From Clostridia bacterium (GTDB lineage: Bacteria > Bacillota > Clostridia > Oscillospirales > CAG-272), in the NCBI GenBank assembly GCA_017504785.1, contig JAFVQL010000081.1, positions 1 through 56,148 on the forward strand: a stretch of DNA of 56,148 nucleotides, given 5' to 3'. Below the pieces are notes generated by a model. That model was not told the origin of the DNA. It did no database searches and saw only the letters and a list, made by a program, of their open reading frames with translations. The position numbers were made by a program, and so were the translations under genes. Shown here one piece after another: positions 1 to 56,148 of the stretch; position 1 is the first letter of the stretch; each line of letters begins with the position of its first letter.

Positions 1-700
1 ACCGCGCCCGAGGCAGCACCCGAGAAGAAGCTGTCAGCCGCACAGCGTTATGCGGTGGCGGAGCTTGCAGCGGCGCTCGCGGCAGAGTCCAAAGAAACCG
101 CGCCCGAGGCAGCACCCGAGAAGAAGCTGACAGCCGCACAGCGTTATGCGGTGGCGGAGCTTGCAGCGGCGCTCGCGGCAGAGTCCAAAGAAACCGCGCC
201 CGAGGCAGCACCCGAGAAGAAGCAGACGGCTGCACAGCGTTATGCTGTTGCAGAGCTTGCAGCGGCGCTCGCGGCAGACGGATATAATGAAAATGGCGAG
301 AAGCCGAAGAAGCCCTCGCGCGCCGAGCTGCGTGAGGAGAAAAAGCGCGCCTATGAGGAGGCGGAGCTTGCCGCCGCCCTTGCGGCAGAGTCCGAAGAAA
401 CCGCGCCCGAGGCAGAATCCGAGAAGAAGCTGACAGCCGCACAGCGTTATGCTGTTGCAGAGCTTGCGGCAGCGCTCGCGGCAGAGTCCAAAGAGGGAAC
501 ACCCGAGATCGCTTCCGAGGCAGCACCCGAGAAGAAGCAGACGGCTGCACAGCGTTATGCGGAGGCAGAGCTTGCAGCGGCGCTCGCGGCAGACGGATAT
601 AATGAAAAGGGTGAAAAGCCGAAGAAGCCCTCGCGCGCCGAGCTGCGTGAGGAGAAAAAGCGTGCTTATGCAGAGGCAGAGCTTGCCGCCGCCCTTGCCG
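1..700 (+). repeat. Intragenic tandem repeats: 96-nt (32-aa) unit ETAPEAAPEKKLTAAQRYAVAELAAALAAESK interleaved with a second unit DGYNENGEKPKKPSRAELREEKKRAYEEAELAAALAA
   Basis: accgcgcccgaggcagcacccgagaagaagc recurs at 1, 97 and 193; gacggatataatgaaa...ccgaagaagccctcgcgcgccgagctgcgtgaggag recurs at about 277 and about 592. Confidence 0.9.
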
Positions 701-3700
701 AAGACGAAAAGAGAGCGTCGAAGCAAAAGGCCGAAGATGCATTCATCGCATTCGCGCACGGAGGCAAAAGGAATGCCTTTGCAAGCGAAGAAAAAGAAGT
801 ATACGGAAGAGAAGCGGCCGCAGAGTATTATGCAAACGCCGCCGATCCTCTGCATTCGAATATCAGCGACCGAAAGCTTCGCCGCGCGGCCGACGCTTAC
901 ATCTCCGAGGTAGAGCTTGCGTCGGATGTCGAGGGCGCGGATCTTTCGGCGGACGAGCGTCAGCTTCGTCTGATCTGTGCCGCATCGGAGGCTTTGGAAA
1001 GATCCGAGGCCTTGTCCGGCGCACGCAAGGAAGAGCTGCTGGCCGCGGCAAAGCAGGCTACCAAGCATTCCGATGATAAGAAAAAGCAGAAGAAGCTTGA
1101 CCGCATGACCGCATCGGCCGCAAAGCGCGAGGCGAAGAATGCCGATCGCGCTCTGGAGGAAGACAAGAAGAATCTTGCGCTTCTTGAAAAGAACAGAGAT
1201 ATGGCAGAGGCCAAGGCGCTCGCCGCCGAGCAAGAGGCCGCCGATGCCATGGAAAGAGTATCCGCGCTTCGCGCAGGTGCTTCCAATAAAAAGAAGCTGG
1301 AAGCATACAGCGAGGCCTTAAGCGCAAGCGCAAGAGCCGAGAGCGCAAGACTGACCGCCGATACCCTTGCCGCCGAATACGAGAGCGAAAAGGAAAAAGC
1401 GATCGAGCGCCAGAAGGCAAAGGCCGCCATGCTCGCCTTTGCCGCGGTTGCAAGCGCGGAGTATGAAAACAGCAAGGGAATGCCCCTTTCCGGCAGTGAT
1501 AAGCGTAAGCTGAACACCGCCATTTTGGGTGCACAGCGCCGTTACGACCGCGCTCTGGCTGCTTTCCGCAATGCGGAAGCAAGACTTTCGCTGCTGGCCG
1601 ATGCAAAGGCATCGTCCTCCCGTTTGGCCGCCGCGCGCCGTGATGCCGCAAAGGCAGAGGTGCTTGCCGCCGATGCACAACAGAGGCTGAATACGCTTTT
1701 GGCGACCAGAGAGGCCACCGAGTGCTCGAAGGCACTGAGCAGAAGAGAAAAGGCCGAGCTTTTGGCTCTGGCGATTACCGTCACGGAGAAAAATGATGAA
1801 AAGCTCAAGGCGCGCCTGAAAAAGAGCGTCGCCGCCGCCCTCCGCAAGGAAGAAAAGGCCGCACGCCGCTTTGAAAAGCACTTCGATCGCAATATGGATC
1901 GCTATGAAAAGCGTGCCGCCGAGACCGAGGCAGAGGCACGTGTTGCCGCCGATTTCGCGGCGAAGGCGAAGGCAAAGGCGGATAAGCTTGCCGAGAAGAA
2001 GGCGGAGACCGAGGCACTGCATGCGGCGTACGAGTATGCGCTTTGCGAGCAGTCCCTTGCCGCCGAGGCAAGAGCCGTGGCAGACAGCGCGAGGTTCCAG
2101 CGCGATATTGAAAAGCGCCGCGCCGAGGCCTATAAGGAAGCGGGCGAAGCCATGCTCGCCCTCTCCGCTACGCTGACCGCACGGGATAACGAGCAGAAGA
2201 ACAGTAAAAAGCAGGCGGCGATCGTTTTGTGCGAGACCCGCAAGCTGGATGCCGCGATCGAGGATGCCAACCGCAAGTTCGAGGCGGCTGAAAAGAGAAG
2301 CATTGCCGCCGCTAAAAACGAGCTGGAGCTTCTGGAGCGCAAGCGCGCAAAGAAGGCCGAGATCATGGCCGCGCACGCGACGTATCTGGAAGCAAGGGAA
2401 GAGGCCGAGCGAGCAAATTCCAAGAAGGAAATGCTCGAAAAGGCGAGAATTGCCGCCGAGGGCTCCAAGGCTCTCAAGGCAGAGGAGAAGGCAGAGCTGC
2501 TCTCGCTTGCCACCGAGCTTTCCGCGGATGAGAAGAACACTCTCAAGGCAGAGCTTCTGAAGAAAAAGATCGAATATGCGGCGAAAAAGGAGGCTTTGGC
2601 CGAAAAGAAGCTTGCCGAAGCCGTTTCGCGTCGTGAGGATTCTCTTGAGATCCAATATCTCTATCAGGAGGCCAAGGCGCACATCGCCGAGGAATCCGCG
2701 AACGAAAAGAAGAAAAAGGCCGAGCGCCTTGCGCGCCGAAGGGTAAACAGGAAGGCGCAAAAGAAGGCGTACAAGGATGCACTGCTCGAGCAAGCAAGAG
2801 CCGAGCGGGAAAGAGAGCGCGCAGAGGAGCTGAAGGCGAAGAGGATCGCCAAGAAGGAAAAGAGCGAGCAGCATAAGGAAGCTGCCGCCGCTATGCTCGC
2901 CTTTGCCGCCGCCTTTGCACCGATCGACAAGAAAAAGAAGACGAAGGCAAAGGAAGCGGAGATTTTAAGCACCGTTCTCGGAAAGCCCTCTTATACGGGA
3001 TTCATTGGAACGGAGATCACCGAGGCAGAGAAGCAGTATGAGAACGCGATCCTCGCGGAAGAGGCCGCACGCGCAAGAGTGCGCGCGCTGGAAAGCGAAA
3101 GATCGACGAAGAAGGAGCGCAAGGCAGCGCTTCTCGCCGTCGGCCTTGCCGAGGAAGAAACGATCCGCGCTGAGCGCAGACTCGAAAAGCTGGAGGCCGC
3201 AAAGCGTGCCGCCGAGAAATCCAAGGCGCTTTCGCCCGAGGAGAAGGCGGAAATGCTTGCGCTTGCCGCTTCGGCGAAAACCGCCGCGAAGAGCAAAAAG
3301 GCCGCTCGTAAAGCGCAGAAGAAGCTACTTAGGGCTGAAATGCAAAAGAGCCTTGCCGAAGGACTTGCCGCCGACGAGGCAGCCCTCGCCGCAAAGCTGA
3401 AGGTAAAGCAGCTCGCAGAGGAAGAAAAGAGCGCGCAGCAGAGGGAAGAGATCGAGGCTATGCTCGCCTTTGCCGCCGCCTTAGCACCGATCGAAAAGAA
3501 AAAGAAGGTGCAGGCGAAGGAAGAGAAGGTTTTAGGCACCGTTCTCGGAAAGTCCTCTTATACGGGATTCATCGGAACGGAGATCACCGAAGCGGAGAAG
3601 CAGTATGAGAATGCGCTTCTTGCGGAGGTGACCGCGCGCGAGAGAGTGCGCGCGCTGAAGGCCGAAAGAGCGGAAGAGAAGGAGCGCAAGGCAGCACTTC

Positions 3701-6246
3701 TGGCTGTCGGCATCGCCGAGGAAGAAAGGATCCGCGCCGAGCGCAGACTCGAAAAGCTGGAGGCCGCAAAGCGTGCCGCCGAGAAGCTCGAAAAGGTCGA
3801 AAAGATCTCGCCCGAAAAGAAGGCGGAAATGCTTGCGCTTGCCGCTTCGGCAAACGCGGCCTCGAAGCGTGAAAGAGCCGCTCTGAAAAAGCAAAAGAGT
3901 GCCGTTAAGGCTCTGAAGCAGGAAGCACGCGCCGAAAAGCGCGCCGCCCGCCGCACGCAAAGCCAGCTCCGCGACTGGGAAAAGAAGGTCGCAAAGGCAG
4001 AGGCGACGGCGATCGTTTCCGAGGAGCGCAAGACCTTGGCGAAGTCCAAGGCAAAGCAAGCGCGCCTCGAGAAGAAGAGCGAGAAGGCACTGGAGCGTGC
4101 TTACAAGGAAGCTCTTGTCAGCGAATACAAGGCAGATAAGGCAAGAAGAAAGGCCGATTCCGCCCAAGCCGCAAGACAGAGCAAGCGCGAAAAGGAAGCG
4201 CGCATTGCAGAGCATAAGGAAGCAGCGCTTGCCATGCTCGCCTTTGCCGCCGCTATGGATAAGGAAAGCAAGCGCGAAAGAAGGGAAAAGAATGCCCTCT
4301 TGAGAGAGGTAATTCTTGAAGAGCGCAGAAAGGAAATTGCCGAAAGAAGAGCCCTCGCCGACGAAGCGAAGGCCAGAAGAAAGAGCAAGCTCGAAGAGCG
4401 CTCCGCAAAAGAGGTCGAGCTGTATGCGCGCGCCTTGGAAAGAAAGGCAATGCGCGCGGAGCAGAAGGCTCTCCTTCTCGTTCCCGTAAAGGGAAAGGCC
4501 AAGAAAAAGCTTAAGGCTTATGAGGCGGCGCTGTTTGACAGAGCCGAGGCAGACGAGGCAAGAACGCTTGCAAATACGTTGAACGGCGAGGATGCCGCAC
4601 CCGTTGCCATCGCCGCGCCTCTTAGCCGCAAGGCACAGAAACTGCAGCAAAGTGCGGATGAGGCAGTCAACAAGCAGAAGAAGGCGCATAAGCGCCTGAA
4701 TGCAGAGGCTCGCTATGCCGATAAGGTTGCGCGCCGCAAGGACGAAAGCCTGCAAAAGAAGTACGATTCCAAGATGAAAAAGCTTCAAAAGCGCGCGAGC
4801 AAGGCAGATCTTGCTGCAGAAATGGCGCAGATGAAGCTGGATGCACAGCTGTATAAGGATGGCGTAAAGCACGAGCCGACCGCTCCCGCACAGGTGCAGA
4901 ATACCGAAGCACAGGCTTCGCAGCCGAAGCATACTTACGTAGACAAGGCCGACAGAAGACTGCAAAAGAAGCAGCAGAAGGCGGCGTTTGCCCGCGAGAA
5001 GAAGGAGCTGAAGCGCGAGTTCAAGCGTTACGTCATCGAATCCAGAGTGCAGAAGAGGGATCTCAATGCGTTGCGTAAGGCGGCGCTTGCAGGTCGAATC
5101 AAGGATGAAAGACTCGCAAGAAAGCTGCAGTACGAGCAGAAGGTAGAGCAAAAGCAAAGAGTCAAGGATGAAAAGGCTTGGAAGGCCTTGGAAAAGCATG
5201 ATGAAAAGCTTACGCGCCACTACTCGTATATGAGCCTTCTCGAGCTGGATCGCAGAGATCAAGAACGCTTGAAGGTGAAGGCAGAGGAGCAGAAGAAGAA
5301 GCTCGCGCCTGCCGCCGAGACGGAGGATCCCTTCGCAAGAGGCATCTTTACGAAAAAGCTTACCCGAAGAGAGCGTCTTGCGCGCAATCGTGCGTACAAG
5401 AAGCGTGATATCAAAACGCTGAAGGCACGCTACGATATCGTGATTGCAGAGGCGAAGCGCGATCTTGCGCTTGCACTTTGCGATCTCTCCTGCACCAAGG
5501 CGAATGCAAAGCGCATTGAGGCGGAAACCAAGAAGAGGATCTGGAGGCTTTGTGCAAATAAGCGCCGTGCGCTGCAGAACGAAAAGGTGGATAACCACCG
5601 CTACTTCCGCTGCCTGCGTAAATCGAGGATCAAGCCGAAGAACTACCGTGTGGATCGCGCGGAGCTTGCCCGCTTGTACGAGAAGCTCGAAAGGCTTTTG
5701 GAAATGCGCGACAAGGTCAACGAAAGCCTCTACACCGTATATTCTTACGATTCCTATAAGAGGCTCGGCCGCGTGGATACGCCTTGGCACAAGGCATTCA
5801 TGCGCGAGAAGAAGCGCTGGCACAAGAAGCTGCGCCCCGATCTGCGCGTGATCGATTCGATGAATCTTTCCCGCCGCGATAAGCAAAAGCTGCGCGCGGA
5901 TCTTGACTGCGTTGCCACCTCTCACGCCGATATCGTGGAGACGAAATGCCGTATCCAGAAGCAGAAGCTGAAGGGCGCGGCGAAGCGCCTGCAAAAGCAG
6001 GAGATCAAGGCGATGAAGCGCGATGCGATCAAGGCACATAATCACATGAAGCGCAAGATGAACATCGCAAGAGCCAAGGCGGATAAGAGAGATTTCTGGT
6101 ACGTATCCATGCTGTCGCTCGCGATCACGCTTTCGCTGATCTGCATCTGCGTTTTGGGCTGGCATTGGTTCGGGGATAAGATCATGGGCTTCATGAATGC
6201 AAATTTCCCGAGCATCGTAACTAAGATCAAGTCACTGCTGAAATAA
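1..6246 (+). CDS. Giant Ala/Lys/Glu-rich repeat / predicted helical (coiled-coil-like) protein with one C-terminal transmembrane segment; 5'-truncated by the window edge
   Basis: Frame is open from base 1 to TAA at 6244-6246 (ORF track 55..6246, 2063 aa). Composition is highly charged and helical. Hydrophobic stretch FWYVSMLSLAITLSLICICVLGWHWFG lies about 20 aa from the C-terminus. Confidence 0.85.
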   Translation, partial: TAPEAAPEKKLSAAQRYAVAELAAALAAESKETAPEAAPEKKLTAAQRYAVAELAAALAAESKETAPEAAPEKKQTAAQRYAVAELAAALAADGYNENGEKPKKPSRAELREEKKRAYEEAELAAALAAESEETAPEAESEKKLTAAQRYAVAELAAALAAESKEGTPEIASEAAPEKKQTAAQRYAEAELAAALAADGYNEKGEKPKKPSRAELREEKKRAYAEAELAAALAEDEKRASKQKAEDAFIAFAHGGKRNAFASEEKEVYGREAAAEYYANAADPLHSNISDRKLRRAADAYISEVELASDVEGADLSADERQLRLICAASEALERSEALSGARKEELLAAAKQATKHSDDKKKQKKLDRMTASAAKREAKNADRALEEDKKNLALLEKNRDMAEAKALAAEQEAADAMERVSALRAGASNKKKLEAYSEALSASARAESARLTADTLAAEYESEKEKAIERQKAKAAMLAFAAVASAEYENSKGMPLSGSDKRKLNTAILGAQRRYDRALAAFRNAEARLSLLADAKASSSRLAAARRDAAKAEVLAADAQQRLNTLLATREATECSKALSRREKAELLALAITVTEKNDEKLKARLKKSVAAALRKEEKAARRFEKHFDRNMDRYEKRAAETEAEARVAADFAAKAKAKADKLAEKKAETEALHAAYEYALCEQSLAAEARAVADSARFQRDIEKRRAEAYKEAGEAMLALSATLTARDNEQKNSKKQAAIVLCETRKLDAAIEDANRKFEAAEKRSIAAAKNELELLERKRAKKAEIMAAHATYLEAREEAERANSKKEMLEKARIAAEGSKALKAEEKAELLSLATELSADEKNTLKAELLKKKIEYAAKKEALAEKKLAEAVSRREDSLEIQYLYQEAKAHIAEESANEKKKKAERLARRRVNRKAQKKAYKDALLEQARAERERERAEELKAKRIAKKEKSEQHKEAAAAMLAFAAAFAPIDKKKKTKAKEAEILSTVLGKPSYTGFIGTEITEAEKQYENAILAEEAARARVRALESERSTKKERKAALLAVGLAEEETIRAERRLEKLEAAKRAAEKSKALSPEEKAEMLALAASAKTAAKSKKAARKAQKKLLRAEMQKSLAEGLAADEAALAAKLKVKQLAEEEKSAQQREEIEAMLAFAAALAPIEKKKKVQAKEEKVLGTVLGKSSYTGFIGTEITEAEKQYENALLAEVTARERVRALKAERAEEKERKAALLAVGIAEEERIRAERRLEKLEAAKRAAEKLEKVEKISPEKKAEMLALAASANAASKRERAALKKQKSAVKALKQEARAEKRAARRTQSQLRDWEKKVAKAEATAIVSEERKTLAKSKAKQARLEKKSEKALERAYKEALVSEYKADKARRKADSAQAARQSKREKEARIAEHKEAALAMLAFAAAMDKESKRERREKNALLREVILEERRKEIAERRALADEAKARRKSKLEERSAKEVELYARALERKAMRAEQKALLLVPVKGKAKKKLKAYEAALFDRAEADEARTLANTLNGEDAAPVAIAAPLSRKAQKLQQSADEAVNKQKKAHKRLNAEARYADKVARRKDESLQKKYDSKMKKLQKRASKADLAAEMAQMKLDAQLYKDGVKHEPTAPAQVQNTEAQASQPKHTYVDKADRRLQKKQQKAAFAREKKELKREFKRYVIESRVQKRDLNALRKAALAGRIKDERLARKLQYEQKVEQKQRVKDEKAWKALEKHDEKLTRHYSYMSLLELDRRDQERLKVKAEEQKKKLAPAAETEDPFARGIFTKKLTRRERLARNRAYKKRDIKTLKARYDIVIAEAKRDLALALCDLSCTKANAKRIEAETKKRIWRLCANKRRALQNEKVDNHRYFRCLRKSRIKPKNYRVDRAELARLYEKLERLLEMRDKVNESLYTVYSYDSYKRLGRVDTPWHKAFMREKKRWHKKLRPDLRVIDSMNLSRRDKQKLRADLDCVATSHADIVETKCRIQKQKLKGAAKRLQKQEIKAMKRDAIKAHNHMKRKMNIARAKADKRDFWYVSMLSLAITLSLICICVLGWHWFGDKIMGFMNANFPSIVTKIKSLLK
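2893..3850 (+). repeat. Internal duplication of a ~125-aa block in the giant protein (period about 570 nt)
   Basis: MLAFAAA..PI.KKKK...TVLGK.SYTGFIGTEITEAEKQYENA...ERRLEKLEAAKRAAEK...SPE.KAEMLALAASA occurs at 2893-3275 and again at 3460-3850. Confidence 0.85.
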
Positions 6247-6253
6247 TCAGAAA

Positions 6254-6286
6254 GCTCTCTCGGATGCAAGCCGCATCCGAGAGAGC
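6254..6286 (+). other. Perfect 14-bp stem-loop after the giant gene, without a U-tract
   Basis: gctctctcggatgc-aagcc-gcatccgagagagc; immediately followed by the AGGAG RBS of the next ORF. Confidence 0.6.
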
Positions 6287-6304
6287 ACAGAGGAGAAAAC
6301 CGGT

Positions 6305-6520
6305 ATGAAAAAGAAGGAAAACACCATACAAGAGCTCAGCCTGCTGACCGAGGCACAGCGCGGCGAAAGGCAGAGAGATCTTGAAAAGCAGCGCCTTGAG
6401 ATCACGCGCGAGATCGAAAAAGTACTAAAGGATATTTCCGGTCTGAAAAAGGGTCGAAGCGTGAAGATGCCGCATCCGAGAAGGCTGGGGCGCCGCCCGA
6501 ACGACGTTTTGGACGATTGA
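6305..6520 (+). CDS. Small basic helical hypothetical protein (71 aa)
   Basis: ATG with AGGAG RBS at about 6290; fills the gap between the giant gene and the rimP promoter. Confidence 0.55.
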   Translation: MKKKENTIQELSLLTEAQRGERQRDLEKQRLEITREIEKVLKDISGLKKGRSVKMPHPRRLGRRPNDVLDD

Positions 6521-6555
6521 TTTTGCCGTTTTTTTCATTAAATTTGCAAAAACAC

Positions 6556-6583
6556 TTGATTTTTTGAAAAAATATGGTATAAT
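6556..6583 (+). promoter_or_regulatory. Sigma-A-type promoter of the rimP-infB operon
   Basis: TTGATT-16 nt-TATAAT with extended -10 TG (tggtataat). Confidence 0.6.
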
Positions 6584-6607
6584 GTTATTGAACAGAATAG
6601 AGAGGAT

Positions 6608-6633
6608 GAAGAGTGGCTTGCGGGTCACTCTTC
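6608..6633 (+). promoter_or_regulatory. Leader hairpin upstream of rimP (possible attenuator)
   Basis: gaagagtggc-ttgcgg-gtcactcttc followed by atttgttgtt, between the promoter and the rimP start. Confidence 0.4.
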
Positions 6634-6708
6634 ATTTGTTGTTCGGATGGCGCTGCCTCCGCAGGTTCCGGCGGCGTATAATAACATAAATATAAAGGAA
6701 GAGAATGC

Positions 6709-7176
6709 ATGAAAAAAAGTGTCAAGGACACGGTGCGTGAGGCGATCTTGCCCACGGTCACAGAGCTCGGATATCGCATCTGGGACATCACCTATGCAAA
6801 GGTCGGCGCGGATTATCATCTGGAGATCACGATCGATAGCGATGCGGGCATCCAGATCGAGGATTGCGAGCGCGTGCATCGCGCGATCGACCCGATCCTC
6901 GATGCGGCGGATCCGATCGAGGGCTTCTATTATCTGGAGGTCTCCTCGCCCGGAATCGAAAGAGAGCTTCGTACAGAGGAGCATATTACGGCTTTTCTCG
7001 GTGCGCGCGTGGAGGCAAAGCTTTTTTCGCCGAAGGACGGAAAGCGCGCCGTGCGCGGTACGCTTCTTTCGCTTGAGGAGAGCGGCGCCGTTCGCATCAA
7101 GGAGGATGCGGGGAATGAGATGCTTTTGGAAAAAGGCGAAATATCCCGTCTTGCAACTCTGTTTTTTGAGGAATAA
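6709..7176 (+). CDS. rimP: Ribosome maturation factor RimP
   Basis: Motifs GIQIEDCERVHRAIDPILD and YYLEVSSPGIERELR; first gene of the canonical rimP-nusA-infB cluster. Confidence 0.95.
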   Translation: MKKSVKDTVREAILPTVTELGYRIWDITYAKVGADYHLEITIDSDAGIQIEDCERVHRAIDPILDAADPIEGFYYLEVSSPGIERELRTEEHITAFLGARVEAKLFSPKDGKRAVRGTLLSLEESGAVRIKEDAGNEMLLEKGEISRLATLFFEE

Positions 7177-7213
7177 TAAGGAAAGGAATGCGTAGCTTTT
7201 ACGCGACATAAAA

Positions 7214-8245
7214 ATGAATCAGGATTTTTACACAGCGTTGGACCTTTTGGAAAAGGAAAAAGGAATTCCCAAGGAGTATATGATCGAGAAGATCGAGGCT
7301 GCCTTGGCCAATGCCTGCCGCAAGGAGGTCGGCCAGACCACCGTTGTGCGCGTGCAGATCGATCCCGTGAAGCAGGATATGAAGGTGTTTCAGCAGAGAG
7401 CCGTTGTGGCAGACGGAGAGGTGGAGGATCCCAAGACCCAGATCGCCCTTTCGGATGCAAAAGCGATCAGCCGCCGCCATAAGCTTGGCGGCACGGTGGA
7501 GACCGAGCTGAAGACCAAGACCTTCCGCCGCCTCAGCGCACAGGCAGGAAAGCAGATGATCATTCAGGCCATCCGCGATGCCGAGAGAGAAAGACAGACG
7601 CGCGAATACGAGGAAAAGAAGGAAGCCATTATCACGGCGATCGTGGATAAGGTGGATACCACCACGGGCAACCTTATTTTGGATACCGGCACGGGCTATG
7701 CAACGCTTATGAAGTCGGAGCAGATCCCCGGTCAGTTCCACGACGTCGGCGACCGTATCAAGGTATTTATTTCCGAGGTGAAGAGCGGAGAGACCCGCGG
7801 TCCGCTGGTAACGCTCTCTCGCGCACATCCCCATTTTGTAAAGCGTCTTTTCGAGCTTGAGATCCCCGAGATCCAGGACGGAACGATTGTGATCCGCAGC
7901 GTGGCAAGAGATGCGGGCAGCCGCACGAAGATCGCTGTGGAATCCAGAGATGAAAACGTAGATGCGATCGGCTCTTGTATCGGTAAGAACGGTATGCGTA
8001 TCGGCGCGATCCTTGCCGAGCTCGGAGAAGAGAAGATCGATATTATTCAGTACAACGAGGACCCCGTCACCTTCGTTTGCGAGGCACTTTCGCCCGCGAA
8101 GGTAATTTCCGCCGAGATGTAAGGCGAGCGCACCTGCCACGTGACCGTTGCACCCGATCAGCTTTCGCTTGCGATCGGACGCGAGGGTCAGAATGCAAAG
8201 CTTGCCGCTAAGCTCACCGGTATGAAGGTGGATATCAAGGCATAA
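7214..8245 (+). CDS. nusA: Transcription factor NusA, interrupted by an in-frame TAA at 8120-8122 (sequence error or nonsense allele)
   Basis: NTD-S1-KH1 motifs ([30 protein letters not shown]). Past the stop the same frame continues [40 protein letters not shown], the KH2 signature, to TAA at 8243-8245. Confidence 0.9.
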
Positions 8246-8277
8246 ATTTCTCTGAAAAAGATAAGGAGGGAAAAGAT

Positions 8278-8565
8278 ATGGCACAAGTGCTATCACCGCG
8301 TAAGCTCCCCGTTCGCAAATGCACGGGTTGTGCAGAGCATTTTCCGAAAATGCAGCTGATTCGTGTTTTAAGAACGCCGGAGGGCGAGATCCTTTTGGAT
8401 GCTACGGGCAAAAAGTCCGGCAGAGGCGCATATCTTTGCAAGAATCCCGCCTGCTTGAAAAAAGCGAAGAAGGCAAGGCGCCTCGAGGCATCGCTCGAAT
8501 GCGAGATCCCCGAAGAGGTTTTTGCTCGCCTGGAGGAGGAGTTAACAGGTGCAATCGAATCATGA
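8278..8565 (+). CDS. ylxR: YlxR / RnpM family RNA-binding protein
   Basis: RKLPVRKCTGC...LIRVLRTPEG...DATGKKSGRGAYLC; located between nusA and infB. Confidence 0.9.
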   Translation: MAQVLSPRKLPVRKCTGCAEHFPKMQLIRVLRTPEGEILLDATGKKSGRGAYLCKNPACLKKAKKARRLEASLECEIPEEVFARLEEELTGAIES

Positions 8566-8923
8566 TCAAAGACTGTGCGGCATGCTCGGATTTGCTATGC
8601 GTGCCGGAAAGCTTTGCATAGGAACGCCGCTCGTTTGCAAGGCACTGGGATCGAAGGGCTTTGGAGGCATTCGCCTCGTGCTCTTGAGCGCAGGTGCTTC
8701 GGAAGGAACGAAAAAGAAGATTCGCTGCAAATGCGAATTCTACGGCATGGGCCTATGGGAGATCCCGCAGGACCCCGAAGCACTTGGCAGACTTCTCGGA
8801 AAGTCGTATGCCCCCGCTGCCGTCGGCGTTTGTGATGACGGCTTCGCCAGAGAGATCGATGCCACCATGGCATTACGAAACAACGATACAGAAAGGAAGT
8901 TTCCACCCATCGGAAACCGGTGA
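8549..8923 (+). CDS. ylxQ: L7Ae/L30e-like RNA-binding protein (YlxQ)
   Basis: LGFAMRAGKL..G, ASEGTKKK and LGRLLGK motifs; conserved operon position. Confidence 0.8.
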   Translation: MQSNHDQRLCGMLGFAMRAGKLCIGTPLVCKALGSKGFGGIRLVLLSAGASEGTKKKIRCKCEFYGMGLWEIPQDPEALGRLLGKSYAPAAVGVCDDGFAREIDATMALRNNDTERKFPPIGNR

Positions 8924-8928
8924 TATAT

Positions 8929-11838
8929 ATGGCCAAAAAGACGATGAAGCTCTCGCAGCTCTCCAAGGATTTCGCAATGAAATCCAAGGACGTGCTCGAT
9001 GCCTTTAAGGACCTGGGAATGGAAAAGAAAAGCGGCGCCAATGCAGACGACGTTGAATTTGCGCTCTTCTTCCAGAAGGTAACGAAGGCAAACCAGATCG
9101 AAAACCTGGATGATTACGTAAAGGGCGTGGCAAAGATCCGCGCCGAAAAGCCCGCGGTAGAAGAAGAGAAGCCTGCCGAGGAGAAGAAGCCTGCCTTGAA
9201 GACCGAGGCGGCATCCGAAAAGAAAGAAGAAAAGGCTTCAGAGAAGGCAGAGCAGAAGCCCGCGGCAAAGGCAGAGGAAAAGCCTGCGGCGAAGGCGGAA
9301 GCGAAGCTCGCAGTGAAGGCAGAAGAAAAGCCTGCACCCAAGGCAGAGCCTCAAAGACCCGCTTACCCGATGCCCCGCCGCCTCGATAAGCCGCTTGAGC
9401 GCATCGTGCCGAAGAAGCCCGATCGCCCCGCACAGCCGCAGGGACAGAGAGGTGGCTTTGACCGCTCCCAGCAGCGCCCCGACGGCAGAGATAACCGCCA
9501 GCAGAGCCAGCAGGGCGGCCGCCGCTTTGATAACGGCTACGGCGCACGCCCGCAGGAAAATCCCTTTGCAAGAAAGCTCGACAATATGAGAAGAGAAGCA
9601 CAGGGCTTCAAGCCCGCCGGCTCGCAGACCCCCGTGCAGAAGCCCCAGCAGGCATCCACGGCGCGCCCCGCACAGCAGGCACTTCTCGAGAAAAAGCAGA
9701 AGCAGGCCGCCGCTGCCGCGGCTGTAAAGCCCGCCGCTGCCGCACCGAAGAAGGAAGAGAAGAAGGTGCAAAAGCAGCAGTTCAAGACCATTACGCCTAC
9801 CGTTAACACGCAGAACGTCAAGGGCGGCGTTAACATCGGCGGTGAGTATAACACCACGCAGCAGAAGACCCGCGTTGTCGATATGCGTACCTCGGATGTC
9901 AACCTTTCCAAGTACGACGATCGCTACAACGAGCAGTTCTATGCCATCGCAAACGGCACCGATTCCAAGGCGCAGAAGCAGAAGCTGAAGAAGCAGGATA
10001 ACCGCGGTCAGTTTGCCAAGAGCGCAAAGGATAAGGAGAGAGCCGCGCAGGAGAAGATCAAGCGCATGGAGGCCGAGCTTGCAAGAAAGAAGCAGCTGGA
10101 GATCACCGTGCCCGATGAGATCACGGTTTCCGAGCTTGCACTCCGCTTGAAGAAGAGTGCCGCAGAGGTGATCAAGCGCCCGATGCTCATGGGTGAGATG
10201 AAGGGTGTAAACGATATTCTCGACTACGGCACTGCCGAGCTGATCGCGGATGAATTCGGCGCAAAGGTCACCAAAGAGGTTGTCGTTACCATTGAAGAAA
10301 AGCTCTTTACCGAAGCAGAGGATACCGAAGAGGATCTCGTTCTTCGCGCACCCGTCGTCTGCGTTATGGGCCACGTTGACCACGGTAAGACCTCTATTTT
10401 GGACGCGATCCGCCACACGAACGTAACCCGCGGCGAGGCGGGCGGTATCACGCAGGCCATCGGTGCATACCGCGTAAAGGTACAGGATCAGGATATCACC
10501 TTCCTCGATACCCCCGGTCACGAGGCGTTTACCGCCATGCGTATGCGCGGTGCAAAGTCCACCGATATTGCGATCCTCGTCGTTGCCGCAGATGACGGCG
10601 TTATGCCCCAGACCATCGAGGCGATCAGCCACGCGAAGGCCGCAGGCATCGATATCATCGTTGCGATCAACAAGATGGATAAGCCCACCGCGAACCCCGA
10701 TAATATTCTGAATCAGCTGACACAGTATGACCTTGTGCCCGAGGCATGGGGCGGTGACGTGATCTGCGTTCCCGTTTCCGCGCTGACCGGCATGGGTATT
10801 ACGGACCTTCTTGAAAGCGTTCTGCTCGTTGCAGAGGTAAAGGAGCTTCGTGCAAATCCCAATAAGCGTGCAAAGGGTCTGGTTATCGAGTCCAGACTGG
10901 ATAAGGGCCAGGGCCCCGTTGCGACCATTCTCGTGCAGAACGGTACCTTGCATCAGGGGGATTACGTCATCGTTGGTAACGCGGTTGGCCGCGTGCACCT
11001 GATGAAGGACGATAAGGGAAGAAGCATCAAGAGTGCAGGTCCCTCCGTTCCCGTTGAGATCACCGGTCTTGACGACGTTCCGCAGGCAGGCGACGTGCTG
11101 AATGCGGTTGAGGACGAGAGAATGGCAAAGGATCTGGCAGAGCAGAGAAAAGAAAAGCTGCGCCAGGAGATCCTTGCTGCCAACGCCCGCGTAAACCTCG
11201 ACGATCTCTTCAGCCAGATCGCAGAGGGAACGCAGACGCTCAACGTCATCGTAAAGGCCGACGTGGCAGGCTCTGCCGAGGCGGTCAAGGCCTCGCTTCT
11301 CAAGCTTTCGGGTGAGGAAGTTAAGGTCAACGTGATCCACAGCGCCGTCGGCGGTATCACCGAGTCGGACGTTATGCTTGCGACCGCATCCAATGCGATC
11401 ATCGTCGGCTTTAACGTGCGCCCCGATAAGAACGCGCTGGATTCCGCAGAAAGAAACAAGGTAGATATCCGTACGCACCGCATCATCTACGAGATCATCG
11501 ACGAGATCGAGGCGGCTATGAAGGGTATGCTTGCGCCCACCTATAAAGAGGTGCTTCTCGGACATGCCGAGGTTCGCCAGACCATTCGCGTGCCCAACGT
11601 CGGCACGATCGCGGGCTCTTATATCCGTGACGGTAAGATCACGCGCCAGTCGCAGATCCGCGTTGTCAGAGACGGTATCGTTATCTTCGAGGATAAGATC
11701 TCCTCTCTGCGCCGCTTCAAGGATGACGTTAAAGAGGTCGGAGAAAGCTACGAATGCGGTGTCGGACTTGAAAAGTTTAACGATATCAAGGTCGGCGATA
11801 TACTGGAAGCCTTCGTGATGGAAGAGGTACAAAGATAA
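8929..11838 (+). CDS. infB: Translation initiation factor IF-2
   Basis: G-domain [25 protein letters not shown]; C-terminal [19 protein letters not shown]; long low-complexity N-terminus. Confidence 0.97.
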
Positions 11839-11956
11839 TATTTTGCAAACTATGCTTTGCAAAATAATGGATTTTTCCTTTAGATCGCGCATTTTTTCGT
11901 GAGAAAAAGTGCGCGATCTTTTTTTGTTTTTACGCTTCTTTTTTCTTTTGCGGGCG

Positions 11957-12175
11957 GAAACGGCGACCTGCGATAAAGCAGGTGCGCCGAACGATGTTTG
12001 CCCTTGCGTGCAAATGATGTTGCCTTCGGCAATGATGTTTACTGCGTAAGTGATGTTACGCTTGACGGCGTAATGGGCAAACATCACATCACTCGCGACC
12101 AACGGGCGCAACATCATTACGAACGAAGTGAGTAACATCACTTCTTTACCACCCGAAAACAAAAACATTGTATAA
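11957..12175 (+). repeat. Dispersed structured element, copy 1 (lacks the 3' tail)
   Basis: cggcgacctgcgataaagcaggt...(TGATGT-hairpin)x3...gggcaaacatcacatcactcgcgaccaacggg...acatca; homologous to 28069-28365 and to the reverse complement of 43470-43783. Confidence 0.9.
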
Positions 12176-12250
12176 TTTTTTTGTGAAAATTGCATGGGTT
12201 TTCGCGCGTTTTTTCTCATCCCTCGTGCGCGCGCATTTTTTAAAACCCTC

Positions 12251-12279
12251 TTGCAAAACGCGGAGAAGTAGTGTATAAT
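12251..12279 (+). promoter_or_regulatory. Sigma-A-type promoter for the 12.3-19.6 kb gene run
   Basis: TTGCAA-17 nt-TATAAT. Confidence 0.65.
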
Positions 12280-12317
12280 ATTTAAAATAGGATTTTTATA
12301 TTTTGGAGGCAGAGTCT

Positions 12318-13013
12318 TTGGAACAGATCTATACCATACCCGTCAACGAGGCGTTTGACGCGGGACTTGCGGAGGGCGCGTGCGCCTGCCCCTTCTGCAC
12401 GCTTTACAAGAAGCTGCAGGAGGACGAGCTGGATATCATTCTCGGGGCATCCATGATGGAGCCGGATATCCGCATGATGACCAATCGCCAGGGCTTTTGC
12501 CCCACGCATTATAAGAAAATGCTTTCGAGAAAGCGCCGCCTCGGCATGGGACTGATGCTGGAAAGCCATCTGCCCGACGTCAAGGCGCGCCTGAAGGGAA
12601 CGCCCCTTTCGCATCTTGCCTCGGTGGGCTTGCTTCTGTCGCTGGAAAAGGATTGCTACGTTTGCAACCGCATCGATAAGAACCTTTCCGCCATGATTGC
12701 TACGGCGGTCTACCTCTACGGCACGGACGAGGCCTTCGTGAAAAAGTTTGAGAGCCAGCCCTATTTCTGCCTTCCGCATTACCGCATGATGATCGATTAT
12801 GCGTCGAAGAAGATGGCGAAAAGGGAATTCAAGGAATTTTTCCCCGTGGCGGAGAAGATCGTTGCGACCTATCTCGACACGCTCGAGAAGGACGTCAGCT
12901 GGTTCTGCAAAAAGTTTGATTACCGCTACGACGAGGAGCCGTGGTACAATTCCAAGGATTCCATCGAGAGAAGCATTCGCTTCCTCTCATCGGATAACGG
13001 CGAGATAGAATAA
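12318..13013 (+). CDS. Conserved Clostridia protein, DUF6062-like (duplicated CxxC / FCxxH metal-binding motifs)
   Basis: IYTIPVNEAF, CPFC, GFCPTH, CYVC, YFCLPHY, WFCKKFDYR; TTG start 8 nt after GGAGG. Confidence 0.75.
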   Translation: MEQIYTIPVNEAFDAGLAEGACACPFCTLYKKLQEDELDIILGASMMEPDIRMMTNRQGFCPTHYKKMLSRKRRLGMGLMLESHLPDVKARLKGTPLSHLASVGLLLSLEKDCYVCNRIDKNLSAMIATAVYLYGTDEAFVKKFESQPYFCLPHYRMMIDYASKKMAKREFKEFFPVAEKIVATYLDTLEKDVSWFCKKFDYRYDEEPWYNSKDSIERSIRFLSSDNGEIE

Positions 13014-13053
13014 AAACGAATCGAATTTCAGATCATTGAAAGGATAAAAGTCT

Positions 13054-15387
13054 ATGATCATCGAAAAAATCAATATTAAGAGCTTCGGTATGCTCCGCGA
13101 TATGTCCATGGAGTTTTCGGATTCCGTGAACGTCATCGAGGGGTGCAACGAGGCGGGAAAAAGCACGCTGGCTGCGTTCATAAAGTACATGCTGTACGGC
13201 TTTGACGCGGCGGACGGCGAAAACGGGATCGGTGAGCGCCGCAAGCGCATCAACTGGGATACCGGCAGAGCAGAGGGCTCTATGACCGTGCGCGTGCGCG
13301 GTCGCCGCTATCTGATCAACCGCTCCACCGTTTTGGTGGACCCCACCGCGCAGAGAAGCACCTATAAAGAGGAATCGGCTATCGTGGATCTGGAAACGGG
13401 AACGCCCGCCTTCGGTAAATCCCCCGCAGGCGAGATCTTTTTCGGCGTGAAGCGCGAGCTGTTTGAGAACACCGCGTTCGTAGGCGCGCTCGGCGAAGCG
13501 CGCATCGCGGAGGGTACCGTTAAGGAATCCATCGAGAATATTCTTTTCTCGGGCAGCGAAAGGCTCAGCACCGAGAAGGCCGCTGCCAAGATCAGCGACA
13601 AGATGGAGGCGCTCCTGCACAAGACGGGCACGGGCGGCGCGATCTACGAGCTGGAGCAGAAGCTTGTGGCCTTGGAGGACGAGCTTGCCCGCACCAACGA
13701 GGCAAACCATCTCATTCTTGCCAAGGAGGCAGAGCTGCACGAGATCCGCGAGAAGCGAGGCGCCGCAGAGAAGAAGAAGGAAAGCCTTCACGAGCTGGAT
13801 GCTTGCTATAAAAACGTCATGCTGATCAAGAGCTTTGATAAGCTGCACGATACCGAAAAGGAATACGAGCAGAGAAGCGAGGCGCTGGCGGATTATATCG
13901 AGGCCAATACGCACAATCATTTCGTTCCCACGCCCTCGTACCTCACCGATCTTGCGGTGGCGCGCCGCGGTGTGAACGATACCTACCGCCGTATGATCGA
14001 AACGCGCGAGAAGTATTCGGAGCGCAAGAGCGCGGTGGGCATCACCCCCGGCCTTGAGCAGGCGATCGCGCTTTCGGATACCGTTGGCGGCGAGGAGGCG
14101 GTGCTTCGCGAATCCTCCGCACAGCAGAAAAAGAAGATCAAGAGCATTGCCCTCACCGTTCTCGGTGCGCTCGTGGCGCTCTTTGCCTTGGTGGCAGAGA
14201 TCATTGCGAAGGGCGCGCTTGCACAGCTTTTGCCCCGCATCGGCTTCGGCGTTTTGGCGCTCGGCGGTATCGCTCTCGGCGTGTATGCCCTTCTCTCGCT
14301 CCGCAAGAGCACGGATGCGCTGGGGGCGCTCTGTGAAAAGTTCGGCACGCAGAATACCGAGGAGCTTGCCGCGAAGATGGCGGTGATCGCGGAAAACCGC
14401 AAAAAAAGAGACGATCTTCTTTCGAGCACGCAGGATGCAAGGAGTGCCGCAGAGGATGCAAGAAAGCAATACGACGATGCGAAAAAGGAGCTTACGAGCG
14501 TGATCCTTCGTTGGGGCGAGGAGCCTCCCACGGCCGCGCTGAACGAGTTTCTTGACCGCTTGGAGGCAAAGATCTCCGCATACCTTGAGCAGAAGAACCG
14601 TCTGACCGAGGAGAAGAGCCGCGTGGAGACCTTAATGAAGGAGATCCGCCGCTCACTGGCCGATACGAGTGAGATCGATATTCGCGCCAGAGTTTCGCCG
14701 CTGAAGAGAAAGGCGCTGACCGACGTGAACTACCAGGAGATCCTTGAGGGGATCGAGGAATGCAGAGCCGTGATCGAAAAGCAGGATCGCCTTGCTTTCG
14801 ACGTGGAGAACGAGCTTGCCGCGCTGAAGCTGCGCGCGAAGGATCCCGGCGAGCTTCTGACGAAGATCCAGGCGCTGGAGTCCCGCATCGAAAAGCTGCG
14901 CCTGCACCATAAGGCGTACTACATTGCACACAACGCGGTGGTCGGCGCGTCGGAAAATCTGCGCGAGGAGATCTCTCCGCGTCTTGGCGCGTACGCGACG
15001 AATCTGATGGAGATCATGACCGATAAAAAGTACACCTCTCTCGATGTTTCCGAGGGAATGCGCGTGACCTTTAAAAACGCCGAGGGACAGGAGAAATCCG
15101 TGGATTTCCTTTCGGGTGGCACGCAGGATATGACCTATATCGCCGTTCGTATGGCGCTGATCGATATGCTTTATACGGAGCATCCGCCCATCTGCTTTGA
15201 CGAAAGCTTTGCCCATCAGGACAACGTGCGCGCCAAGAGCATGATGGAGGCGATCCGTTATCTTTCCGAGGAGGAAGGAAAGCAGAGCTTCATCTTCACC
15301 TGCCGCGCAAGAGAGACCGCACTTGCCAACGAGGCGGTTTCGGGCGCAGGCATTTATAAGCTTGCCGCCGCGGACGCGCAGGATTGA
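13054..15387 (+). CDS. SMC/Rad50-like ATPase, YhaN/AAA_27-like, with central membrane segments
   Basis: Walker A GCNEAGKST, signature LSGGT, Walker B ICFDES; long coiled coils flank two hydrophobic helices. Confidence 0.85.
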   Translation: MIIEKINIKSFGMLRDMSMEFSDSVNVIEGCNEAGKSTLAAFIKYMLYGFDAADGENGIGERRKRINWDTGRAEGSMTVRVRGRRYLINRSTVLVDPTAQRSTYKEESAIVDLETGTPAFGKSPAGEIFFGVKRELFENTAFVGALGEARIAEGTVKESIENILFSGSERLSTEKAAAKISDKMEALLHKTGTGGAIYELEQKLVALEDELARTNEANHLILAKEAELHEIREKRGAAEKKKESLHELDACYKNVMLIKSFDKLHDTEKEYEQRSEALADYIEANTHNHFVPTPSYLTDLAVARRGVNDTYRRMIETREKYSERKSAVGITPGLEQAIALSDTVGGEEAVLRESSAQQKKKIKSIALTVLGALVALFALVAEIIAKGALAQLLPRIGFGVLALGGIALGVYALLSLRKSTDALGALCEKFGTQNTEELAAKMAVIAENRKKRDDLLSSTQDARSAAEDARKQYDDAKKELTSVILRWGEEPPTAALNEFLDRLEAKISAYLEQKNRLTEEKSRVETLMKEIRRSLADTSEIDIRARVSPLKRKALTDVNYQEILEGIEECRAVIEKQDRLAFDVENELAALKLRAKDPGELLTKIQALESRIEKLRLHHKAYYIAHNAVVGASENLREEISPRLGAYATNLMEIMTDKKYTSLDVSEGMRVTFKNAEGQEKSVDFLSGGTQDMTYIAVRMALIDMLYTEHPPICFDESFAHQDNVRAKSMMEAIRYLSEEEGKQSFIFTCRARETALANEAVSGAGIYKLAAADAQD

Positions 15388-15441
15388 GGCTCGAAAAATC
15401 AAAGGAAAGGACTTGGCTGATTTGCCAAGGGTTTTGCGGCT

Positions 15442-16377
15442 ATGTCAAAAAAGATTTTGCTTGTTGGAAGTGCCAATATGGACCTTTCCATGAATATGCT
15501 TCGCGTTCCCGAGCCGGGAGAAACCCTGCTGGACGACGGGGGCGTTGCCTATCTGCCCGGCGGCAAGGGTGCCAATGCGGCGTGCGCGTTTGCGCGCCTT
15601 GGCGGGCACTCGGTCTTCTGCACGAAGCTTGGCGCGGATCTGCACGGTCAGAAGCTGTATTCTTACTATAAGGACCAAGGGATCGACACCTCTTACGTGA
15701 AGGTGGACCATGAATATCCCACCGGCCTTGCCGTTGTGATGAAGGAGTCGAGCGGAGAAAACCGCATCATCCTCTATCCCGGTGCAAACACGATGCTGAC
15801 GGCGGAGAACGCGCAGGAAGCCTTTGGCTGTGCGCCGGATGCGCTGTATCTCGGCTTTGAGATCCCCTTTGCGATCGCGGTGAGTGCCGCGCGGCTTGCC
15901 GCCGCGCGCGGAATTCCCATCTTCGTGGATGCCGCGCCCGCAAGCGAGGACCAGCCCCTGGAGTCTTTGCCCCCGATGGAGATCTTTTCTCCGAATGAAA
16001 CCGAAACCAAAGCCTATACGGGCATCGTTCCCTTTGGAACGGAGGGGTGCCTGCGTGCGGCACTGAATCTTTGCCGCCGCGTGAAATGCAAGCATCTCGT
16101 GATCAAGCTCGGCTCGCGCGGTGCGTTTATCTACGACGGAAAGCATTACGATATGATCCCTGCCTTCCGTGCGGAAAAGGTGGTGGACACCACCGCCGCA
16201 GGCGACGCCTTTACGGCGGCGATGACGCTTCGTTATCTTGAAAACGGCGGCGATATCAAGGATGCCGTTCGTTACGGCGCGGCCGCGGGCGCGATCACAG
16301 TATCGAGAAAGGGCGCGGCAGAGTCGGTTCCTACGAAGGAAGAGATCTTGGCTTTCCTTGAAAGAAATCCCGTTTAA
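15442..16377 (+). CDS. rbsK: Ribokinase (PfkB family)
   Basis: VGSANMDL, PGGKGANAA, SPNETE and VDTTAAGDAF motifs. Confidence 0.85.
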   Translation: MSKKILLVGSANMDLSMNMLRVPEPGETLLDDGGVAYLPGGKGANAACAFARLGGHSVFCTKLGADLHGQKLYSYYKDQGIDTSYVKVDHEYPTGLAVVMKESSGENRIILYPGANTMLTAENAQEAFGCAPDALYLGFEIPFAIAVSAARLAAARGIPIFVDAAPASEDQPLESLPPMEIFSPNETETKAYTGIVPFGTEGCLRAALNLCRRVKCKHLVIKLGSRGAFIYDGKHYDMIPAFRAEKVVDTTAAGDAFTAAMTLRYLENGGDIKDAVRYGAAAGAITVSRKGAAESVPTKEEILAFLERNPV

Positions 16378-16399
16378 CCGATATAAGAAGGGGAACGCT

Positions 16400-17338
16400 A
16401 TGAAAAATTACCGTTTGTCCGAAATATCCTTTCCCTCTGCGGATGGAAAGCATACGATCTACGGCGAGATCTACGAGCCGGCAGAAGGCGCGATCCGCGG
16501 CGTGGTGCAGCTTGCACACGGCATGACGGATTACGTTGCGCGCTACGAATGGCTGGCAAGCACGCTTTGCGATGCGGGCTACGTTTTTGCGGGGCACTGC
16601 CATTTGGGGCACGGCAGGAGCGCAGGCTCCGATGAGGATCTCGGCTATTTTGCGAAAAAGGACGGAATCTCCTATCTCATCAGCGATATGCATTCGATGA
16701 ATCGCTTGCTTCGCTCCCGTTATCACGGCATGCCCGTGATCGTGCTCGGGCACAGCATGGGTTCGTTTATTGCGCGACTTTACACCGCGAAGCATCCCCA
16801 CGCGATGGACGCCTGTGTCATTCTCGGTACGGGCGGAAAAAATCCCTTGCTCCCCTTTGGACTTGCGCTTTGCTCGATCCTTTCGCTCTTTTTGGGCGAT
16901 CGGCATCGCAGCGCGCTGGTTTCAAAGATGTCTACGGGAAGCTACTATAAGAAATTCGATCCCGCCGAGGGAACGACGGCTTGGCTCACGAGAGACGCCG
17001 CGCGCGTTTCCACCTATAAGACCGATCCGTACTGCAGCGTGACCTTCACGCTTTCGGCGTACAGAGATCTTTTCCGTATGCTCGGTGCGTGCAACAGCGC
17101 GTCCTGGTTTAAGGAGTATCCGAAGCGGATGCCAACCTTGATCATGAGCGGCGATCAAGACCCCGTCGGCAATTTCGGCAAGGGGGTAAACGAGGTGTAC
17201 CGCCGTATGCTTCTTGCGGGCTGCAGCAAGGTCTCGCTGAAGCTTTACGAGGGCGCGCGCCACGAGCTTTTCAATGAGCTCAACCGCGATGAATTTGCCG
17301 CCGATCTGATCCGCTTTTTAGAGGAAGTAACCAAATGA
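16400..17338 (+). CDS. Alpha/beta hydrolase (lysophospholipase-like)
   Basis: QLAHGMTD, LGHGRS, GHSMG nucleophile motif, GDQDPV, GARHEL; ATG at 16400 after AAGGGG. Confidence 0.9.
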   Translation: MKNYRLSEISFPSADGKHTIYGEIYEPAEGAIRGVVQLAHGMTDYVARYEWLASTLCDAGYVFAGHCHLGHGRSAGSDEDLGYFAKKDGISYLISDMHSMNRLLRSRYHGMPVIVLGHSMGSFIARLYTAKHPHAMDACVILGTGGKNPLLPFGLALCSILSLFLGDRHRSALVSKMSTGSYYKKFDPAEGTTAWLTRDAARVSTYKTDPYCSVTFTLSAYRDLFRMLGACNSASWFKEYPKRMPTLIMSGDQDPVGNFGKGVNEVYRRMLLAGCSKVSLKLYEGARHELFNELNRDEFAADLIRFLEEVTK

Positions 17339-18309
17339 TCTACGCTGCCGCAATCACAGGACCGACCGCATCGGGCAAGACCGCACTTTCGGTGCGTGCG
17401 GCAAAGGCACTCGGTGCAACGGTGCTTTGCTCGGACTCCATGCAGATCTATAAGGAAATGAGCATCGGCACGGCGAAGGTGCGCCCTGAGGAAATGGACG
17501 GCGTTACGCATCTGATGCTCGACGTTGCCTCCGTCACGGAGGATTTCAGCGTATATAGCTACAAGGCGATGGCTCTGCCCTTGGCAAAGGAGGTCGCAAA
17601 GAGCGGCCATCTGCCTCTTTTCGTCGGCGGTACGGGACTTTACCTTTCCGCACTCACGAGAAAGGACGCGGAGGCACCCGGCCGAAGCGAGGAATATATG
17701 CGCCGCCACGAAGCGCTTGCCGCCACCGAGGAGGGCAAGGAGCTTTTGCACCGCCGCCTTTTAGAGATAGATCCCGAAAGTGCCGCCGAGATCCATAAAA
17801 ACAACGTGCGCCGCGTTCTGCGCGCGCTCGAGATCTTTGACACCACGGGCAAAACCAAAAGTGCCTGGGACAAACAGAGCCGCGAGGGCGGGGGAGAGGT
17901 ATCTCTTCTGCACGTCACGCTCGATTTTAAAAACCGCGATCTTCTTTACGAGAGGATCGACCGCCGCGTACGCATTATGATGGAGGAGGGGCTTCTCTGT
18001 GAGGTGCGTGCACTGTATGAAAAAGGACTTTTATCTAAAGATACTGCCGCGATGGGCGCGATCGGCTATAAGGAATTTTTGCCGTATTTTAGGGGCGAAT
18101 GCTCGCTGGATGCGGTGGTGGATGCGATCTCGCTCGGCACGCGCCATTATGCGAAGCGCCAGCAGACCTGGTTTCGCCGTCAGCCCGATATACACAGAGT
18201 CTTTATGGACACCGACGACGGAAAAATGCGCCCGCAGGACGAGGTGCTTGCCGAGATCATGGCGTTGCTTGTGCCGTATGCCGAGGCGCATTACGGATTT
18301 TCAAAATGA
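17335..18309 (+). CDS. miaA: tRNA dimethylallyltransferase
   Basis: GPTASGKT, DSMQIYK.MSIGTAK, VGGTGLY, RRVLRALE, TRHYAKRQ.TWF. Confidence 0.97.
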   Translation: MIYAAAITGPTASGKTALSVRAAKALGATVLCSDSMQIYKEMSIGTAKVRPEEMDGVTHLMLDVASVTEDFSVYSYKAMALPLAKEVAKSGHLPLFVGGTGLYLSALTRKDAEAPGRSEEYMRRHEALAATEEGKELLHRRLLEIDPESAAEIHKNNVRRVLRALEIFDTTGKTKSAWDKQSREGGGEVSLLHVTLDFKNRDLLYERIDRRVRIMMEEGLLCEVRALYEKGLLSKDTAAMGAIGYKEFLPYFRGECSLDAVVDAISLGTRHYAKRQQTWFRRQPDIHRVFMDTDDGKMRPQDEVLAEIMALLVPYAEAHYGFSK

Positions 18310-18326
18310 TACGTTAAGGAGAAGAT

Positions 18327-19607
18327 ATGACTACCACGGCGCTGAAAAAAGCGTTGAAGGACGGCGCTCTCTCTGCACATAAGGCGCTTTATGCGGATAC
18401 CGCGGGACAAACGCGGCGTATGATCGATGCCGTTGCGGCATTTGAAAGGCAGTACGGAGAGGGAAGAGAGGCTTCGATTTTTTCCGTTCCCGGACGCTGT
18501 GAAACGATCGGGAACCATACCGACCACAACCGCGGCTGTGTGATCGCCGCCGCGATCAATCGCGATATCATTGCCGTTGCTTCTCCAAATGAGGACGGCG
18601 TGATCCGTATGCTTTCCGAGGGCTATGCGCCCGAAACGGTGGATCTTTCCTTGTCGGACGATCCGACCGCCTTCGAAAAATACTCCTCTGCCGCGCTCGT
18701 TGCGGGCGTAGCGGTGGGATTTGTTAAAAACGGTCATGCGATCGGTGGCTTTGACGTCTATTGCACCTCCGAGGTGCTGAAGGGGAGCGGTATTTCCTCC
18801 TCGGCGGCCTTCGCGGTGATGATCGGTAATATCATGAACCATCTGTATAACGACGGTGCAGTTGGTGCGATAGAGCTCGCGCAGATCTCCCGTTATTCCG
18901 AAAACGAGTTTTTTTGCAAGCCCTGCGGCTTGATGGATCAAACGGCGTGCGCCGTGGGCGGCTTCGTTTTTATTGACCTTGAAGACCCTGATAACCCCCG
19001 CATCGAGTCGATCGGGGCAGAGGCACTTGCCAAAAAAGGATACGAGCTTTGCCTCGTGAATACGGGCACGAGCCATGCGGATCTGAACGAGGATTATGCT
19101 TCCGTTCCGAAGGAGATGAAGGTGGTTGCGGCTCTGCTCGGCAGAGAGACCCTTCGCGGCACGGCCGAGAGCGAGCTTCTTTTTAGGGCGCCCGAGATCC
19201 GTAAGACCTTGGGTGACCGCGCCCTGCTTCGCGCGATCCATTTCGTCCGTGAAAACGAAAGGGTGCTTCTGGCGAAAGCCGCGCTGAAGGAGGGGAACGT
19301 CGATGCCTTCTTTAGCGAGATCCTCGCTTCGGGCCATTCTTCCTTTGAATATCTGCAAAACGTGTACACCGTCAAGGCGGTGCAGGATCAAGGCCTTTCC
19401 CTCGCACTTGCATGGACCGACGGATTTATGAAGACCCATGCGGGTGCTTTCCGCGTGCACGGCGGCGGCTTCGCCGGCACGATCCTCGCCTTCGTCAAGG
19501 CAGAAGATGCCGATTCTTACGTAAAGACCATGGACGGCGTTTTTGGAGAGGGAGCAACGATGCGGTTATGTGTTCGTCCTCACGGCGCAATCCGCTTGCT
19601 TGGATAA
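18327..19607 (+). CDS. galK: Galactokinase (GHMP kinase)
   Basis: PGRCETIGNHTDHN, GSGISSSAA, KPCGLMDQ, RVHGGGFAGT. Confidence 0.85.
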   Translation: MTTTALKKALKDGALSAHKALYADTAGQTRRMIDAVAAFERQYGEGREASIFSVPGRCETIGNHTDHNRGCVIAAAINRDIIAVASPNEDGVIRMLSEGYAPETVDLSLSDDPTAFEKYSSAALVAGVAVGFVKNGHAIGGFDVYCTSEVLKGSGISSSAAFAVMIGNIMNHLYNDGAVGAIELAQISRYSENEFFCKPCGLMDQTACAVGGFVFIDLEDPDNPRIESIGAEALAKKGYELCLVNTGTSHADLNEDYASVPKEMKVVAALLGRETLRGTAESELLFRAPEIRKTLGDRALLRAIHFVRENERVLLAKAALKEGNVDAFFSEILASGHSSFEYLQNVYTVKAVQDQGLSLALAWTDGFMKTHAGAFRVHGGGFAGTILAFVKAEDADSYVKTMDGVFGEGATMRLCVRPHGAIRLLG

Positions 19608-19890
19608 ATTGCCGCACACTGCGTTGTCGCCACACTTGCTCGCATCGCCGTAGGTAACTACGGCTTCTGCTTGCGCGGTGCCTTACGCCTTGTTTGCGAC
19701 AATTTCTCACGGCGCAAGAATTTGCTTGGATAATAATCGCCGCATACTGCGTTTGTCGTTTCTTGCTTGGATAAATCGCCGCATACTGCGTTGTCGATGC
19801 ACTCGCTCGCATCGCCGTAGTCATCTACGGCTTCAGCTCGATCGGCATCTTACGCCTTGTCTGCGACGATTTCTCGCGCGCAAGAATTTG
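19595..19890. repeat. Tandem palindromic (REP/MITE-like) ~128-nt element: full unit, 5' fragment, full unit
   Basis: ttgcttggata..a(t)(t/c)gccgca(c/t)actgcgtt starts at about 19596, 19722 and 19763; full units end gcgcaagaatttg at 19724 and 19890; central hairpin gccgtag-N4-ctacggc. Confidence 0.85.
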
Positions 19891-20014
19891 AGGGCGGAAG
19901 GAAAGCGCACACACTTTGCCTTTCTTGAATTTTACAGAAAAATACTTGGATCAATCAAACACCGTAGATGTCTACGGCTTTATTTAGAAAATAAAATAAT
20001 AGGAGATATAAATT

Positions 20015-21127
20015 ATGGCAACGAAAAAGACTACGGCTGCGGCAGATGCCAAGGCTGCTCCCTCTGCGGCAGATAAGAAGGCCGCGCTGGAAACCGTTCT
20101 TTCCCGCATTGAAAGAGAGTGCGGCAAGGGCTCGATCATGCGCCTTGGCGAAAATGCGAATATGAACGTTTCCGCGGTTTCCACCGGATCGCTCACGCTG
20201 GATTTTGCGCTGGGTATCGGCGGCATTCCGAAGGGAAGGATCACCGAGATCTACGGCCCGGAATCCTCGGGTAAGACCACCATTGCATTGCACGTGGTGG
20301 CAGAGGTGCAGAAGCAGGGCGGCGAGGCCGCGTTTATCGACGCGGAGCACGCGCTCGACCCCATCTACGCAAAGAAGCTTGGCGTGGATATCAACAACCT
20401 TCTCGTTTCCCAGCCCGACTGCGGTGAGCAGGCATTGGAGATCGCAGAAACGCTCGTCAATTCCGGTGCGATCGATATCATCGTTATCGATTCCGTTGCC
20501 GCGCTCGTTCCGCGCCAGGAGATCGAGGGCGATATGGGTGCTTCGCACGTGGGCGTACAGGCAAGACTGATGTCGCAGGCAATGCGTAAGCTTTCGGGCG
20601 CGATCGCAAAGTCCAACTGTATCGTGATCTTCACCAACCAGCTTCGTGAGAAGGTCGGCGTTATGTACGGCAACCCCGAGGTGACGACGGGCGGCCGCGC
20701 GCTGAAGTTCTATGCATCCGTTCGTATCGACGTCAGAAAGGTCGATACCTTGAAGAACGGCACCGAGATTTACGGCTCTCGCACGCGCTGTAAGGTCGTA
20801 AAAAATAAGGTGGCTCCGCCCTTCAAGACTGCGGAATTTGATATTCTTTACGGATCGGGCATTTCCAAGTCCACCGAGATCATCGATCTTGCGATCGCGC
20901 TTGAGATCGTGGAAAAGAGCGGCGCATGGTTCTATTTTGACGGCCAGCGTCTCGGTCAGGGCAAGGAAAACGTCAGAAAACTGATCGAAAGCGACAAGGA
21001 GCTTCTTGAGAAGCTGGAGACACTCGTGCGCGAGAAGGCACAGAAGTCCGGCGTGGATCCCGATGCCGAGGAAGCGGATGCCGATGAATTTGAGATCAAG
21101 GATTTTGACGAGGGAGATGACCTTTAA
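20015..21127 (+). CDS. recA: Recombinase RecA
   Basis: [60 protein letters not shown]. Confidence 0.99.
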
Positions 21128-21130
21128 TCC

Positions 21131-21720
21131 ATGATGGAGAGCCAAAGACTCGTTTTGTTCGTCCGTCCCGCAAGGGAAAAGGGTGCATTCGTCTTGGGAC
21201 TCTCGGACCCAGAGGAGCGATTCACCGTCGGGCACGCCCTGTATCATGCGCTTGGGGAGGTGCGCGGCGGTGACGTGCTTTCTCCCGAGAGCGTGGAGCA
21301 AATAAAAGAAGAGGACGAGGTCCGCCGCGCAAGAAAGGCGGCGATGCGCCTTCTTTCCTATGCGGATAACAGCCGCCGCCGCCTTTTCGAGAAGCTTAGG
21401 CGCAAGGGCATTTCGGCAAGGATCGCCGAGCGGACCGTTATGGACATGGTCGGCGAAGGGCTGCTTTCCGAAGAAAGGCAGCTGGAAAGCGCGGTGCTTT
21501 CTTTATCCGAGCATCGCTTGTTCGGCCCCCACCGCATTCTTGCGGATCTTTGTGCCAAGGGATATAAGGGCGAGGACGTGCGCGCCGCGATCCATGCGGC
21601 CATGGAAAGCGGCGATATCGATTTTAATAAAAATCTTGCCCGTCTTTTCGAGAAAAAGCTCGGCGAAAACGCGACCGAGGAAGAAAAAAGAAAACTTAAG
21701 TTTACATACGGGTATAAAAG

Positions 21721-21724
<4 letters not shown>
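21131..21724 (+). CDS. recX: Regulatory protein RecX
   Basis: ARKAAMRLLSY...L..KLRRKG, FGPHRILADLCAKG, C-terminal YGY; directly after recA. Confidence 0.8.
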
Positions 21725-23436
<1,712 letters not shown>

Positions 23437-23703
23437 AGATCTTTGAATGCTTTGGGCTTTTGCTTAAATAGCGCTTAAAAACGCAATGCGCCCTCTTTAA
23501 AGTCGCAAGCCTTTTTATAAGAAAAAGACGAAAAGCCTGCGTTTTATGCAAAAAATGTAAACAAATATAATAAAAAACGCTTACCGCGCGAAAAAATACG
23601 CGCCGTAAGCGTTTTTTATTTAAAAAATGAAAACACGTTTTTGCTTCAAAAATATAAATTTTTCTTAAGTGAAAACGAAAAACACGAAAAGCTTTAAGAA
23701 AAA

Positions 23704-24060
23704 TTATTCGCACGCGGCGGTAGCGATCAAGGCAACGCCCGTGCCGGCAACGCTCTCGAGAATGACGTCCCCGACCTTGACGGGGCAGATCGCCCTTGCC
23801 TTGTTGATATCCTCCATCACGGCGAAAACCTTTTCCTTTGGAACGGGAGCGGCGGTCTTTACGGGGACGACGCGGCCGCAGCTTGTGCAAACGGTAGAGG
23901 TAACGGTGCGCTCGGGATGCGTGCATTCCTTTTCGGCGTAAGCCTCGCCGCGCTTGCATGCGTTGCCACTGACGGAGAGGGGCTTGCCGCTCTCATCCAA
24001 GCGCACGGTCAGGGCACAGCCGCGAGGGCATACGATACAGGTTAGAAGTCTTTCTTTCAT
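23704..24060 (-). CDS. DUF1667-like CxxC protein of glycerol-3-phosphate oxidoreductase operons
   Basis: MKERLLTCIVCPRGC..., GNACKRGEAYA..E, VPVKT; ATG at 24060 overlaps the upstream stop. Confidence 0.85.
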   Translation of the reverse strand: MKERLLTCIVCPRGCALTVRLDESGKPLSVSGNACKRGEAYAEKECTHPERTVTSTVCTSCGRVVPVKTAAPVPKEKVFAVMEDINKARAICPVKVGDVILESVAGTGVALIATAACE

Positions 24061-25328
24061 TTGGAAGTCCTCCTTTTGTCGGCAAGGCCGATCGAAAGCG
24101 TGCCCTCTCGGATCTCTTTCAGCCACTCCGCCTTGACGGTCACGGTTTCCATCTCGCCGGGCGCAAGCTTCAAGGCCTTTTTCTCATAGAACACCTTGCC
24201 GCCCGCCGAGAGAACGATGCTTTTGTCGCGGAACACGTCGGACACGCGGAAATAAAGTCTTGTATCCTTTGCCTCGGTCAAAAGCTGGGGCACGGTGTAG
24301 CGCACGCGCCCGTCGGTCTTGACCGAAACCGAGATCCTTTCATTTTTTTCCTCGCCGCGAAGAAAGCGCACGGCGGCCTCGCCCGCGATGGCGGCTTCCT
24401 CGGAAACGTAGTCCACGAGGTCGTGCACGTGAAGCACGTTGCCGCAGGCAAAAATGCCCGGGATCGCGCTCTCTCTGTTGCCGTTCACTCTTGCGCCGCC
24501 GGTCACGCGGTCGATCGGAATGCCCGCCATGGCTGTCAGCTCGTTTTCGGGGATCAGACCGCAGGAGAGAAGCAGAGTGTCGCAGAGAATGGTCTGCTCC
24601 GTGCCCGCAATGGGACGGCGGCTCTCGTCCACCCTTGCGACCGTAACCGCCTCAAGCCGCTCCTTGCCGTGGATATCCACGACGGTGTGAGAGAGCAGAA
24701 GGGGGATATTAAAATCGTTCAGGCATTGCTCGATGTTGCGCGCAAGACCGCCCGAATAGGGCATCAGCTCGCAAACGGCCTTGACCCTTGCGCCCTCCAG
24801 GGTCATTCTTCTTGCCATGATCAGCCCGATGTCACCCGAGCCGAGGATCACGACCTCGCGGCCGGGCATCATGCCCTTCACGTTGACGAATTTTTGCGCT
24901 GTGCCCGCGGTGTAGATACCGGCGGGGCGCGCGCCCGCAATGCCGAGCGCACCCTTCGGGCGCTCGCGGCAGCCCATGGCGAGGATCACGGCACCCGCCC
25001 GGATCTCGAAGATGCCCATTTCTGCGTTTCTTGCGATCACGGTGCGGTCAGGGAAAAGCTCGGTGACCATGGTTTCGGTCATATAGGGAATGCCGCGCGC
25101 GCTCACCATTTCGACGTAGCGGTGGGCGTATTCCGGTCCGGTCAGCTCCTCGCCGAAGCGGTGCAGGCCGAAGCCGTTATGGATGCACTGGCGAAGAATG
25201 CCGCCGAGTGCACAGTCTCTTTCCAAAATGAGAATATCTCTTTGTCCTTTGTCGTAGGCGGCAACGGCGGCGGCAAGACCGGCAGGGCCTCCGCCGATGA
25301 TGACAAGCTCTTTTTCGATCTGTTTCAT
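24057..25328 (-). CDS. NAD(P)/FAD-dependent oxidoreductase (pyridine nucleotide-disulphide family)
   Basis: IIGGGPAGLAAA, QCIHNGFG, LGSGDIGLIMARR, GNVLHVHDLVD. Confidence 0.9.
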   Translation of the reverse strand: MKQIEKELVIIGGGPAGLAAAVAAYDKGQRDILILERDCALGGILRQCIHNGFGLHRFGEELTGPEYAHRYVEMVSARGIPYMTETMVTELFPDRTVIARNAEMGIFEIRAGAVILAMGCRERPKGALGIAGARPAGIYTAGTAQKFVNVKGMMPGREVVILGSGDIGLIMARRMTLEGARVKAVCELMPYSGGLARNIEQCLNDFNIPLLLSHTVVDIHGKERLEAVTVARVDESRRPIAGTEQTILCDTLLLSCGLIPENELTAMAGIPIDRVTGGARVNGNRESAIPGIFACGNVLHVHDLVDYVSEEAAIAGEAAVRFLRGEEKNERISVSVKTDGRVRYTVPQLLTEAKDTRLYFRVSDVFRDKSIVLSAGGKVFYEKKALKLAPGEMETVTVKAEWLKEIREGTLSIGLADKRRTSK

Positions 25329-25338
25329 CCGTTTTTCC

Positions 25339-26769
25339 TCACTTCTTGGTGTAGCCCACGTTCATTTTCGAGCCCTTGCCGAACTTTGTGACCTCGGTCT
25401 CGTCCACGCCAAGCTCCTTGGCGATCAGCTCGGTGATATAGGGCGCGCAGAACCCGCCCTGACAGCGGCCCATGCCCGAGCGCGTGCGGCGCTTCACGCC
25501 GTCCACGTCCGTGGGCTTCGGGTTTTGCCTGAGCGCCGAAAGGATCTCGCCCTCGGAGACGGTCTCGCAACGGCAGATCACGTGTGCGTAAGCGGGGTCT
25601 TTTTTTATGACCTCGTTTTTCTCCTCGTTGCTCATATAAGCAAATTCGTGCATCGGGCGGCGGAACGGATGGAAGTCCGCGCGCTTTTTGAGAGAAACGC
25701 CTTCCTTTATGAGAAGCTCTCTGACGTATTCCGCAATGGCGGGGGCGGCGGAAAGGCCGGGGCTTTCGATGCCCGCCACGTTGATAAAGCGGGGGGCGGC
25801 GGCACCGATGATAAAGTCCCCCGTGCTGCCAACGCTTCGCAGTCCCGCAAAGGTGGTGATGCTCTTCGAGAAATCGATATTCTTTACCTGCTCGCCCGCT
25901 TGCGCGCGAACCCTTGCAAGGCCCTCTTTTGTGGTGCGAACGTCGCTTTTGTCCGAGATGTTTTCGGCGGTCGGCCCGAGAAGCAGATTGCCGTCCACCG
26001 TGGGGGTAACGAGAATGCCCTTGCCCATTTTCGAGGGGCAACGGAACACCGTGTGCGTGACGGTATGGCCCGCACCCTTGTCGAGCAGTATATATTCACC
26101 GCGGCGAGGGGTGACGGTAAAGGATGCGCCGCCAATCATAGCGGCGATCTTATCCGAATAAACGCCCGCGCAGTTCACGACGAAGGCACCCTCCAGGGTG
26201 CGGCCGTCCGCCGCGGTCACACGGTAGCCCTCCTTCGTCCTTTCGATGGCCGATACCTCAAAATTTAAATAAAGCGCGGCGCCGTTATCCATCGCGTTTC
26301 CGATGGCGGCGATGCAAAGCTCGTAGGGGCAAACGATCGCACCCGTGCCCGCCAAAAGCGCGCAGGTAACGTTATCGCCCACGTTCGGCTCGCATTTCAA
26401 AAGAGCTTCGCGGTCAAGAAGGGACAGCGCCTTCACGCCGTTTTTCTCTCCGCGCGCCTTCAGCGCAAGGAGCGTTTCCTTATCCTCGTCCGAAAAGCCG
26501 ACGACCAGAGAGCCGTTTCTTTTGTATTTTACGCCGAGCGCGCGGCAGACGTCCTCCATCATTTCCGAGCCGCGCACGTTGAGGCGCGCCTTCAGCGTTC
26601 CTTCCTTGGCGTCAAAGCCTGCGTGCACGATCGCGCTGTTGGCGCGCGTTGCGCCCATGGCAACGTCGTTTTCCTTATCTAAGATGGCAACCGCCGCGCC
26701 CCATGCCGTGAGTTCTCTGGCAATCATGCCGCCGATCACGCCGTCACCGATGATAATACCGTCTAACAT
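25339..26769 (-). CDS. FAD-dependent oxidoreductase, GlpA/LhgO-like, with C-terminal BFD-like [2Fe-2S] domain
   Basis: ANSAIVHAGFD, FAGLRS, AGIESPGLSAAPAI; C-terminal ICRCE...KRRTRSGMGRCQGGFC. Confidence 0.9.
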   Translation of the reverse strand: MLDGIIIGDGVIGGMIARELTAWGAAVAILDKENDVAMGATRANSAIVHAGFDAKEGTLKARLNVRGSEMMEDVCRALGVKYKRNGSLVVGFSDEDKETLLALKARGEKNGVKALSLLDREALLKCEPNVGDNVTCALLAGTGAIVCPYELCIAAIGNAMDNGAALYLNFEVSAIERTKEGYRVTAADGRTLEGAFVVNCAGVYSDKIAAMIGGASFTVTPRRGEYILLDKGAGHTVTHTVFRCPSKMGKGILVTPTVDGNLLLGPTAENISDKSDVRTTKEGLARVRAQAGEQVKNIDFSKSITTFAGLRSVGSTGDFIIGAAAPRFINVAGIESPGLSAAPAIAEYVRELLIKEGVSLKKRADFHPFRRPMHEFAYMSNEEKNEVIKKDPAYAHVICRCETVSEGEILSALRQNPKPTDVDGVKRRTRSGMGRCQGGFCAPYITELIAKELGVDETEVTKFGKGSKMNVGYTKK

Positions 26770-26810
26770 ACCGTCCTCCTCGCAAAAACCGTGACTTTCT
26801 TCTTCCTATG

Positions 26811-26839
26811 ATTATACCACACGTTCACTTGAAAAGCAA
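26811..26839 (-). promoter_or_regulatory. Sigma-A-type promoter of the oxidoreductase operon
   Basis: Minus strand TTGCTT-17 nt-TATAAT with extended TG. Confidence 0.65.
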
Positions 26840-27088
26840 GAGCGAAAGTAAAACACCCTGCTTTAAAAGGATAGCATATTTAAGAAAAAATCGGCGAAGT
26901 ATAGGGGAAAATCCGCACTTCCAAACCTTATGTGTTCGACTCTCTTACGGCTAGCCGATGAAAGCCAACGCCAAGCGCACCGTAAAGGCAAAAAATGCAA
27001 ACAATTCGTAAACTTTAGAAAAAAAGCAGGAAAAAAAGGGAAAAAAGGTGTATGATAGTTTTGATAATACAAAAAGGAGCTTTGCTAT

Positions 27089-28021
27089 ATGAGTAGCTTT
27101 GAGAATCTTCGGATCGTGGACAATTTTTATCAAACCTCGCTGTTTTTTCCCATGCCCACAGTGGTGATCAGCACGCTTTGTGAGGATGGAACGACCTCGC
27201 TCGGTCCGTATTCTCTCGTGCAGCCCTACTACGTGGCGGGCAAGGATTACTACGCGATGCTTTTGTGCTGCCGCAATTCCTCCAATACCGCGCAGAACAT
27301 TCTCCGAAACGGAAAATGCACCCTCAATTTTATTGATGACGATCCCGCAACCTTCAAGGAGGCGGTGAAGCTTTCTTGGCCCGGCGATAAGCCGTCGGAA
27401 AAAATGCCGAGATGCAAATTTAAGTTGGAAAAGAGCATGATCGAAGAAGAAACGGGAGAGGCTCGCCCCATGGTGCTGACCGATGCGATCGAGGCGATCG
27501 AATGCACCTGGATGCGCGCGCTTGACGGCGCGGATAAGGATCTGCCCGGTGAGCTCAACGGCTACGAGGGGCCCTATCACGATTTTAACGGTATCACCAG
27601 CAAATTCGGCGCGCATTTCATTCTGCGCGTGGATAAGATCCTCATGAAGAAAAGGTACAGCGATGCGATCATAGCCGGCGTAACGGCGAAGGATTTTCCG
27701 CCCTTGCCCGTGGATTACGGCTACCGCGACAGTAAAAATTTCTGGTTCCACAGAAAGAGAAGAATGCGCGCGGAGCTTTTGCAGGTGCGTAAGGCCTCTC
27801 TTGAATCCGTACGCTACGCGGCGGACCGCGTGGATGATAAGGTCAAGTTTACCGACGAGGCGTTGGCGACGGTGCTTGGCGTGCCGAGAGTGTTTTTGCC
27901 GCTCGTTTTGAAGGGCTGCGTTGCTTGGGCGAAGGAAAACGGCGTGGAGCGGATCACGGCCGAGCACATGCAGATCATCAACGATAAGAGAGCAAAGGAA
28001 AAGGAAAAGAAAAAGAAATAA
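27089..28021 (+). CDS. Flavin-reductase-like (split-barrel) protein with C-terminal PCP_red-like helical domain
   Basis: PMPTVVIST...G...LGPYS...SNTAQNILRNGKCTLNF...IECT; C-terminal FTDEA...VPRVF......AKENGVERITAEHM; AAGGAG RBS. Confidence 0.7.
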   Translation: MSSFENLRIVDNFYQTSLFFPMPTVVISTLCEDGTTSLGPYSLVQPYYVAGKDYYAMLLCCRNSSNTAQNILRNGKCTLNFIDDDPATFKEAVKLSWPGDKPSEKMPRCKFKLEKSMIEEETGEARPMVLTDAIEAIECTWMRALDGADKDLPGELNGYEGPYHDFNGITSKFGAHFILRVDKILMKKRYSDAIIAGVTAKDFPPLPVDYGYRDSKNFWFHRKRRMRAELLQVRKASLESVRYAADRVDDKVKFTDEALATVLGVPRVFLPLVLKGCVAWAKENGVERITAEHMQIINDKRAKEKEKKKK

Positions 28022-28068
28022 AGGGGTTGCCGTATTTCGGCAAAGCCAAAAAAGCAGAGGCACTGCAC

Positions 28069-28365
28069 ACGGCGACCTGCGATAAAGCAGGTCGGCCGAA
28101 CGATGCTTGCCCTTACGGGCAAGTGATGTCGGCTTCGCCTAATGATGTAGCCTACGGCAATGATGTTGTGCCTTCGGCACAGTGGGCAAGCATCACATCA
28201 CTCGCGACCAACGGGAGCAACATCATTACGAACGAAGTGAGTAACATCACTTTTGCGTAAGCAAAAACATCACTTATATTCCTTCCAAAAACAAAATATC
28301 GTATAACACACTATACCTTGCAAGCAAGATCGTGTGAAAAGGGGCGAGAAAATCTCGTCCCTTTT
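28069..28365 (+). repeat. Dispersed structured element, copy 2 (ends in a terminator-like hairpin)
   Basis: TGATGT at 28124, 28143, 28161; ACATCA at 28195, 28220, 28244, 28267; tail atatcgtataacacactataccttgcaa and hairpin aaaaggggcgaga-aaa-tctcgtccctttt shared with copy 3. Confidence 0.9.
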
Positions 28366-28376
28366 CTGCTTTGATA

Positions 28377-29567
28377 TTATAAAAATCTCGTCAGCGGATG
28401 CGTCCAGATGCCGTAGGCATTTTCATAGTAGACCTTGAAGCCGCCTGCGTTTTTGGGGATCTTGCGCGTGATGACCCCGCTTTTCTTTTCCGCCTCGGTG
28501 AGAGGCTCGTATTTTGCGAGGGGGCGGGGGCCTTCGCCCGCGATGCGAAAATCCATATAATGGATCTTGCTGTTTTCGTCGCAGGGATCGGCGGTGATCG
28601 TGATCGAGCCGTTTTCGATCTTGAAGTCGGTTTTTGCGCGAAGGAAGGCAAAGCTTACCTCGCATCCGTTTTCCTTCAGCCTTGCGGTGTAGTAGCCGCA
28701 TTCCTCCGGCTCAAAGGCGCGCACGCTTCTGCCGCACACCTCGTAGGCTTCTGCCAAGACGCCGTTTTTGTAAATTTGCACGGTGTCCTCCGCATCGGTA
28801 AAGGTTGCGAGCGTGGCGATCTGCCCAAGCAGATAGTTGGAAAAGTCGCCGTTATCCACCTCGATCGCGCGGGGGGCTTCACCGTCCTTATAGCCCTTTA
28901 AAAGCGCGGCGTCCGCTTCGTTTAGGGGCGGAACGGAGGCAAGGTGCTCGTAGCGCACGAGATGAAAGAGCTTCCACGCTTCAAAAAAATCCGAAAGGGG
29001 ATAGCGCACGCGGCGGCAACAGGGGCGAACGGCCTCGCTCACCTCGATCTCGCAAATTTTGCCGTCCCCGTCCTTTAAAATATCCGTGACGAGAGCCACG
29101 TGGCTGCGCTCCTTGCCGCATGCATAGAGAATATCCAAAAGGCGGATATCCTCCGCCGTATAGCAGCCGCGGTCGGCAATGCGGCGCATGCCGGGGATCT
29201 TCTCCCAAAGCAGGGTGCTCACGCGGTAGGGAATGCCGAGGGCATAGCGCACGAGCGCGACGCAAACGACGCCGTAGTTACAGCCGTAAGACAAGCCCTG
29301 CCCCGGGGCGTAGAGCGTGCTGTACGGATTTCGGATCGCGGAAAGGAAGGTGCGGATCTGCGCGTTTTCGGTAACGTATTTATCGGTCTTTTCGGTGGCG
29401 GAAAAGGGAAAGCCGTGAACTTGCGTGCCCGCGGGGAAAAAGCAGTTTTTTCCGTTTATATAGGTGGGAACGTCACGCACGGGCGTGAAAACGAAATCGG
29501 TCAGCTGCAGGGCGCGGGCAAGCGCGGCGCGCTCGCCGCCGTTTTTCGGAAGGGTGCTGATCGGCAT
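28377..29567 (-). CDS. Hypothetical protein, possible NlpC/P60-like Cys-His N-terminal domain
   Basis: 396-aa ORF with AGGAGG RBS; YGVVCVALVRYALG ... SHVALV pattern. Confidence 0.7.
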   Translation of the reverse strand: MPISTLPKNGGERAALARALQLTDFVFTPVRDVPTYINGKNCFFPAGTQVHGFPFSATEKTDKYVTENAQIRTFLSAIRNPYSTLYAPGQGLSYGCNYGVVCVALVRYALGIPYRVSTLLWEKIPGMRRIADRGCYTAEDIRLLDILYACGKERSHVALVTDILKDGDGKICEIEVSEAVRPCCRRVRYPLSDFFEAWKLFHLVRYEHLASVPPLNEADAALLKGYKDGEAPRAIEVDNGDFSNYLLGQIATLATFTDAEDTVQIYKNGVLAEAYEVCGRSVRAFEPEECGYYTARLKENGCEVSFAFLRAKTDFKIENGSITITADPCDENSKIHYMDFRIAGEGPRPLAKYEPLTEAEKKSGVITRKIPKNAGGFKVYYENAYGIWTHPLTRFL

Positions 29568-29881
29568 ACGGATCCTCCTTGTCTTTTTCTTGGCGTTTTC
29601 TTCGATCTCTGCCTTTTTTTGCAGATCCTTTTCAAATATTACCGTATTTTATTTTAACATATACGGAGAAAATGTCAACTCTCTTTTTTATAAGACCTTC
29701 TTTTTCTTCTTTTTTGGGGAATATCCGTCAAAAACCGTAAAGTGCGCCGCACTCTCTCTTCTTTTTATATAGAATATCACGATTTTCAAAAAAAGCCTTG
29801 AAATTGCTTGCAAAAACCATTATAATAAATATAATGGGAAAAATAGGGACGTTTTCACAAAAGAAGTAAGGAGGAGTCTTC

Positions 29882-30535
29882 ATGCAGAGCTTTGATACGA
29901 TCCGTAGGGATGGGGCGATCCGCACCTATATTCAAATGGCGGATAAATCTCTGGAAGCCCTCGGCTTCACGGAGCATAGCTTTCCGCACGTTTTGCGCGT
30001 GGCGGAGCAAGCGGCACAGCTGCTAAAAGCGGTCGGCTATGACGAGAGAACGCAGGAGCTGACGAAAATTGCGGGATATCTGCATGACATCGGCAACCTC
30101 GTGAACCGCCACGATCACTCTCAAAGCGGCGCGATCCTTGCCTTCCGCCTTCTTTCCGAGCGCGGATTTTCGCCCGAGGAGATCGCCCCCATCGTCAGCG
30201 CGATCGGCAATCATGACGAGGGCTCCGGCTCTCCCGTCAGCCCCATGGCGGCGGCTTTGATCTTAGCGGATAAAGCCGACGTGCGCCGCAGCCGCGTGCG
30301 CGATACCAAAAACATGGAGAGGGATATTCACGACAGAGTGAATTATTCGGTCACCGATGCGCGCCTTCTCGTGAAGGACGGCGAGGTCTGCCTCTCTCTT
30401 TCGATCGATACCGAGATCAGCTCGGTGATGGAGTATTTCGAGATCTTCACGGAGAGAATGCTACTATGCCGCAAGGCGGCAACGGTTTTGGGGCTTCGCT
30501 TCCGTCTTTATGCCAACGGGCAACCCTTGATTTGA
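29882..30535 (+). CDS. HD-domain phosphohydrolase
   Basis: TEHS..H, YLHDIGN, GNHDE, LADKAD; AGGAG RBS. Confidence 0.9.
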   Translation: MQSFDTIRRDGAIRTYIQMADKSLEALGFTEHSFPHVLRVAEQAAQLLKAVGYDERTQELTKIAGYLHDIGNLVNRHDHSQSGAILAFRLLSERGFSPEEIAPIVSAIGNHDEGSGSPVSPMAAALILADKADVRRSRVRDTKNMERDIHDRVNYSVTDARLLVKDGEVCLSLSIDTEISSVMEYFEIFTERMLLCRKAATVLGLRFRLYANGQPLI

Positions 30536-30603
30536 CAACAATTATTTGCAAAATGCAAATTTTGATAGAGGTTTTATAAGAAGTAGAAGAGAATGGAGGA
30601 AGG

Positions 30604-31392
30604 ATGAGTAAATTAACAATTGAAAAAATCCGTGAAAAGCGCGCGTTCATCTGCGATATGGACGGCGTGATCTATCACGGCAATCGCTTGATCCCGGGAG
30701 CAAAAAAGTTTTTGGACTGGCTGTATGCAAACAACAAGGACTTCTTGTTTTTGACCAACAGCTCCGAAAGATCCCCCAAGGAGCTCGCGCAGAAGCTTTC
30801 GCGCCTCGGCCTTTCGGTCAGCGAGGATCATTTCTATACGAGCGCTTTGGCGACCGCTTCGTTTATCGCGGGGCAATGCCCCGGCGGCTCGGTGTACGCC
30901 ATTGGCGAGCCGGGACTGACGAACGCGCTGTACGAGGCGGGGCTTTCGATGAACGACGTCAACCCCGACTACGTGGTGCTCGGTGAGACGCGCTCCTTGA
31001 ATTACGAAAAGATCGAGAAGGCGGTGCAGCTCGTGTTTGCGGGTGCAAAGCTGATCGGCACGAATACCGACCTGACGGGCCCCTCCGAAAAGGGCATCAT
31101 GCCCGCTTGCCGCGCGCTGATGGCGCCGATCGAGCTGACGACGGGAAAGCAGGCGTATTACGTGGGCAAGCCCAATCCCCTTATCATGCGCCACGCCAAG
31201 AATAAGCTTGGGTATCACCGCGCGGAGGTTGCCATCATCGGTGACCGTATGGATACGGATATCGTTGCGGGCGTGGAAAGCGAGATCGATACGGTGCTGG
31301 TGCTTTCCGGCGTGACGGACATAGAAACGATGAACAAATTTGCTTACGGGCCGAGCATCGTTCTTTCGGACGTGGGCGAGATCTGTGAGTAA
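30604..31392 (+). CDS. HAD-IIA hydrolase (NagD-like)
   Basis: CDMDGVIY, LTNSS, GKPNP, IGDRMDTDI, VLSGVT. Confidence 0.93.
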   Translation: MSKLTIEKIREKRAFICDMDGVIYHGNRLIPGAKKFLDWLYANNKDFLFLTNSSERSPKELAQKLSRLGLSVSEDHFYTSALATASFIAGQCPGGSVYAIGEPGLTNALYEAGLSMNDVNPDYVVLGETRSLNYEKIEKAVQLVFAGAKLIGTNTDLTGPSEKGIMPACRALMAPIELTTGKQAYYVGKPNPLIMRHAKNKLGYHRAEVAIIGDRMDTDIVAGVESEIDTVLVLSGVTDIETMNKFAYGPSIVLSDVGEICE

Positions 31393-31425
31393 CGGTTAGT
31401 AACCGATAAAGAAAGGAATATAAAA

Positions 31426-33174
31426 GTGGATATACTTGCTCTTGTTTGCGGTCTTGCGCTGTTCCTTTACGGAATGGACACCATGGGTAACGCGCTGAAG
31501 AAAAGCGCGGGCTCGGGCCTGAAAGCGACGCTCGGAAAAATGACGGCGAGCCCCTGGCGCGGCTTTGCGCTCGGTCTCGGCGTGACGGCAATCATTCAAT
31601 CCTCCTCCGCCACCACGGTCATGGTGGTCGGCTTCGTGAACTCGGGAACGATGACGCTCTTTCAAGCGATCAGCGTGATCATGGGTGCGAACGTCGGTAC
31701 GGCGGTCACGGCGTGGATCACCGGTCTTTCCGGTATCGGAAGCGGCGCTCAGGCGGCGGTGGGCTTCCTCAATCTTCTGAAGCCTTCCTCTTGGATGCCC
31801 TTGGTGGCACTTGCCGGCATTGCTCTTATCATGTTTTCCAAGCGCAGCCGTAAAAAGGATATCGGAACGATCCTGATCGGCTTCTCGGTCTTGATGGTCG
31901 GCATGGATATGATGGGAGACGCCGTTGGCGGTCTGAAGGACAGCGCATCCTTCCAATCGATTCTCACGATGTTTGAAAATCCCATTCTCGGCGTGCTGGC
32001 AGGCCTTGTGCTGACGGCGATCGTGCAGTCCTCCTCGGCATCCATCGGTATTTTGCAGTCGCTCTCGACGACGGGTGCGATCACCTTCGGAACGGCGATC
32101 CCGATCATTCTCGGTCAGAATATCGGTACCTGCGTTACCGCAATGCTCTCCGCGATCAGCGCGAATAAAAACGGTAAGCGCGCGGCGGTTGCACATCTGT
32201 ACTTCAACGTCATCGGCGTTGTTTTCTGGCTTTCGGCCTTCTATATCGTGAACGCCTTTGCAAACTTTGCCTTCGCCAGCCAAACGATCGACATGTGGGG
32301 CATTGCCGCCGTGCATACGATCTTCAAGATCTTGGCCGTTGGCCTTCTGTTCCCGTTTGCAAAGTATCTTGAAAAGCTTGCAATTCTGACCGTTAAGGAT
32401 AAGGCGGACGACGATGCGCCCTCGAAGCTTCTCGATCCTCGCCTGATCGCAACGCCCGCCGTTGCCGTAGCGCGCGCCACCGAGGTGACCGCGACGATGG
32501 CAAATATCGCGTGCACCGCGCTTCGCAAGTCCATGAAGCTCATCTCTGCATACGATGCGGATGAAGCGGATCTTGTGCGCGATCTGGAGTCCAAGGCCGA
32601 TGTTTACGAGGACGAGCTTGGCTCGTATCTTGTGAAGGTGTCCGCCGAAGCTCTGGCCGATGCGGATAACCTTCAGCTGACCAAGCTCTTGCATATCATC
32701 GGAGATTTCGAGCGCATTTCCGATCACGCGGTGAACATCGTGGAATCCGCAGAGGAGATCCGCGCGAAAAAGCTTGCGTTCTCGCAGGAGGCAACCCGCG
32801 AGCTGACCGTCATGACGGCGGCGATCGAGGAGATCCTCGATATCAGCGAGCGTGCATTCTGTGAAAACGATCTTGCCGTTGCATCCAAGATCGAGCCTCT
32901 GGAGCAGGTTGTGGATGCGCTGAAGGATCAGATCAAGTCTAACCATATCAAGCGTTTGCAGAAGAGCGAATGCTCCATCGAGCACGGCTTCGTGCTTTCG
33001 GATCTTCTCAATAACTTTGAGCGCGTTTCGGATCACTGCTCCAACGTGGGTGGCTGCATCATCGAGCTTGCACACGATGCGCTCGATCTGCATAAGTACC
33101 TCTCCGAGGTCAAGGTTGGCGGTGCCGCATTCAAGCGTGATTTCGAAGCGTTTGAAAAGAAATACGCCCTGTGA
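31426..33174 (+). CDS. Na+/Pi cotransporter family protein with C-terminal PhoU domains
   Basis: Two QSSSA repeats with GANVGT / GQNIGT; ERISDHA and ERVSDHC PhoU-type motifs. Confidence 0.95.
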   Translation: MDILALVCGLALFLYGMDTMGNALKKSAGSGLKATLGKMTASPWRGFALGLGVTAIIQSSSATTVMVVGFVNSGTMTLFQAISVIMGANVGTAVTAWITGLSGIGSGAQAAVGFLNLLKPSSWMPLVALAGIALIMFSKRSRKKDIGTILIGFSVLMVGMDMMGDAVGGLKDSASFQSILTMFENPILGVLAGLVLTAIVQSSSASIGILQSLSTTGAITFGTAIPIILGQNIGTCVTAMLSAISANKNGKRAAVAHLYFNVIGVVFWLSAFYIVNAFANFAFASQTIDMWGIAAVHTIFKILAVGLLFPFAKYLEKLAILTVKDKADDDAPSKLLDPRLIATPAVAVARATEVTATMANIACTALRKSMKLISAYDADEADLVRDLESKADVYEDELGSYLVKVSAEALADADNLQLTKLLHIIGDFERISDHAVNIVESAEEIRAKKLAFSQEATRELTVMTAAIEEILDISERAFCENDLAVASKIEPLEQVVDALKDQIKSNHIKRLQKSECSIEHGFVLSDLLNNFERVSDHCSNVGGCIIELAHDALDLHKYLSEVKVGGAAFKRDFEAFEKKYAL

Positions 33175-33347
33175 AAGAGAATTTTTTAAAAACGTATGCG
33201 CTGTGCCGAAAACGGGTGCGGCGCATACTTCTTTTTCTGATATTCGGTTGCATAATGAAGAAATATCTGTTATAATCAAGATAGATACTTTCGGCGCGCC
33301 TTTCCCTGTCCCCGCGCGCGGCGAAGTAAGCTTTCTCGGAGGAAAAA

Positions 33348-34148
33348 ATGAGTACAAAAAAATGCGTTCTGATCACGGGGGCGAGCGGCGGCATGGGGCA
33401 GAGGTGCGCCCGTCTGCTCTGCGAAAGCGGCTATCGCGTGTTTGCCTTGGATCTAAAGCCCTGTGAGGACCTCGACGGCGTTACCTTTATTGAGGCGGAC
33501 GTCACGCGCGAGGAAAGTCTCTGTGCGGCGGTCGAAAGGATACGGGAGCAGACCGATTCTCTCTACGCCGTTTTGCATTTCGCGGGCATTTATATGCTGG
33601 ATTCTCTGGTGGAGATGGATGCGAGCGCATTCCGCCGCATTTTGGACGTTAATTTCACGGGCGTTTTCCTTTTAAATAAGCTCGTTTTGCCCATGCTGCA
33701 AAAGGGAAGCCGCATTTTGATCACAACGAGCGAGCTTGCGCCGCTCGATCCCTTGCCCTTCACGGGGATCTACGCCGTGACCAAGGCGGCTCTGGATAAA
33801 TACGCTTATTCGCTCGCGATGGAGCTGCAGCTGCTCGGCATCCGCGTTTCGGTGCTTCGTGCCGGTGCGGTGGAAACGGGAATGCTCGGTGCTTCCACCG
33901 CCGCGCTCGACCGCTTCTGCGAGAAAACAAAGACCTATACCTTCGGGGCGCAAAAATTCCGCACGGTCGTCAATCGCGTGGAGGCAAGATGCATTCCGCC
34001 CGAGCGCATTGCGAAAAAGGCGAAGGGGATCATCGAAAAAGGATCGCCGCGCTTTGCCTATGCGATCAACCGAAATCCTCTGCTTTTGCTTTTGAACGCT
34101 TTGCCGAAGCGACTGCAGCTTTTTGCTATCCGCCATATTTTGAAATGA
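33348..34148 (+). CDS. Short-chain dehydrogenase/reductase (SDR)
   Basis: ITGASGGMG and catalytic YAVTK. Confidence 0.9.
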   Translation: MSTKKCVLITGASGGMGQRCARLLCESGYRVFALDLKPCEDLDGVTFIEADVTREESLCAAVERIREQTDSLYAVLHFAGIYMLDSLVEMDASAFRRILDVNFTGVFLLNKLVLPMLQKGSRILITTSELAPLDPLPFTGIYAVTKAALDKYAYSLAMELQLLGIRVSVLRAGAVETGMLGASTAALDRFCEKTKTYTFGAQKFRTVVNRVEARCIPPERIAKKAKGIIEKGSPRFAYAINRNPLLLLLNALPKRLQLFAIRHILK

Positions 34149-34526
34149 TTCAAAAAATAAAAGAAAACAAAACTTTACAAAAGGGGAGTTATAAAACAAG
34201 TATTGCCCCGGCGTAAGATGATACGCTGTTGTCCGTCGGATATTGCGAAGGGACTTTTGACGGCAGGATAGGAAACGATCTCCTGTATTTCTTAAAGCCG
34301 ACCGCCAAGAGCGGCATTTTGCAGCGGCTCTGCCCAAAAAACCAATCGGCTTTATCACGGTTATGGCACTTCTCACGACCTTTCGTAAGGCCGTGGATGC
34401 GAACACCGCCCCGTGGGTGGCAAATCTTTCAGCCCGACCTTTTTCCCACGCGCCCATGACTTGTCGGGCGGTATGTGAAAAGAGAGAAAAAACGCCTTTT
34501 ATCGGAATCGAAATCGGCAGAATATA

Positions 34527-34555
34527 TTGACAAAGCGTGTCGAAAAGGGTATAAT
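34527..34555 (+). promoter_or_regulatory. Consensus sigma-A promoter of xpt
   Basis: TTGACA-17 nt-TATAAT. Confidence 0.8.
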
Positions 34556-34588
34556 ATTTTTATCAATTTGAAGTGTGGGGTGTAAGGT

Positions 34589-35173
34589 GTGAATTTTTTG
34601 GAAGAGCGCATTTTGAAGGACGGTATCGTAAAGGAAGGAAACGTTTTGAAGGTGGATAGCTTTTTGAACCACCAGATGGACGTTGCGCTGCTCGATGCGA
34701 TCGGCGAGGAATTTCACCGCCGCTTTGCGGATACAGAAGTGACGAAGGTGCTCACCATTGAGGCCTCGGGCATTGCGATCGCGTACGCTGCCGCGCGTTG
34801 CTTCGGTGTGCCGATGGTGTTTGCCAAGAAAGCGAAGAGCATCAATATCGACGGCGATATGTATAGTGCCGAGGTGGAGTCCTTCACGCACAAGAATAAG
34901 AATCAGGTCATCGTTTCAAAGAAGTTCCTTTCGGCTGACGATAAGGTGTTGATCGTGGATGACTTTTTGGCAAACGGATGCGCCTTGCAGGGCTTGATCT
35001 CGATCACGGAGGCGGCAGGCGCGCGCGTTGCGGGCATCGGCATTGCGATCGAAAAGGGCTTCCAGTTTGGCGGCAGAAGCATCCGCAATCTCGGCTATCG
35101 CCTTGAGTCGCTGGCGATCGTGGAAGCGATGGATGCCGAGAAGAAAACGATCGTTTTCCGCGAGCAGAAATAA
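34589..35173 (+). CDS. xpt: Xanthine phosphoribosyltransferase
   Basis: [38 protein letters not shown]. Confidence 0.96.
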
Positions 35174-35226
35174 CGGAGCTTTTGAATAAGAAAAATCCTC
35201 TGTTTTATTCATTCATAAATCAAAAT

Positions 35227-35273
35227 AAAGAACAGCAAAGGACCGAAAAATCACGTCCTTTGCTGTTCTTTTT
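35227..35273. terminator. Probable bidirectional intrinsic terminator between xpt and the ABC operon
   Basis: aaagaacagcaaaggac-11 nt-gtcctttgctgttcttt, between convergent genes. Confidence 0.8.
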
Positions 35274-35303
35274 GCAAACAATGATTTGCTATGATCGGAT
35301 TTT

Positions 35304-36254
35304 TTATCTTTCCTCTCGGAAATACGAAAGTCCGAGCGATGCGGGCGGCTGATTCTCGCGCTTCTTTCCGATGCTCGTGATGATCAAAACGACGATCGTT
35401 ACAAGATAGGGAAGCATCTGCAGAAGCGGCGTTGCGCTCATGCCGAGGTTGATGCCGAGCAGGGTGGGAATGCGCGTGCCCGCGAGGTAGAGAAGACCGA
35501 AGATGATCGAGCCGATGATGCTGATCTGCGGTCTCCACAGCGTGAAGATAACCAGCGCCACCGAGAGCCAGCCGAGTGCTTCGATGGTCTTATAAGCCTC
35601 CATCGAGCCCATATAGTCCATGATGTAGTAAAGTCCGCCGAGTGCCGCCACCGCACTTCCGATGCAGGTCGCGCCGTATTTATACGCGGTCACGTTGATG
35701 CCGACGGCATCCGCCGTTGCGGGATTCTCGCCCACGGCGCGCAGATGAAGGCCTACTCTCGTGCGCGTCAGCACGTAAGCCGAGGCCAAAGCAATGCCGA
35801 TCGCAAGATACATCATAATGCCCCAATATTTAAGGCCTGTGTCTGCGGATGCGAAGGGGGCACGGAAGTATTTGAGCGCGTAGAGATAGTTTCTCGTTGC
35901 GTTGATCGCCATACCGTTCATAACGTATTTCGTTACGCCGACGCCAAAGGTCGTCATCGCAAGACCGGTCACGTTCTGGTTGGCCTTGAGGGTAACGGTC
36001 AGGAAGCTATAGATCGCGCCCATCAGCGCGCCGCCGAGAATTGCGGCGATGATCGCGATGATAACCGCCAAAAAGCCGGGAAGATCGTAGCATGCCTTCA
36101 GGGCAAGACAGCCCGAAGCGCCGCCGATACACATGATACCGGGGATTCCGAGGTTCAGATGCCCCGCCTTTTCGGTGAGGATCTCACCCGTGCAGCCGAG
36201 AAGGAAGGTCATGCCGATGGCGACGGAGGTCAAAATATAGTCGAGAAGCATCAT
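35304..36254 (-). CDS. Nucleoside/purine ABC transporter permease (NupC-like)
   Basis: GEILTEKAGHLNLG, ANQNVTGLA, LRAVGENPATADAVG, MLPY. Confidence 0.92.
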   Translation of the reverse strand: MMLLDYILTSVAIGMTFLLGCTGEILTEKAGHLNLGIPGIMCIGGASGCLALKACYDLPGFLAVIIAIIAAILGGALMGAIYSFLTVTLKANQNVTGLAMTTFGVGVTKYVMNGMAINATRNYLYALKYFRAPFASADTGLKYWGIMMYLAIGIALASAYVLTRTRVGLHLRAVGENPATADAVGINVTAYKYGATCIGSAVAALGGLYYIMDYMGSMEAYKTIEALGWLSVALVIFTLWRPQISIIGSIIFGLLYLAGTRIPTLLGINLGMSATPLLQMLPYLVTIVVLIITSIGKKRENQPPASLGLSYFREER

Positions 36255-37387
36255 TATGCGTTACCTCCTTCGCTTTCGGATTTTTCCGATTTTATGGGAG
36301 CGGGGATCGCCGCTTCCTCGCGCGTCTTGAATTTCAACTGATAATGAATAAAGAATTCGCAGCCGATGATAAAGAAGAGAACGATGCCGACCACCATGTC
36401 GGGGAAGGCAGAGTCTACGTTGAAGGTAGAGGTGACCTGTGCCGCGCCTTGATCAAGGAAGGTGATAAAGGCGGACGTTCCGATCATGATGAGGGGATTG
36501 AATTTTGCAAGCCAGGAAACCATGATGGCAGTGAAGCCCATACCGCCCACCGAGGTAACGGCAACGGAATGGTCCAGCGCGCCGACGATCAAGAAGCCTG
36601 CAAAGCCGCAGATCGCGCCCGAAATGAGCATCGTGCGGATAATGACCTTTTTGACGTTGATGCCGATATAGTTTGCGGTGTTCTCGGATTCGCCGACGAC
36701 CGAGATCTCATAGCCCTGCTTGGTGTACTTCTGATAGACGTAAACGGCGGCGGTGAGAAGGAGCACGAGAAGGATCAGAAGGAGATATTCATGCCCTAAA
36801 ATCGGCAGATGTCCCTGATCGAGTCTTCCGAGCACGCTGGAGCCGCTGGGCGTCCAAAGGAGCAGATAATAGGAAACAAGACCGGTGGCAACGTAGTTCA
36901 TCATCAGGGTGAAAAGGGTCTCATTCGTGCCCCAGATCGCCTTGAACACGGCGGGAATACCGCCCCAGACCGCACCGACGAGGATCGCCGCCAAAAACAT
37001 CAAAACAAGCAAAAGCCAGTTGGGAAGTCCCTTTCCGTGGATAACCACGGCAACCGCCGCAAGCGCGCCGATCAGCGTTTGTCCCTCCGCGCCGATGTTC
37101 CAAAAGCGCATTTTGAAGGCGGGCGTGATCGCGAGTGCGATGCAAAGCAGAACGCAGGCATCCTTGGCGAATTTCCAAATGCGGCGGCTCGAGCCGAACG
37201 CGCCGTCAAACATCGTGACGATGAATTTAAAGGGGTTTGCATCGATCATGAGAAGCGAGAGGATCGAGCAAAGAAGAAGCGCCGCCACCACGGCGATCAC
37301 GCGAAAGAGCATCGATTTCCAAACGGGAATCGTGCTTCGCTTCACCACGTGGAAGGGAAGCTCGAATTTTTTAGCGTTTTCCTTCAC
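36254..37387 (-). CDS. Nucleoside/purine ABC transporter permease (NupB-like)
   Basis: WNIGAEGQ, NETLFTLMMNY, GMGFTAIMVSWL; GTG start. Confidence 0.92.
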   Translation of the reverse strand: MKENAKKFELPFHVVKRSTIPVWKSMLFRVIAVVAALLLCSILSLLMIDANPFKFIVTMFDGAFGSSRRIWKFAKDACVLLCIALAITPAFKMRFWNIGAEGQTLIGALAAVAVVIHGKGLPNWLLLVLMFLAAILVGAVWGGIPAVFKAIWGTNETLFTLMMNYVATGLVSYYLLLWTPSGSSVLGRLDQGHLPILGHEYLLLILLVLLLTAAVYVYQKYTKQGYEISVVGESENTANYIGINVKKVIIRTMLISGAICGFAGFLIVGALDHSVAVTSVGGMGFTAIMVSWLAKFNPLIMIGTSAFITFLDQGAAQVTSTFNVDSAFPDMVVGIVLFFIIGCEFFIHYQLKFKTREEAAIPAPIKSEKSESEGGNA

Positions 37388-37390
37388 CTT

Positions 37391-39094
37391 TTAAGCCTCC
37401 TTTTTAACGTCGGAGTCGGTTTTCGTCATCAAAAGACCGACCTCCTCTTTCGTGACGGTCCTGCCGTCCACGATGCCGGTGATCTTTCCGGCGCAGATGA
37501 CCATGATCCTGTCACAAAGCTCCAGCAGTACGTCCAGATCCTCGCCGACGAAAACGACCGCAACGCCGTTTTTCTTCTGCTCGGTGAGAAGATTGTAGAT
37601 CGTATAGGACGAGTTGATATCCAAGCCTCTGACGGGGTAAGCCGCCATCAGCACGACAGGTGCCGCCGCGATCTCTCTTCCGACCAGCACCTTCTGCACG
37701 TTACCGCCCGAAAGACGGCGCACGGCGGTGTGGGTATTCGGTGTAGCGACCTCAAGCTCCTTCACGATCCTGTCTGCCAGATCGCTCGGCTTCTTTCGGT
37801 CCACGAATACGGAGCTACCCTTGCGGTAGCTGCGGAGCATCATGTTGTCCACGATATCCATGTTGCCGACAAGACCCATGCCGAGTCTATCCTCGGGAAC
37901 GAAGGAAAGGCGAACGCCGACCTCGCGGATCTGCAGAGGCGTTTTGTCGCGCAGGTTCATCACGTCGTCCTCGTTGAAAAGCACCTTTCCGGCGTTCACG
38001 AGCGCGCGGATCTCGGCGTTTGTCTTGCCCGTAAAGTCTACGGCAGAGCCGTCCTCGTAATGGAATTTGCCCTCGGCGGCAAGCGCCTTGACGTCGGCGA
38101 GGGACTTATGGTAAAAGGAAACGGGCAGGTTTTTCTTCGGGCGGTTGAAAACGATCTCGCCGCAATCGAGCGGATTGAGGCCCGCAATGGACTCCAAAAG
38201 CTCGCGTTGGCCCGAGCCTGCGATGCCCGCGATACCGAGGATCTCTCCCGAGCGGGCGGTGAAGCTTATGTTATCGAGCACCTTGATGCCGTCAAGATTT
38301 GTCATGGAGAGGTTTTTCACTATGAGTCTGTCCTGCACGTTTTCGGGCGCGGGGCGGTCGATATTCAGCTCGACCTTTCTGCCGACCATCATTTCGGTCA
38401 GCGCCTCGGCGGTGGTTTCTGCGGTGTTCACCGTGCCGATATGCTCGCCCTTGCGAAGCACGGCCACGCGGTCGGAGATCGAAAGCACCTCGTGCAGCTT
38501 ATGCGTGATGATAATGATGGATTTTCCGTCCTCGCGCATCTTGCGAAGCACGTCGAAAAGACGGTCGGTCTCCTGCGGAGTAAGAACGGCGGACGGCTCG
38601 TCCAGGATCAGGATATCGGCACCTCTGTAAAGCACCTTGATGATCTCAACGGTCTGCTTCTCGGAAACCGACATATCGTAGATCTTCTTATCGGGATCGA
38701 TATGGAAGCCGTATCTGTCCGCGATCGCACGCACCTCGGCGGAAACCTTGCTGATATTATACTTCTCGCCGCTATGATTGCCGAGGATAATATTTTCGGC
38801 GGCGGTGAAAAGGTCCACCAGCTTGAAGTGCTGATGGATCATGCCGATGCCGTAGGAAAAGGCATCCGCAGGGGAGTGAATGCTCGCTTCCTTCCCGTCG
38901 ATAAAGATGCTGCCCGCATCGGGATAATAGATGCCGGCGATCATATTCATCAGCGTGGTCTTGCCGCAACCGTTTTCGCCAAGAACGGCGAGGATCTCGC
39001 CGCGGTAAACCTCGAGATCCACGTTTTTGTTGGCGATGACGCTGCCGAAGGTTTTTGTTACGCCCTTCATTTCGATGGCAATCTGCTTATTCAT
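37391..39094 (-). CDS. Nucleoside ABC transporter ATPase with two nucleotide-binding domains (NupA-like)
   Basis: GENGCGKTT, ILDEPSAVL, ITHKL, VPEDR, LSGGNVQK. Confidence 0.93.
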   Translation of the reverse strand: MNKQIAIEMKGVTKTFGSVIANKNVDLEVYRGEILAVLGENGCGKTTLMNMIAGIYYPDAGSIFIDGKEASIHSPADAFSYGIGMIHQHFKLVDLFTAAENIILGNHSGEKYNISKVSAEVRAIADRYGFHIDPDKKIYDMSVSEKQTVEIIKVLYRGADILILDEPSAVLTPQETDRLFDVLRKMREDGKSIIIITHKLHEVLSISDRVAVLRKGEHIGTVNTAETTAEALTEMMVGRKVELNIDRPAPENVQDRLIVKNLSMTNLDGIKVLDNISFTARSGEILGIAGIAGSGQRELLESIAGLNPLDCGEIVFNRPKKNLPVSFYHKSLADVKALAAEGKFHYEDGSAVDFTGKTNAEIRALVNAGKVLFNEDDVMNLRDKTPLQIREVGVRLSFVPEDRLGMGLVGNMDIVDNMMLRSYRKGSSVFVDRKKPSDLADRIVKELEVATPNTHTAVRRLSGGNVQKVLVGREIAAAPVVLMAAYPVRGLDINSSYTIYNLLTEQKKNGVAVVFVGEDLDVLLELCDRIMVICAGKITGIVDGRTVTKEEVGLLMTKTDSDVKKEA

Positions 39095-39247
39095 CCAAAT
39101 TCCTCCGTGAAAAGAAATCTTCTACAAAATTCAAGGAAGCGACTTGAGAAAATTCCTCGAGCCGCTTGCTTGTGTCTTGTAGACCAAAAAATTTAAGAAA
39201 CAAGCGGGGCGGCGCCCCGCTTGCTCGCTTTTTTTAGAAGATCAAGA

Positions 39248-40516
39248 TCAGAACTTCTCGTTCAGAAGCTTGATGCCGTCGATTCTCAGATCGAAGTAAG
39301 GAGCGGATCTGAACTTGGACTCCTCGAATGCGCCGTTCTCAACAACGTCGGTATCTGCTACGTAATCACCGAAATCGTCTACGTCAGCCTTGTGATCGTC
39401 AGCGATCTTGTTGCCGCCAACGGTGAAGGTGTCGGTGTCAAATACTTCGATTTCGCCGTTCTTCAGCTTTGCAGCAATCTCCTGGATCTTCTCGAAGGTG
39501 CCCTCTGCGGCAGCGGTCTTGTTGATGCCGGTCAGAACAACGGAGCCGGTAGCAACCGTTCCGGTCCAGTCGGTATCGATCTCTGCACCGCTGCAAACCT
39601 GCTTAATGATATACAGGTAGTAGGGAGCCCAGTCGATTCTGGAGGAAACGATGAAGGTTGCGGGGCAAGCCTCTTCGGTCGAGCCGTTATAGGAAACGTT
39701 CGGAACGCCCTTCTCCTCGCAAACGGTGGGAGCACCCATGGAGTCTGCGTGCTGAGAAATAAGAACGCACTTATTGTTGATAAGAGCGGTAGCGGCTTCC
39801 TTTTCCTTGATCTCATCGTACCAAGAGCCGGTGAACTGTACCTCCATGGTTACGCTGGGGCAAACGGACTTTGCGCCAAGGAAGAAGGAGGTGTAGCCGG
39901 AGATAACCTCTGCGTAGGTGAATGCACCAACGTAGCCGATCTTTGCCTCTTCAGCGGTGATCTTGCCGTCAGCGATCATCTCGTTGAGCTTGAGACCTGC
40001 GGCAACGCCTGCAAGGAATCTGCCCTCGTAGATGGAAGCAAATGCATTGTGGAAGTTAGCAACGTTTTCGGTGTGAGCCTTAGTACCGGTCGCGTGGCAG
40101 AACTGAACCTCGGGGTGCTTCTTTGCGGATGCAAGAAGGAAGGACTCGTGACCGAAGGAGTTAGCGAATACGATCTTGCAGCCAAGGTCCACAAGGTCAT
40201 CGGCAGCCTCGGTGCAAGCCGCAGACTCGGGGATGTTCTTCTTGTAGATGACCTGGTCGTTGGTAAGACCGAGAACGGTCTTGATCTTCTCAACGCCGTT
40301 GATGAAGTTGAGGTCATAGGTGGAAGCCTCGTCGTGCAGGCAGATAATGCCGATCTTGAAATCAGCGGGAACGTCGAAATCCTTCTTGAGCTCCACTGCT
40401 GCGAGAGGTGCCCCGGTCATGTCAGCAACCGCCTTTTTGCCGCAGGACGTAAAGGACACTGCGAGTGCGCTGACCATTACCAATGCGAGAACAAGGGACA
40501 AAACTTTCTTGAACAT
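39248..40516 (-). CDS. BMP-family ABC substrate-binding lipoprotein
   Basis: Lipobox FTSC; SFG, YEGRFLAGVAAG, TGSWYD, ISQHADS. Confidence 0.92.
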   Translation of the reverse strand: MFKKVLSLVLALVMVSALAVSFTSCGKKAVADMTGAPLAAVELKKDFDVPADFKIGIICLHDEASTYDLNFINGVEKIKTVLGLTNDQVIYKKNIPESAACTEAADDLVDLGCKIVFANSFGHESFLLASAKKHPEVQFCHATGTKAHTENVANFHNAFASIYEGRFLAGVAAGLKLNEMIADGKITAEEAKIGYVGAFTYAEVISGYTSFFLGAKSVCPSVTMEVQFTGSWYDEIKEKEAATALINNKCVLISQHADSMGAPTVCEEKGVPNVSYNGSTEEACPATFIVSSRIDWAPYYLYIIKQVCSGAEIDTDWTGTVATGSVVLTGINKTAAAEGTFEKIQEIAAKLKNGEIEVFDTDTFTVGGNKIADDHKADVDDFGDYVADTDVVENGAFEESKFRSAPYFDLRIDGIKLLNEKF

Positions 40517-40642
40517 TTTAGTGTTCCTCCTTAAAATTTTTGACGTCCGCGGCGAAAGAGTCGCAGGCGCGTTTTATTTATAAAAGCCGAGGCTTTTACA
40601 AACCGAAATGAGGGGGTTCGACAAAGGATCCTAACAAGACTT

Positions 40643-40671
40643 ATTTTAGCACACGATCGCATGTTTGTCAA
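40643..40671 (-). promoter_or_regulatory. Sigma-A promoter of the nucleoside ABC operon
   Basis: Minus strand TTGACA-17 nt-TAAAAT with extended TG. Confidence 0.7.
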
Positions 40672-41023
40672 CAAAATAAATTATATTTCTTTATTTTTGT
40701 TTGGCAGTTATAAGGCGGGGGAGAGGGAACTGCGATCTCCCCACCCGAGGGAGCCGCGAAGCGACGGGGGAGAGAGAACCGCGATCAATTTTTTATTGAG
40801 ATCCTTCATCGGATCGCACGTGACGAAAGGTGCTTTCCCTTTTTTTGTGCGCGGTGGCGTTCTCGGAAAAACGTCTATAAAAAGGGTATCACGGATATCA
40901 TAAGGAATGATACTTCAATCGATAAAAACGAATAATTTTGTAAATAAAACATTTCATTTTGCACTGTTTTTGAAAAACGGAGTTGAAAACTTTAAAAATG
41001 CGAAAGCGATTTTAAGGCTGTAA

Positions 41024-41060
41024 AAATAAAAAGCACTGATGGAGCATTCCATCGGTGCTT
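41024..41060 (-). terminator. Intrinsic terminator after the 41064-41588 gene
   Basis: Minus strand aagcaccgatgga-atgc-tccatcagtgctt followed by a T-rich run. Confidence 0.7.
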
Positions 41061-41063
41061 TGC

Positions 41064-41588
41064 TTATATCCCGTACGCGCCTGTCAAGGGGTCGAGAAAA
41101 AGGGGTATTTTCGGGGTGCGGAAGGTGAAGAGAACGAAAAGAAGGGCAATGATGCAAAGCACCGAGATCGCTGCCTTGGGAGAGCGGCAACGCAGCTTCT
41201 CCATATAGAAGAGGTGCGTTTCGTATAGGTATGCAATTGCCGCGCAAATAAAGAAGATCGCGATATTGATAAAATCGGGAGATCTGCCGAACGCGCCGTT
41301 GTACGTGTAGAAAAGCACGGGGATCAGTATCAGCCCCGAGAGAATGCCGCGCAGCTTCACGCACCAAAAATCCTTCCTTTCGCGAAGGAAAAAGCTTTGC
41401 ACGATCGCAAAAATAAGCATCGGCCAAAAGAGCAGCTTCATGTGCTCCCAGGTGGATTCGTTCACGCCGGAAAACGGCGCCGCCCATAACGCCTCGCCCG
41501 AAAAATCGTAAAGAAAATGCAAAAGCGTGCCGAGAAGTGACGTCACGGCAAAGCCGACGAGCTGCCAAAGTCCAATCGTTCGTTTCAT
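41064..41588 (-). CDS. Membrane protein, DUF6512-like
   Basis: GTLLHFLY, VNESTWEHMKL, IPVLFYTY.G; about five hydrophobic segments. Confidence 0.75.
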   Translation of the reverse strand: MKRTIGLWQLVGFAVTSLLGTLLHFLYDFSGEALWAAPFSGVNESTWEHMKLLFWPMLIFAIVQSFFLRERKDFWCVKLRGILSGLILIPVLFYTYNGAFGRSPDFINIAIFFICAAIAYLYETHLFYMEKLRCRSPKAAISVLCIIALLFVLFTFRTPKIPLFLDPLTGAYGI

Positions 41589-41660
41589 AAAGATCCCCCG
41601 TCAAAGCGTTCTTATCCAAAGTATATTCGCAAGGATCGCGCTTTATACCGCAAAACGAAA

Positions 41661-41689
41661 TTGACAAACCGAAAGAAATAGGATATAAT
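41661..41689 (+). promoter_or_regulatory. Consensus sigma-A promoter of the nitroreductase gene
   Basis: TTGACA-17 nt-TATAAT. Confidence 0.75.
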
Positions 41690-41729
41690 AAGGTTATAAT
41701 AAGGTAAAAAGAAAAAAGGGGTAACGGAT

Positions 41730-42248
41730 ATGGAATTTGAAACGCTGATACGCGAGAGATATTCGGTCAGAAGCTTTAAGCCCGCGCCTGTTTCGAAAAA
41801 GGATCTGGACACGATCCTTGCGGCAGGGCATGCGGCACCGACGGGGTGCAATAAGCAGCCCCAGAGGATCCTCGTGCTGAACACCGAGGAGTCTATCACG
41901 CTTTTGAGGGGCTGCACGAGAAGCCATTTCGGCGCGCCGTGCGCTCTGCTGATCTGCCACAACAAAAACGAAAGCTGGGTGCGCCCTTATGACGGTGCTT
42001 TGGCTTCGCCCGTGGATGCCGCGATCGTCACCACGCACATGATGCTTGCCGCGCACAATATCGGCGTCGGCTCTTGCTGGGTGATGCATTTTAATCCCGA
42101 TGCCGTGCGCGAGGCCTTTCGCATTCCCGAAGCTTTTGAGCCTGTCGCGCTCCTTCTTCTCGGCTATCCTGCCGAGGATGCAAGCCCGAAGCATTATCAT
42201 AACGAGTTCCGCCCAATGGACGAGGTCGTGTATTACGGGCATTTTTGA
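41730..42248 (+). CDS. Nitroreductase family protein
   Basis: RYSVRSF, APTGCNKQP, MLAAHNIGVGSCWV, LGYP. Confidence 0.93.
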   Translation: MEFETLIRERYSVRSFKPAPVSKKDLDTILAAGHAAPTGCNKQPQRILVLNTEESITLLRGCTRSHFGAPCALLICHNKNESWVRPYDGALASPVDAAIVTTHMMLAAHNIGVGSCWVMHFNPDAVREAFRIPEAFEPVALLLLGYPAEDASPKHYHNEFRPMDEVVYYGHF

Positions 42249-42271
42249 CGCTTTATAATTTCCGATATAAG

Positions 42272-42305
42272 AAAAAATACCGATTGGCAGCCAATCGGTA
42301 TTTTT
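42272..42305. terminator. Bidirectional intrinsic terminator between the nitroreductase gene and fba
   Basis: aaaaaataccgattgg-cag-ccaatcggtattttt. Confidence 0.85.
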
Positions 42306-42323
42306 ATATTTTATGTTTTTTAA

Positions 42324-43283
42324 TTACAGAGTGCCCTTGGAGCCAAGAACGTTCACGATCTTGTGGCTAACCATCTTCTTGACCTCTGCTCTTGCAACCT
42401 TGAGATACTCTCTGGGGTCGAAGGCTTCGGGCTTCTCGGCAAATACGCGGCGGATGCCCGCGGTCATGGCAAGACGGATATCGGAGTCGATATTGATCTT
42501 GCAGACAGCCATTTTCGCGGCCTTGCGAAGCTGCTCCTCGGGAATACCAACGGCATCGGGAAGCTTGCCGCCGAGAGCGTTGATCTCGGAAACGCACTCA
42601 TGCGCTACGCTGGATGCGCCGTGAAGAACGATGGGGAAGCCGGGCAGTCTCTTGCCAACCTCTTCGAGAATGTCAAAGCGAAGGGGCGGGGGAATAAGAA
42701 CGCCGTGCTCGTTTCTGGTGCACTGCTTTGCAGTGAACTTATATGCACCGTGAGAGGTACCGATAGAGATCGCGAGAGAGTCAACGCCGGTTCTGGTAAC
42801 GAACTCCTCAACCTCCTCGGGCTTGGTGTAAGAGGAATGCTCTGCCACAACGTCATCCTCAACGCCGGCAAGAACGCCGAGCTCACCCTCTACGACAACG
42901 CCGCGCGCGTGTGCGTACTCAACGACCTTCTTCGTGAGAGCAATGTTGTCCTCGAAGGAGTGGTGCGAGCCGTCGATCATAACGGAGGTGAAGCCGCCGT
43001 CGATGCAGGACTTACAAACCTCGAAATCTGCGCCGTGGTCAAGGTGGAGCGCGAGGTCAATGCCGCTGTCCTCAACAGCCGCCTTTGCAAGTGCCATGAG
43101 GTAAGCGTGCTTTGCATATTTTCTCGCACCGGCGGAAACCTGCAGGATAACGGGAGATCTCTCTTCCGCAGCTGCCTCGGTGATCGCCTGGATGATCTCC
43201 ATATTGTTAATGTTGAAAGCACCGATGGCGTAGCCGCCCTCGTAAGCCTTCTTGAACATTTCCTTGGTTGTTACAAGTGCCAT
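42324..43283 (-). CDS. fba: Fructose-1,6-bisphosphate aldolase, class II
   Basis: GAFNINNME, LHLDHG, SVMIDGS, GTSHGAYK, VLHGAS, KINIDSD. Confidence 0.97.
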   Translation of the reverse strand: MALVTTKEMFKKAYEGGYAIGAFNINNMEIIQAITEAAAEERSPVILQVSAGARKYAKHAYLMALAKAAVEDSGIDLALHLDHGADFEVCKSCIDGGFTSVMIDGSHHSFEDNIALTKKVVEYAHARGVVVEGELGVLAGVEDDVVAEHSSYTKPEEVEEFVTRTGVDSLAISIGTSHGAYKFTAKQCTRNEHGVLIPPPLRFDILEEVGKRLPGFPIVLHGASSVAHECVSEINALGGKLPDAVGIPEEQLRKAAKMAVCKINIDSDIRLAMTAGIRRVFAEKPEAFDPREYLKVARAEVKKMVSHKIVNVLGSKGTL

Positions 43284-43469
43284 TTTAGTTCTCCTTGTTA
43301 TTTTATTCTCATACGGTATCTATTTTACACTTTTTTTAGGGAAAAATCAACCCCTATTTTGAAAAATGGGAAAATATAATTGATATTTTATGAAAGATGC
43401 GTTTTTTTAGCGCATTTTATCATCGGACGGCAAAATGAAAGCGGTTATGTAATTTTTATTAATATTATT

Positions 43470-43783
43470 AAAAGGGACGAGATTTTCTCGTCCCTTTTGC
43501 ACTACACCTTGCATTGCAAGGTATAGTGTGTTATACGATATTTTCTTTTCGGATGGTAAAGGAATGATGTTTTTGCTTACGCAAAAGTGATATTATTCGC
43601 CTTGCTCATCGTGATGTTGCTCCCGATGGTCGCGAGTGATGTGATGTTTGCCCATTGTGCCGAAGGCACAACATCACAGCCAAAGGCTACATCATTAGGC
43701 GAAGCCGACATCACTTGCCCGTGGGGGCAAACATCGTTCGGCTGACCTGCTTTATCGCAGGTCGCCGTTTCTCGTCCCTTTTG
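43470..43783 (-). repeat. Dispersed structured element, copy 3 (minus strand), bracketed by a 16-bp direct repeat
   Basis: Reverse complement aligns with copy 2 over its whole length; tttctcgtcccttttg at 43484-43499 and 43768-43783. Confidence 0.9.
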
Positions 43784-43801
43784 TGTTTTGCTATTAAAAA
43801 T

Positions 43802-46800
43802 TTAGTGCGGGGATATGGAATTCAGCGGAACGACACCCGATGCAGCGTCCGAGAGCCACGCATCGACCGCATCCTTGGGATAGGTAATAATAACGTCGCC
43901 CACCGTATTCAGATCGAGCGTTACTTCGCCTGCTTCAGCATTCAAGATCTCTCCGTTGAAGCTTACTGTATCGGGATGGCCGAAGCGCCATGCCCAATGC
44001 AAGGTCCTTAAGGTGTACTCACCGTAGGGAAGATGGTCGATATCCATATAACCGATATCGAAGATGGTAAAGGTAACGTCAATATTTGCGGTGGCGGTTC
44101 CTGCCTTTCCTATAAGACGGAATACGAACGCCTGCGGGTCATTTTCCACCGTTTCAAATCCTTCCACGTGAAAGCGCCTTGTCGTGGGAATGACCTCTGC
44201 ATATACGTAGACCGTCTGACCCGCCAAAGAAACCTCGGGATCGGGGAGAGAGATCACCATGTTGTCGTTTGAAAGCCAGCCTGCGGGGACGCTCTGACGC
44301 TCGCCGTCTCCGATGGCGTAATACCAAGCGTTCAGAATGTATCCGTCGTTCCAAAGCACAAGTGTTTTTGCTTTAGGCTTTCCCGCACCGATCGATACCG
44401 TATCGGTAGGCTCGGCAATCGTACCGCCAACGCCGATGATCTGATACCGGTAATTCACGCTGAGACCCTGATAGGAGCAGATAATTTCCTGATCGTCGCT
44501 TGCCGTCTTTGCCACCTGGGAGCTGCCGTTGGTAAGCGTGTATCCGTCAATTGTCTTCGCAATATCGGCAATGGAGACCATTTGCTGATATTTTGCCTCG
44601 CCCTCGACCGCGTCGGCAAGCTCTTGCGTAGTTCCTTCTCTATAATACTTTACAGTATATTTGTACGTTTTACGCTTATAGTGAAGCTTCAACACAAGTC
44701 CCTTTTTGAGAGTACCCGTGTCGGGATCCACCGCGGTAGCAGTCGCAGTACCGCTTGTAATGTTGAGGGGATTATCCGGGTCGAACTCGAAATGCTGTAT
44801 CTCTCTGATATGCTCGTCTTGCTCGGCATCTATTTCGGTTCCATCTGCTACCTTGATCTGCTGCGGGACGTTAGGGAAGTTGTAGATCAAATATTCAGTT
44901 CCGTCCACGGACTCAATATAATAGAGGACCTGATAAAGAGCCTGACCGTGTTCGTCAGTCCACTTGAAGATCGCATTGTTTTGGTCGGAATCCGTTGTAA
45001 GGATAAGGTCCTGGATAAAGTAGTCGGGGGACATATCCGTAATAATGGTCCAAATCTCTTCTTCATCTTCAGACGACAGATCGCCGTATTGCTTCTCTGC
45101 CGCTTGAATGATATTCTCTTTTGTAATACCTTCGCGGAAGGATACCGCAACGGATGCTGCCTGCGTTTTGAGATCTTCGCCGCGAATTTCGTGCGGAATG
45201 GTGAGAGAAATAGAGTTTCCGCCCAAAATGGATGCAAACGTTTCATTGACAAAGTTGTGCGTAACGGTGTACTCGACCGTATCGAGAGATGAATAAACGA
45301 AAAGGAAAACGTTTTCGTCTTCATTCGCACTCATTACCATGGTGTGAGATCGGATATCGGGGAAGAAATTCGCTCTGTAATCTTCGTCAAGATCCTCGCC
45401 AACCTTTGCTTTGAAGGTCTTTGTAATACCCGCCAAGGATGAGCCGCCGATGGACTCTGCGATATCTACGTATTCTTCGCCGTTAAAATAAACGTATCGA
45501 ACGCTGTATTTTACGGCAGTACGTGTCGTCCAACCGGCATAGATCTCCATATCGAACTTCACGGACATCGTGTTAAAGTCAAATCGCACCGGAGTTTCGT
45601 CAACGAGATAATACCAACCGGTGAAAATATTGTGATCCTCATCGTCAATGCCGGGATGCTCTTGGTCGGGAAGATTGCCGGGATGATCGCCGCCCACGCC
45701 GGGGTGCTGAATATGCAAATAGTTGGGCTCGTCAATGAACGAGTTAAATAAAACCGTCTGTGTATCAAAAAGCGTGGTTTTTGATTTATCGGTGTAGATA
45801 TTGACCGTGTAGGAGCAGGTCTCCCATTTTGCATAGAGAACAAGTCCGCCCTCGGGCATCGTTGTGCTGCCGTCAAAGACAAATTCCGTTCCGTCTGCAC
45901 AGTTGGGCGTTGAATACCAGCCGGCGAATCGGATAGCGCCCGTTTCCTTCGTGGAAGGATAGGGAACGTCTTTCGCCATAAGCTCAAGGGAAGCGCCGAT
46001 CGGCTGCTGATACTTCAAAACCTTCGTATGCGTCGAAAGCGTCGTACCCAAGCTGACAAATTCCAGCTTGTATTCTTCTCTTAAGTAGTAAAGAGAAACC
46101 TCGTAGTCCGTTTCGTCCTTGATCTGACCGCCCGAAACTGCGGGATCGGACTCAAATTTTTTAAATCCGCGAATATCGAAGAAGTCCTCATCCGGTGTCA
46201 GATAACTATACTTCGCAGAAATGGAGTTGTTCAGATCGAAGGAATAGGTTTTGTAAACCTTATCCGCTTCGCCGAGAGATTCGAGGTAATAGTTGATCGT
46301 GTAAATGTTTTTTGCAGTACCTACGTCTTCGTTAAACGTGATGTCTGCGGGCGGCATAAAGGGAACGTATACGAGAACCTCTCCAAAATACGTTTCGTCC
46401 CTATCTTTCCAGCGCTCACCTTCGGTGAAATGCTCTTCGATACTCGTCCATATCTTGGATATATCGGCATTGTATTTAGCCCTGAACTGCAGGAAGTTTT
46501 GTGTCTGCTTCGTCTGGCAGTCGGCTGTACACGTATGTTCTATGAGCTGACACGTTCTTTTGCAGTCGCCGTTATGCGTATGGGCTTCCTTGCCGCAGTT
46601 GTGCGAGTAGCAGTTAATATTGTGGCGATGCGCTTCCTTGCCGCAAGCGTAGACGCAATCGCCCTCGCCGTGAACGTGTCGATCGATCGTACAGGTGCAT
46701 CCGCTTGTATGGTCGTGCTCTGTGAGAGGGCAAGTACAATTTCCGTCGCCGTGCGTGTGAATTTCAAGTCCGCAGATAGCGGTTGCCGCGGCGGATGCTG

Positions 46801-49030
46801 TGGAACCGTCCTGCCAGGCGGGGTTAGATATTCCGGAGGCTGTAACACCGTTGTAGTTGGTGCCTGTACCAAGATAGAACCACTGGTTATGAACGTACAA
46901 GAAGTTGTAGATCGTTCCGTTGAACCACCCGATTCTTATGCGGTAAACGTAACCGTTCAGAGGGCCTGCGATCTTGCTCTGCAACGACGTATACGCGTTT
47001 TTCTGGTTGTTATCGGTAAGAGAGGCTGCTTCCTTGAGTGTGTTGCGTGAGAAGCAGGTATCGTGGTGAAGCGCATGCTCGACCTTTTCACAGTCGCTGT
47101 TTGCGCCTGTGCCGTGAACGTGGTAGGGAATGCTGCAGCAGGATCCATCGTGCACGTGTTCTGTCAATGAACAGCATGCGCCAACGTGAAGGTGCTCTTC
47201 TTTTTCGCAGACCAATTCGGCGTTTCCGCATGCTTCGGTGTGCACGTGTGCCTCGAGGCCGCAGTCGGCACTGTTGCACGCTTCGGTGTGTTGATGACCA
47301 ACCACGTCGTTGGTGATACAAACCGCTTCGCCGTTAAACGTCATTGTGTAGTATCTTCTGAGGTAATAAGCGTTTATAGCGGTCGTGCCGTCGGGGGAAA
47401 TCGGAACGTCTTTGTCCGAAAGCGCTTCGCAGAACTCAAAGCAGCTTGCATCGGGAATGGAAAGGTCATCCACGGCGCTTGCCTTTGGATCATCACCGAG
47501 AGGAACGCCGGTAACGGTTTTGAAGCTGTCGAGCGTAAAGCCGGAGTCGTTGGCATTTTCAAGCCAATAAATTACCGTGTAGGACGTTGTGCCCGCCTCC
47601 CACTGTGCTTGATAATTCAGGTTATGCTCAACGGAGTTGATGATGTATCCTCCGTTCGCATTCGTGGGGTAGGGGTGCTCCGTTACCTGTTCGGTATCGT
47701 CCGGGTCATTTTTTACAGATTTCAGCTCCCAGTTCAGGAAGGCATAGCCGGGGCGTGTCGGGGGCGGAAGAACGACGGTCGTTTTGAAGCGGGCATAGTG
47801 GTTTGTAACGCCGTATGCTTCGTTATTGTCGTTCAGATCGAAATTTACGAAATAGTAGATCCTATCGTAATAAATTTCTACGGCAAACGAGCCGTCTTCG
47901 GAAATGGCGAGATCGGAATCGTAGTAAAGAGGGGAAAAGCCGAGGCGCGGCGTATCGAGTCCCTCGCCAATGCGGGCGTTCGCAATGCCGGTCATTGTGA
48001 TCGTTTCGGCAAGGGTGTATTCGTCGTCGTAAAGATTCTGCTCGAAAACCATAACCGAGTACATAACCTCTTGGGGGATGAAATATACGTCGATCGTGAC
48101 GTTATCCACTTGGTTGTCAAACTGAATGCTGGTTGCCAAAACGTATTCGTCTATATCCTCTTCTTCTTCGTTTTCAGGCCGTGTTTTGTCGCCGTAGGCG
48201 ATCTTGTTTCTTTGTATATAGCTTTCTAACTCGGCTTCATCTTTGGGCGCACCCGTAACGTATTTTGCCTGGTCAACCCTTACGTAGGGAAGATAACCGA
48301 TTTCAAGCGGTGTGGCTACCGTGCCTGTATAGGAAGTGTTTTCGGGGAGCGTGACCGTAAACACGTTCGCTGCATTTTCGCCGTCAAGGTTGTCGAGCGC
48401 CGGGTTTTTGTGACGGTACGCATAGTTGATCTCTATCTGGAAAAGAGAGAAAGCCCCCTCCAAAAGATTCGGCGCATCCGCCATTGCGCGGGCGGATAAG
48501 GGTGCCAATGCGGATTTTTCTTTCGCCGCCCCCGCCTCCGCGGTTTCTGTTGCCGCTGCCTTGCTTTCGGACGCGGGAAGGATCACCTTTAGTATATCGC
48601 TGACGTATTTATCGTCATCGACCGTAACGATACAGCGCAAGCAGGCGGCGCCGTCAACGGTCGCCGCATTGTAAAGCAATGCTTCGGTGATCACCGCGAA
48701 GCTGAATACGTAACCGCTGACGGTTGCCCATCTTCCTTCGCCGATCATGACCTGCCAAGAATATCTGGCATCATTGCCAAGAGAGGGGTCCAGCGTTGTG
48801 AATGCGTAAAGCTTGCCGCCCTTTGCAAGCGAGACCGGATTGCTGTCCTCGCAAGAAAGCTTTACCATTCCTTCTATATAGCTTTCGGTATTGTCTTGCG
48901 TTTGCTCCGGGGCGGGCGCCGCTGCGGTGCTGCCGTCATCTGCTACGGAAAAGACCTTGATAGGAAACGCCGTCACAACGTCCATAAGAAGGACCAGAGC
49001 CAAAAGCAAGGAAAATATTTTGTTTTTCAT
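43802..49030 (-). CDS. Large secreted adhesin-like protein (1742 aa): signal peptide, InlB B-repeat-like and MucBP-like domains, Cys/His-rich repeat array
   Basis: MKNKIFSLLLALVLL... signal; PTRPGYAFLNW...QAQWE, RFAGWYST...LVLYAKWE and FTGWYY...IYAGW repeats; YTVIYWLE / YTVKYYRE modules; about 12 HxH-Cys units; AGGAGG RBS. Confidence 0.85.
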   Translation of the reverse strand: MKNKIFSLLLALVLLMDVVTAFPIKVFSVADDGSTAAAPAPEQTQDNTESYIEGMVKLSCEDSNPVSLAKGGKLYAFTTLDPSLGNDARYSWQVMIGEGRWATVSGYVFSFAVITEALLYNAATVDGAACLRCIVTVDDDKYVSDILKVILPASESKAAATETAEAGAAKEKSALAPLSARAMADAPNLLEGAFSLFQIEINYAYRHKNPALDNLDGENAANVFTVTLPENTSYTGTVATPLEIGYLPYVRVDQAKYVTGAPKDEAELESYIQRNKIAYGDKTRPENEEEEDIDEYVLATSIQFDNQVDNVTIDVYFIPQEVMYSVMVFEQNLYDDEYTLAETITMTGIANARIGEGLDTPRLGFSPLYYDSDLAISEDGSFAVEIYYDRIYYFVNFDLNDNNEAYGVTNHYARFKTTVVLPPPTRPGYAFLNWELKSVKNDPDDTEQVTEHPYPTNANGGYIINSVEHNLNYQAQWEAGTTSYTVIYWLENANDSGFTLDSFKTVTGVPLGDDPKASAVDDLSIPDASCFEFCEALSDKDVPISPDGTTAINAYYLRRYYTMTFNGEAVCITNDVVGHQHTEACNSADCGLEAHVHTEACGNAELVCEKEEHLHVGACCSLTEHVHDGSCCSIPYHVHGTGANSDCEKVEHALHHDTCFSRNTLKEAASLTDNNQKNAYTSLQSKIAGPLNGYVYRIRIGWFNGTIYNFLYVHNQWFYLGTGTNYNGVTASGISNPAWQDGSTASAAATAICGLEIHTHGDGNCTCPLTEHDHTSGCTCTIDRHVHGEGDCVYACGKEAHRHNINCYSHNCGKEAHTHNGDCKRTCQLIEHTCTADCQTKQTQNFLQFRAKYNADISKIWTSIEEHFTEGERWKDRDETYFGEVLVYVPFMPPADITFNEDVGTAKNIYTINYYLESLGEADKVYKTYSFDLNNSISAKYSYLTPDEDFFDIRGFKKFESDPAVSGGQIKDETDYEVSLYYLREEYKLEFVSLGTTLSTHTKVLKYQQPIGASLELMAKDVPYPSTKETGAIRFAGWYSTPNCADGTEFVFDGSTTMPEGGLVLYAKWETCSYTVNIYTDKSKTTLFDTQTVLFNSFIDEPNYLHIQHPGVGGDHPGNLPDQEHPGIDDEDHNIFTGWYYLVDETPVRFDFNTMSVKFDMEIYAGWTTRTAVKYSVRYVYFNGEEYVDIAESIGGSSLAGITKTFKAKVGEDLDEDYRANFFPDIRSHTMVMSANEDENVFLFVYSSLDTVEYTVTHNFVNETFASILGGNSISLTIPHEIRGEDLKTQAASVAVSFREGITKENIIQAAEKQYGDLSSEDEEEIWTIITDMSPDYFIQDLILTTDSDQNNAIFKWTDEHGQALYQVLYYIESVDGTEYLIYNFPNVPQQIKVADGTEIDAEQDEHIREIQHFEFDPDNPLNITSGTATATAVDPDTGTLKKGLVLKLHYKRKTYKYTVKYYREGTTQELADAVEGEAKYQQMVSIADIAKTIDGYTLTNGSSQVAKTASDDQEIICSYQGLSVNYRYQIIGVGGTIAEPTDTVSIGAGKPKAKTLVLWNDGYILNAWYYAIGDGERQSVPAGWLSNDNMVISLPDPEVSLAGQTVYVYAEVIPTTRRFHVEGFETVENDPQAFVFRLIGKAGTATANIDVTFTIFDIGYMDIDHLPYGEYTLRTLHWAWRFGHPDTVSFNGEILNAEAGEVTLDLNTVGDVIITYPKDAVDAWLSDAASGVVPLNSISPH

Positions 49031-49046
49031 TTGGTACCTCCTTACC

Positions 49047-49628
49047 TTAAGGCGTCGAAATCCGTTCTGTCAGCATACTGCCTTTTCCTTCAACCTCAAC
49101 GACTTCAACGGCGGGCCATGCCGCGTGAACTGCGTCGATGGGATCTGCCTGGATTGAGGTGGTGAGAAGCTGAAGGCGAAGCTCATAGCCTGCTTTTTCG
49201 GTTTCCAGCCGTGTGGCTTGCGCCAGGATCGTTACGGATTCTCCGGGGAGAAGCACCTTCTCGTAATAATAGAATCCGTCACTCTCTGCGTGAAACCAAT
49301 TCTCTGTTATAAAGGTGATATCGAAATCTACGCCTTCCTTCGGGACGTCGGAAGAAATCGTGTGCTCGTCTTCCACGGAGATCCAGTTGACGATCGCAAG
49401 GGCGCGAACGTAAACGGGGATGTTACCCACGTTTGTGATTGCCTCTTGATCCTCCAGCTGGATCCTGGCAACGGGGGGGATAAACGTGTTGTTCGTTGTG
49501 CCGGTTCGGGTCGCGATATACGCAATGGTTCCGCCGATCGCCACGGATAACAAGAGCGTTGAAATTATGGATAGGACGATCGCGCGCCTTCCTCGGTGTT
49601 TAAAGAAGTCAATGATACGTTGTTTCAT
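49047..49628 (-). CDS. SipW-dependent-type signal peptide protein (TasA/BsaA-like, putative minor subunit)
   Basis: AIGGTIAYIATRTGTTNNTF; NVGNIPVYVR; W..ESDGFYYYEKVL.PGES; SIQA...AW. Confidence 0.8.
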   Translation of the reverse strand: MKQRIIDFFKHRGRRAIVLSIISTLLLSVAIGGTIAYIATRTGTTNNTFIPPVARIQLEDQEAITNVGNIPVYVRALAIVNWISVEDEHTISSDVPKEGVDFDITFITENWFHAESDGFYYYEKVLLPGESVTILAQATRLETEKAGYELRLQLLTTSIQADPIDAVHAAWPAVEVVEVEGKGSMLTERISTP

Positions 49629-49637
49629 ATACCCTCC

Positions 49638-50312
49638 TTACGGAGATGCGCTATCGTCTTCAGGCCAGCCCCAAGCGGTGGTGGGATCAGGGGAGTTGCT
49701 GTCCGCCTGCACCGATTGGCAAATAAGCTTGAATTGAATAGAGCTGTTTTTAAATTCGTTGCCCATATCGGGGGAGAAGAACACCGTGTCGAAAAGCGAT
49801 GCGGTCTGCTCTTCGGATGCAAGGGCAAATTTATAGTAATAATATCCCTCGTGATATACCCAAGGGCTTTCAGCGTCTGTCTTGAAATTGCAAACGATGA
49901 GATCTTCCCAGCCGGGGGATATTTCGTGTTCGGATCGAAGAATGTTTTTTTCTGTTTTGATTCTGACGTAAATGGGAATCGTTCCGCTGTTTTTTGCGCC
50001 AACGCCCCCATAGGTGTAAATGCCGGCAGGCATAATTCGTATGGGGTCCGCAGACCACGCATAATTGCCGTCGTCGCTTACCTCGATAAGCGATACGTCG
50101 AGCGAGCCGGTGACGATTCTGTTGTTTTCCGATACCGCGGAATCCGTGAAGTACGCAAAGGTTTGAGCAGCAAAGATGGCGGCGAGCGCGATCATGGCGA
50201 TGATCGGCGCAATAAGAAAATAAGGGCTGCGGTGCTTTTTCGCATTCTTCTTGACGGGCTCGGGCGTGTGCTCGGTCGTATCGGTGATAGGTGTCATAGA
50301 ATGAACGTCCAT
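49638..50312 (-). CDS. SipW-dependent-type signal peptide protein (TasA/CalY-like)
   Basis: QTFAYFTDSAVSENNRIVTGSLDVSL; IMPA; KNSGTIPIYVR; EGYYYY; QSVQA...AWG. Confidence 0.85.
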   Translation of the reverse strand: MDVHSMTPITDTTEHTPEPVKKNAKKHRSPYFLIAPIIAMIALAAIFAAQTFAYFTDSAVSENNRIVTGSLDVSLIEVSDDGNYAWSADPIRIMPAGIYTYGGVGAKNSGTIPIYVRIKTEKNILRSEHEISPGWEDLIVCNFKTDAESPWVYHEGYYYYKFALASEEQTASLFDTVFFSPDMGNEFKNSSIQFKLICQSVQADSNSPDPTTAWGWPEDDSASP

Positions 50313-50446
50313 CTTTTCCTCCTCCTTTGCTGAATTTTTAGGGTAGTGCGTTTTTTTCTTTGTAGATCGTTTCGTTTTGGGTGAGAGGGTGTAGCGTAGG
50401 CCATCCTAACAAAGCCTTGCCACAACCGTCACTTCGTTTGCTTTTT

Positions 50447-50482
50447 GCAAGCGTGCCCCAAGCCCGCTTGGGGCACGCTTGC
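50447..50482. other. Perfect 16-bp intra-operon stem-loop without a U-tract
   Basis: gcaagcgtgccccaag-cccg-cttggggcacgcttgc. Confidence 0.7.
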
Positions 50483-50519
50483 CATAGAAAAAATCCGAGG
50501 GGTGTCAGTTTTGTTGATT

Positions 50520-51074
50520 TTACCACGCCTCCGGGAACGATGTCGCGAGTGCTTCTTCAGCATTGTTAAAGCCAACCGTCTGCGTTGCGTATGCCGTAAC
50601 CTTAACCGTCAGGGTATTGAATGCTGCCATTTCTGCGTTCCAGGCAGCAGGAATTGCCATGTTCGTGGTAAGAGTAGCATTGTTTCCTACGGTCAAAGCC
50701 GCGTTAACGACTGCGTAAATTGCATATCCCTCTGCGGTTGGAGCGTACGCTGTCGTATCGGCGCCGTCAACGGTGAAAACGTTTTGGATCGTTTCCAAAT
50801 TGAAGGTACTCGAGCCATTCGTAACTACTTCGATAATCAAACCAACGTAAGCGTTTTCCGTGCCAACGTTTTCGATCGTAGCAACCTTTTCGTACGTCTG
50901 ACCGGGGTACAATCTCGTGTCGGTCTCGTCGTATGTCAACTCGATATCAACGTTACCTGCCGTGAAAACGTTCGTTTTAGCATCGGTGTCCGTGAAGTAT
51001 GCAAGAGACGTGCCTACGATCGAAAGAACGATCAAGCATGCTGCGAGAGTCATCATGAAAATCTTCTTTTTCAT
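50520..51074 (-). CDS. SipW-dependent-type signal peptide protein (TasA/CalY-like)
   Basis: IVGTSLAYFTDTDAKTNVFTAGNVDIEL; LYPG...K...IENVGTENAYV; VTAYATQ..GF. Confidence 0.88.
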   Translation of the reverse strand: MKKKIFMMTLAACLIVLSIVGTSLAYFTDTDAKTNVFTAGNVDIELTYDETDTRLYPGQTYEKVATIENVGTENAYVGLIIEVVTNGSSTFNLETIQNVFTVDGADTTAYAPTAEGYAIYAVVNAALTVGNNATLTTNMAIPAAWNAEMAAFNTLTVKVTAYATQTVGFNNAEEALATSFPEAW

Positions 51075-51104
51075 TTTGTCATCCTCCGTGGTTCTTGATT
51101 AAAA

Positions 51105-51650
51105 TTATGAATCGAGTTCCTGTGCTTCGGTCCAAGCGTCTGCCGCGGTATCAAAGCCAAAGAACTGAACTGCGTAAGCCGTAAACTTCAAATCGAGGTT
51201 TGCACTCAGCGCATCGTACTCTCCCTTCGTACGGTTAGCGTTAGCAGTGACCGTGTTGCCCTTGATAACGGCAAAATCTGTGTCGGTTGCCGTTGCGCCC
51301 ACCTCGCGGTAGTAAACACCGGCTTCAAGGAGAGTCCAACCGTCGTCCACCGTATAGTTCAAAAACTCGTCGAAGTCTGCGGTCTTTTCAATTTTGATGA
51401 AAAGCCAGCAGTCTTCGCTGTTTGCTTTTACAGTTACCACAGGATCAACCGTGTACGTCTTACCGGGAACCATCTTGGACGCATTCAATTCGTTCTCCTG
51501 CCCAAGTTCAATGTTGATGTCACCGGCTGTAAAGGTGTTCGCTTTGGTATCGGTCTTCATGGACAGATAAGCGAGGGTTCCTGCGATTGAGCCTGCAACG
51601 AGCATTGCGGCACAAAGCGCGATCGTGAGTACCTTGTAAAACTTTTTCAT
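51105..51650 (-). CDS. SipW-dependent-type signal peptide protein (TasA/CalY-like)
   Basis: GSIAGTLAYLSMKTDTKANTFTAGDINIEL; MVPG....DPVVTVKANSEDCWLF; FTAYAVQ..GF; start taken at MKKFYK after AAGGA. Confidence 0.88.
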   Translation of the reverse strand: MKKFYKVLTIALCAAMLVAGSIAGTLAYLSMKTDTKANTFTAGDINIELGQENELNASKMVPGKTYTVDPVVTVKANSEDCWLFIKIEKTADFDEFLNYTVDDGWTLLEAGVYYREVGATATDTDFAVIKGNTVTANANRTKGEYDALSANLDLKFTAYAVQFFGFDTAADAWTEAQELDS

Positions 51651-51782
51651 GATTTTTTGTCCTTTCCAAAAAAATGTTGTTAGGATGTTTGGCGGATCAA
51701 AGTGCGATCGGTAGCACTTTGATTGTCGTCGTATATGAGTAAGCCTTTCGGCAAAGCTCCAAAGCTTGTTTCGCGGACCCAA

Positions 51783-52514
51783 TCATTGCGTGTGATCGTC
51801 CTGCGCGGCAGGGGGCTTGTTTGCGGTGGGAGATGTATTTGCGGTGGGAGGCTCGCCCTCGGCGGCTTCTTTCGGCGCAGGCATTTGATCCTCGGCGGAT
51901 TTCTTCGGCGTGCCACCGAATATTGTCATTGCGACCAAAAATACGCAAAAAACAATGGTTACGTACTTTCCCGGCGGGTTTTGCGTGAAGTGCGCGACGT
52001 AGCCGAGCAGGGGAATGGAGAAAACGGGCTTTCCGACAATGTTGGATGACCCTAAATTTCCGACGCCAAGCTTGCCGTCAAGCGTGTAGCCCGTAGGAGA
52101 ATTTTCGTTTTTGTTGTTAACACCGTAAGTGGTGTACATAACGATCGGGTTTCCCGCATCGTCCTTTGCAACCGTGGGTTGTCCGTTTTGGTCGAGCACG
52201 TATTCGCCGTACTGATTTTTAACGTAAGCCGGGCCGACGACCTCGTAGATCTTGTGCGTGACCTTCGTGCCCTTGCTGTCGATAACGTAGGTGACCGTAT
52301 CACCCGCCTTTAGGTTTTGCGCTTCCTGCGGGGTGATGGGCTTAACGTAGACGAGCGAGCCCGTCATGATTTCAGGTTCCATGGAGCCGGAGAGAACAAT
52401 GTGAGGCTCGATCCCGAACAGCCGAACGCCAACGAGCAGAACGACCAGCAAAATGAATGCACCCAAAGCAATTTGTGAGACGATATCGATCGCTCTTTTT
52501 ATTTTGCTTCTCAT
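51783..52514 (-). CDS. sipW: Signal peptidase I, ER/archaeal (SipW) type
   Basis: N-terminal TM, VLSGSMEP catalytic Ser, GDTVTY, VTHKI (His base), IVGK..FSIPLLGY, C-terminal TM; start at MRSKIK after AGGAGG. Confidence 0.88.
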   Translation of the reverse strand: MRSKIKRAIDIVSQIALGAFILLVVLLVGVRLFGIEPHIVLSGSMEPEIMTGSLVYVKPITPQEAQNLKAGDTVTYVIDSKGTKVTHKIYEVVGPAYVKNQYGEYVLDQNGQPTVAKDDAGNPIVMYTTYGVNNKNENSPTGYTLDGKLGVGNLGSSNIVGKPVFSIPLLGYVAHFTQNPPGKYVTIVFCVFLVAMTIFGGTPKKSAEDQMPAPKEAAEGEPPTANTSPTANKPPAAQDDHTQ

Positions 52515-52602
52515 TTGTCCCTCCTTTCTAACGTTTTCGGCGTTATGCCTTCGCACGTTCGTGCGCGCAATAAAAAAATACAAAAATCTTACCTGTATAT
52601 AC

Positions 52603-52631
52603 ATTATAATTTAATTTAAATGAATTGTCAA
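52603..52631 (-). promoter_or_regulatory. Perfect consensus sigma-A promoter for the sipW operon
   Basis: Minus strand TTGACA-17 nt-TATAAT, about 90 nt upstream of the sipW start. Confidence 0.8.
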
Positions 52632-52927
52632 TAGTTGCCTATAAAAAAACGAATCGCTTGTCGCTCGCTGCCTGTAAAAAGGGATAAAGCGCTTGGTGTT
52701 TTTTCGCTTTTTTGGGGGGCGGATATTCATAACGGAGCTCCGCCGTCGTGTAATAAACGAAAAATCGGCGGTGTCAGCTCCCAATTTTGGAGCGGCTCCG
52801 CCGGCGGTTTGCGCGCAAAAAGCTTACCTTGCCGCATCTGCCGCCGCAAGGGCGCGCGGTTGCGTGCAAGGCACGCGGATCTTACGGCTAGGCGTTATCC
52901 TTATCTCCGTTTATTTCTGTGAAAATC

Positions 52928-52956
52928 TTGATTCTTGCCGAGAAGAGTGGTATAAT
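52928..52956 (+). promoter_or_regulatory. Sigma-A-type promoter divergent from sipW
   Basis: TTGATT-17 nt-TATAAT with extended TG. Confidence 0.55.
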
Positions 52957-53332
52957 GTTAATAATAGCGGTATAGGCATGCTTATTTTTGCAAGGCGGCA
53001 AATGGCGGTCCGCTATAAAAAAACAGGCGGGAAAGAACAATAGATTGATATTTACTTTGCAGAATTTGGCGAGAGAAAAGCAAAGAATTCACTTCGAAAT
53101 CGCGAAAATTGCAAAGTATAGTTGTCAAATCCATGCCATTTGGCGCGAAAAATCACTACACATAGACGAACGAGATCCTCGTTTTTTGCCGAGCTGTTTT
53201 TCGCCGCAAGCGATGCAAGAAGGGATCTTTAAAAGTATATGAATGCGTTTGCATGAGAAACCGAAAAGAAAACAACTGTGATTAAAAAGCGGATGAACGA
53301 TTACAAAATTCATGAAATGAGAAGTCGGAGCA

Positions 53333-54076
53333 ATGAACGTTTTGAAGAAGCTATACGATAAAAGCAAAATATGGTTCGCTATCGCGTGGATTATAGCATA
53401 CTGTGTGCTGATGTCCGTGGGAGATGCTATCTCTGTTTCGATCGGAATAGATAAATCCGCGACTCTTGCCATAGGCATTGTCCTCTCGGTGATGCTTTTG
53501 CTGTTTTTGAAGAAGCACGGACTTTCCCGGGACTACGGACTTTGCGTACCAAAGGCTTCTGCGAAGTCCATGCTGTACTACGTACCAATTCTCGTAATGC
53601 TCACGGCAAACCTTTGGTATGGCGTGACCTTGAATTACGGTGCGCTTGAGACAGTTCTCTATATCTTGGCAATGCTTTGCGTTGGCTTTCTCGAGGAAGT
53701 GATCTTTCGCGGACTTCTCTTTGAGGCGATGCGAAGGGACAACGTGAAGGCGGCCATCATCGTTTCAAGCGTGACCTTCGGCTTCGGGCATATCATCAAT
53801 CTGATAAACGGCTCCGGCGCTGAACTACTTCCCAATCTGCTTCAGGTGTTGTATGCCACCGCAGCAGGTTTTATGTTTGTGATGATGTATTACAAATCAA
53901 AAAGTTTGGTTGTTTGCATTATCGCTCATGGTGTCTTCAATGCACTCAGCGTATTTGCAAATGAAGCAAACGCAACGGCAGAAATGCGAATGCTGACCGC
54001 AATTTTGCTTACCGTAATAACAGGCTCTTACGCGCTTTATCTCGCGTTTTCGATGAAAGGGAAAATGAATGATTAG
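53333..54076 (+). CDS. CPBP (Abi/CAAX) family intramembrane glutamic endopeptidase
   Basis: GFLEEVIFRG, FGFGH, AHGVFN motifs; multi-TM. Confidence 0.92.
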   Translation: MNVLKKLYDKSKIWFAIAWIIAYCVLMSVGDAISVSIGIDKSATLAIGIVLSVMLLLFLKKHGLSRDYGLCVPKASAKSMLYYVPILVMLTANLWYGVTLNYGALETVLYILAMLCVGFLEEVIFRGLLFEAMRRDNVKAAIIVSSVTFGFGHIINLINGSGAELLPNLLQVLYATAAGFMFVMMYYKSKSLVVCIIAHGVFNALSVFANEANATAEMRMLTAILLTVITGSYALYLAFSMKGKMND

Positions 54077-54353
54077 CCTATCGCCCATTTGACTACTAAA
54101 CATTGAATTTTCGTAGATAATGTGATATAATATTTTCTACGAAAGACGGTGAAATCATCTAGCGTAGTTTCACTTGTGGCGTATATGTTTTTACTTAAGA
54201 AAGAGAAGATCAATATATTGAAAGTTGAATGAATTTTGGCGGCAGAGCGATCTGCCGCCTTGTTGTTTACAGAATGATGTTGAAAGAGCACGCATTTTAT
54301 GGTATACTATTTATGTGAATAATACCGTGCAACAGCACAGAAGGAGATAGAAC

Positions 54354-54749
54354 ATGAAAAAACTGATACCGATATTATTATCCGCGCTGATGCTTACCGG
54401 ATGCGCCGGAACAAGCAATCATCAGACCAACACCTACCGTAGCATCACTATGGACGAGGCGGTGACCATGATGGCACAGGAGACCGGATACATCATTCTC
54501 GACGTGCGCCGTCCCGATGAGTATGCGGCAGGGCATATCCCGAATGCCATCAACGTGCCAAACGAAACCATCGGCACGGCAGAGATCGCCGAACTGCCCA
54601 ACAAGGATCAGCTCATTATGGTGTACTGCCGTAGCGGTCGCCGCAGTAAAGAGGCATCCGAGAAGCTTGTGAAGCTGGGCTACACGAATATCGTGGAGTT
54701 TGGCGGGATCCTGGATTGGAAGGGCGAGACTGTCACGGGGCAAAAATAA
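54354..54749 (+). CDS. Rhodanese-like domain lipoprotein
   Basis: Lipobox LTGC; LDVR..EY..GHIP.A; VYCRSGRRS; GGILDW. Confidence 0.93.
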   Translation: MKKLIPILLSALMLTGCAGTSNHQTNTYRSITMDEAVTMMAQETGYIILDVRRPDEYAAGHIPNAINVPNETIGTAEIAELPNKDQLIMVYCRSGRRSKEASEKLVKLGYTNIVEFGGILDWKGETVTGQK

Positions 54750-54779
54750 CACCGCCGGAGACAAAGAAAGGGAACTCAA

Positions 54780-55712
54780 ATGAGTAAATATAAAATCAGC
54801 CGGGAATTCTTTCCGTTTTCACATTTCACGCCGCCCATCAGCGAGAAATTTCTCGCTATGGCTGTGCCGCATATGAAAACGCCCAAATCCATTTTCAAGG
54901 ACAAGGAGCTTGCCGTGAGCCGTCACGAGATTCAAAGCTACGACGGCGAGAGCATCGAGTGCTTTCTGATGTCACCCAAGTCATTGGGAGATAACGCCCC
55001 GTGCCTTATCTACATTCACGGCGGCGGATTCGTGCTTGCGGCGGCAGGGTATCACTATAAGAACGCCATGCGGTACGCCAAGGAGGTGGGCTGTAAGGTC
55101 GTATTCGTGAATTACCGCCTCGCTCCGCAAAATCCCCATCCCGTATTCTTTGAGGATTGCTACGCCGCCATGTGCTGGGCTTACGACAACGCAGAAGCCC
55201 TCGGCATCGACATATCTCGCATCGGCATCGGCGGTGACAGCGCAGGCTCAACGCTCGCGGTTGGCGTGTGTATGATGGCAAGAGACAGACAGCATCCCAT
55301 AAAATTCGCCTTTCAGATGCTTCCGTATCCGTTTCTCGATATGCGAAATAACAGCGAGTCCTGCAAGAAATTCACCGACACACCCATGTGGAACTCTACG
55401 CTGTCAAGCCGTATCGCGCCCATGACAAAGGTAGATAGAAACAATCCAAACTTCGTCTATTATTCGCCCGTAGAAGCCGAGAGCTTTGAAGGTCTGCCAC
55501 TTGCCTATATTGAAACGGCGGAGTTTGATTGCCTGCACGATGACGGCATTCTGTACGCCGAGAAGCTTCGCGCGGCGGGTGTCGAGGTCACGCTCAACGA
55601 AACCAAAGGCACGATGCACGGCTTTGATATTATGCAGAAAGCAGAGACCACCAAGGCGGCACTTGCGGAGAGAATCGCGTTTATGAAAAAGGTTTTTGAG
55701 AACGGAAATTAA
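54780..55712 (+). CDS. Alpha/beta hydrolase, HSL-type esterase/lipase
   Basis: HGGGF, YRLAP, GDSAG, DCLHDD, HGF. Confidence 0.93.
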   Translation: MSKYKISREFFPFSHFTPPISEKFLAMAVPHMKTPKSIFKDKELAVSRHEIQSYDGESIECFLMSPKSLGDNAPCLIYIHGGGFVLAAAGYHYKNAMRYAKEVGCKVVFVNYRLAPQNPHPVFFEDCYAAMCWAYDNAEALGIDISRIGIGGDSAGSTLAVGVCMMARDRQHPIKFAFQMLPYPFLDMRNNSESCKKFTDTPMWNSTLSSRIAPMTKVDRNNPNFVYYSPVEAESFEGLPLAYIETAEFDCLHDDGILYAEKLRAAGVEVTLNETKGTMHGFDIMQKAETTKAALAERIAFMKKVFENGN

Positions 55713-55734
55713 GAATTTGCGGGGGAGAACGCAT

Positions 55735-56097
55735 ATGAAATATAAAGGAACGCTGATTGTTGTTCAAGATTGTAACCGTGCGTTAAAGTTCTATCGTGAT
55801 ATGTTCGGGCTTCAACTGCTTCAAGACAACGATGGGAATATGGAATTGACGAATCATTTATATTTACAGGAATTGGGATACTGGGAACAATTTACAAAAA
55901 GAGGCGTTATTCCAAACAGTAATCAGTCGGAGCTGTATTTTGAAGAGCCCAACATAGAACAATTTGTAGAGCGTCTTGAAACACTTTACCCTGAAATCGA
56001 ATATGTCAATCACCTGATGACCCACAGTTGGGGGCAAAAGGTGGTCAGATTCTATGATTTAGACGGAAATCTAATCGAAGTGGGAACACCTGTATAA
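55735..56097 (+). CDS. VOC / glyoxalase family protein
   Basis: ALKFY..MFGL, ELYFE, HSWGQKVVRFYDLDGNLIEVG; ATG at 55735 after GGAG. Confidence 0.9.
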   Translation: MKYKGTLIVVQDCNRALKFYRDMFGLQLLQDNDGNMELTNHLYLQELGYWEQFTKRGVIPNSNQSELYFEEPNIEQFVERLETLYPEIEYVNHLMTHSWGQKVVRFYDLDGNLIEVGTPV

Positions 56098-56148
56098 CTC
56101 AGTTTTGTAAATTGTTCCCAGTATCCCAATTCCTGTAAATATAAATGA

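Follow-up and report, generated by a model that had tools for sequence, protein, structure and literature searches.

A two-armed TGATGT/ACATCA hairpin repeat of gut and rumen Clostridia with links to the Gut-1 motif, tRNA genes, and the PF05635 gene family

Within the 56,148-nucleotide stretch of DNA from a Clostridia bacterium that was analyzed here (the window, 56 kb), a repeat element of 220–310 bases is present in three copies, all of which lie between protein-coding genes. The same three full copies were recovered from the window by nhmmer, by BLAST, and by a covariance model (R1) run with its filters off, and the further window matches at E < 0.1 are solely the inverted arm of each copy itself. 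A candidate fourth, partial copy at 35179–35227 was ruled out as an unrelated terminator region. The sequence common to the copies starts at 11960, 28069, and 43768, respectively, and the 3′ end of copy 2 is set at 28377 by a 97% identical related locus (L049); the coordinates proposed initially were broadly right and shift slightly, to 11960–12175, 28069–28377, and 43768–43470. The features listed there (hairpins, boxes, a covarying helix, and three copies) are all present in the sequence, and the parts of each copy are collected in Table 1. The alignment of the three copies spans 220–310 nt, with a mean column identity of 79%.

Table 1. Positions of the three copies and of their parts in the window (HP0, head hairpin; P1, long-range helix).
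Feature	Position	Strand	Remarks
Copy 1	11960..12175	+	Shorter: no fourth "<" unit, no terminal hairpin, and little of the tail
Copy 1 ">" arm	11989..12092	+	Model R1 113.5 bits; P1 strands 11993–12003 and 12075–12085
Copy 1 "<" arm, three ACATCA boxes	12086..12140	+	
Copy 2, whole repeat unit	28069..28377	+	97.1% identity over 310 nt to L049 1446–1754
Copy 2 HP0	28070..28098	+	11-bp stem with a single bulge in its 3′ strand; loop GATAAA (6 nt)
Copy 2 ">" arm, Gut-1-like part	28098..28201	+	Model R1 103.4 bits; Gut-1 RF01706 28 bits at 28098–28171
Copy 2 P1 5′ strand, GATGCTTGCCC	28102..28112	+	Alternative local partner 28117–28123
Copy 2 P1 3′ strand, GGGCAAGCATC	28184..28194	+	
Copy 2 "<" arm, ACATCA boxes with hairpins	28191..28272	+	Model R1 on the – strand, 29.4 bits
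Hairpin TTTTGC-GTAA-GCAAAA in copy 2 "<" arm	28251..28266	+	
Copy 2 tail	28273..28336	+	Common to copy 3, L049, and L024; contains TATAAC
Copy 2 terminator-like hairpin, within repeat	28337..28365	+	A run, 8-bp GC-rich stem, TTTT
Copy 3, whole repeat unit	43470..43768	–	88% identity to copy 2 over 299 nt
Copy 3 ">" arm	43636..43739	–	Model R1 104.6 bits; P1 strands 43725–43735 and 43643–43653
Copy 3 "<" arm	43565..43647	–	
Copy 3 terminator-like hairpin	43470..43498	–	
16-nt direct repeat just beyond copy 3 5′ end	43768..43783	–	Partner 43484–43499, 100% identical

Each copy opens with the head hairpin ACCTGC-GATAAA-GCAGGT, which is invariant in all three and, once extended, makes up a stem of 11 bp in which a single base is bulged; its geometry in copy 2 recurs with an unrelated sequence in a related locus (L007). 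There follows the 5′, or ">", arm of four RTGATGT boxes (a first CGATGY box and three TGATGT boxes), each succeeded by a hairpin of 3–7 bp, and then come three to five ACATCA boxes with hairpins of their own (the "<" arm). In the ">" arm of copy 2, the order is box1 plus X, the local partner X′, three RTGATGT–hairpin units, and a distal X′ plus box1′. The hairpins change while the boxes persist: at one and the same position, copy 1 has TTACGC-TTGACG-GCGTAA and copies 2 and 3 have TGTGCC-TTC-GGCACA, and nearly all of 74 ">" spacers fold into short, fully paired stems whose sequences differ widely, in units of variable length (17–24 nt). An 11-bp long-range helix, P1, pairs GATGTTTGCCC with GGGCAAACATC in copies 1 and 3, and GATGCTTGCCC with GGGCAAGCATC in copy 2. 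For every box type encountered, one arm has the complement of the other, that is, TGATGT/ACATCA at most loci, TGATAT/ATATCA in L121 and in the second L020 copy, and TGAAAT/ATTTCA in L122, and, by eye, box counts are equal between the arms, with four to five equally spaced boxes in each. Nested box:box′ helices appear, again by eye, in the minimum-energy folds of 9 of 13 elements, and the purine that precedes a ">" box showed no match by eye, in copies 1–3, to the pyrimidine that follows its predicted "<" partner.

The pairing is preserved across relatives. In 17 related sequences, 93.3% of cells are paired as compared to 76.1% after shuffling, a percentage inflated by the fitting of the alignment (A4) to a structure that was itself derived from these sequences; 0 of 500 shuffles match the observed pairing, slid-partner controls pair at 29–45%, and changes on both sides are seen in 17 of the 23 pairs. 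The local alternative helix gives 93.1% paired cells and both-sided changes in 4 of its 7 pairs. Covariation in a larger alignment, which had been named as the check, is strong, and together with the dispersal described below it supports the original reading of a structured RNA or non-autonomous mobile element under structural selection.

A three-box pattern matches the window three times against 0.00 expected from 100 shuffles, ACATCA-N14–22-ACATCA matches six times against 0.02 expected from shuffles, and copy 2 folds with z-scores of –7.95 (+ strand) and –5.25 (– strand). In a three-box scan of the genome collection, about 95 of the at least 120 loci listed lie outside the family and are of the kind produced by chance clustering, low complexity, tandem repeats in coding sequence, or faulty assembly: 11 Collinsella loci have a different conserved sequence, unrelated to the element, and about 85 further matches are likewise unrelated, with coding tandem repeats in L050, L090, and L113. 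For the window element, the probability of such an origin is negligible, and it is refuted by the absence of expected matches in window shuffles, by the alignment of the three copies over their length, by related copies in at least about 25 independent assemblies, and by the covariation; nor do the variable unit lengths keep a reading frame. Coding sequence was rejected for the same lack of a maintained frame, the short ORFs differing between copies, as was a TnpB/omega-RNA unit, since no Pfam/NCBIfam match was obtained for the 396-aa ORF that abuts copy 2 and the other copies have no such neighbor.

Rfam at its gathering threshold returned no match in the window. In E-value mode, Gut-1 (RF01706) matches at 28098–28171 with 28.0 bits (E = 0.0021; gathering score 50 bits), and all other matches, at E > 1, were treated as chance. 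The alignment of copy 2 to the Gut-1 model is complete, from position 1 to 77 of 77, with the linker UGAUGU in place of the consensus UGAAAU. Nine loci of the TGATGT type score 35.2–45 bits, and the cutoff of 50 is passed by L122 (65.0), L121 (59.1), and L078 (56.3), all three of which have the head hairpin and P1 of the window element, and the first two the inverted arm as well. Gut-1 and the window element share tandem short hairpins set apart by a conserved 6–7-nt linker, and a first hairpin that corresponds to the local X/X′ hairpin, and they are alike in their habitat, gut Clostridia. The Rfam model differs in comprising three hairpins only, and leaves out P1, the head hairpin, the fourth hairpin, the tail, and the whole second arm. 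Judged from these sequence models, the 5′ arm of the window element is a divergent, sub-threshold relative of Gut-1, and the published motif amounts to just one of the two arms of a larger element that is present in multiple copies. The earlier statement that the repeat belongs to no named family therefore does not stand, given both the sub-threshold kinship of its 5′ arm and the presence of the whole architecture in true Gut-1 matches; this kinship lowers the novelty of the element but does not refute the structural reading. Gut-1 has been an orphan motif since 2009–2010, drawn from gut metagenomes and classed as a likely non-coding RNA that is not cis-regulatory and is found in the human gut only (Weinberg et al. 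2010, PMC2864571); that text, as far as available, gives no organism, context, or function, and describes no multi-copy occurrence and no link to tRNA or other genes. The present results place a divergent form of Gut-1 in a chromosome, and connect a Gut-1-like element with the 3′ flanks of tRNA genes and with the S23p/IVP gene family, which is just as enigmatic.

Relatives are found at no fewer than about 25 loci among the matches listed, all in gut or rumen Clostridia, and every family locus comes from gut or rumen Clostridia assemblies or from human fecal contigs. We conclude that the family consists of dispersed intergenic cassettes of gut and rumen Clostridia, which are probably mobile. 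L049 and copy 2 are 97% identical amid flanks that are unrelated on both sides, L007 and L032 are the same in sequence with different 5′ flanks, and a contig end falls within about 400 nt of 8 of 22 loci. Direct repeats of the neighboring terminator hairpin flank L021 (33 nt), copy 3 (16 nt, equal to the 5′ half of its terminal hairpin), and, weakly, copy 1 (12–18 nt), with none in the other 7 of the 10 regions searched. A search of the plasmid and phage collections with the DNA of copy 2 returned no match.

Several of these observations would suit an element that acts as DNA, namely a REP/BIME/REPIN or MITE repeat in which the boxes and mini-hairpins are recognition sites in single-stranded or cruciform DNA for a transposase, recombinase, structure-specific nuclease, or nucleoid or topoisomerase protein, and the arms are the ends of a collapsed mobile element. 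Near-identical copies amid unrelated flanks, the direct repeats just described, and the breaking of assemblies at the element all point in this direction, as does its symmetry: either strand reads (TGATGT-hairpin)n followed by (ACATCA-hairpin)n, and because the element is a quasi-inverted repeat of this kind, its two strands look alike. The stems are, moreover, nearly pure in Watson–Crick pairs, a heuristic count giving 313 standard, 5 G-U (G-T in DNA), and 9 A-C pairs. The model-fitted alignment gives 13 G-U against 6 A-C, a weak strand signal with G-U pairs rare, and neither count assigns a strand. Finally, the loops TTC, TGC, or TAC of 41 of the 74 ">" units read GAA, GCA, or GTA on the other strand, closed by C-G, which would correspond to the very stable GNA type of DNA mini-hairpin. 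We nevertheless consider a DNA-level repeat rather unlikely, as the hairpin stems vary freely, P1 passes through a U-G intermediate on the + strand in L049, and orientation follows the upstream gene (see below). The ends, examined by eye, are the head hairpin and the terminator-like hairpin, with the inverted arms internal and no MITE-type terminal inverted repeat, and a target-site duplication of constant length was not found in the 10 regions. No transposase, integrase, reverse transcriptase, RAYT, or Y1 transposase domain was detected in the window.

The REP/BIME/REPIN sequences of proteobacteria are short extragenic palindromes, numerous in each genome, in clusters of alternating orientation downstream of genes and transcribed into 3′ UTRs, with stems whose sequence is conserved within a genome and which are paired with a RAYT transposase. 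The window element resembles them in being short, extragenic, palindromic, present in several copies, and downstream of genes, and differs from them in that its stems vary freely between units and copies, the linker box alone being constant, and in the lack of a RAYT in the window. With BOX and MITE-like elements it shares variable internal tandem units set modularly between distinct end modules, an intergenic position, stable folds, and the lack of a known mobilizing enzyme. The pneumococcal BOX modules, however, measure 45–60 nt, have no box-plus-mini-hairpin unit, and are not linked to PF05635, and we know of no sequence relation between the two.

A tRNA gene precedes 9 of the first 22 loci listed, and in these nine a terminator-like hairpin stands ahead of the arrays; the window itself contains no tRNA genes that we could find, and no rRNA according to Rfam. 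L047 sits between era and recO and shares their direction. Relative to the upstream gene or tRNA, orientation judged by eye is the same for 18 copies, divergent for 3, and unclear for 8, a bias for which the two-sided sign test gives about 0.0015 (18 vs 3), and copy 3 is oriented with its gene even though the sign of the GC skew is constant over the whole window. Copy 1 is separated from infB by a strong terminator; for copies 2 and 3, no complete terminator was found in the interval from the stop codon of the upstream gene to the repeat. Copies 2 and 3, L049, and L024 are closed by a terminator-like hairpin, which in copy 2 a consensus terminator scan did not call because it is followed by only 4 T.

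A closing hairpin of this kind would fit an element that encodes a small RNA of the Gut-1 class, either stand-alone or processed, acting in trans. Its UGAUGU boxes, single-stranded and exposed between the hairpins, would serve as scaffold or sponge for an RNA-binding protein made up of several subunits, for which the pentameric four-helix-bundle protein discussed below is a possible candidate. This would agree with the listing of Gut-1 as a likely non-coding RNA that is not cis-regulatory (PMC2864571), with the four to five identical, equally spaced boxes of each arm, and with the single type of box sequence in each element, which fits a common partner. We judge it unlikely, however, as at the tRNA-linked loci the first box follows the upstream terminator-like hairpin too closely for a promoter to fit, and scans of the + strand ahead of copies 1–3 found nothing promoter-like; in addition, it would be unusual for such an RNA to be encoded many times in one genome and to vary freely in its hairpins, and its boxes would be sequestered by the complementary second arm.

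In L051, L096, and L038, the arrays are followed immediately by a four-helix-bundle gene of the PF05635/TIGR02436 (S23p/IVP) family, which is broken in L038, and in L036 the first codons only of such a gene are visible by eye. In the phage collection, both matches to the L051 protein (L121 and L122) have arrays upstream. The hint in the initial annotation to seek copies beside a four-helix-bundle gene was right: such a gene adjoins L051, L096, L038, L121, and L122. In the window itself, the transposase, RAYT, or reverse transcriptase also proposed there was not detected, nor was a PF05635 gene (tblastn with the L051 protein, E limit 1). The association with arrays extends beyond Clostridia. 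Ten PF05635 genes of the plasmid collection were inspected, among 28 records, and the flanks of seven share at least four 9-mers between the upstream and the reverse-complemented downstream sequence, as inverted tandem repeats; inverted tandem-heptamer arrays bracket PF05635 genes in cyanobacteria, Bacteroidota, Chloroflexota, and spirochaetes. According to one published account, the Coxiella 23S rRNA intervening sequence (IVS) has variable heptameric repeats upstream of its S23p ORF and is excised by RNase III, and the S23p of Xanthomonas is reported to be a homopentamer (PMC4990558), a multimeric state that would also suit the trans-acting RNA. These Coxiella repeats are the only published description that we found of either the element or arrays around PF05635 genes.

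The window element resembles the IVS/S23p cassettes in that the same gene family adjoins its relatives, and in that RTGATGT and ACATCAY form inverted word arrays that could, according to the minimum-energy folds, pair into a stem. It differs in that the window copies have no gene, their boxes are spaced by mini-hairpins rather than contiguous, and both arms lie on one side of the gene, upstream of it, in the Clostridia relatives, whereas in other phyla and in the rRNA IVS the arms bracket the gene. The sites also differ, being helix 25 or 45 for the 23S rRNA IVS, and tRNA trailers and 3′ UTRs for the element.

Taking the observed architecture, covariation, dispersal, orientation bias, and links to Gut-1, tRNA genes, and PF05635 together, our preferred reading, a tentative one with somewhat less than even confidence, is that the window copies are gene-less, IVS-like selfish cassettes that fold in the host transcript. 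The plan of such a cassette is a head hairpin, about four RTGATGT boxes each with a mini-hairpin of 4–6 bp, and then an equal-sized ACATCAY array with its own hairpins, after which fuller relatives carry the gene of the S23p, or "23S rRNA intervening-sequence protein", family (PF05635/TIGR02436). It would insert into transcribed spacers, such as tRNA trailers, gaps between cistrons, or 3′ UTRs, for the most part oriented like the gene before it, and in the transcript its arms would pair within and between themselves into a compact branched stem, either a multiloop closed by P1 or a rod of box:box′ helices with branching hairpins. By analogy with the inverted heptamer arrays that bracket the PF05635 gene, and with the 23S rRNA IVS stem removed by RNase III, the insert may be insulated or processed through its fold and so be tolerated. 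Transcription of the element, the fold that it adopts, RNase III processing, its manner of moving, and any advantage to the host are inferences.

Some observations argue against a cassette that folds in the transcript. A purely DNA-level element would give the same pattern of rare G-U pairs, both strands fold well, and three loci are divergent from the neighboring gene. The one-sided position of the arms relative to the PF05635 gene in the Clostridia relatives, and the lack of that gene in the window, count against it as well. In addition, box helices of 6–7 bp with junctions are not classic RNase III substrates, which counts against the RNase III step, and read-through into the element may be low because of the terminator upstream of copy 1 and the terminator-like hairpins at the 9 tRNA-linked loci.

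A still broader, and in our view doubtful, proposition is that Gut-1, the TGATGT arrays, the heptamer arrays, and the S23p-carrying 23S rRNA IVS form one class of selfish cassette, in which each subunit of the pentameric four-helix-bundle protein would have one box as its cis site, folding of the inverted arrays within the host RNA would lead to excision or insulation of the insert, and the window copies would be gene-less derivatives dependent on the protein in trans. If so, such cassettes could settle harmlessly in rRNA, tRNA trailers, 3′ UTRs, and defense operons. The bracketing by inverted arrays in several phyla suggests a logic in common with the 23S rRNA IVS; should this hold, the nature of Gut-1 and the role of S23p and the IVS, two long-standing puzzles, would become testable, and should it fail, the element would still be a well-defined new repeat family, at which assemblies of gut metagenomes break and which calls for masking or modeling.

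As a minor observation, a promoter scan placed a promoter-like site, TTCACA-17-TATAGT, on the – strand inside the tail of copy 2; by eye, it is not clearly present in copy 3 or L024, and is kept in L049.

Inspection of the sequence bore out the claim of the initial annotation that the window carries three copies of one element with the structure described there, namely copy 1 (11960–12175, +), copy 2 (28069–28377, +) and copy 3 (43470–43768, −). The copies can be aligned across 220–310 nt with a mean column identity of 79%, and the head hairpin ACGGCGACCTGCGATAAAGCAGGT and the centre CATCACATCACTCGCGACCA are among the blocks invariant in all three. In the window, TGATGT-N9-14-RTGATGT-N9-14-RTGATGT (the three-box pattern) is present three times (0.00 expected, 100 shuffles) and ACATCA-N14-22-ACATCA six times (0.02 expected from shuffles), while the folding of copy 2 gives z = −7.95 and −5.25 against shuffles on its two strands; chance or artefact is excluded as the source of the element. 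A BLAST search of the window returned three full copies only, as did nhmmer and the covariance model with filters off, and the remaining window matches with E < 0.1 from these three methods are the second arm of each copy, on the opposite strand.

The element comprises a head hairpin (HP0), an array of RTGATGT boxes and hairpins (the '>' arm), a complementary array (the '<' arm), a tail and a terminator-like hairpin. In copy 1 the final '<' unit and the terminal hairpin are missing, and little of the tail is present. Strand X (GATGCTTGCCC in copy 2) follows the first box and could pair with a local X' to give hairpin H1; alternatively, the first box and X could pair with a distal X' and box' to give the 11-bp long-range helix P1, which encloses three RTGATGT-hairpin units. 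Across the window and related loci, almost all of 74 spacers between '>' boxes are perfect 3–7-bp stems (313 Watson-Crick, 5 G-T and 9 A-C pairs), widely different in sequence, with loops TTC (21), TGC (13) and TAC (7). The '<' units are the reverse complement of the '>' unit type, with loops GAA, GCA or GNRA-type, and the two strands of the element therefore look alike. We note that the head hairpin of L007, a three-box locus from a species-representative genome (as are all of L001–L120), has the geometry of HP0 in copy 2 (11 bp, one 3'-strand bulge) with an unrelated sequence; its loop is 4–6 nt, depending on how the loop-closing pair is counted, and that of the window copies is 6 nt.

Coordinates of element parts, flanking repeats and neighbouring regions (window positions for copies 1–3, locus positions otherwise)
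Feature	Position	Strand	Description
Head hairpin HP0, copy 2	28070–28098	+	11 bp, one bulged base on 3' strand, 6-nt loop
'>' arm, copy 2	28098–28201	+	
'<' arm, copy 2	28191–28272	+	ACATCA boxes, hairpin after each
Tail, copy 2	28273–28336	+	
Terminator-like hairpin, copy 2	28337–28365	+	
Head hairpin, L007	5' of arm at 1466–1568	−	
Direct repeat, L021	270–302 and 489–521		33 nt, whole terminator hairpin, both sides of element
Direct repeat, copy 3	43768–43783 and 43484–43499		16 nt, 5' half of own terminal hairpin
Direct repeat, copy 1	11886–11897 and 12230–12241		Weak, 12–18 nt, of infB terminator
Regions beside element copies, L007 and L032	L007 1703–2281; L032 2–1345		
Tandem repeats, L124	640–1000 and 1340–1450		

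Covariation, including that claimed for the long-range helix, held in a larger alignment of 17 '>' arms (A4), fitted to a structure itself derived from these sequences: standard pairs fill 93.3% of cells, against 76.1% when shuffled, and 17 of 23 pairs changed on both sides. None of 500 shuffles equalled A4 on any of five measures, counts that are not probabilities because the aligned sequences are related, and sliding the partner by 1–3 columns reduced pairing to 29–45%. P1 reaches 95.7% pairing, and seven of its 11 pairs have changed on both sides (variants TTTGCC/GGCAAA, TGTTCC/GGAACA and TTTGCT/AGCAAA), and a U-G pair in P1 of L049 is intermediate between U-A in copies 1 and 3 and C-G in copy 2. 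The competing hairpin H1 is supported too, with 93.1% pairing and two-sided changes at 4 of its 7 pairs. Among the minimum-energy folds of 13 elements, nine are predicted to be a rod in which box:box' helices are nested and hairpins branch from them, and that of L112 is of P1 type.

The boxes themselves also vary in pairs. In most elements the box pair of the two arms is TGATGT/ACATCA; it is TGATAT/ATATCA in the phage-collection locus L121 and the second copy in L020 (P1 TTATATTCGCC/GGCGAATATA), and TGAAAT/ATTTCA in a second phage-collection locus, L122 (P1 TTAATCCTT/AAGGATTAA). The exceptions are L107, with TGAAGT against ACATCA and arms ~110 nt apart, and L078 (1490–1760), where a TGATGT-type array (−) and a TGAAAT array (+) lie back to back with one hairpin between, the second ending in a terminator. 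By reading, boxes outside P1 equal those inside in number, usually three or four.

A DNA search with copy 2 found no match in the plasmid and phage collections. The three-box pattern scan of species-representative genomes gave at least 120 loci, with full flanks for 80 of the 120 listed, and nhmmer placed the element family in 22 of these 120; a covariance model of the '>' arm (R1), run on the window and 34 listed loci (the 22 and 12 other Clostridia-like ones), adds L058 and L111 among the loci listed, and L027 looks by eye like a degenerate member. All family loci among the matches listed come from gut or rumen Clostridia (labelled Ruminococcaceae, Oscillospiraceae, Acutalibacteraceae, Candidatus Limivicinus, Ruminococcus, Eubacteriales or 'Clostridia bacterium'). 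About 95 other listed loci consist of coding tandem repeats or of unrelated sequence. Eleven of them, from Collinsella/Coriobacteriaceae (L001, L025, L031, L039, L057, L064, L068, L074, L080, L105 and L119), were rejected as members; the two inspected, L025 and L068, carry upstream of a gene a conserved non-hairpin stretch that contains TGATGT four times.

The initial annotation could assign the element to no named family, which stands insofar as the window has no Rfam match at gathering scores, but not for the '>' arm, which is related to Gut-1 (RF01706): in E-value mode that of copy 2 aligns with the whole length of the Gut-1 model at 28 bits (E = 0.0021), below the cut-off of 50. Nine TGATGT-type loci among those listed score 35.2–45, and L122 (65.0 bits), L121 (59.1) and the TGAAAT array of L078 (56.3) exceed the cut-off. 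L121 and L122 have the entire architecture of the window element, and, given the end-to-end match, their scores make the window element a divergent Gut-1-type variant. The published Gut-1 motif spans only H1 and two further hairpins, whereas the window element is larger. The accessible text of Weinberg et al. (2010, PMC2864571) classes Gut-1, known there from human gut sequences only, as probably a non-coding RNA and not as cis-regulatory.

The element is dispersed. L049 shares 97.1% identity with copy 2 across 28069–28377 and bears no resemblance to the window elsewhere; the limits of this identity fix the repeat ends and show that the terminal hairpin travels with the repeat. Identical arms also occur in L007 and L032, from different assemblies, with unrelated 5' flanks; these copies adjoin a gene for an ECF-type sigma factor in one of the assemblies and for an RsgI-like anti-sigma factor in the other. 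Such near-identical copies in unrelated flanks, together with the covariation in A4, support the earlier reading of a structured RNA or non-autonomous mobile element. A contig end lies within ~400 nt of 8 of the 22 family loci among the matches listed, as expected because repeats break assemblies. Direct repeats flank the element in 3 of 10 regions searched, and their length and variability exceed what ordinary target duplication would give. The main rival to the reading that we prefer below is an element acting at the DNA level, REP- or MITE-like, which these flanking repeats would suit, as would the near absence of G-U pairs, the strand symmetry, and loops that read GNA on the opposite strand, GNA loops forming very stable DNA mini-hairpins; we nevertheless regard it as unlikely.

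The window is an ordinary piece of chromosome (53% G+C; nusA, rnpM, ylxQ, infB, miaA, recA, recX, fba), and each copy is oriented like its own upstream gene. Copy 1 lies 3' of the infB terminator, copy 2 follows a flavin-reductase-like gene, and copy 3 lies between the gene for a 1742-aa surface-type protein (upstream) and fba. The stop codon of a convergent 396-aa ORF (28377–29567, −; no Pfam or NCBIfam match) abuts the 3' end of copy 2. The operon nusA–rnpM (ylxR)–ylxQ–infB (7214–11838) has the gene order of other Firmicutes. Two very large ORFs (55–6246, 2063 aa; 43802–49030, 1742 aa) are almost without family matches, the sole one being a weak Listeria-Bacteroides repeat in the latter. Adjoining that gene is a cluster (49047–52604) of a SipW-type signal peptidase (51783–52604, −) and three small proteins, two with SipW-dependent signal peptides and two with weak BsaA/TasA-like matches under the curated cut-off.

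Among all copies with an assignable upstream neighbour, orientation relative to it is the same in 18, divergent in three (L024, L007, L055) and unclear in eight (18 versus 3, two-sided sign test ~0.0015, our own arithmetic). L047 lies between era and recO, oriented with both, and copies 2 and 3 have no complete terminator between the upstream stop codon and the element. Among the matches listed, 9 of 22 family loci lie directly 3' of a tRNA gene (Ser, Leu, Arg, Gln or Thr), with a long terminator-like hairpin between and the '>' arm first in eight of the nine; L121 is arranged likewise. The hairpin before the tRNA-linked copies and the strong terminator before copy 1 argue against easy read-through. 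A trans-acting scaffold RNA of the Gut-1 type would be without a promoter in the tRNA-linked loci, and appears to us improbable.

A linked four-helix-bundle gene, for which the annotation had proposed looking, was found in four listed loci, where a gene of the S23p/IVP family (PF05635/TIGR02436) starts 40–60 nt after the arrays. The L051 protein scores 98.3 bits (Pfam) and 106.2 bits (NCBIfam); the L096 gene is 89.6% identical to it over its first 48 residues, where the locus stops, that of L038 is broken by a frame change, and that of L036 shows, by eye, its first codons only before the contig end. With the L051 protein as tblastn query, the window contains no such gene, and the phage collection yielded two records, unverified human faecal contigs, both with the full array architecture just upstream of a PF05635 gene. 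The plasmid collection yielded 28 records, of which ten were inspected (L123–L132: NZ_OY725736, NZ_AP025289, NZ_CP147018, NZ_CP024791, NZ_LR882964, NZ_CP024790, AP018309, NZ_CP128401, NC_019759 and NZ_CP042327). None of the ten has hairpin arrays; in seven, the upstream flank has at least four 9-mers in common with the reverse-complemented downstream flank, forming inverted tandem repeats, mostly heptamers (AATTCGT, AATTCAA, TTAGTGA, CGTAAAT). L130 and L132 show such repeats by eye at the 7-mer level, and L123 a short inverted repeat only. The literature searched does not describe, in general terms, arrays around genes of this family. According to the accessible text of PMC4990558, the Coxiella 23S rRNA intervening sequence (IVS) has an S23p ORF with heptameric repeats upstream in variable number and is excised by RNase III, and Xanthomonas S23p is a homopentamer.

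The element has known kin of two sorts, Gut-1 among RNAs and, at the gene level, S23p/IVS cassettes; the finding connects two orphan features and opens both to testing. Our preferred reading, a tentative one, is that the window copies could belong to an IVS-like family of cassettes, as members that lack the gene. Both box arrays would then be transcribed within the upstream gene's transcript and fold there on themselves and on each other, and this fold might insulate the insert or process it, possibly through RNase III; such a cassette may be mobile by one mode or another, and could conceivably benefit its host.

Array-bracketed PF05635 genes occur in cyanobacteria, Bacteroidota, Chloroflexota, a spirochaete and Monoglobus, and several of the inspected plasmid-collection genes lie inside defence operons (hsdS-hsdR, drmD-MmeI, helicase-methylase, DUF1156-HEPN). 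In L124 (Treponema saccharophilum pTS1), ~280 nt of purine-rich tandem repeats of the GAAAGNTGAAAG type, followed by their complement, lie upstream of the four-helix-bundle gene, and the complement-type repeats recur downstream of it.
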